Shown here: piece by piece, positions 1 to 32,000 of the stretch
Numbering within the stretch: position 1 is the first letter of the stretch
Layout: each line of letters starts with the position of its first letter
Origin: Candidatus Aminicenantes bacterium
GTDB taxonomy: Bacteria; Acidobacteriota; Aminicenantia; Aminicenantales; UBA4085
Length of the DNA stretch: 32,000 bases
Assembly (NCBI GenBank): GCA_017883285.1
Contig: JADGNV010000147.1
Coordinates: forward strand, 1 to 32,000
Reading direction: 5' to 3'
Translations under genes and position numbers: made by a program
Notes under the pieces: generated by a model
Seen by the model: the letters and a program-made list of their open reading frames with translations, nothing else
What the model was told of the DNA's origin: nothing
Databases searched by the model: none

Positions 1-26
1 CTCGCCCGGAAAGCGTGATTTTTCAT
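1..26 (-). CDS. 5' end of a leftward gene that runs off the window (8 codons visible, MKNHAFRA)
   Basis: ATG at 26..24 on the minus strand, preceded by AAGGAG 6 nt upstream. Product not assignable. Confidence 0.3.
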
Positions 27-105
27 GTTGGACTCCTTCGCATTCAGGATGGCACTATTCTATACTAATTCTATCGGGAATGAAAGACGCCGATGGATCA
101 CGAGG

Positions 106-197
106 GGGGTCAGGTCTTAACATTTGACAAATTTGACTCGGCCTGACCCCATAGTGCCAAGTCTCGCCAAAAATATTAAAAGTTAAGACCTGACCCC
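106..197. repeat. 16-bp perfect inverted repeat with a 60-nt spacer in a divergent intergenic region
   Basis: GGGGTCAGGTCTTAAC (106-121) is the exact reverse complement of GTTAAGACCTGACCCC (182-197). The spacer holds ATTTGAC at 122-128 and 131-137, with a third copy at 218-224. CCTGACCCC also occurs at 142-150. Confidence 0.7.
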
Positions 198-219
198 GAT
201 CTATTGCGTAGGCGCCGAT

Positions 220-248
220 TTGACCTGCCCCCCCGCTTCCGCTAGGAT
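220..248 (+). promoter_or_regulatory. sigma70-like promoter candidate for the 289..876 gene
   Basis: TTGACC (220-225), 17-nt spacer, TAGGAT (243-248). An AAAGGAG ribosome-binding site at 275-281 precedes the ATG at 289. Confidence 0.4.
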
Positions 249-288
249 ATTCGGGTATCATGCCGATCGGAATCAAAGGAGTCCTGCC

Positions 289-876
289 ATGAAAAAGAAC
301 GCTTCGCTTCTGCTTATCGCCGCCCTCGCCGGGCTGTGGATCGTCTCGTTCGCGGCCGGCCAGGGCGCCGCCCCGAAGGCCTCGCCTCCCGTCCTGGTGA
401 CGTCGTGCGGGCAGAGCCAGGCTCCGGCGATGCTGAACGTGATCCTGAAGAGAGTCGGCGTCGTCTACGAAGTCCTCCCTCTGGCCACGCCCCAGGACCT
501 CAAGGACAAGGCCTGCAAGACACTCATCATCACCATGGGCGCCAGCCTCAAGGGCATGGGCGCGGCCGGAATCTCGATCGACGACGAGTTGAAGCGGATC
601 GCCGACGTGATCGACGCGGCCAAGAAAGCCAAAATCACGATCATCGGCGCGCACATCGAGGGGATGAAGCGCCGCGCCCAGGGCGCCGACGCGGGCGACA
701 CGACCGACGAACAGAGCATCGACGCCGTCGCCCCCAAGTCCGACATCCTGCTGGTCATCAAGGAAGGCAACGCGGACGGGCGCTTCACGAACATCTCCCA
801 AGGCAAGAAGATCCCCCTGGTCGAGGCCGAGAAGAACATGGACCTGGTGAAGGAACTGGAAAAGCTGCTTAAATGA
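289..876 (+). CDS. secreted or lipoprotein-like hypothetical protein
   Basis: ATG at 289 has an AAAGGAG site 7 nt upstream. N-terminus MKKNASLLLIAALAGLWIVSFAAGQG looks like a signal peptide. In frame with track ORF 220..876. No catalytic motif recognised. Confidence 0.75.
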   Translation: MKKNASLLLIAALAGLWIVSFAAGQGAAPKASPPVLVTSCGQSQAPAMLNVILKRVGVVYEVLPLATPQDLKDKACKTLIITMGASLKGMGAAGISIDDELKRIADVIDAAKKAKITIIGAHIEGMKRRAQGADAGDTTDEQSIDAVAPKSDILLVIKEGNADGRFTNISQGKKIPLVEAEKNMDLVKELEKLLK

Positions 877-907
877 CCGCAACTCAGCCATAAGTTGAGT
901 TGCGGTC
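875..907 (+). terminator. perfect 12-bp stem hairpin overlapping the stop codon (no U-tract)
   Basis: GACCGCAACTCA (875-886) pairs with TGAGTTGCGGTC (896-907), 9-nt loop. It lies between convergent genes. It lacks a T-run, so this is not a canonical intrinsic terminator. Confidence 0.45.
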
Positions 908-991
908 ATCCCGAGTGAAGCGAGGGATCTCCCGGCGACGAAGGGGGGTTGCCACGCTCCCTACGGTCGCTCGCAACGACATTTTGCGAGT

Positions 992-3073
992 TTACTTCTG
1001 CTTGATCGTCACGAACCCCGTGAGCTCGAGGGTCTTCACGTAGCCCTCGACGTCCTTAAGCGCCACCGGGCCGCTCTCGGCCGCGACCGCATTCCGGATG
1101 TCGAGAATGCTCCGCTTCCCGTCGAGGTAGTTCCGGACCGCGCCCTCCGACCGTCCGAGTAGATAGGCCGGGGCGTCCTTCATGTCCTTCCGCTTCGCGG
1201 CGAAACCCTGCGCGTCGAACGACCCCTGCATCTTCTCGGTCCGGACCGGGACGAGTTTAGCCGTCCGGAGCTCGTCCGGCGTCGAAGCGAGCTTCACGGG
1301 CGTCAGCCCTTCCTTCTGGCAGCGGTTCCGGTAGAGCTGCTCGAGGGCCCGGGCATAGGCTGGCCGGAATTCCCCGAAGGCCTTGATGTGGCTCGCGAGG
1401 AGCGCTTCGAGCGCGGCGTCGCCTCGGATGAAGAACCGGACCGACGCCATCGTGTCCTGCTCGTGAGCGATGGCCTGGCCGAGGATGTTGTCCGCGTCGC
1501 GGTAGGCGTCGTGGAGCTTGGCCTTGTCGGCCGCGAGCAGGAGGCTCTCCGCGCGCGCTTTCCGCTCGCCCAGCCGGGCGTGGGAGCGCGTCGAGACCTC
1601 GTTGATCAGGGTCAGCGTCTCGTCCGGCCCCGCCCCGGCCAGGAAGACGGCCGCGGCCGCGCCGATGAAGACGACCCGCTTGAGTTGGGTCGCGTCGGAC
1701 TTGTCGACCGTGTCCCGGTTGGTGTGGTACCACTGGTCGGGCCAGACGATCATCATGACCGCCGGCACGCGGACCCCGCCCTCGACGAAGACGACGTGGT
1801 CGCTCCCGCCGGAGTAGGGGTCGATGACGTAGTAGAACGGGTCGCGCGAGCCGTTGGGCGACCAGATCGGGAGATAGGCCTCGGTCCGCTCGTTGTTGCG
1901 CTGGGTCGTACCCACCCACTCGTAGAGCGCCCGCATGACGTCGTTGAGGTAGGTGGCCATGTACCAGGGCGCCTGGATGAGCTCGAAGAGGCTCTGGTTC
2001 TTGATCAGCCCCTCGCCGACCATGTCCTCGTTGATGTTGGCGAAGAAGCGCCTGGCGATCTCGGGATATTTCCGGAGATAGGCCTGAGTACCGGAGATCT
2101 CGGGCACGAACAGGAAGCGGACCGACCGCTTGAGGGGCGGGATCTTCCCGTCGTCCATGAGCTTTTGGAGGACCCGGGCCGTCTCGAGGATGGCCACGCA
2201 ACCGGAGCAGTCGTCGTTCGCGCCCTGCTTGGCGAAGCCCTCGTAGAGGTGGGCGGTGAATACGAGCTCCTCGTTCGGGAACTCTTTCCCGGGGATGAAG
2301 CCCTCGACCATCTGTTCCTTGTAGGGGACCATCTGGGCCTTGGCGATCGCCCGGACCTCGATCTTGGCCCCCCGCTCGAGCTGGTCGCGCAGGTCGTTGC
2401 CCTGGCGGGTCGAGAGCATGAAGCCGAAGGTCTTCTTCATGCTCTCGGAGGACCGGACCGAGCTCCAGCCGACCTCGTCGGGGTCGAATTCGGCGTGGCT
2501 CGAGGCATAGCCGATGAGACCCAGGGCGCCGAACTGCTCGACCGCCATGGCCTGGGCGCCGCCGGGCGAGCCGTTGACCAGGACGATCTTGCCCTTGACG
2601 TCCTTGCCCTCGTAGAATTCCTTGCGGTTGCCCGGCCCCACATATACGAGCTCGGCCATGACGTCGGTCGTCACGCTCCCCGAGCAGAGGGAGGCCGCGA
2701 CCTCTTTGAGGTCGGCGATCTTGCGCTTGTCGGGTTTCGTGATCCAGAGCTCGGCCATCTCCGCGTCCCAGGTCGTCGTCCCGCGCGTCGGCAGGTCGAT
2801 GATCTGGGAGGCCTTGATCCCATATTCCTTGAGCTTGGCCAGGACGAACGCCGCGTCGAAGTAGCCCTGGACGTATTCCTCGGGCGGCCGGTTGCGGTTG
2901 ACGCCGGCGATGAAGATCTCGTTCTGGAGGGCCAGATCCCCGGAGGCCTCGTGGATGATCTCCTTCAGCAGGGCGAGGGGCAGGATCGTCTTGGGCACGC
3001 CTTCCGCGGGCTGGGCGGACGCGGTATGGAACGCGAACAGGGCCAAAGCGGCGGCGAGAAGGGTCTTTTTCAT
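992..3073 (-). CDS. M28-family metallopeptidase with signal peptide (aminopeptidase-like, PA-domain-like insert)
   Basis: Start at MKKTLLAAALALFAFHTASAQ (ATG 3073..3071). Motif GANDDCSGCVAILETARVL fits the M28 metal-binding region. The rest of track ORF 992..4111 upstream of 3073 is antisense to the next gene. Confidence 0.85.
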   Translation of the reverse strand: MKKTLLAAALALFAFHTASAQPAEGVPKTILPLALLKEIIHEASGDLALQNEIFIAGVNRNRPPEEYVQGYFDAAFVLAKLKEYGIKASQIIDLPTRGTTTWDAEMAELWITKPDKRKIADLKEVAASLCSGSVTTDVMAELVYVGPGNRKEFYEGKDVKGKIVLVNGSPGGAQAMAVEQFGALGLIGYASSHAEFDPDEVGWSSVRSSESMKKTFGFMLSTRQGNDLRDQLERGAKIEVRAIAKAQMVPYKEQMVEGFIPGKEFPNEELVFTAHLYEGFAKQGANDDCSGCVAILETARVLQKLMDDGKIPPLKRSVRFLFVPEISGTQAYLRKYPEIARRFFANINEDMVGEGLIKNQSLFELIQAPWYMATYLNDVMRALYEWVGTTQRNNERTEAYLPIWSPNGSRDPFYYVIDPYSGGSDHVVFVEGGVRVPAVMMIVWPDQWYHTNRDTVDKSDATQLKRVVFIGAAAAVFLAGAGPDETLTLINEVSTRSHARLGERKARAESLLLAADKAKLHDAYRDADNILGQAIAHEQDTMASVRFFIRGDAALEALLASHIKAFGEFRPAYARALEQLYRNRCQKEGLTPVKLASTPDELRTAKLVPVRTEKMQGSFDAQGFAAKRKDMKDAPAYLLGRSEGAVRNYLDGKRSILDIRNAVAAESGPVALKDVEGYVKTLELTGFVTIKQK

Positions 3074-3256
3074 AGGGCCTCCTAAAAGCCCCATTCTATG
3101 CCTTTCGCCGAAAGGAAGTAAATCCGGAAATCCCGGGGCGAAGGACAGGGGGGCGGGGCCGGATTGACTCTCGCCGGGTTCGGTGCTATGGTCTTCCCAG
3201 CAGACAGGAGAAGGGAACGGGTTGATATCCCGTCCGCCTTCGTGAGGAGAAACACC

Positions 3257-4087
3257 ATGAAACGAGGAGCCTGGATCGTGGTCGCCGCGGGCCTGACGGT
3301 TTTCGTTCTGCAATCCGTCGCCCAGTTCAAGCCGGAGGAAATCACCGATTACGCCAAGTGGGAGGAATTCCTCGCCACGGCGAAAATCGTCGACCAAAAG
3401 CAGTTGCCCGAGAGCGAGGGCATCACCCAGCCCTGGGAGCTGACCCTGGAAAAGGACGGGATCAAGAGAAACGCCGTCTGGAAGAAAATCAGCGGCAACG
3501 TCCGCGGTTTCAAGGAAAGCTGGAAGGCAGAGATCGCCGCCTATCGCTTGAGCAAAGCCCTGGGGCTGAACATGGTGCCTCCGACCGTCGAGCGCGAATT
3601 CCAGGGCGACAAGGGATCCTGCCAGCTGTGGGTGGATTTCTGGAAGAATTTCGAGAAAATCACGAAAGAGAAGCTCCAGCCCAAAGGGATCAAGTACTCC
3701 TACTTCATCCGGGCCATCTGCCTCCAGCGGGCGTTCGACAATCTGATCTCCAACGAGGACCGCCACCAGCGGAACTACCTGATCACCGAGGACTGGCGAA
3801 TGATCCTCATCGACCATTCCCGAACGTTCCGGACGACGGCCAAGTTCACGAAGAACCTCATCTACGACGAGAAATACAAGGAAGGGAAGAACTTCATCAT
3901 GGATACCCTCCCCCGGAAGTTCTATGAGGCCGTCAAATCCCTGACCGCGGCCTCCATCCGGGAGATCGTGGGCGATACCCTGACCGACGAGGAGATCGCG
4001 TCCACGGTCGCCCGCAAGGACCTCATGGTCGCCTGGATCGAAAAACACATCAAGGAGATGGGCGAGACGTACGCCCTCTACGACTAG
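3257..4087 (+). CDS. secreted protein with PI3K/PI4K-like kinase catalytic motifs
   Basis: ATG at 3257, signal-like MKRGAWIVVAAGLTVFVLQSVAQ. NLISNEDRHQRNYLI (DRHxxN catalytic-loop pattern) is followed by ILIDHSRTF (IDH in place of DFG). Confidence 0.6.
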   Translation: MKRGAWIVVAAGLTVFVLQSVAQFKPEEITDYAKWEEFLATAKIVDQKQLPESEGITQPWELTLEKDGIKRNAVWKKISGNVRGFKESWKAEIAAYRLSKALGLNMVPPTVEREFQGDKGSCQLWVDFWKNFEKITKEKLQPKGIKYSYFIRAICLQRAFDNLISNEDRHQRNYLITEDWRMILIDHSRTFRTTAKFTKNLIYDEKYKEGKNFIMDTLPRKFYEAVKSLTAASIREIVGDTLTDEEIASTVARKDLMVAWIEKHIKEMGETYALYD

Positions 4088-4124
4088 GTTTGAAATAATT
4101 CCGTTTTTCATCTAGAGTATTTGT

Positions 4125-4153
4125 CCTGAGCAAACGCGCCGCGTTTGCTCAGG
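4125..4153 (+). terminator. perfect 13-bp stem hairpin downstream of 3257..4087 (no U-tract)
   Basis: CCTGAGCAAACGC (4125-4137), loop GCC, GCGTTTGCTCAGG (4141-4153). Confidence 0.45.
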
Positions 4154-4219
4154 TCCCGGCCTGCACCGAAAGCTCTGCCCATGGTGTGCGCCGGGGCCGT
4201 AAGCACAGGAGCGCAGCCC

Positions 4220-5512
4220 ATGAGCATGACCACCTCGGCGACGATCATCCTGGCCGCCATGGTGGCGGCCTACATCCTGGCGAAGGCCCTCAAGATCTCG
4301 ACCGAGCTCTCGATTCTGGCCGCGGCCCTCGTCGGCGCCCTCACCGGCGGGGCCGGCATTCCGGTGCGGCACATTGCCGAGGGCGCCATCACCTACCTCG
4401 ACATCTGCCTGATCTTCATCACCGCGACCCTCTTCATGAACTTCCTCAAGGAGTCGGGCGGCGTCGCCTTCGTCATCCGCCGAATCCTAGTCCGCTTCCA
4501 CCGCCACAAGGTCCTGCTGTTCGTCCTGCTGACCGTGTTGATGCTCATCCCCGGGATGCTGACCGGCGCGGGGAGCGTGACGGTGCTCATCGTCGGCGGA
4601 CTCGTGGCCAGCGTCCTCACCTATATGGGGCTCCCCAAACCCAAGGCGGCGGCTATTGTCTTCGTCATCGCCGCGCTGAGCGCGGCCGCGCCGCCCGTCA
4701 GCCTATGGGCCATGCTCACCGCGGCCGGGGTCAACATGCCCTACGTCGGCTTCTTCCTGCCGCTCATGATCCCCTGCCTCCTGCTGGCCCTGGCGACGAT
4801 CTTCATCCTGGGCTGGAAGGCCAAGCCCCCCGACCTGGAGCAGGTGCTCCGGGAGATCCCCCCGGCCCCGCCGGGCATGAGCTGGTTCAAGATCGCCCTG
4901 CCGTTCCTCCTCTTCCTCGCCCTGGTCCTCGCCGGCCGGATCTTCCCGTTCTCCTTCCCCATCATGGGCCTGCCGCTCATGTTCGCCTGCGCGGCGGGCA
5001 TCGTCCTCGCCCTGTCGCCCGTGAAAATCGACATTCTCGCAGTGTCCCGCAAGACCGTCCACCAGCTCCTGCCCCTCATCGGGACCCTGACCTGCGTCGG
5101 CATCCTGGTCCAGATCATGACCCTGACCGGTGTGCGCGGCCTGATCGCCATCTCGGTCGTCACCCTGCCGGTGATGGTCGTCATCCTGACCCTGTTCCTG
5201 ACCCTGCCGGTCTCCGAGACCGTCCTGATGTGGGGAGCGGCCCCCGTGCTCGGCGTACCGCTCGTCCTGCTCTTCAACACCATCAACCTCAATCCGATCG
5301 TCGCCCTGGCCGGGATGAGCCTCATCTGGCCGCTCGGAGACGCCCTCCCACCCACGGCCATCATCGGGCGACTGACCGTGGAGACGGTCGGCATGAAGGA
5401 AAAATACTCGACGTTCCTGAAATACTGCATCGTCCCGGCCGTTCTGATCATCGTCGTCGGGACGCTGATGGTCATCTTCAGCAAGAAGCTGGCTTTCCTG
5501 ACCGTGTTTTAG
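4220..5512 (+). CDS. multi-pass membrane permease (ion-transporter superfamily-like, DctM/GntP/CitT type; substrate unknown)
   Basis: Hydrophobic along its whole length with many predicted TM segments. Probable start MSMTTSATIILAAMV at ATG 4220, in frame with track ORF 4145..5512. Confidence 0.7.
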   Translation: MSMTTSATIILAAMVAAYILAKALKISTELSILAAALVGALTGGAGIPVRHIAEGAITYLDICLIFITATLFMNFLKESGGVAFVIRRILVRFHRHKVLLFVLLTVLMLIPGMLTGAGSVTVLIVGGLVASVLTYMGLPKPKAAAIVFVIAALSAAAPPVSLWAMLTAAGVNMPYVGFFLPLMIPCLLLALATIFILGWKAKPPDLEQVLREIPPAPPGMSWFKIALPFLLFLALVLAGRIFPFSFPIMGLPLMFACAAGIVLALSPVKIDILAVSRKTVHQLLPLIGTLTCVGILVQIMTLTGVRGLIAISVVTLPVMVVILTLFLTLPVSETVLMWGAAPVLGVPLVLLFNTINLNPIVALAGMSLIWPLGDALPPTAIIGRLTVETVGMKEKYSTFLKYCIVPAVLIIVVGTLMVIFSKKLAFLTVF

Positions 5513-5531
5513 GGAAGCGAAGGAGATCGAC

Positions 5532-5681
5532 GTGATCATCACCTGGCTTTATTCCCTCCTGGTGGCCTACGTGGTCGTCCTCATGGTCTGGAACCTCCTC
5601 AAGAGCCGGAAATGGCAGGAGGAGGTCCTCTATGTCGTCGTCCTCCTCCCGTTCGTCCTGCGGCTCCTGAGGCTGAAGTAA
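5532..5681 (+). CDS. small 49-aa membrane protein, possible permease accessory subunit
   Basis: GTG at 5532 has GAAGGAG 6-7 nt upstream. Translation VIITWLYSLLVAYVVVLMVWNLLKSRKWQEEVLYVVVLLPFVLRLLRLK, stop TAA 5679-5681. Too short to appear in the ORF track. Confidence 0.45.
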   Translation: MIITWLYSLLVAYVVVLMVWNLLKSRKWQEEVLYVVVLLPFVLRLLRLK

Positions 5682-5700
5682 GGAGCGGGGAGACGCGACC

Positions 5701-6849
5701 ATGCTCCGCAAATCGATCATCATCGCCCTCGGCTTGGTCCTGGCCGTCTTCTCCGGCCTGTCGTTTTACCGCAGCCGCCACTTGAAAGAGCCGGTCGTGG
5801 CCGGGCCGGGCGTCGCCCAGGTCAAGACCCTGGGCGATTATTTCGCTCCCCTCAAGGGCACGGCCAACGACGCCAACGTCTACATCCTCGAGGGGCCGAA
5901 GCCCGGCGGGACCGTCCTCGTCCTCGGCGGTTCGCATCCCGAGGAGCCGGCCGGCCGCCTCACCACCTGGATCCTGGCCGAGAACGCGGCCCTCGACCAG
6001 GGGCGGCTCATCGTCCTCAACTCGGCCAACCGGAGCGCCAGCACGGTCACGCGGCCGAGCGGCGCCTATCCCCCGGACTATACGATTAAGACGGCGTGGG
6101 GCGGGCAGACGTTCCGCATGGGCGACCGATGGTCGAACCCGCTCGACCAGTGGCCCGACCCCGAGGTCTACATCCACTATCCGTCCAAGCAGAACCTGGC
6201 CTACATGGACATCCGGAACCTGAACCGCGACTGGCCGGGCCGTCCGAACGGCACACTGACCGAAAAGACGTGCTACGCCCTGATCCAGCTCATCGTCCGG
6301 GAGGACGTCGACATCGCGATCGACCTCCACGAGGCCGAGCTCCAATATCCGGTCATCAGCACGATCGTGGCCCACCCCAAGGGGCTCGACCTCGCGGCCA
6401 TGGCCTCCATGGCCCTCTCCGACGAGGAGTTCAAGATCGGGATGGAAAAATCGCCGGCCGAGCTGCGCGGCCTGTCGCACCGCGAGATCGGCGACTCCAC
6501 GAAAGCGATCCCGCTCCTCTTCGAGTCGCCCGAGCCGTTCCTCGACGCGACCCGCGGCCGGACGGACGCCCGGCTCCTTCTCGAGGGTAAGGACGACTTC
6601 GTCGTCCGGGCTGGGAAGCGGGGGTTGCTTTTCGAGAAAATCGACGAGAAAGGCTGGCCCATCGACGTCCGGGTGGGCCGCCATTGCTCGACGCTGATCC
6701 AGGTGCTTACCGTCTGGTCCCAGGACCATGCCGACCGGGCGGTGGTGATGAAGAACGTCCCGAAATACGCCGAGATCATCCAAAAAGGCGTCGGCGCATT
6801 CCTCCACGACCCGGCCAAGGCCGACCCGAAAAAAGTATATTATGAGTGA
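5701..6849 (+). CDS. succinylglutamate desuccinylase/aspartoacylase-type (M14-like) family protein, membrane-anchored or secreted
   Basis: N-terminal TM/signal MLRKSIIIALGLVLAVFSGL. GGSHPEEPAG resembles the GGxHGNE zinc-ligand motif, and DLHEAE is downstream. Confidence 0.65.
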   Translation: MLRKSIIIALGLVLAVFSGLSFYRSRHLKEPVVAGPGVAQVKTLGDYFAPLKGTANDANVYILEGPKPGGTVLVLGGSHPEEPAGRLTTWILAENAALDQGRLIVLNSANRSASTVTRPSGAYPPDYTIKTAWGGQTFRMGDRWSNPLDQWPDPEVYIHYPSKQNLAYMDIRNLNRDWPGRPNGTLTEKTCYALIQLIVREDVDIAIDLHEAELQYPVISTIVAHPKGLDLAAMASMALSDEEFKIGMEKSPAELRGLSHREIGDSTKAIPLLFESPEPFLDATRGRTDARLLLEGKDDFVVRAGKRGLLFEKIDEKGWPIDVRVGRHCSTLIQVLTVWSQDHADRAVVMKNVPKYAEIIQKGVGAFLHDPAKADPKKVYYE

Positions 6850-6882
6850 TCATTCCCATAAATTCCCCCGAAAGGACATTTG

Positions 6883-8220
6883 ATGCGCACGTATGAATCC
6901 ATCTGTCTCGGCGTGCCCGAGATCCTGCTCCCCAAGGCCGGCACGGACCTGACCAAGTGGGCCGTCATCGCCTGCGACCAGTACACCTCCGAACCCGAAT
7001 ACTGGCGGAAGGCGGCCGACCTCATCGGCGACGCCCCCTCGACTCTGAATCTCATCTATCCCGAAGTCTTCCTCGGCGAGAAGGACCCCGGGGCACGGAT
7101 CTCCGGGATTCAAGCGACGATGCACCGCTACCTGAACCAGGGCCTGTTCGACGCGGCCCCGGGGTTCGTCTATCTCGAGCGGACGGTCGCCGGCCGCACT
7201 CGCAAGGGCCTCGTGATCGCCCTCGACCTCGAACACTACGATTTCCGGAAAGGCGCGGAGAGCATGGTCCGGGCCACGGAAGGGACCATCCTCGAGCGCA
7301 TCCCGCCCCGGGTCAAGATCCGCGAGGGCGCCCTCCTCGAGCTCCCCCACATCATGGTCCTTATCGACGACCCCGGCGACATGGTCCTCGGCCCGCTCAC
7401 GGCCAACACGGCCAAGCTGCCGAAGCTCTACGATTTCGAACTCATGCTGGGCTCGGGCCATCTGGCCGGCTACCGCGTCCGGGACGAGGCGCGGGAGACG
7501 GCCGTGGTCAGCGGCCTTCGGACGCTGGCCGACCCGAAGCACTTCGTGGAAAAATACGGCCTCAAGCCGGGGACCCCGGTCCTGCTCTACGCCATGGGCG
7601 ACGGCAACCACTCCCTGGCCACGGCCAAGACGATCTGGGAGAAGACCAAGGAACACGCCGCGGACCGGGCCAAGATCCTGAAGTCCCCTCTCCGCTACGC
7701 GCTGGTCGAAATCGTCAATCTCCACGACGACGCCCTGGTCTTCGAGCCGATCCACCGGGTGCTGTTCGACCTGGCCCCGGGCGTCGACCTCTATGCCAAG
7801 ATGAACGAATTCTATCCGGGCCGCTGCCGGCATTATCCCGTGGCGGGCCTCGAGGATATGAAGGCCGTCGTGGACGCCCAGAACGGCGCGCCCCACAAGG
7901 TCGGTCTCGTCTCGGCCGCAGGCTGCGTCGTGGCCGAAATCGAAAAGCCGGACACCAACCTGCCGGTCGGGACGCTCCAGAACTGCCTCGATGCGTTCCT
8001 GAAGGCCCAGGGCGCCCGCGAGATCGACTACGTCCACGGAACGGAGTCCCTCGCCCACCTCGGGACCAAGCCGGGCAACGTCGGGTTCTACCTCCCGGCC
8101 ATGAAGAAGGAAGAACTCTTCCGGACGGTCATCCTCGACGGCGCGCTGCCGCGAAAGACGTTCTCCATGGGCGAATCGCACGAAAAGCGGTTCTACATGG
8201 AGGCCCGGAAGCTCATCTGA
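6883..8220 (+). CDS. DUF1015 family protein
   Basis: ATG at 6883; the track starts at TTG 6880. Architecture and the motif YAMGDGNHSLATAK resemble the ADGHHR region of DUF1015. Confidence 0.6.
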   Translation: MRTYESICLGVPEILLPKAGTDLTKWAVIACDQYTSEPEYWRKAADLIGDAPSTLNLIYPEVFLGEKDPGARISGIQATMHRYLNQGLFDAAPGFVYLERTVAGRTRKGLVIALDLEHYDFRKGAESMVRATEGTILERIPPRVKIREGALLELPHIMVLIDDPGDMVLGPLTANTAKLPKLYDFELMLGSGHLAGYRVRDEARETAVVSGLRTLADPKHFVEKYGLKPGTPVLLYAMGDGNHSLATAKTIWEKTKEHAADRAKILKSPLRYALVEIVNLHDDALVFEPIHRVLFDLAPGVDLYAKMNEFYPGRCRHYPVAGLEDMKAVVDAQNGAPHKVGLVSAAGCVVAEIEKPDTNLPVGTLQNCLDAFLKAQGAREIDYVHGTESLAHLGTKPGNVGFYLPAMKKEELFRTVILDGALPRKTFSMGESHEKRFYMEARKLI

Positions 8221-8244
8221 AGGACGAAGCGAAAGGAAACGACC

Positions 8245-9474
8245 ATGACACGATCCGGAACGACATGGGGCATTCTCGAAAGGACTGGACGGCGGGCGGG
8301 GCTCGCCCTCGGCGTTTTCGCCGTCCTCGTCCTCATCGTTGTCCACGCAAGTTTCGCGGCAGCGAGTACGACGGGGGCGACGACGATGAGGGCGAGGGCG
8401 CCGTTTGCGGGACAGGAGGTTTCCAAGGAATGGAAGCTCCGCGTCACCGCGAAGAGCGCCGGCATCCATCGCGAACAGGACACCAAAAGTCCGGTCATCG
8501 GCTGGGTAGCGCAGGGCAAGGAGCTGACCTCGACTGTTTACGACGGCGAATGGTACATGATCACCATCCGCACCGGCGAGGGCGGGATGGTCCTGCCGGG
8601 GTACATCTCCCGCTTCGATGTGCAGGTCATCGAAGAAAAAGTCGACAAAGGGCCCGATTTCTGGGACGCGTCGGCCGAATCGGCCCGGCGCAAGGGGCTC
8701 ACGCTGAAGATCTCGGGCGGCTACAGCCTGTTCTCCGGCGGGGACATCGACGCGGGGGCCATGGGGATGTTCAACCAGGCCTCCGCCACGGCTATGGCCT
8801 CGGGCTTCACGACTATAAAGAACGATCCGAAGGCTTTTCACGCGGGCCCCGAAGGTGGCGTGGATCTCATCTACCGCCTGGGTCCCCGCTTCGGGATCGG
8901 CCTCGGCGGGAGCTATCTCAACGCCAAGGGCGAGAGCTCGCTCCAGTTCGCCGAGAACAACGTGAACTATCAGACGATGTGGAACGTCCCCGCCCTCAAG
9001 GCCTACGGCGTCCGGCTCGAAGCCTACTACAACGCATCGCTCCTTCCCTGGCTGGGGCTGACCGCCCACGGAGGTCCGGCGTATTACCATGCCGATTATA
9101 ATTACAGCCGGGATTACAGCACGACCACCTACGAGGAGAGCGACCTTCAAGCGGCCAAGGCCGACACCCTGGGGTTCCACGGCGGCGTTGGCCTGTCGAT
9201 CGGATTGAACGCCCGGATCGCGATCCTTCTCGAAGTCCAGGTCCGCTATGCGAGATTCGGCGACCTCAAGGGCTCGGAGAAGCTGGAGCAGACGCCGTCC
9301 GACGGCGCCACCGTCATCAAGGAGACGTCGGGATCGCTCTATTTTATCGAAGGCGGCGCGTATCCGAAGCTGGCCGTGCTCGCGGACGGGGCGACCTCCG
9401 GACTCAACGCCCGGAAGGCCGTCCTCGACATCTCCGGGGTCGTCCTCGCGGGCGGCGTAGTGATCCGGTTTTAA
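8245..9474 (+). CDS. hypothetical exported protein with an SH3b-like domain and a C-terminal beta-barrel-like region
   Basis: TM/signal LALGVFAVLVLIVV. SH3-like KSPVIGWVAQGKELTSTVYDGEWYMITI. The C-terminal half is Gly/Tyr/Ser-rich with alternating pattern and ends in ...VVIRF. Confidence 0.55.
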   Translation: MTRSGTTWGILERTGRRAGLALGVFAVLVLIVVHASFAAASTTGATTMRARAPFAGQEVSKEWKLRVTAKSAGIHREQDTKSPVIGWVAQGKELTSTVYDGEWYMITIRTGEGGMVLPGYISRFDVQVIEEKVDKGPDFWDASAESARRKGLTLKISGGYSLFSGGDIDAGAMGMFNQASATAMASGFTTIKNDPKAFHAGPEGGVDLIYRLGPRFGIGLGGSYLNAKGESSLQFAENNVNYQTMWNVPALKAYGVRLEAYYNASLLPWLGLTAHGGPAYYHADYNYSRDYSTTTYEESDLQAAKADTLGFHGGVGLSIGLNARIAILLEVQVRYARFGDLKGSEKLEQTPSDGATVIKETSGSLYFIEGGAYPKLAVLADGATSGLNARKAVLDISGVVLAGGVVIRF

Positions 9475-9520
9475 GCGGCCGGACCCACCCCGCCGTTGAC
9501 GAAGGGCGTTGCCCTGGAAT

Positions 9521-10645
9521 TCAATCCCGACTTCGAATTCGATAAACCGCCAAGGCCGCGACGACGATGGCGATGTAGGCGAGGGCCAGGACCGCGGTGA
9601 ACGCAGACGGCCGGGCGGCCGGGGCAAACAGGAGCCCCTCTCCGGGCCGAGGCAGCGGGACGGGATCCCAGGGAAGACCGTAGCGGTCGGCGAGGCCTTT
9701 GACATAGAGAAGGTGGATGACTGGAATGCGGCGGGAGGTCATCTCCTGGATCACGCCCCGCTTTTCGGGGGCCGGGACGGCCGGAGGCGATTCGGCGAAC
9801 CCGGGCTTCATCTCGAGCACGCGCGAATCGGTTCCCATGTTCGCCCAGCTTCCGCCGACGTTGACGAACGCCTTGATCGAGCTGGTGCCGGCGCCTTCCC
9901 GATAGAAGGCCATCCGTCGGCGGACATTCGCGGCGAGGTCGGGCTCGCGGAGAAACGGCAGTCCCGAGGCCTCGATCTTGCCGGCGAGGAGCTCCCGGCC
10001 CTCGGCGGACATGTCGGACCCGTCGTCGTTTTCTCCGCCGACGGCCAGGGCGACCGGCCGGACGTCGAGCACCCCGCCGCGGCGCAGGCAGTCCAAGATC
10101 TCGAGGCCGGTGAAGGCCGGATCGTTGGCGCCCCAGTTGGAAGCCCCCAGAGACAGGATCAGGACGGGCTTGGCCTCGAGGGCCCGGATCGCCGCGAGCG
10201 TTGCGACCCCCAAGGCCGGAAACGACCCCGAGGCCCCGACCGCGACCGGGTCGCCCCGGCCGACGCCCGCTTCTTTCAGCATGCGGACGACGGCCGCCGC
10301 GAAGTTGGGGTTCGTCGACGTCCGCTTGGCCTCGAGATGGCCGGGGGACGTCGTGATCGGCGAGGACTCGAGGCCGATGAATCCGGTCCGGTTCACGTCG
10401 GACCGCGGATCGATGCCGGCGGGCCGGCTCTCCGCGCATTCGTGGACGGCGCGGATCGCGTCGTCCATGATCCTGGCGGCCCGGAGCATATCGGGGTCGG
10501 GACCGGAGCTCGAGGACACGGGGATGAGCCTGGACGCGGCGAAGAAGGCGAGGCTCAGGAGGGCGAGGGACACGAGGAACCGGGTGGAATGAACGGCGGC
10601 GCCGGGAATCGGTCGGGCGGGGCGCCAAGATTTCGGGCCGGTCAT
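9521..10645 (-). CDS. poly-gamma-glutamate system accessory protein (TIGR04332-like, in the position of CapA/PgsA)
   Basis: Start MTGPKSW (ATG 10645..10643) overlaps the pgsC stop by 1 nt (TGATGA context). N-terminal TM, operon position after pgsB-pgsC. Confidence 0.6.
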   Translation of the reverse strand: MTGPKSWRPARPIPGAAVHSTRFLVSLALLSLAFFAASRLIPVSSSSGPDPDMLRAARIMDDAIRAVHECAESRPAGIDPRSDVNRTGFIGLESSPITTSPGHLEAKRTSTNPNFAAAVVRMLKEAGVGRGDPVAVGASGSFPALGVATLAAIRALEAKPVLILSLGASNWGANDPAFTGLEILDCLRRGGVLDVRPVALAVGGENDDGSDMSAEGRELLAGKIEASGLPFLREPDLAANVRRRMAFYREGAGTSSIKAFVNVGGSWANMGTDSRVLEMKPGFAESPPAVPAPEKRGVIQEMTSRRIPVIHLLYVKGLADRYGLPWDPVPLPRPGEGLLFAPAARPSAFTAVLALAYIAIVVAALAVYRIRSRD

Positions 10646-11070
10646 CAGAGGATGAGTTTCGCCAGGAAATACGTCAGCACGGCCGCCGTGGCCAGGGAAG
10701 CCAGCGTCGGCACGATCTTTTGGCGCTCGAGGTTGTTGGCCAGCAGGCCGGGGATGATCCAGCCGACGACCCGGAGGTCCAACGATGCCGTCCCGAGGTA
10801 AGGCCAGACCCAGGCCCAAAGCTGTCCGAACAGTCCCCCGAGAAGGAGGAGGAGAACGAAGCGGCGCCGCCCGAATAGCAGGAACCAGCGGGCCAGGATC
10901 CTGAAGCAGGCCAGACTGAGGAGCGCGGCCAGGACCGTGGCCAGGACGCGGAGGGGTTGGTCGAGGTAGAGGGCGGCGAAAGCGGGGACGATGATCCCCC
11001 CGGGCAGGAGGCCGGTGAGCTCGGTATAGAGGAGAGCGACGGCGACGCCGATGATGACCGTGCCGACCAT
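10645..11070 (-). CDS. pgsC: poly-gamma-glutamate biosynthesis membrane protein PgsC/CapC
   Basis: 141 aa, MVGTVIIGVAVALLYTELTGLLPGGIIVPAF...GWIIPGLLANNLERQ closely parallels Bacillus PgsC. Its start overlaps the pgsB stop by 1 nt (shared base 11070). Confidence 0.85.
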   Translation of the reverse strand: MVGTVIIGVAVALLYTELTGLLPGGIIVPAFAALYLDQPLRVLATVLAALLSLACFRILARWFLLFGRRRFVLLLLLGGLFGQLWAWVWPYLGTASLDLRVVGWIIPGLLANNLERQKIVPTLASLATAAVLTYFLAKLIL

Positions 11071-12296
11071 CAGAGGCTTGCTCCCGTCTGGGACCAATGT
11101 TCGACGAGGGCGCCGCCCGGCCCGCCCATGTTGCCGAGGCCCACAACCAGGCTCTCTTCGTAAACCAAAGCGCGGAGGCGGGACATGATCCCGTCCGGGT
11201 CGCGTTCGATAAGGCAGACGGCGGGGACCTTCGTCAGCTTCCCGGCCCGCGCCAGCCGGGAGAGGGCGCGGGCGTGGTCGCCGATGAAGACGAGCCGCTC
11301 GAAGGAATCGAAAAAGCCGTCCTGGATGGCGCGGAGCCACTGCAGCGTCCGGTCACCGCGGTCGGAGCGCAGGTTGAGGAGCCCGACGGTCTTCGCCGGG
11401 AGGCCGGGATGGCGCCGCCGGAGGGCGGCGAGGACGAGGGCCGAGGACTCGGGATCGTTGGCCGCGAAGGCGCTGACCAGGAAGAGGGCGGCGCGGCCCT
11501 TGGTGGCCGGAGTCCGCCAGACCCGGAGGCTTCCAAAATCCGGGCGGGCTTTTGCCAGCCCGGAAGCGATGACGGGTGGGGCGATGCCGAGGGATGCGGC
11601 GGCGGATTCAACCAGCCGGAGATTGTCCGGGAATTCGGTGCCGGTTTCCGGCCCTGTCGTCATCGTCGGCGTGCCGGCGATGATGGCGGCGGCGTCATAA
11701 TCTACCTTGACCATTTCCGAGCCGCGGGCGCGGGAGGTCGCGGCGAAAACGGGATAGGCTTCGTTTTCGGGGACGAACACCCTGGCCCCGGACGGAATGG
11801 CTTCAGCGAGAGTTGCGGCGATCGCCTCCTTGGTGCTCCCCATGTCGTCCAGGTGGTCGAGCCGGACGTTCGTGACGAGAAGCAGGACGGGACGGAAGAT
11901 CGCGTTCGCCTCGGCCCTGAGGCTCTCGCCGCGGATGCTCATCATCTCGACGACGATCGCATCCGCGCGCAGCCGAGAGGCCCGCCGGAGGACGCCTTTC
12001 TGCTCGAGGATCGAGGGCCGCCCGCGGCGGACGATCTCGCACTCGGAGCCGTCGGGAAGGATCAGGACGGGCATCGATCCGGTCGTCTTGGCCAGGACCC
12101 GATATCCCGCTTCACGCAGGACGGCGGCCAGGAGGCGGGTGACCGTCGATTTTCCCCGGGTTCCGGTGACGCAGATCCGGAGGGGAACCGCCCGCCGCCA
12201 TTTTGCGAGGGCGATTTTTTCTACTGTATAATAGAGAATCAGCACGGCCAGGCAGACCGCCGAGGCCAAAAGAATCCGTCCGGAAGCGATCTCCAC
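11070..12296 (-). CDS. pgsB: poly-gamma-glutamate synthase PgsB/CapB (Mur-ligase-like)
   Basis: GTG start 12296..12294 with GAGGAGG upstream. P-loop VTGTRGKSTVTRL, plus FPDN and FAANDP motifs as in Bacillus PgsB. Confidence 0.9.
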   Translation of the reverse strand: MEIASGRILLASAVCLAVLILYYTVEKIALAKWRRAVPLRICVTGTRGKSTVTRLLAAVLREAGYRVLAKTTGSMPVLILPDGSECEIVRRGRPSILEQKGVLRRASRLRADAIVVEMMSIRGESLRAEANAIFRPVLLLVTNVRLDHLDDMGSTKEAIAATLAEAIPSGARVFVPENEAYPVFAATSRARGSEMVKVDYDAAAIIAGTPTMTTGPETGTEFPDNLRLVESAAASLGIAPPVIASGLAKARPDFGSLRVWRTPATKGRAALFLVSAFAANDPESSALVLAALRRRHPGLPAKTVGLLNLRSDRGDRTLQWLRAIQDGFFDSFERLVFIGDHARALSRLARAGKLTKVPAVCLIERDPDGIMSRLRALVYEESLVVGLGNMGGPGGALVEHWSQTGASL

Positions 12297-12354
12297 GCGT
12301 GTCCTCCTCGCCCGACAATTCTATAACAATTGAAAGACAAAGGGGACACTTGAA

Positions 12355-13527
12355 TTGCCCTTCTCCGGTGAAGATAATGGGTTCGCCGTGAAATGGCCCG
12401 GACCCGACGGGACCTTCAGCGAGCCGCCGGCCAAGCCCGAGGACACACCTATCGTCGTCTACAAAGGTGCGCCCGTCGCCGCCGCCTGGAAGGAGACGGC
12501 AGACTATTACCGGATCGAAAGCGGGACGTGCGTCCTCCGCGTCTACAAGTGTTGGTATTTCTACGGCCCCTCGCTCAAGAAGATCCTCGAAGGCTACACC
12601 CTGGTCACCGGCCGGCCGTTCTTCCCGCCCCGCTGGGGGCTGGAGTTCGGCGACGCCGACTGCTACAACAAGAAGGGCAAGACCCCCGACGTCATCGCCA
12701 AGGTCGCCGACGTCTACCGGGCGAACGACATGCCGGGCGGCTGGATCCTGCCCAACGACGGCTATGGCTGCGGCTATACCGACCTCGATTACACGGTCCA
12801 GGAGCTCCACAAGCGCGGCTTCTACACCGGCCTCTGGACCGAGAAGGGCCTCGACCGGATCGCGAACGAAGTCGGTAAGATCGGCACCCGGGTCATGAAG
12901 CTCGACGTGGCCTGGGTTGGCCCCGGATATCAGTTCGCCATGAACGGCATGCGGGACGCCTACGAGGGCATCGAGAAGAACAGCGACGCCCGCGGATTCG
13001 TGCTGCCCGTCTTCGTCAAGGCCAGGGCCATCATCCCCATGTATCCCGAGATGCTCCACGACCGGGAGAAGCCGAAAGACCCCGTGACCTTCGACATCTA
13101 TCCCTCGGGAAGATCGAGCTTCACTCTTTACGAGGACGACGGCGTAACGCAGGACTACCGGGCGGGGATGTATGCCCGGACGCTCGTCGAGGTCGACGCG
13201 CCGAAAACCATCGACGCGCCCCCGCCGCCGGTCGCGGCGGCGGCTACGACGGCCGGCCCCCAGATCGCGGTCAAGGTCGGCCCGGCCAAGGGGAAATACC
13301 GGGACATGCCCGCCGCGCGATCGTATGTCGTCGACGTCCACCTGCCCGTCCGGCCGGCCGGCGTCAAGCTCAACGACAAAGCGCTCCCCGGCCTGGACAA
13401 GAAAGAAGAATTCGATAAGGCCGCCGAAGGCTGGTACTTCGACGCCCGGGACCGCCGCGGCGTCCTCCATGTCAAGACAAAAGCCCTCCCCCGGGCCAGC
13501 GTCTTCACGGTGAGGATCGGCCTGTAG
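12355..13527 (+). CDS. glycoside hydrolase family 31 remnant (N-terminally truncated, with a large internal in-frame deletion; probably non-functional)
   Basis: YFYGPSLKKILEGYTLVTGRPFFPPRWGLEF and VMKLDVAWVG (nucleophile region) are followed almost directly by PVFVKARAIIPMYPE...LYEDDGVTQDY (C-terminal GH31 motifs). Length is 390 aa, against roughly 700-800 aa typical. TTG start. Confidence 0.7.
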   Translation: MPFSGEDNGFAVKWPGPDGTFSEPPAKPEDTPIVVYKGAPVAAAWKETADYYRIESGTCVLRVYKCWYFYGPSLKKILEGYTLVTGRPFFPPRWGLEFGDADCYNKKGKTPDVIAKVADVYRANDMPGGWILPNDGYGCGYTDLDYTVQELHKRGFYTGLWTEKGLDRIANEVGKIGTRVMKLDVAWVGPGYQFAMNGMRDAYEGIEKNSDARGFVLPVFVKARAIIPMYPEMLHDREKPKDPVTFDIYPSGRSSFTLYEDDGVTQDYRAGMYARTLVEVDAPKTIDAPPPPVAAAATTAGPQIAVKVGPAKGKYRDMPAARSYVVDVHLPVRPAGVKLNDKALPGLDKKEEFDKAAEGWYFDARDRRGVLHVKTKALPRASVFTVRIGL

Positions 13528-13568
13528 CGCGGCGTTCTCCGACGTCCCCGATTTCCTTGACGGGAGTC
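13472..13568 (+). repeat. copy 1 of a ~100-bp diverged direct repeat (GH31 3' end + stop + downstream -35-like box), paired with 31490..31592
   Basis: TCAAGAC...TTCACGGTGAGGATC..TGTAGC...ATTTCCTTGAC is shared with 31490-31592. By-eye alignment is roughly four-fifths identical over the first ~60 nt, with indels after the stop codon. Confidence 0.6.
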
Positions 13569-13583
13569 GGTTCGATTATTGCG

Positions 13584-13754
13584 TCTTCGTGGCGTCTAGA
13601 GAAGATGATCCGGCCGCTTCTCTCGTTGGATCGGCTGTCATTCCTGGAGCCCGAGGGCAAGGTCGGTTATCGCAGGGTGCGGGGCGGCGCGGAGCAGGAG
13701 TCTATCGCCTCTCAGACGGTGCGGGAGGTTTTTTGTCCCCACGTACCCTCGAGA
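13584..13754 (+). pseudogene. internal fragment of an IS91-family (Y2/HUH-type) transposase
   Basis: Translation SWRLEKMIRPLLSLDRLSFLEPEGKVGYRR...FCPHVPSR resembles the conserved ..RPxxSxxRLxY..GKVxY...HIPxKG.. region of this transposase family, as recalled. No N-terminal or catalytic part is present. Confidence 0.4.
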
Positions 13755-13766
13755 ACCGCTTTTCAT

Positions 13767-13786
13767 GGCTCTGCGTGGCTCTGCGT
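13767..13786 (+). repeat. perfect tandem duplication GGCTCTGCGT x2 abutting repeat copy A
   Basis: 13767-13776 is identical to 13777-13786. Confidence 0.9.
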
Positions 13787-13897
13787 GACTATTGACACGG
13801 CCATGCGGCCGGCCATATGCTTTCGGCATGGAGGGGCGGGCAGATTCATCGCCGCGAGGGGGAATTCGCCGTATCGCCGAAAAAGGAAATTCTTATC
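13787..13897 (+). repeat. copy A of a ~111-bp imperfect direct repeat (partner 23160..23271)
   Basis: GACTATTGACACGGCCATGCGGCCGGCCATA..CTT.CGGCATGGAGG...CATCGCCGCGAGGGGGAATTC.CC.TATCGC.GAAAAAGGAAA..C.TATC is shared between the copies. The first 31 nt are identical. Contains TTGACA-N18-TATGCT. Confidence 0.85.
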
Positions 13898-14441
13898 CAC
13901 TGATGCAAGAGATTATCTGCCAGATTTGGATGCAATCAGAAATCTAATTTTTTGGTATCTCTCCGACTTCGGGTCAGGGCCTCAAATTTCAAGAAAAGAG
14001 GCTGAAAAGTTATTGGATGACGGCTTAACAACAGTTGGCAAAAAGGGGAAAACCATTTTTATCTCATATGCAAGAGAGGGTGAGAAAAAAGCAGTTGAGG
14101 TATATGATGCACTCATTGATAGAGGGCATATTCCATGGATGGACAAAAAAGCGCTAGTCGCAGGACAGGATTGGAAACTTAAAATACGTAAAGCTATTGA
14201 ACCGTCACAGTATTTTATCGCATTAATGTCCGAACAGTCTGTGACCAAAAGGGGCTTTGTCCAAAAAGAACTTCGTTTTGCTCTAAATGTTCTCGGGGAG
14301 ATTCCTCCTGGCCAAATATATTTTATACCTGTGCGCCTTGAAGACTGTGATGTCCCAGATGCTATAAGGAGTTCGCATTGGGTCGATTTACGGAGAATAG
14401 ATGATTATGAGCAGCTATTTCGAGCAGTTGAGTATGAATAG
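13803..14441 (+). CDS. TIR-domain protein (start uncertain: ATG 13803, TTG 13926 or TTG 14013)
   Basis: The C-terminal ~140 aa, KTIFISYAREGEKKAVEVYDAL...WMDKKALVAGQDW...FVQKELRFAL...IPVRLEDC, fits a bacterial TIR domain including the conserved Glu (14268-14270). The ORF is open back to 13557 through GC-rich repeat DNA. Confidence 0.8.
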   Translation: MRPAICFRHGGAGRFIAARGNSPYRRKRKFLSTDARDYLPDLDAIRNLIFWYLSDFGSGPQISRKEAEKLLDDGLTTVGKKGKTIFISYAREGEKKAVEVYDALIDRGHIPWMDKKALVAGQDWKLKIRKAIEPSQYFIALMSEQSVTKRGFVQKELRFALNVLGEIPPGQIYFIPVRLEDCDVPDAIRSSHWVDLRRIDDYEQLFRAVEYE

Positions 14442-14522
14442 ATCAAACAATGACATAACCATTTTCTGCACCTGACCGGTGTTCCGCTGCGCTCCACACC
14501 AGCTAGGTGAGAAATACGTTAG

Positions 14523-15113
14523 ATGACGAGAGGTTGTGCTCCCATGCTGATTGACGAGTTCCAAAGAATAAAGACATCTCATCAAGAAGCGCTAAAGAAG
14601 ACGGCTGCTCGCGTAGTGCTTGGCCCTTCCGTCATGCGGGTGTTTGCAGCTGGGACCCGAGACGCCCTCTTGCCCGTATTGGCCGATGTCAAAATAGAGG
14701 CCATTCGTCAAATCTGGACCCAAGAGGATTTCTCGGTTTGGTTCGACGCAAACGTCGAAGGTGTCGTGCGGGTGATCTCCCGGAAAAATCGTGACAACCC
14801 CCGGATTTCGCCCGGAACGAAGTGGGGCCATTCCACCAAGATCATGGCGCTCTTGATCCGGGAGTTGGTTCTCAACTCAAGGTACTTCACTGACACAGAG
14901 GTCGAGCGGGTGAGCTCGTTTCTATATGTGCCCATTGACCGGATCGTCATGGAACGGCTGCGAAAGCTCAAGATCAATCTGCCCTTCTCGAGAATCCGGG
15001 AGATCGACACGAGGGCAAAGTTCTATGAAGTTCAAGAGATATTGGGACGTGCGGCGGCTGAATGTGGTGTGCCCAGGGTGTGGTTTGACGACAACTGGGG
15101 TGACCGGCAGTGA
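14523..15113 (+). CDS. hypothetical protein (196 aa), no recognisable domain
   Basis: Clean ORF with coding-like composition. Alternative start ATG 14544 (MLIDEF). Conserved-looking patches are KWGHSTKIMALLIRELV, YVPIDRIVMERL and VWFDDNWG. Confidence 0.6.
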   Translation: MTRGCAPMLIDEFQRIKTSHQEALKKTAARVVLGPSVMRVFAAGTRDALLPVLADVKIEAIRQIWTQEDFSVWFDANVEGVVRVISRKNRDNPRISPGTKWGHSTKIMALLIRELVLNSRYFTDTEVERVSSFLYVPIDRIVMERLRKLKINLPFSRIREIDTRAKFYEVQEILGRAAAECGVPRVWFDDNWGDRQ

Positions 15114-15219
15114 TAAAATCGTCATCTAACCCGCGCTTCCAGGCGACCGCCAACCAGCGGTGCTTCGCTTGCTGGTCGTTGGCCCCTAATGCTCCACGTT
15201 GGGCGTCTGAATAACGCTC

Positions 15220-18168
15220 GTGAGTAAGTCGAAGGAAGAGCCAACAAGGAGTCCGATCTTGCAAACGTATTCCAAACAGGAGGCACGCGAGCACGTCTCG
15301 CGCTTGGTGGAGTCGTTTCAGAAGGTTGAAGCGACCCTCGACAAGGCGCCAGAAGCGCAGATCGAGAACGACTACATCCGGCCACTCTTCCGTTATTTAA
15401 ATTGGCGAACCGAAGGCGCTGATCTTCGCATGTCTGAGCGTGAGGTGGTGCTGGTCGAAACCGACCGGCAAAGGAAACGCCCGGACTATCGCTTTCAGTT
15501 GAACGGGCAACACCTGTTCTTCATGGATGCAAAGAGGGTCAAGTACAGCATGTACAATCCGCGGTGGCAGTGGCAGGTGTACCGGTATGCCTACTCGACG
15601 CGCAATAACCCCGCGCCACGTAAGGTGGACTTCGGTGTTCTGACTGACTTTCAGGAGTTCATTCTTCTCGACTGCACCTTCGAGGCGAAGGAGCCTGAAG
15701 CTGTCAATAACTTCCGCGTGCTCGACTGGCGCTACCCGGATTACGTTGCCCAGTTCGACCGACTCTGGGACATCTTCGAGCGTAACAATGTGCTGGCGGC
15801 CAGCGAAGACCGGAAAAGCGGGCTGTGGGCGTGCTATCTGACACCCAAACAAGCCAAAGCTAACCGCGTTGCTCCTGACGAAGGTTTTCTCGACAAACTC
15901 GACAACGACGAGGACGGCTGGCGGGTGCGGTTGGCCAAAGATATGAAGAAGTGCAGCCCCGACCTTACCGGGGAGGTCATCACTGCCGCTGTACAACTCC
16001 TTATTGACCGGCTGGTGTTTATCAAAGTCTTGTCCGACCGGGATATTGACGACGACTATCTTGCCAAACTGGCCGAGTGCATCGAGGCGAATGGTCTGGA
16101 GCAAAGGAACCAAGGGTGGTTCGGCGCCGCGAAACCATTGTTTGATCGGCTGAAGCGTTTCTACAACGGCAGCATATTCGCCCCACGGCCCGAACTGGAG
16201 GCGGTGGTAACGTCCAACCGCGTCGTGCGCGACATCATCCGGGAACTCGACCCCAATCACTCGCCCTATGATTTCAGCGTTCTGCCGGTCGAAATCCTGG
16301 GCACGATTTACGAACGATTTCTCGGCAAGGTTGTCCGCACTACGGAACAGCGGGTCAAAATCGAGGATAAGCCCGAAGTCCGCAAAGCCGGTGGCGTTTA
16401 TTACACCCCGCAATACATCGTCCGCTACATTGTCGAGCAGACTGTTGGCAAGCTGTTCGACGACTGCAAGACGCCCGACGACGTGGCCCTATTGAAAATC
16501 CTCGACCCGGCATGCGGCTCCGGCAGTTTCCTCATCGGGGTTTACGACGCTCTGATCGAGTGGCATAAGTCCTACTACGCGGAGAAAACCAAGCCCGATC
16601 GGAAAGCAGCCTACCGTGATGCCGACGGCGACATCCGGCTTACAGCCAAGCTCAAACGCCAAATCCTGCTCAACAACATCTTCGGCGTAGACATAGACCA
16701 GCAGGCCGTCGAAGTCACGCGGTTCTCACTGTCGTTGAAAGCGTTGGAAGACACGCGCAAGGACGAACTCGAGGAGGAGCGGAATCTGTTCAAGGAAACG
16801 GTCCTACCCGACCTCAAGGACAATATTGTCTGCGGCAACTCACTCATTGGCACAGACATTCTGGAGGGGCAACTGTTCGCGCCAGAGGAAGAGCTGAAGC
16901 TAAACCCGATGAACTACAAAGACCGTTTCCCTAATATCTTCGAGGATGAAGGCTTCGATGCTATTCTCGGAAATCCACCATACTTGTACAGCGCAGGCCA
17001 AGAGCATAAGGTGTATTTCGAGTCGCACTACAAGCTTTCGGAGTACCAGACTGATTTCTATGTATACTTCATCGAACGGTCAATCCAGATACTAAAGAGT
17101 GCCGGTCGCATGGGCATGATTGTTTCGGACTCATGGGTCAAAGGGAAGTACTTCACGAAGCTTCGAGAGCACCTGCTGCGGCAGACCCGGCTTGAAAGCG
17201 TCACCGTTTTCGACTACGCACCATTTCATGGTGCGACTATTGAGAATTCCATTATCGTCCTTCAAAAGACTCCACCGAGAGAAACGCTGACAATCCGCAA
17301 GTTCAGTACGCCAAACAAGTTGGTCGACATCAACATCCTGAAAGTCGAGGGCTGCTTGACGAGGGGGTTCATCGACATTCACCACTCTGATGCGAATTCG
17401 CAGGTAATCACACGACTTGAGAGGAACAGCCTTCCATTGAGTAGCTTCTGCAAGCTAAACCGGGGCGTTCACGCGTATCGGACTGACGGCTACGGCAAGA
17501 GCAAGTTTTTAAAAGGCCCACAGACGAAACGAGACAAAGACGAGCAGTCGTATCATTCCAGAAGCAAGTTAGATTCGACTTACTTCCCTGAAGTAAAGGG
17601 GAAGCATCTTGGCCGGTATTCTTACATGTGGGATGGGACGTACATTTCCTATGGAGACTGGTTGGCCGAGCCGCGGACATCTGACTTTTTCTTCAACCCG
17701 AAGCTCGCAATCAGGAAAATCATCGCGCCAAGATTGGTCTGCACATTTATCAGGGAGCACACAATTCTCGATCAGTCCATTTACGTTGCAGTCCGAGCAA
17801 CGAAAGAGCCACCGAATCTGCTCTTTCTTCTGGGCATTCTAACTTCATCCGTTGGAGGTTGGTACATAAAGGCCAAGCATGGCATCTACGATACGCTGTA
17901 TCCGTGGTTCACAAAGGAGCAGTTAGCGCATTTTCCTATCCCCGCCATGCACTTCGTGAAGGAAGCCGATGAAATTCGTCACCAAAGGCTGGTGGACTTG
18001 GTGGAACAGATGTTGGCGTCGAAGCAGGCATGGGCGGCGTCGCAGACGGAGAAGGACAAGACCTACTACAACGACAAGTGCAAGGCATTGGACAAGCAGA
18101 TTGACGCACAGGTGTACGAGTTGTACGATCTGACGGCTAAAGAAATCGCCATCGTGGAAGAAAAATGA
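15220..18168 (+). CDS. Type IIG restriction-modification enzyme (Eco57I/TaqI-family N6-adenine methyltransferase fused to an N-terminal PD-(D/E)xK nuclease and a C-terminal TRD)
   Basis: PDY (15481-15489)...FMDAKR (D at 15526-15528, K at 15532-15534). GGVYYTP. Motif I DPACGSGSFL (from 16504). Motif IV GNPPY (16969-16983). TaqI_C-like C-terminus and YELYDLTAKEIAIVEE tail. GTG start at 15220, or TTG at 15259 preceded by AAGGAG 7 nt upstream. Confidence 0.85.
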   Translation: MSKSKEEPTRSPILQTYSKQEAREHVSRLVESFQKVEATLDKAPEAQIENDYIRPLFRYLNWRTEGADLRMSEREVVLVETDRQRKRPDYRFQLNGQHLFFMDAKRVKYSMYNPRWQWQVYRYAYSTRNNPAPRKVDFGVLTDFQEFILLDCTFEAKEPEAVNNFRVLDWRYPDYVAQFDRLWDIFERNNVLAASEDRKSGLWACYLTPKQAKANRVAPDEGFLDKLDNDEDGWRVRLAKDMKKCSPDLTGEVITAAVQLLIDRLVFIKVLSDRDIDDDYLAKLAECIEANGLEQRNQGWFGAAKPLFDRLKRFYNGSIFAPRPELEAVVTSNRVVRDIIRELDPNHSPYDFSVLPVEILGTIYERFLGKVVRTTEQRVKIEDKPEVRKAGGVYYTPQYIVRYIVEQTVGKLFDDCKTPDDVALLKILDPACGSGSFLIGVYDALIEWHKSYYAEKTKPDRKAAYRDADGDIRLTAKLKRQILLNNIFGVDIDQQAVEVTRFSLSLKALEDTRKDELEEERNLFKETVLPDLKDNIVCGNSLIGTDILEGQLFAPEEELKLNPMNYKDRFPNIFEDEGFDAILGNPPYLYSAGQEHKVYFESHYKLSEYQTDFYVYFIERSIQILKSAGRMGMIVSDSWVKGKYFTKLREHLLRQTRLESVTVFDYAPFHGATIENSIIVLQKTPPRETLTIRKFSTPNKLVDINILKVEGCLTRGFIDIHHSDANSQVITRLERNSLPLSSFCKLNRGVHAYRTDGYGKSKFLKGPQTKRDKDEQSYHSRSKLDSTYFPEVKGKHLGRYSYMWDGTYISYGDWLAEPRTSDFFFNPKLAIRKIIAPRLVCTFIREHTILDQSIYVAVRATKEPPNLLFLLGILTSSVGGWYIKAKHGIYDTLYPWFTKEQLAHFPIPAMHFVKEADEIRHQRLVDLVEQMLASKQAWAASQTEKDKTYYNDKCKALDKQIDAQVYELYDLTAKEIAIVEEK

Positions 18169-21101
18169 TGCTGAGGACGACGCCCAACAACCGGGTTAAG
18201 CACGATCTCACAAAGCGCGGCGGTTTAGCAGCAGTGTTTGCTGGAAAGAAAGATAATATGAACTCTTTGAAAATATTGGCTGGTGGTGACAGTGATGGTG
18301 CTAGATCAAATGCACGAGGAAAATTGTTTGAAAAAGTCTCTGCGGACGTGCTCAGACAAAATGGTTATGATATCGACAAGCACCAACTCAATGTTACCTA
18401 CGCTGGCATGGAGATTGATATCGAAGGCAAGGCGCGAATTACCGGAATCCCTCTGTATGCTGAGTGCAAATGTTATTCTACCAATGTCGATTGTGAGAAG
18501 CTGCAGACATTCTTTGGCAAATATATGACAAGGTGGCTCAAGAACTCCAAGGCCCAAGGCCTGTTTCTTGCCCTCCCCGGTATTAACAGCTCCGCAATGG
18601 GATTTTATCGCGACAACTGCGAATCGAATCAACAAATTACTCTTCGCCTGCTTCAAGAGCCTGACGTTTTGGACGCTCTCGTTAACTCAAACACTGTTGC
18701 TAGTCCTGAGTCATTCCAGCATCACATCGAATTGGACAGCGGTATACCCGGCGATTGTGTCCTGATCTGTAGCGATAAAGGTTTCTTTTGGTTGCAGTAT
18801 ATTGTTCCGCTTGGTTCGGGGATCGCGAAGGCCATTCAGATCTTCGATTCACGGGGCAATGCTATCTCTGATAATGAGTCGATCGACTACCTCATCCATC
18901 TGATGCCTGAACTGCAGCCATTTAAGGTACTACGAACAACAGCAGGCTCTGGCAGGAAGACGACCCCTCAGCCTGAGATAGCAGATGATGTTGTTGAAGT
19001 TCGAGGTAGCTCTGCATGCTTTGAATATCAGTTTCCTGCAGCCCCGGAGTTCTTTGTTGGGCGGGAAAAGCTCCTTGATGAGGTACAACTTTTTTTTGCG
19101 CAAGTTACGCGTCGGGAGACTTCAAGTCGTGGAATTCTTCTGGAGGCAAATTCGGGGTGGGGAAAGAGCTCGCTCGTATTGGCGGCGGTGGACGCCCTAA
19201 ACCAATCGGGCCACTACGCCCTAGCTTTCGATTCCCGTTCAGCGTCATCTCCCTATTTTGTGATGAGTGCAGTAGAGCACGTTTTAAACAAATTTGGAGA
19301 TTTCCATGGTTTAATTAAGAACCGACCAGTATTGGGAGGTTTTGAAGGGGCCTCTAATGCACTGCTTCAGATAGGGAAGGAACTGCAGGGTGGCAATAAA
19401 TTGCTTGTCGTCTTCTTTGATCAGTTCGAAAACGTCTTTCACTTATTGGATGTGCTAAAACGACTTGAACAGTTGTGTCTGAAAGTGGCAGATGCTAGAA
19501 CAAATGTTATTCTCGGATTTTCGTGGAAAACAGATTTAGTTGGCCTCACCCGAGACTTCCCATATCGATTGCGAGATACAATTATAAATGCATGCCATAC
19601 TATCCATCTGCCGCCATTTTCAGAAGCTGAGACAAATGCGTTACTGGATAGATTGGCATCAGAACTTCATGCCAAGCTCCGCAAAGACCTTCGTTTTCTG
19701 CTCTCTGAGAGCTCTCAAGGCTATCCTTGGCTTCTGAAAAAACTGTGCGCGCATGTGAAGAGTCAGCGGCTGACCGGCGTAGTTCAATCGGAAATAGTAC
19801 GCACGTTTATGAATGTCGAGCAGTTGTTTCTTGAAGATCTGCAAGGGTTAACAACTGCGCAAGATGAAGCATTAAAACGAACTGCGAAGCTTGCGCCTGT
19901 AAACATTGGGGATATCGGAGAAGAATTCGGTCCGGAGGTTATTCAATCTTTAGTTGACCGAAGACTTATTGTCAAAGTGGGTAGCAAATATGATATCTAT
20001 TGGGATATTTTCCGCGATTATCTCAACACCGGGAGATTGCCTGTCGAAGAAGTCTATCTGATACGAGCGCAAGTGGGAAGCATCATGAAGGCGCTCTCGA
20101 TTCTGAGGGAAAATCCCGAAGGTATTGGCGTCGCCGACTTCAAGACTAAAGCTGGATTATCAGACGGGGCATTTTTTAATGTCATGCGTGATTTGCGACT
20201 ATTGCAACTCGCTCAAATCAGAAAAGATATACTTGTTTTATCACTTCCCCATGCAACTGATGAGGCAACGATGATCTCTGGCGTACGAGACCGCCTGAAA
20301 GATCGTCTTCCTCGAAATAGGTGTGTGCATCACGTGCTGCGCGTGCTTAATGATGAGGGCGAAGTAGATCTCTCTAAACTGTCTCATATTCTGAAGTTAG
20401 AGTTCCCGTATATTTCTGCTGTGAAACGAACTTGGGAAACATATGCTCGAGTTCTTGCGACCTGGCTTGATGTTTCCGACCTTGCCATCCTGGACGGCTC
20501 AACATCGAAGCTTCTAAAACATGAAGCCGGAGCCCAAGTCCGAGAGCGCTCTTTGACTTTCGCTCGGCGCCGTTCAGGGATCGCGGTCCCAATAATCCAC
20601 TTCTCTCCGATTATTCAGGTGGCTACGCGACTGGTATCCGCTGTTCAGCGTGGCGCGCCTGTTGATTGGTCTGGAATACGTAGGAGTACTGTTTACAAGG
20701 CTCTCTCTGTTCTTGAAGATCTCGCGCTCATCTCGCGCAAATTACAGGTAATTTATGTCCATCCTGAGTGTCATTTCTTTGCGCTGGATGCATCTCGCCG
20801 AACACAAATTGCGCGTAATGCCGTCTCAAAGTGGCAAGTCTTTTCTGAATTTGTCAGCATTCTTACTGAACATTCGTCGAGGCTTCTATCACACAAAGAG
20901 CTTGCTAAACTTCTCGTAAAGAGAAGTGGTGCCAACTGGAAGACCTCCACGGCGGAGACAAATGTCAAAATCATGCTCGATTGGGCCAGGCACTTGGGTC
21001 TGGCAGTTGGGCCACATGCCCACAGCGCTCGTGGCCAATTTAAGGCTTCATCCGAAAAGCAAGAAGAGCTGCTGTTGTTTGATAACGATAACAAACCGTG
21101 A
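18165..21101 (+). CDS. Mrr-type restriction-endonuclease-fold domain fused to a P-loop (STAND/AAA-like) NTPase with a long uncharacterised C-terminal region
   Basis: ATG 18165 overlaps the upstream TGA (ATGA). Mrr_cat-like GKLFEKVSADVLRQNGYDI...GMEIDIEGK...LYAECKCY (AECK at 18459-18470). Walker A ANSGWGKS (19146-19169). Walker B LLVVFFDQFE (D at 19419-19421). Alternative start ATG 18258. Confidence 0.8.
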   Translation: MMLRTTPNNRVKHDLTKRGGLAAVFAGKKDNMNSLKILAGGDSDGARSNARGKLFEKVSADVLRQNGYDIDKHQLNVTYAGMEIDIEGKARITGIPLYAECKCYSTNVDCEKLQTFFGKYMTRWLKNSKAQGLFLALPGINSSAMGFYRDNCESNQQITLRLLQEPDVLDALVNSNTVASPESFQHHIELDSGIPGDCVLICSDKGFFWLQYIVPLGSGIAKAIQIFDSRGNAISDNESIDYLIHLMPELQPFKVLRTTAGSGRKTTPQPEIADDVVEVRGSSACFEYQFPAAPEFFVGREKLLDEVQLFFAQVTRRETSSRGILLEANSGWGKSSLVLAAVDALNQSGHYALAFDSRSASSPYFVMSAVEHVLNKFGDFHGLIKNRPVLGGFEGASNALLQIGKELQGGNKLLVVFFDQFENVFHLLDVLKRLEQLCLKVADARTNVILGFSWKTDLVGLTRDFPYRLRDTIINACHTIHLPPFSEAETNALLDRLASELHAKLRKDLRFLLSESSQGYPWLLKKLCAHVKSQRLTGVVQSEIVRTFMNVEQLFLEDLQGLTTAQDEALKRTAKLAPVNIGDIGEEFGPEVIQSLVDRRLIVKVGSKYDIYWDIFRDYLNTGRLPVEEVYLIRAQVGSIMKALSILRENPEGIGVADFKTKAGLSDGAFFNVMRDLRLLQLAQIRKDILVLSLPHATDEATMISGVRDRLKDRLPRNRCVHHVLRVLNDEGEVDLSKLSHILKLEFPYISAVKRTWETYARVLATWLDVSDLAILDGSTSKLLKHEAGAQVRERSLTFARRRSGIAVPIIHFSPIIQVATRLVSAVQRGAPVDWSGIRRSTVYKALSVLEDLALISRKLQVIYVHPECHFFALDASRRTQIARNAVSKWQVFSEFVSILTEHSSRLLSHKELAKLLVKRSGANWKTSTAETNVKIMLDWARHLGLAVGPHAHSARGQFKASSEKQEELLLFDNDNKP

Positions 21102-21109
21102 AGCTGAGA

Positions 21110-21133
21110 TTCAGGACATGGGATCGAACCATA
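21110..21133 (-). other. tRNA 3'-end-like fragment (T-arm plus acceptor strand), possible att-site relic
   Basis: The minus strand reads TATGG-TTCGATC-CCATG-TCCTGAA: a 5-bp T-stem, a 7-nt TTCGANN loop and a 7-nt acceptor-like tail. No complementary 5' half lies nearby, so this is not a tRNA gene. Confidence 0.35.
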
Positions 21134-21321
21134 ACGTCGAGCTTAAGGCGTGCCCTTAGGAGCTCTATGGTAAAAGATGTGGGGATACAGCTAAAATGAT
21201 AAACGATGGATGAATAGCAAGAAGAAGGGAAAGACTTCTTATATCGAAATCGACAGTCTATATTTCCGGAATTATAAAGATCGCATAAACGATGTAAGGC
21301 TGTTGCATCCCGGTGAGGATT

Positions 21322-22326
21322 ATGTCGTTAATAAAACAGCGAAGTGAGCAGCATCTTATCGACGCGGACGGTGAGAGGCTCCTCCGGTCTCGGCTTCCGC
21401 GCTACTGGGTACTCCGAGAGTACCGTCCCGACTACGGTTTAGACTTCGCCCTCGAAATATTTCGGGAACCGATTGGGCCAGCAAAAAAGCACGCGACGTA
21501 CGAGACACTCGGCGAGCACATATTCATCCAGTTGAAGAGCGTTGTTTCCGCGACTGCGTCACCGTTGAAGATATATGGCCGCCATAATGTTGAGAAGAAA
21601 CGGGAGTGGCTGAACAAGAATGAACTTGTTGGGACGATGGACACTATCCGTTTCTCAATTGAGATCAAAGAACTTGTCACCGTCCAACGGATGGGTGTTG
21701 GTGTACCAGTGTTGCTGGTCATTGCGGACAATTCCAAGGCATGCTGCCATTTTGTGTGCCTCAACGACTACATCGACAAGATATTGGTTCCTCGCCACGA
21801 CGATTATACTGTAAAGAAAACGCGTACAATTCATGTTCCGATAGCAAATGAGGTTGGGGATGAACTTGTCGGTTGCAATGCACTGCGCTGGTACGCAAAG
21901 CGATCAAAACTCTATTCGGCGTTCCAGCGGTTCGTATTCCAAGCGGCCGAACTGGACCAGGCCTGGAACACCGACGAATTCTTTCCCATGGCGCGCTACT
22001 TCGCTTCCAGGATTGCGGGCTACGATTTTTGGGATGACACGAAGATGTGGAAAATCATCGCTTATTATGGCGAGGCCATCCACAGATTTATTAGGAGCGG
22101 ACACCCGAATTTGATGAAATCCAACATGGCATCAATTAAAAGCGCTGCCAGCGGTGATGAAGATGATGCGCGTCAAATTACTGAGTACTTAAACCGACTT
22201 GACGTGAGGGAACTATGGAGATGTCTTGCCGGGTTGCCGAGGATTTATGAAGATGTTTGCCGCGAATGGCTCCTTCCAACATGCATGGGATATGAAAGTT
22301 CTTATCCGGTTGTAATAAATGATTGA
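21322..22326 (+). CDS. DUF4365-like (PD-(D/E)xK nuclease fold) N-terminal domain protein with an unknown C-terminal domain
   Basis: SEQHLIDADGERLLRSRLPRYWVLREYRPDYGLDFALEIF...GEHIFIQLKS matches the DUF4365 pattern (DYGxD..E...QxK). ATG 21322 is preceded by GAGGA. The track ORF starts at GTG 21313. Confidence 0.7.
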   Translation: MSLIKQRSEQHLIDADGERLLRSRLPRYWVLREYRPDYGLDFALEIFREPIGPAKKHATYETLGEHIFIQLKSVVSATASPLKIYGRHNVEKKREWLNKNELVGTMDTIRFSIEIKELVTVQRMGVGVPVLLVIADNSKACCHFVCLNDYIDKILVPRHDDYTVKKTRTIHVPIANEVGDELVGCNALRWYAKRSKLYSAFQRFVFQAAELDQAWNTDEFFPMARYFASRIAGYDFWDDTKMWKIIAYYGEAIHRFIRSGHPNLMKSNMASIKSAASGDEDDARQITEYLNRLDVRELWRCLAGLPRIYEDVCREWLLPTCMGYESSYPVVIND

Positions 22327-22428
22327 CATGCGTGTGCAATCAATGCGTGGGCTCGTTCGCTTATCGTGCTGGTAAAGCGCGCCGTTCACTAGAAGAAATT
22401 AAAACTAAAGGCAAAGCCAAATAATAGA

Positions 22429-22617
22429 ATCCCCACGAGTCCGATAGTATTCAAATGGCGTGGATATTGGTTCTTCTTTTCACAGGAAAAAACGAAGCCT
22501 CGTGTACATGTATACTGTTTGGACGGGGAGGCCAAATTTTGGCTTGAACGCAAGGTTGAACTGACCCGAATCATCGTCTCAAGCAGGCTCCGGACGAATG
22601 CTTCGCCGGAACGATAA
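22429..22617 (+). pseudogene. DUF4160-family remnant lacking a canonical start codon
   Basis: Translation IPTSPIVFKWRGYWFFFSQEKTKPRVHVYCLDGEAKFWLERKVEL... resembles MPT...GFRFFFYSNEGNEPPHIHVEKGG.EAKFWLEP.V. The MPT position reads ATC-CCC-ACG, and no in-frame ATG/GTG/TTG exists back to the TAG at 22390. The C-terminus diverges early. Confidence 0.5.
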
Positions 22618-22717
22618 AGCCGACGTCCTTGGCTGTCAATCATAGAATCTTGACATGTTTTCGATCCGAGGATAATCTCGGCTGAAATGAAAGGCAACGG
22701 ACGAATTTAGCCCGATT

Positions 22718-23035
22718 TTAAAGAGCAAATGCGTATTCCGACGATCTTGGGTTCGACAGTTTCAAGCGCACCGACCAGGGATAATCCGCATGTTCCCAGA
22801 CCTTCTCGATCACGGCCAAAACGTCCTTGGTGTAATGACGTTTCCGAGTTCGAGGGATTTTCGGAAGAGGGGGGGCGGCATCCTCCATCAGGTTGAGTTG
22901 GGCGATGGCGTACTGGCGATGATAGCCCGTCGCGGCGCATAGTTCGTCCCAGATTTTGGTCTTCATTTTCTTGGGGGCTTTCCGATAGCGTTTCCACGTT
23001 GCTTCCTTGAGGGCCTTGCGCATCTGTAAATCCAT
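22718..23035 (-). pseudogene. N-terminal (HTH) fragment of a DDE-type transposase, truncated after ~95 aa
   Basis: MDLQMRKALKEATWKRYRKAPKKMKTKIWDELCAATGYHRQYAIAQL...VIEKVWEHADYPWSVRLK resembles the N-terminus of integrase-core (rve) transposases, as recalled. No catalytic domain follows. Confidence 0.45.
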
Positions 23036-23159
23036 GCTCCAACCTTCTTCCCAACAAAGGTCAGAGTAAATAGAGCTCCTCGACCGCGTCCAGCGATAGT
23101 AAGATTTTTAAATGGCAAGACATATGTCCTTTCAGTAAGATTATAGATGGCGCGATTCG

Positions 23160-23271
23160 GACTATTGACACGGCCATGCGGCCGGCCATACACTTCCGGC
23201 ATGGAGGAAGCGGGTGGGCTCATCGCCGCGAGGGGGGAATTCACCTATCGCGGAAAAAGGAAAATCCTATC
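23160..23271 (+). repeat. copy B of the ~111-bp imperfect direct repeat (partner 13787..13897)
   Basis: Same orientation as copy A. Substitutions plus paired single-nt indels keep the overall length nearly equal. Contains TTGACA-N18-TACACT and points into the 3' end of brnA (antisense). Confidence 0.85.
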
Positions 23272-23338
23272 ATTCGAACGTATGCTTCACAGGCGTCGCG
23301 AAGCCGCATCCTTGCGCAGCAGCCAATGGCTGGACGAA

Positions 23339-23593
23339 CTATGCGCCTTGCCGCAGCTCTTCACGAAGAACGCGACGAAGTGTTTCTTCGATAGGCTCTC
23401 CGCTTTTTTCGATGTACTCGTGGAGTGCCTTGTTGATCATAGCTTGATAACTGCCTCCCCCCCGATTCTCAACGGTGTTTCGAAACCATTCAAGGATTTC
23501 ATTGTCGATGCGAATGGTTATACGGGTTTTCCCGGGAGGAGATGTAATCACAGCGCCCCTCTTGCCCTTGCTGAAGTCGTATTCTTTCTTCAT
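23339..23593 (-). CDS. brnA: BrnA-type (CopG/RHH-like) antitoxin
   Basis: MKKEYDFSKGKRGAV...TRITIRIDNEILEWFRNTVENRGGGSYQAMINKALHEYI is typical BrnA. Its ATG (23593..23591) overlaps the brnT stop (ATGA). Confidence 0.8.
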   Translation of the reverse strand: MKKEYDFSKGKRGAVITSPPGKTRITIRIDNEILEWFRNTVENRGGGSYQAMINKALHEYIEKSGEPIEETLRRVLREELRQGA

Positions 23594-23859
23594 CGTTGTT
23601 CTCCGTACTGTGCGCGCTCCCGTGCGGTTGCTTTTCTTGCAGAAATGATCCGGATGCTCTCGCCTCGCCACGTATAGACGACCACAAGGATTCTCCCGAG
23701 ATCATCAAGCCCCATAGTGATGTGCCTTTATTCTTGTGAAGATCGTTCTTCTATCGTAATGGCATATTCATCAGAGAGGACTTCGACAGCCTCAGCAAAC
23801 GAAACCCCATGCTTTTTGCGGTTCCCCCGTGCTTTTTCCGGATCCCAATCAAACATCAT
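23590..23859 (-). pseudogene. brnT: BrnT-type toxin interrupted by an in-frame TAA at codon 44
   Basis: MMFDWDPEKARGNRKKHGVSFAEAVEVLSDEYAITIEERSSQE-TAA(23730..23728)-RHITMGLDDLGRILVVVYTWRGESIRIISARKATARERAQY. Both halves match the BrnT consensus in one frame. Confidence 0.75.
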
Positions 23860-23864
23860 GATCT

Positions 23865-23893
23865 AGTATATGTACAATTGTGCACATTGTCAA
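23865..23893 (-). promoter_or_regulatory. brnTA promoter candidate with an embedded palindrome; the near-leaderless geometry is notable
   Basis: The minus strand reads TTGACA (23893..23888), 17 nt, TATACT (23870..23865), then only 5 nt to the ATG at 23859. The spacer contains the perfect palindrome ACAATTGT. Confidence 0.5.
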
Positions 23894-24128
23894 GCGCTTT
23901 CCGTCGTCCAGCGGCTATTAGATGGTCCTCGAATACCCAGACGACACGGTGGCCTGCTCCAAGCGGACGCAATAACAGTTCGTGAGCGGAGTTGCCCGTC
24001 CGCAAAAAACCCCTCATGCGTCCTCTGAAGGTCCTCAAAAATGGTTTTTGCTTCGAGCCCGGGCGTCGTTCCCACTCGTCGCTATAGAAGACGTGGTCGC
24101 TGAGGGGGATTGGGACCAGACGAAACAG

Positions 24129-24157
24129 TTGACAAAATAGTATCATATTAGTACTAT
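24129..24157 (+). promoter_or_regulatory. hicAB promoter candidate with an inverted-repeat operator; the near-leaderless geometry is notable
   Basis: TTGACA (24129-24134), 17 nt, TACTAT (24152-24157), then 4 nt to the ATG at 24162. AATAGTA (24136-24142) and TACTATT (24152-24158) form a perfect 7-bp inverted repeat. Confidence 0.5.
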
Positions 24158-24161
24158 TAAG

Positions 24162-24356
24162 ATGCCTAAAAGGATCCGAGAGCTGATCAGGGACCTTGAG
24201 ATGGCCGGTTTCGTCAATCGCGGAGGGAAAGGAAGCCATCGCAACTTCATTCACGCATCCGGCGTCGTCCTGACCGTCTCGGGCCAACCCAGAAACGATG
24301 CAAAGCCGTATCAAATCAAATTGGTCAGGGAAAAAATCGAGGAAATACGGAAATGA
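24162..24356 (+). CDS. hicA: HicA-family mRNA interferase toxin
   Basis: 64 aa, MPKRIRELIRDLEMAGFVNRGGKGSHRNFIH... Confidence 0.85.
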   Translation: MPKRIRELIRDLEMAGFVNRGGKGSHRNFIHASGVVLTVSGQPRNDAKPYQIKLVREKIEEIRK

Positions 24357-24700
24357 AACCGCGCGATAAATACCTGAAGCTCGTCGTCTGGTCGGAGGAA
24401 GACCGGTGTTACGTTGGGTCCGTCCCCTGCTGGATCGACGCCTGCTGTCATGGGAGCGACGAGGCGGAGGTCTACCGAGAGCTTTGCCGTATCGTCGACG
24501 AGTGGATCGAGATCTATCGGAAGGACGGGCGGCCCCTCCCCCCGCCTACAAACAGGGACTATTCCGGAAGGTTCGTATTACGGACCGGCCCGGAGATGCA
24601 CCGGGCCCTTGCCGTCCGCGCCCTCAGCGAAGGCGAAAGCCTGAATTCGTTCGTCGTCAAATCGCTCAAGAAGACTGTCCAGCAGGGACGCGGAGGATAA
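24353..24700 (+). CDS. hicB: HicB-family antitoxin with a C-terminal RHH-like DNA-binding tail
   Basis: Its ATG overlaps the hicA stop (ATGA). YLKLVVWSEEDRCYVGSVPCW... followed by GRFVLRTGPEMHRALAVRALSEGESLNSFVVKSL. Confidence 0.85.
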   Translation: MKPRDKYLKLVVWSEEDRCYVGSVPCWIDACCHGSDEAEVYRELCRIVDEWIEIYRKDGRPLPPPTNRDYSGRFVLRTGPEMHRALAVRALSEGESLNSFVVKSLKKTVQQGRGG

Positions 24701-24718
24701 CGGCCTTCCGTCCAGACC

Positions 24719-25753
24719 CTATTTCGCGCCCGCCAGCATCCCGCAGCCGGCATTGATGTCCTGCCCCCCGCTATAGCGCCGCACCACGGGCATCTTCAGG
24801 TGCTTTCGCAACGCATCCCGGAACGTATCCAGCTCATCGGAGGTGGGCGGGTGGAAGCGCCCGGTGGCGTCGTTCACATCGATCAGATCCAGAGTGATCG
24901 GCAGGCCCCGAACCATCTCCGCCAGTTGGATGGCATCCTCTTCCCGCGTGTTGAACCCGGAAATCATCGTCCAGGCCAATACCACGCGCTGCCTCGAAGC
25001 TCGATGGTATTCCCAGATCGACTCCATCAGCTCCGGCAGCGGATAGGCCTTCTCCACCGGCATGAGCCCGCCCCGCCGGGACGGATCCGCGCTCACCAGC
25101 GACACCACCAGGCGGAAAGGCAGCCGGTCGGCCGTGAATCGCCGGATGCCCGGCACCACGCCCGCCGTCGAGAGGCTGATGGATTTTGACGAAATCGCCA
25201 TCCCGCACGGCTCGCTCAGGATCCGGGCCGCACGCACCACGGCCTCATAATTCAGCATCGGTTCGCCCATGCCCATGAACACCACTCCCCGGACGGGATG
25301 CCGCGAATCCGCCGCGACACGGATGACCTGATCGACCATTTCCCAAGTCGAAAGGTTGCGTCCAAAACCCATTCGCCCCGTCGCGCAAAATTCGCAGCCC
25401 AGCGCGCATCCCACCTGCGTGCTCACGCAGACGATGAGCTTTTCGTCTCCGGACCGGTGCACGAGCGGGATCCGCACTGCCTCGAACGGTTCCGGCCCAT
25501 CGCCTTGGAAAAGATACTTGGCGAATCCATCCCGCGCCGAAACCGCCTTGTCTCGCTGGATCAGCCGCGGCAGGCGCACCTCTCTCCGCACGCGCGCCAG
25601 CAGCTTATCCGATACCTCCGAAAGGCTCTCGGGAAACTCGTCGCGCCTCACCACCGCCGCCTGCAGCCGTCGGGCCAGACGCAAGGAAACGCCGAGCGGC
25701 GCCAGTCCAGCATGAAGCTCGGAAGCGGTTGAGTCTTTGAACAGGGGCGGCAT
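24719..25753 (-). CDS. rlmN: RlmN/Cfr-family radical SAM rRNA/tRNA adenine C2-methyltransferase
   Basis: Start MPPLFKDS (ATG 25753..25751). Radical SAM cluster motif GCALGCEFCATG, GMGEP, and C-terminal ...GQDINAGCGML. 344 aa. The upstream part of the track ORF is an Arg/Pro-rich artefact. Confidence 0.8.
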   Translation of the reverse strand: MPPLFKDSTASELHAGLAPLGVSLRLARRLQAAVVRRDEFPESLSEVSDKLLARVRREVRLPRLIQRDKAVSARDGFAKYLFQGDGPEPFEAVRIPLVHRSGDEKLIVCVSTQVGCALGCEFCATGRMGFGRNLSTWEMVDQVIRVAADSRHPVRGVVFMGMGEPMLNYEAVVRAARILSEPCGMAISSKSISLSTAGVVPGIRRFTADRLPFRLVVSLVSADPSRRGGLMPVEKAYPLPELMESIWEYHRASRQRVVLAWTMISGFNTREEDAIQLAEMVRGLPITLDLIDVNDATGRFHPPTSDELDTFRDALRKHLKMPVVRRYSGGQDINAGCGMLAGAK

Positions 25754-25779
25754 GGGAGAAGAGAAAAGCCCGGACGGAA

Positions 25780-26256
25780 TCAACCAAACAATTTTTTGGT
25801 CAGCGCGGCCAGGCGGACGGCGTATTTTTCGCAGCTTTTGAGCGAGCGCTCGTCGGGCCGCCCCACAGCCACCGGGCCATAGTGGTCGCCTTGGTGGTCG
25901 CCCTGGACGATCATGCCGTGGATCATCAGCGATTTGAGGATGTCGAGGACCGTCGTCTCGTTGCCGCCGGCCAGGTTGGCGGACGACGTGAACGCGCCGC
26001 CGACCTTGCCCTTGAGCTTGCCGTGGTGCTTGACGCTCTCGTCGATGAGCTTCTTGAGGGGCCAGGCCATCGTGCCGTAATAGGTCGGCGATCCGAAGAC
26101 CAGGCAATCATAGGCCAAAAGATCGGCGGGCAGGACGTCTTGGACTTTCTTCAAATCGGCCGGCAGGCCTTTTTCGTTCAGGACCTCGGCGATGCGGACG
26201 GCCATCTTCTCGGTGTTATGGGAATGGCTGTAATAGCAAACAAGCGCTTTGGGCAT
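25780..26256 (-). CDS. flavodoxin-family protein (WrbA/NAD(P)H-quinone-oxidoreductase-like)
   Basis: MPKALVCYYSHSHNTEKMA...LVFGSPTYYGTMAWPLKKLID... is a typical flavodoxin-like fold signature. Confidence 0.8.
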   Translation of the reverse strand: MPKALVCYYSHSHNTEKMAVRIAEVLNEKGLPADLKKVQDVLPADLLAYDCLVFGSPTYYGTMAWPLKKLIDESVKHHGKLKGKVGGAFTSSANLAGGNETTVLDILKSLMIHGMIVQGDHQGDHYGPVAVGRPDERSLKSCEKYAVRLAALTKKLFG

Positions 26257-26489
26257 GGGGCGCCTCCTCGCGCTATTTTATCATATCAAGGCCTCGATTC
26301 CGGGACTGAGCGTCAACTCCGGTGGATATCTTCTCCGAGTGATTCTTCGATCCGGAAAACAATATCCTCCCGCCTCGACGAATACGTCGTCCGATTTTCG
26401 GTTGCGGACCGGGCTCCGGCGCGTTAGACTGAACCGCGAGAGTTGAACCATGAACGGGGAGCTCCAAGACTATATCGACAGGCACTAGC

Positions 26490-27188
26490 ATGAAAAAAGA
26501 CTTTCGAATAATCGGGTTCGACGCGGACGATACCCTCTGGGTCAATGAGCCATATTATCAGGAGACGGAACGACATTTTTGCGAGTTGCTTTCCGGTTAC
26601 GGCAACGTCGAAGACATATCCCAAGAGCTGTTCAAGACCGAAATACAAAATCTCGAGCTTTATGGCTTCGGGGCAAAAGGATTCATGCTTTCCATGATGG
26701 AAACGGCCTTGCGGATAAGCCATCAGCAAGCGTCCTTGTCGACGATCGATAACATCCTTCGCTTGGGAAAAGAACTTCTTGATAAGCCGGTCGTTTTGCT
26801 TGAGGGAGTCGAGGACGTTTTAGATGAGCTGCATAAAAGGGGAATAAAGCTCATTATCGCAACCAAGGGAGATCTGCTCGACCAGCAAAGAAAACTCGCC
26901 AAGTCGAAGATCGAGAGATACTTTCATCACATAGAAATCATGAGCGATAAGAAGGAGTCCGACTACCTGAAGCTTCTGGCGCATTTGGATATCAAGCCTG
27001 AACATTTCTTGATGATCGGCAATTCTCTCAAATCGGATATCATCCCGGTTTTGAATATCGGCGGCTATGGCCTTCACATTCCTTATCACACGACCTGGCA
27101 GCACGAAAAAAACGCGACCGTCGAAAATCCGATAAATTACCGGGAGATCGAACACATTTCTAAAGTGATGGAGATCTTCGAGGAGTGA
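26490..27188 (+). CDS. HAD-superfamily hydrolase
   Basis: Motif I GFDADDTLW (DxDxT), later ATKGD and GNSLKSD. Confidence 0.8.
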   Translation: MKKDFRIIGFDADDTLWVNEPYYQETERHFCELLSGYGNVEDISQELFKTEIQNLELYGFGAKGFMLSMMETALRISHQQASLSTIDNILRLGKELLDKPVVLLEGVEDVLDELHKRGIKLIIATKGDLLDQQRKLAKSKIERYFHHIEIMSDKKESDYLKLLAHLDIKPEHFLMIGNSLKSDIIPVLNIGGYGLHIPYHTTWQHEKNATVENPINYREIEHISKVMEIFEE

Positions 27189-27217
27189 AGGCGGCGGAGG
27201 GGATTGAGGAGGGCTTG

Positions 27218-27934
27218 ATGCCGGAACCGCAAAAAAGACGTTTTCTCCTCATTCACGGCGTATTCATTGCCGCCTTCGCGGCGGCGATGCTCTTCGCCTC
27301 GATCAAATACGCGCCGCTCATCACCCGGCTCGTGAGCCATCAGGAGAAATTCAAGGAATTCATGGATTCCTACGGTTCGTTAAGCGCCGTCGTCTATATT
27401 TTGCTTCAGGCGGCCCAGATCGTTGTGGCCGTCATCCCGGGCGAGGTTGTCCAGATCGCCGGAGGATATGCCTTCGGGACTTTTCTCGGAACGCTCTATT
27501 CCGTCCTGGGGGCCATCCTCGGCACCCTGATCGTTTTTTACGCGACCCGGCTTCTCGGCTACTCGATCGTGAGAAGATTCGTGTCCGCCGAAAAGCTGGC
27601 GAAATTCGATTTCCTGATCAACAATCCGAAGTCCGAAATCATCCTCTTGCTTCTGTTCATGATTCCCGGGATTCCCAAGGACACGCTGACCTATATCGCG
27701 GGACTGACCCCGGTCAAGCCGCTGCGGTTCCTTCTGATCAGCATGCTGGGCCGATTCCCGGGGCTCTGGGGTTCGGCTTATATCGGGGCCAATCTTCAGG
27801 AGAAGGATTATCTCCCGGTCTGGATCCTCTCCGGGGTTTCCGTTGTTCTATTCGTCGCGGGGCTCTTATTGAAAAACAAGATCATCGGCAAGATGAATCG
27901 CCTCCGCCATCGCGGCCCATTACCCCCCCCATGA
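27218..27934 (+). CDS. TVP38/TMEM64 (DedA-related, SNARE-associated domain) membrane protein
   Basis: VIPGEVVQIAGGYAFG motif and multiple TM segments. ATG 27218 with GAGGAGGG upstream is preferred over GTG 27185, which overlaps the HAD gene stop. Confidence 0.75.
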   Translation: MPEPQKRRFLLIHGVFIAAFAAAMLFASIKYAPLITRLVSHQEKFKEFMDSYGSLSAVVYILLQAAQIVVAVIPGEVVQIAGGYAFGTFLGTLYSVLGAILGTLIVFYATRLLGYSIVRRFVSAEKLAKFDFLINNPKSEIILLLLFMIPGIPKDTLTYIAGLTPVKPLRFLLISMLGRFPGLWGSAYIGANLQEKDYLPVWILSGVSVVLFVAGLLLKNKIIGKMNRLRHRGPLPPP

Positions 27935-27984
27935 GACCGGTCATACACTCGACGGCCCGGTCCGCCGGAATGAGGCTTACGGAA

Positions 27985-28254
27985 TCAATCCTTCTTCGCG
28001 TCCTTCTCTTTGCCGGCGTCCTTCGCCACGCGGGCCAGCCGCTCGATCTCCTTGTCCACGAGGTCGTTGACCTGGCCCACGACCGCGCCCTGGGTGTCGA
28101 TCAGGATCGACCCTTCGTCGATCATCTCCTGGATCTTGTCCTCGATGAGACTCACCCGTTCGAACCGCTCCTTGATCGCCGTGTCCACGTGGCCCGCGTC
28201 GACCACGGTCTTCCCGCCGGGGATAAGAATTTGCTTTTTCGCTCTTCGCGACAT
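27985..28254 (-). CDS. hypothetical 89-aa charged protein
   Basis: ATG 28254 is preceded by AGGAAGGA. Sequence begins MSRRAKKQILIPGGKTVVDAGHVDTAIKERFE... and has a Lys/Asp/Glu-rich tail. No domain recognised. Confidence 0.55.
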   Translation of the reverse strand: MSRRAKKQILIPGGKTVVDAGHVDTAIKERFERVSLIEDKIQEMIDEGSILIDTQGAVVGQVNDLVDKEIERLARVAKDAGKEKDAKKD

Positions 28255-28325
28255 TCCTTCCTAAAAAGATCGGCATCAACACTTCCCCTCGCATATAGAA
28301 GGTAATCCTTGCCGCGGATCGATGT

Positions 28326-28451
28326 CGGCTTCTCGGCCACAAACGTCAGTTTGAGGTGGTCGATGATCCGGTCCACGGCGGCATATTCCGTGATGAAGGC
28401 CACGACCTTCATCGTGCCCCCGCACTTGGGACAGATCGTCGGGTCGACCTC
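28326..28451 (-). pseudogene. IS91-family transposase C-terminal fragment (zinc-ribbon part)
   Basis: EVDPTICPKCGGTMKVVAFITEYAAVDRIIDHLKL matches the recalled ..YEVDPLxCPKCGGxMKIIAFIE..VIxKILxHLGL tail. Confidence 0.6.
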
Positions 28452-28452
28452 G

Positions 28453-28614
28453 CACATCCCCGACAAAGGCCAAGTCATGGTTCGGTACTATAGCCTGTAC
28501 GCCAACGCCCACCGGGGGAAGGTCAAGAAGGCGAGTATGAGTCCGTCAGCGTTGCGGATGGCCGAGGAGGATATCCGACGCATCCCCTCCAAGGGTTGGG
28601 CGGAGATGATCAGG
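28453..28614 (+). pseudogene. IS91-family transposase fragment immediately preceding the zinc ribbon, on the opposite strand (inverted segment)
   Basis: HIPDKGQVMVRYYSLYANAHRGKVKK...SKGWAEMIR matches HIPxKGxxxxRYYGxYSNxxRGxxKK....WAxLIxKVY. It starts 1 nt from the EVDP fragment, head to head. Confidence 0.6.
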
Positions 28615-28641
28615 TGTCCGCGTTAAGCAATTTTACTATAT

Positions 28642-28872
28642 TTATTTGCCCTCGTTTACAGTATCTTCGGCGAACTGGAAAACGTCCTCGACGGTCGTTC
28701 CAAAGGCCTTGGCGATTTTCATAGCGAGGTACGTGGAAGGGATATAGACTCCGTTCTCGATCGTGTTGATGGTCTTGCGGGTCACGCCCACGCGATGGGC
28801 CAGTTCCTCCTGGGTCCAGTCCTTGATGGCCCGTTGGACCTTGATCCGGTTCTTCAAGACGTTTCCGCCCAT
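28642..28872 (-). CDS. XRE-family helix-turn-helix transcriptional regulator
   Basis: 76 aa, LKNRIKVQRAIKDWTQEELAHRVGVTRKTINTIENGVYIPSTYLAMKIAKAF. Confidence 0.85.
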   Translation of the reverse strand: MGGNVLKNRIKVQRAIKDWTQEELAHRVGVTRKTINTIENGVYIPSTYLAMKIAKAFGTTVEDVFQFAEDTVNEGK

Positions 28873-28873
28873 G

Positions 28874-29320
28874 TCAGCCTCTGTCCAGATAGTAGAAAGA
28901 AATGTTGTAGCCGCCGATTCCGATTAAGAACGCGGTCACGGCCACGGAAATGACGTCGAACCATAGAAACACGGATAAGATGGAAAAAACAGCCAGGCAC
29001 GCGACCATCGAAAAGAAGCCCGTTTTCCACGCTTTCATGTCGTGAATCTGGAACAGCTCGTTGTACAGAGCGGTTTTCAGAACGGGATCCTTTTTAATTT
29101 TGCGGGCGCCGGCGGCCAGGCTCAAGGATGAAAACGCCTGGAACGGCAGGGTCGCTGCCAGGACGGCGATCAAGATCCTGTCCGCCGTAACAGGAATTGA
29201 TCCGATGCTTTTCAGGATCAACCTGGGTATCCAAGATAAAAGAAAAACGGCCAGGCTCGCGATGTACATTTTGATGTTCCGCCCCCGTTTCCGATCAAGA
29301 GCTTCGATGTCGTGATTCAT
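28874..29320 (-). CDS. small multi-pass membrane protein co-transcribed with the XRE regulator
   Basis: ATG 29320..29318 is preceded by AGGAGG at 6-nt spacing and is preferred over ATG 29338. About four hydrophobic segments. The stop lies 1 nt before the XRE start. Confidence 0.7.
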   Translation of the reverse strand: MNHDIEALDRKRGRNIKMYIASLAVFLLSWIPRLILKSIGSIPVTADRILIAVLAATLPFQAFSSLSLAAGARKIKKDPVLKTALYNELFQIHDMKAWKTGFFSMVACLAVFSILSVFLWFDVISVAVTAFLIGIGGYNISFYYLDRG

Positions 29321-29321
29321 T

Positions 29322-31319
29322 TCATTCCTCCTTTTCATTTCCGGTCGGGCGCTTTTTCTGTTCCTCCATGTTCAGAATGGGCAGGAGCACATGGGAAGGA
29401 TAGGATCGGCCGTGGTAAACGATCTGGTCGGCCTTGAGGAACCGGGATTCCAGCTCATTGTGGCCGCCGGTGTTGAGATTGCGGCTGAATTTGGGAAAAA
29501 GAGCCGAACAGACGACCAGCATCAACCGCTCACCCGGTTCGATGGCGATGCCCGTCTGCCACAGATCGAGCCGGTACTCATAAATCTTTCCGGGTTCGAG
29601 GAGCTGGGGATGGGAAAACGATTCCCGGTAACGGGCCCGGGTGATGCCTTCGGCCAGGGGAAGGGGACGTCCATCGCGATCGATCCGGGCCAGGCGCATG
29701 ACCCAGTCCGTGTCCCTGGCGGATGTCGAAGCATACAGAACGGCGGAAACGGGGCCGGCGGCGTTTCCCCGGGAGCTCAGGTAGTATTTGGTCATGACCG
29801 TGTTTTCGAGCGGATAGGTGTTGCCGTAGACCCAGTCGTTGGGTCCCATAATGAACAATTCCACCGACGGTTCATTTTTAATCCTGTCGTCCCCGTCTTT
29901 CAGCCAGCGGTCCAACCATTTCAGGTAGCTTGATTGCCAGTAGGCATCGTAGTCGGGATGATGAAGCCATTCGCGCCAGTTGTCGATTTTCCGGCCGAAC
30001 AGGGCTTCATCAAGTTCGACGACCGGAAGGCGCATCAGCTTTTTTTGATCCAGGACGGATAACGATTCTTGAAAGGCGAATCCGGTGATGTCGGAGGTGG
30101 CGTTTCGTTCGACCATGTTGGACCACCACAAGGAGGTCGCGAGCATCAAGGCGCCGTTCTCATGGGGAAAATTGAAATAGGCTTCCGGAGGCGAGACGTT
30201 GGGAATCATGGCCTTGAGATGCGGCGGCCGCCGGCTGGCAGCCAGCCACTGAACCCATCCGAGATACGAAGCGCCGACCATACCGACGTTGCCGTTCGCC
30301 CAGGGTCTCGAGGCCAACCATTCGATCGTCTCGTATCCGTCGTCGGCCTCGTGGATCAGCGGCCGCCACTCGCCGGGGGAAGAAAAACGGCCGCGCACGT
30401 CCTGAGCAGCGAACACATAACCACGCCGGGCATAGAAACGGGCCTGCAGCTCGAGGTTTTCTTTCTTGTAGGGCGTGCGGGCGAGAACGACCGGATATTT
30501 CCCCACTCCGGCCGGGTGGTAGATGTCGGTTGCCAATTCGAGGCCGTCCTTCATCGGAATCCCGACGTCCTTATCGACGACGACCTCGTGTTCCGGAGTC
30601 GACAGGATGTCGGCCGGAGATTTGCCGGGCCGCAGGGCCTCGAAACCTTGGCGAACGAATAGGCCGTTTTGGGCCGGGTATTCGGCCAGGCAAATCCGAT
30701 CGAGGCGGTCGAGGGTGATGATCACGTCATATACCGGGTTCATTCGATAGAGGAATTTACGGAAAAGCCATTTTTCGCCGGCCACGGTTCGTTCGAAAGA
30801 TTCCAGGAATTCAAGAGACGCTTTGAGCGGCGTGGCCGGAATGAAAAAGAGCGGAAAAGACCGGTCGCCCCCTTTCCGCTGATCATAGGCCCTGACCGCC
30901 TGACTCATCAGAATCGGGCACATATCCTCCATGATCAACGTTCCCTTTTCCAGGGCAAGCGGGGACGTTTCGGCTCCGACGGTGACGGTAGTCTTTTCGC
31001 CGGTTCTTTTAACGACCGCGGTTCCCCGGAACGTGCGGGCGGTGATTTCGGTCCAGAATCCGTCTTGATCCACCTTGACGGCCAACGAACTGGACATGGT
31101 CTGTCCGGCCAGGGATACCTGGGACTCGCAGGTGATCGTCCCGTCAAGGGCCCATCGACAGACCGATGTCCCGACCTTTTCTTCATTGATGTAATAAATG
31201 AACCGGCCTTCTTCCTGATGCCCCTTGAGGGAGTGAACGGCCTGGATTTCGTCAGCTCTTCCAGGCAGGGACATTACGGCGGTCATCAGGATCAAGAGCG
31301 CCTTTTCAATGCTTTTCAT
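29322..31319 (-). CDS. CocE/NonD-family (S15 X-Pro dipeptidyl-peptidase-like) serine hydrolase homologue with an N-terminal extra domain; apparently lacks the Asp/His segments
   Basis: Start MKSIEKALLILMTAVMS (ATG 31319..31317, GAGGAG upstream). YPVVLARTPYKK, FAAQDVRGRFSSPGEW and the nucleophile motif GASYLG are present. No GWxD or GPWxH motifs were found. Confidence 0.75.
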   Translation of the reverse strand: MKSIEKALLILMTAVMSLPGRADEIQAVHSLKGHQEEGRFIYYINEEKVGTSVCRWALDGTITCESQVSLAGQTMSSSLAVKVDQDGFWTEITARTFRGTAVVKRTGEKTTVTVGAETSPLALEKGTLIMEDMCPILMSQAVRAYDQRKGGDRSFPLFFIPATPLKASLEFLESFERTVAGEKWLFRKFLYRMNPVYDVIITLDRLDRICLAEYPAQNGLFVRQGFEALRPGKSPADILSTPEHEVVVDKDVGIPMKDGLELATDIYHPAGVGKYPVVLARTPYKKENLELQARFYARRGYVFAAQDVRGRFSSPGEWRPLIHEADDGYETIEWLASRPWANGNVGMVGASYLGWVQWLAASRRPPHLKAMIPNVSPPEAYFNFPHENGALMLATSLWWSNMVERNATSDITGFAFQESLSVLDQKKLMRLPVVELDEALFGRKIDNWREWLHHPDYDAYWQSSYLKWLDRWLKDGDDRIKNEPSVELFIMGPNDWVYGNTYPLENTVMTKYYLSSRGNAAGPVSAVLYASTSARDTDWVMRLARIDRDGRPLPLAEGITRARYRESFSHPQLLEPGKIYEYRLDLWQTGIAIEPGERLMLVVCSALFPKFSRNLNTGGHNELESRFLKADQIVYHGRSYPSHVLLPILNMEEQKKRPTGNEKEE

Positions 31320-31489
31320 TTCCGTTCTCCTCAGCATTTTATTCACCCATAACGCCCATAATGAGTAAAATACATCCCAATATATAACCTAAAGGTTACT
31401 ATTTGTCAAGTGTTTTTTTACTTAGGGGGCTATCATCGATATATCCTTCCCTTAAATCCTTTTTTGTAATCTTGACACGGTTCCAAGGT

Positions 31490-31592
31490 TCAAGACCAGG
31501 GCCCTGCCCCTGGCCGGCGGTTTCACGGTGAGGATCAGTTTGTAGCATCGGCTCCCCCGCCCCCCATTTCCTCAATTTCCTTGACAGGAATC
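31490..31592 (+). repeat. copy 2 of the GH31 3'-end / promoter repeat: relic of a GH31 gene end upstream of hppA
   Basis: Reads FKTRALPLAGGFTVRISL-stop, against VKTKALPRASVFTVRIGL-stop at 13470-13527. ATTTCCTTGAC follows in both copies. Confidence 0.6.
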
Positions 31593-31609
31593 CGGAATAT
31601 CGCTATATA
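31581..31609 (+). promoter_or_regulatory. strong sigma70-like promoter candidate for hppA
   Basis: TTGACA (31581-31586), 17 nt, TATATA (31604-31609). GGAGG at 31626-31630 precedes the ATG at 31635. Confidence 0.6.
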
Positions 31610-31634
31610 GTCAAGCTAAATATACGGAGGCACC

Positions 31635-32000
31635 ATGAACATACTCGGTCTCGCCAGCCGTCACGGCCTGAGCGGCTTCGAGCAAATCGCCATCCTGGGC
31701 GTCGTTACGACCGCCTTCATCAGCCTGCTGTACGCCTGGCTCCTGCGCAACAACGTCATGAAAAAGGACAAGGGCACGGCTAAAATGCAGGAAGTCTGGA
31801 ACGCGATCCGCGTCGGCGCGGACAGCTATCTGAGCCGCCAGCTGAAAACGATCCTGCCCGTCATCGGGGCCCTGACGTTCGTCCTGTTCATGAGCGTCTA
31901 CATCGTCCCGCCGAGCGCCGAGGCCACTCAGGAGTTCGGAGCCAGCGCCACGATCATCATCGCCATCGGCCGGACGCTGGCCTTCATCCTCGGCGCCACG
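31635..32000 (+). CDS. hppA: membrane-bound proton/sodium-translocating pyrophosphatase, N-terminal part (runs off the window)
   Basis: MNILGLASRHGLSGFEQIAILGVVTTAFISLLYAWLLRNNVMKKDKGTAKMQEVWNAIRVGADSYLSRQ is the typical HppA N-terminus. Confidence 0.85.
   Translation, partial: MNILGLASRHGLSGFEQIAILGVVTTAFISLLYAWLLRNNVMKKDKGTAKMQEVWNAIRVGADSYLSRQLKTILPVIGALTFVLFMSVYIVPPSAEATQEFGASATIIIAIGRTLAFILGAT

Follow-up and report, generated by a model that had tools for sequence, protein, structure and literature searches.

We analysed a window of 32,000 nucleotides from a Candidatus Aminicenantes contig, meaning the whole stretch of DNA, in which a block of defence-type genes lies among the remains of a GH31 gene upstream of hppA. 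The GH31 and hppA features are:

12355-13527, plus strand: GH31 pseudogene remnant, three fragments (f1 to f3) joined in frame, recognised by tblastn of the intact 756-aa GH31 of an Aminicenantes MAG (L016)
12394-12549, plus strand: f1, aa 76-127 of the intact protein
12544-13002, plus strand: f2, aa 239-391 of the intact protein
13003-13524, plus strand: f3, aa 595-756 of the intact protein
13528-13604, plus strand: diverged second copy of the post-GH31 sequence with the hppA promoter (TTGAC...); its partner, 31547-31620, is directly upstream of hppA
23922-23990, plus strand: f4, aa 523-545, with a stop codon (tblastn)
31492-31635, plus strand: f5 (aa 740-756), then the hppA promoter; hppA starts at 31636

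A Pfam search of the GH31 remnant detected DUF5110 only. Gene order in L016 is Mur ligase, intact GH31, two small genes and hppA. An ancestral GH31 gene between the Mur-ligase-like gene and hppA has been shredded by nested insertions into five fragments, and the locus is an old insertion/deletion hotspot. Fragment f4 stands out of order, downstream of f3; it has blastn matches to several relatives, and junction alignment places the right breakpoint of the relatives L001 and L002 inside it.

The genes of the block and of its right-hand neighbourhood are:

13898-14441, plus strand: 5'-truncated TIR-domain gene (TIR_2, E 5.8e-25)
14544-15113, plus strand: 189-aa protein, a lone gene elsewhere, for which Pfam, NCBIfam and PADLOC gave no family match
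15220-18168, plus strand: type IIG restriction-modification enzyme of the Eco57I/MmeI type with a TaqI_C specificity domain (Pfam; PADLOC REase_MTase_IIG, E 1.6e-142)
18258-21101, plus strand: Mrr_cat nuclease and STAND NTPase (nSTAND1), 947 aa (Pfam); the ORF reaches upstream to 18165
21313-22326, plus strand: DUF4365-domain protein (Pfam, E 1.6e-8)
22432-22617, plus strand: decayed DUF4160 remnant that lacks a canonical start codon (Pfam score 21.2 bits, cut-off 23; E 3.4e-4)
22718-23035, minus strand: 105-aa ORF with no Pfam or NCBIfam match
23339-23859, minus strand: brnTA toxin-antitoxin module (brnA 23339-23593/23671; brnT 23590-23859)

A first-pass annotation had counted five plus-strand defence-type genes here; because the TIR gene is 5'-truncated, the set consists of four intact genes and one truncated gene. 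The N-terminal domain of full-length homologs, about 100-115 aa, is missing from the TIR protein. The nearest full-length homologs (281-299 aa, at most 59% identity) align from residue ~97-129 onward to the codons right after 13898, and gene callers give a chimeric IS-TIR ORF at 13605-14441. The decayed DUF4160 gene of the same annotation is weakly supported, with a score below the Pfam cut-off, and its decayed transposase gene (the minus-strand ORF at 22718-23035) matched no family, leaving the transposase identity unconfirmed. The tRNA-like fragment that it had reported was not recovered by ARAGORN or by Rfam at E<=1. Its statement that no intact recombinase is present agrees with our domain search, which found no integrase domain. 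In the toxin-antitoxin module, brnA gave a BrnA_antitoxin match (E 3.9e-11) and brnT a BrnT_toxin match (E 1.1e-28) once its single in-frame stop, which makes brnT a pseudogene, was removed.

Two block genes occur elsewhere by themselves. Homologs of the NTPase are 941-964 aa long; the gene shares 80% DNA identity with two other loci (L062/L063) over the gene only, and in L062-L065 it is a lone module, without the other island genes. Since the NTPase gene and the 189-aa gene are each solitary in unrelated phyla, the block is a mosaic, as had been proposed. In L062 a TIR gene lies upstream of the NTPase homolog; the TIR proteins share only a 30% local match, and a conserved TIR-NTPase pair was rejected. 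Thoeris was likewise set aside, with only weak ThsB matches (E 0.0025) and no ThsA-like protein among the island proteins, as was BREX, for which the PglX models scored far below the type IIG model (1.6e-142) and partner genes were absent. Searches of the island DNA against plasmids and phages at blastn sensitivity gave no match. Exact-protein look-ups of the NTPase ORF, a 196-aa ORF and BrnA also gave none, through start-codon choice or absence of the genome from the index.

The block is foreign in composition by both sliding-window GC and tetranucleotide analysis. The left 12.3 kb have a GC content of 0.645 and the GH31 remnant one of 0.65; between the 100-bp windows 13800-13899 and 13900-13999 the value drops from 0.59 to 0.40, which places the shift at 13897/13898. 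Over 13-24 kb, tetranucleotide distance from the left core increases 2-3 fold. Composition changes from gene to gene, as first described: GC is lowest in the TIR gene (0.41) and is 0.54 in the 189-aa gene, 0.53 in the type IIG gene, 0.47 in the NTPase gene and 0.49 in the DUF4365 gene. The AT-rich stretch had been taken to be delimited by a 111-bp repeat on each side. On the left it does start exactly at 13898, the end of the left repeat; on the right, low-GC variable DNA runs past the second repeat to about 24.4 kb, through brnTA (0.50), the 23867-24161 spacer (0.51) and hicA. GC is again 0.45-0.59 over 26.3-31.6 kb.

The two repeats are real: copies A (13787-13897) and B (23160-23271) lie in the same orientation and are 86.7% identical with 3 single-base gaps, and their first 31 nt are identical (0 matches expected from shuffles). 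Searches for IS91-family sequence, using a near-complete IS copy from another metagenome (L012), located the following remnants in the window:

13605-13700, plus strand: fragment x1 of the IS-A transposase (Y2_Tnp, IS91 family), 94.8% identical to L012 1338-1433 (tblastn with L012 TnpA; composite protein search)
13697-13897, plus strand: non-coding 3' tail of IS-A, oriIS side, which includes copy A; 87.6% identical to L012 1858-2049
23160-23271, plus strand: copy B, a solo terminal 112 nt of the IS91-family 3' tail; 85.8% identical to L012 1942-2052
28220-28614: third IS91-family debris set, with x2 on the plus strand (28445-28614), and x3 and a more distant tail type on the minus strand (28452-28220)

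The IS91 transposase is present in the window as fragments only. Three scattered fragments (at 13.6 kb, 28445-28614 on the plus strand and 28452-28327 on the minus strand), when joined, cover 97% of Y2_Tnp (PF04986) proteins at no more than 83% identity. In L012 the tnpA gene is split by a stop codon; its two halves match the NCBIfam model NF033538 'IS91 family transposase' at E 1e-29 and 2e-16, and owing to the split neither half reaches the cut-off for the full-length protein. The L012 segment that matches the IS-A tail (1858-2049) stands directly after the tnpA stop codon, and the ~215 nt after this stop match the window at 13697-13897 (87.6%) and at 23163-23274 (85.8%). Copy A thus belongs to an internally deleted IS remnant (IS-A, 13605-13897). 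Its homology to the IS tail starts further left than the repeat does, at 13697, and the left edge of the 111-bp unit simply reflects where copy B is cut short. Each repeat copy is therefore the non-coding 3' terminus (oriIS side, downstream of tnpA) of a decayed IS91-family element, and the two elements point in the same direction. The same tail directly follows a transposase gene in L012, and we rejected an interpretation of the repeats as attachment sites.

Six tails from five contexts share the pattern TTGAC...-N18-TAnnnT and a terminal GAAAAAG(G/C)AAA(A/T)TC(C/T)TAT. All six diverge immediately past this terminal motif, giving independent copies a common, defined oriIS-side terminus. Within the minus-strand tail of the third debris set, a 33-nt stretch partially matches the end of the repeat in inverted orientation. 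In the IS91 family the oriIS and terIS ends differ from each other, and transposition leaves no target duplication (PMC13181058). No window sequence matched L012 1-692, the 5' parts of all window copies being deleted, and we saw no terminal inverted repeat. The bases flanking the IS ends (CACT at copy A, ATTC at copy B, ATTT in L012) form no consistent tetranucleotide and do not match the CTTG/GTTC/GTCC targets reported for characterised IS91 members. As the window contains no intact IS copy and no terIS end was found, family-typical behaviour of the element is inferred only.

Short hairpins are predicted in the tails; in 3 of 4 tails their fold energies were no better than those of shuffled sequences, and the stems do not share a register, so that we claim no covariation. 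Rfam (the whole window at gathering thresholds, 13.4-24.4 kb at E<=1) and ARAGORN returned nothing, and from the Rfam result the repeat corresponds to no known RNA. Exact 22-26-mers of the repeat core gave 0 matches in GTDB representative genomes and one chance match in JGI metagenome contigs, and a degenerate pattern of the core gave 0 matches in IMG/VR, so that the element is rare or diverged in those collections.

A promoter scan found an outward-facing promoter-like site in both window copies: TTGACA-N18-TATGCT in copy A (13792-13821) and TTGACA-N18-TACACT in copy B (23165-23194), each with 10/12 matches. In ISCR1, the variable region and the POUT promoters lie on the oriIS side (PMC6218425). 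By analogy, the conserved outward sigma-70-like promoter of the IS tail may drive the same-strand genes downstream of it.

Relatives with 94-99% DNA identity in the flanks (L001, L002, L003 and L008) do not have the block, which, together with its foreign composition, is in keeping with the earlier proposal of horizontal acquisition. L001 and L002 are without 12405-23986, and L003 and L008 without 12547-24108; these deletions take with them the two repeats, brnTA and the greater part of the GH31 remnant, and their breakpoints lie outside both repeats. The empty site that had been proposed as a check, a single repeat between the GH31 remnant and brnA, was not found. No IS91 tails or transposase genes were found in the GH31 neighbourhoods of 48 related loci.

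Together, these results make it very probable that the repeats are IS91-family 3' ends, that the block is a patchwork of defence modules in the GH31/hppA hotspot, and that the end of IS-A truncates the TIR gene. The composition jump falls exactly at 13898 because the IS-A end adjoins the TIR gene there, with loss of its first ~100 codons; copy A therefore intrudes on the block instead of marking the edge of an intact cassette. The DNA between the copies consists of separately travelling single-gene defence modules (TIR, the 189-aa unknown, type IIG, Mrr-STAND NTPase and DUF4365), and strains without the block have deletions that end elsewhere. We infer that the repeats mark transposon activity and are not recombination sites bounding a cassette.

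The first-pass annotation had the cassette integrated or exchanged by recombination between the 111-bp repeats, acting as att-like or homologous sites. The repeats are direct and share one orientation, the GC shift begins exactly at the end of copy A, and two IS copies are known to recombine homologously, with gain or loss of the DNA between them. We nevertheless regard this origin as very unlikely: the repeats are IS91 ends, the repeat's left edge only marks where copy B was truncated, the TIR gene is interrupted by copy A, AT-rich variable DNA (brnTA) extends past copy B, and alleles without the block break outside both repeats, with no single-copy allele among them. Nor is the block an att-bounded integrative genomic island, since block-less alleles keep no repeat copy and neither an integrase (domain search) nor a tRNA (ARAGORN, Rfam) was found. 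A stronger contender, which we rate at somewhat under an even chance, has the defence genes resident first, with IS91 copies inserting later (one into the TIR gene) and deletions then removing most of each IS and the DNA left of IS-A. Ordinary events suffice for this history, one insertion and two deletions in the case of IS-A, and the locus is prone to deletion, with two independent large deletions in relatives, two in-frame GH31 deletions and a 21-bp indel. The IS91 remnant at 28.2-28.6 kb likewise points to repeated strikes by the family without linked cargo. Such a history accounts neither for the second, diverged GH31 tail and hppA promoter immediately on the terIS side of IS-A nor for the shared orientation of the two ends at the edges of the AT-rich block.

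IS91-type gene capture, a possible but on balance doubtful origin, would have laid down two tandem units of cargo plus IS by one-ended rolling-circle transposition, each beginning at an arbitrary read-through point within a gene and closing at an oriIS end. In one unit (about 13003-13897), IS-A would be preceded by the GH31 C-terminal part and the hppA promoter of a related donor; the other (13898-23271), running from the truncated TIR gene through DUF4365 to IS-B, would have inserted beside the resident oriIS-A end. The IS ends do point in the same direction, each closing a foreign segment on its right, and each segment opens with a 5'-cut gene (GH31 at aa 595, TIR at about aa 100). The GH31 tail and promoter on the terIS side of IS-A are only about 68-81% identical to the resident hppA-side copy, a divergence close to between-species distance and such as co-mobilisation from a related donor would give; the GH31 C-terminal part is, however, the more variable among species anyway, which leaves the donor origin unproven. 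One-ended transposition is documented at 1-14% for IS91 and IS1294 (PMC13181058), and variable same-strand genes on the oriIS side resemble ISCR1 regions (PMC6218425). Against capture, the stretch from DUF4365 to the copy B tail, where the DUF4160 remnant and an unrelated ORF lie, has no IS91 tnpA or terIS; IS-A lacks its 5' half; and neither unit is carried by a second genome. It is less probable still, and we consider it unlikely, that the Aminicenantes element acts as an ISCR-like vehicle for immunity genes, stacking units of cargo plus IS by one-ended capture at the same oriIS-adjacent target and expressing same-strand defence genes, including the chimeric IS-TIR ORF (13605-14441), from its outward promoter.

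The locus is an ordinary defence island, not a cassette swapped in at repeats, and its biology as it stands is ordinary. It illustrates that direct repeats at an island edge are not always att sites: in this case they are the ends of transposons, and one of these ends has disrupted a defence gene. As a case study, it also documents a defence hotspot from an uncultured phylum, Aminicenantes, for which public metagenomes contain several alleles. As a lead, IS91/ISCR-type capture, known mainly for antibiotic-resistance genes, might also shuffle anti-phage genes.

The remnants match the IS91 family (IS91, IS801, IS1294; HUH Y2) in several respects: the window fragments fall in Y2_Tnp (PF04986), the related L012 gene matches NF033538, tnpA is followed by a conserved non-coding 3' tail whose terminus is sharp, like that of an oriIS end, and no terminal inverted repeat is seen. 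They differ in being decayed, with terIS not found and with flanks unlike the published targets, and in their host, Aminicenantes, since the members studied come from distant, proteobacterial hosts; in addition, two tyrosine-recombinase genes lie upstream of the Y2_Tnp gene in some relatives (L066). As in ISCR1 regions, an oriIS-side tail of ~200 nt is followed at once by a variable gene block, all on the strand of the tail, and the tail carries a conserved, predicted outward sigma-70-like promoter motif. Unlike ISCR1 regions, the cargo consists of defence genes rather than resistance genes, there is no integron 3'-CS context, and the ISCR clade model matches less well than the IS91 model. The block also resembles defence islands in strain-variable chromosomal hotspots. 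PADLOC matched the type IIG and TIR genes and Pfam the Mrr_cat and nSTAND1 domains; toxin-antitoxin modules and transposon debris accompany the cluster of R-M, TIR and STAND-NTPase genes; and the block is foreign in composition and variable among close strains, present or absent among strains 94-99% identical. It differs from such islands in having no integrase or tRNA anchor and in its position, inside a fragmented GH31 gene that has a Mur-ligase-like (capsule-type) gene on one side and hppA on the other.

The pair of direct repeats described in the first-pass annotation is present, at 13787–13897 (copy A) and 23160–23271 (copy B), in the same orientation. The first 31 nt of the copies are identical, with 86.7% identity and three single-base gaps overall; a search with this 31-mer allowing up to three mismatches returned these two sites only, and none were expected from shuffles. 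The window also contains three fragments of a transposase gene:

13605–13700, + strand, transposase fragment x1
28445–28614, + strand, transposase fragment x2
28452–28327, − strand, transposase fragment x3

Joined, these give a continuous match to Pfam Y2_Tnp proteins (97% coverage, identity up to 83%). One such protein is carried by L012, a near-complete IS91-type copy in another metagenome, where the gene is split into two ORFs (693–1247 and 1260–1835) that both match NCBIfam 'IS91 family transposase'. Window positions 13697–13897 match, at 87.6%, the ~215 nt that follow the stop codon in L012, and 23163–23274 match the last 111 nt of the L012 tail at 85.8%. We aligned six tails (window A, B and C with those of loci L012, L013 and L066). 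Tails A, B, L012 and L013 have in common a promoter-like motif, TTGACA-N18-TA(T/C)(A/G)CT, present in L066 as a TTGACT/TATCAT version. The terminus, GAAAAAG(G/C)AAA(A/T)TC(C/T)TAT, is conserved, and every copy diverges into unrelated DNA beyond it. Because of the L012 matches and these shared motifs and terminus, the '111-bp element' is identified as the outermost stretch of the non-coding 3' tail in an IS91-family insertion sequence, its family membership indicated by the transposase and the shared 3' terminus. This tail is the oriIS side in the published IS91-family layout (PMC13181058). Among the window remnants no terIS end was found, and the element's target specificity and activity are putative. 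The remnant that includes copy A (IS-A, 13605–13897) has lost ~424 bp internally and its entire 5' half. Copy B survives as a solo end; its left edge, hence the figure of 111 bp, is only where it was truncated. A 33-nt partial inverted match at 28209–28241 forms the end of another, more distant tail, the third in the window.

At 28445–28452 the transposase fragments lie head-to-head, x2 running rightward (+) from 28445 and x3 leftward (−) from 28452; at the corresponding site of relatives L001 and L002, x1 and x2 are colinear, and x1 is 95.8% identical to window 13605–13699. Relative to the L012 tail, tail A contains a 10-nt tandem duplication (GGCTCTGCGT x2) at 13767–13786. In L066 (1078–3714), an Aminicenantes MAG, two same-strand tyrosine-recombinase (Phage_integrase) genes precede the Y2_Tnp gene. 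The copy C tail type (window 28220–28326) recurs three times within 6.7 kb of locus L067 (226–323, 3845–3937 and 6596–6695) and once in L013 (7206–7312), away from the transposase gene, and could represent a dispersed repeat of solo-end or MITE-like type.

The claimed AT-rich shift is real. The left 12.3 kb has 64.5% G+C and the GH31 remnant 65%, compared with 0.41–0.54 for the block genes (TIR 0.41, unknown 0.54, type IIG 0.53, NTPase 0.47, DUF4365 0.49), and across 13–24 kb the tetranucleotide distance from the left core increases two- to three-fold. Between adjacent 100-bp windows G+C falls from 0.59 (13800–13899) to 0.40 (13900–13999), which places the drop at the end of copy A (13897/13898). 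The right border had been set at copy B; AT-rich DNA runs on past it, through brnTA (0.50), the spacer to hicA (0.51) and hicA, to ~24.4 kb, and G+C is low again at 26.3–31.6 kb, beyond the GC-rich pair of radical-SAM and flavodoxin genes. Neither ARAGORN nor Rfam (also at E ≤ 1) returned the tRNA-like fragment reported earlier.

A full-database HMMER search with the translation beginning right after the IS end gave nearest homologs of 281–299 aa, the best 59% identical, which align to the window only from their residue ~97–129 onward. Their N-terminal domain, with an RNxxAH motif and a HEPN_RiboL-PSP match that is weak and below threshold, is missing from the window, and by this comparison the IS end therefore truncates the TIR gene. 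The relatives' domains suggest a HEPN-TIR architecture, lost from the window copy. The jump at 13898 is thus where GC-rich IS DNA meets a broken AT-rich gene, and no intact cassette has its border there. Gene callers fuse the IS fragment, tail and TIR remnant into one chimeric 278-aa ORF (13605–14441; P0346 in a public protein collection), which begins at an ATG inside the tnpA fragment and crosses the non-coding IS tail. In the full-length proteins P0347, P0348 and their relatives, the N-terminal domain spans ~110 aa with the RNxxAH motif conserved.

When GTDB genomes were scanned with the GH31 remnant, the matches assigned the organism to Candidatus Aminicenantes and also yielded L016, an Aminicenantes MAG in which a Mur-ligase-like gene is followed by an intact GH31 gene (756 aa), then by two small genes and hppA. 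With this intact GH31 we mapped five fragments in the window, the remains of one ancestral gene:

12394–12549, f1, GH31 aa 76–127
12544–13002, f2, GH31 aa 239–391
13003–13524, f3, GH31 aa 595–756
23922–23990, f4, GH31 aa 523–545
31492–31542, f5, GH31 aa 740–756

Downstream of fragment f5 come the hppA promoter and hppA (start 31636). The tail of f3 with the ~75 nt after it is a diverged duplicate of f5 and this promoter (about 81% identity over a 57-nt core, 68% over 130 nt). Because the five fragments and the duplicated tail are spread over 12.4–31.6 kb, this interval is an old hotspot, hit repeatedly, and the noted block is its most AT-rich layer. The diverged promoter copy (13528–13604) has a TTGAC-type −35 box, and the copy at 31547–31620 is the putatively functional one; the two differ about as much as orthologs of different species. 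Fragment f4 sits 10 kb downstream of f3 though it encodes earlier residues. In the ORF at 12355–13527, both internal GH31 deletions are in frame.

The flavodoxin protein is encoded identically on contigs of several metagenomes and on NCBI MAG contig L001, and by blastn the sequences flanking the block on either side are 94–99% identical between relatives and the window. L001 and L002 lack window 12405–23986, with 40 bp of filler in its place; L003 and L008 lack 12547–24108. Either deletion takes out the two repeat copies and brnTA along with most of the GH31 remnant, and no allele with a single repeat copy, the predicted empty site, occurs among the relatives compared. The Mur-ligase to hicA interval has at least three alleles among near-identical strains, and a 21-bp indel (CAAAGTTGCGGTCCGATCAAA) immediately before the hicA promoter (24108/24109) is carried by L001 and L007 but not by the window.

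The NTPase combines Mrr_cat with nSTAND1 and has its true start at about 18258; its family is found across many phyla, the best relatives being 76–79% identical. DNA similarity to L062/L063 (80%) is confined to this gene, and no other island gene lies beside its relatives in L062–L065. The family (~945 aa) occurs across bacteria and in one Asgard (Hodarchaeales) MAG, and PADLOC 2.0 has no model for it; it adjoins an unrelated TIR protein in L062 (7725–11844) and hicAB and higB modules in L064 (8178–11850). The 189-aa protein (14544–15113) has about 100 homologs across phyla, without a match in Pfam, NCBIfam or PADLOC, and stands as a lone gene elsewhere (L068–L071), near integrase fragments, a DpnII/MboI fragment and antitoxin-like genes. 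At 1.6e-142 the type IIG enzyme fits a PADLOC type IIG model, and every BREX PglX model scores far worse. Partner genes of Thoeris and of BREX are absent from the island. brnT (23590–23859, −) contains a single in-frame TAA at a codon that is sense in relatives, and brnA beside it looks intact. Of the decayed genes claimed earlier, the DUF4160 remnant has weak support and the transposase ORF (22718–23035) is unsupported. At 24719–26256 (−), a 462-aa radical-SAM ORF overlaps the flavodoxin ORF; relatives have this gene called at 344 aa (about 24719–25753), so the longer ORF is an upstream extension.

The block is foreign and mosaic, as the first-pass annotation held; it also varies between strains, and block-less alleles do not break at the repeats. 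Since they break elsewhere, the exchange between repeat copies that it proposed is very improbable. The IS copies may instead have landed in a pre-existing island, with deletions following, a scenario that we rate slightly higher than its rival below, at somewhat under even chances: it needs nothing unusual at a locus with many deletions, but leaves the duplicated GH31 tail unexplained. That duplicate, lying on the terIS side of IS-A, would be accounted for by one-ended rolling-circle transposition, documented at 1–14% for IS91 and IS1294 (PMC13181058), here producing two tandem 'cargo + IS' units. Such events would also explain the start of each unit within a gene, the shared direction of the two ends, and a layout resembling ISCR1 regions with outward promoters (PMC6218425). 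To the left of copy B neither an IS91 body nor a terIS is present, and neither unit occurs in a second genome; we therefore rate the two scenarios close together, this route a little lower and rather unlikely.

Overall, this is a defence island of the usual type at a variable hotspot; the repeat element and the region both belong to known kinds. Real novelty would lie only in an IS91-family element capturing defence genes in ISCR-like fashion and expressing them, a reading that we regard as improbable.
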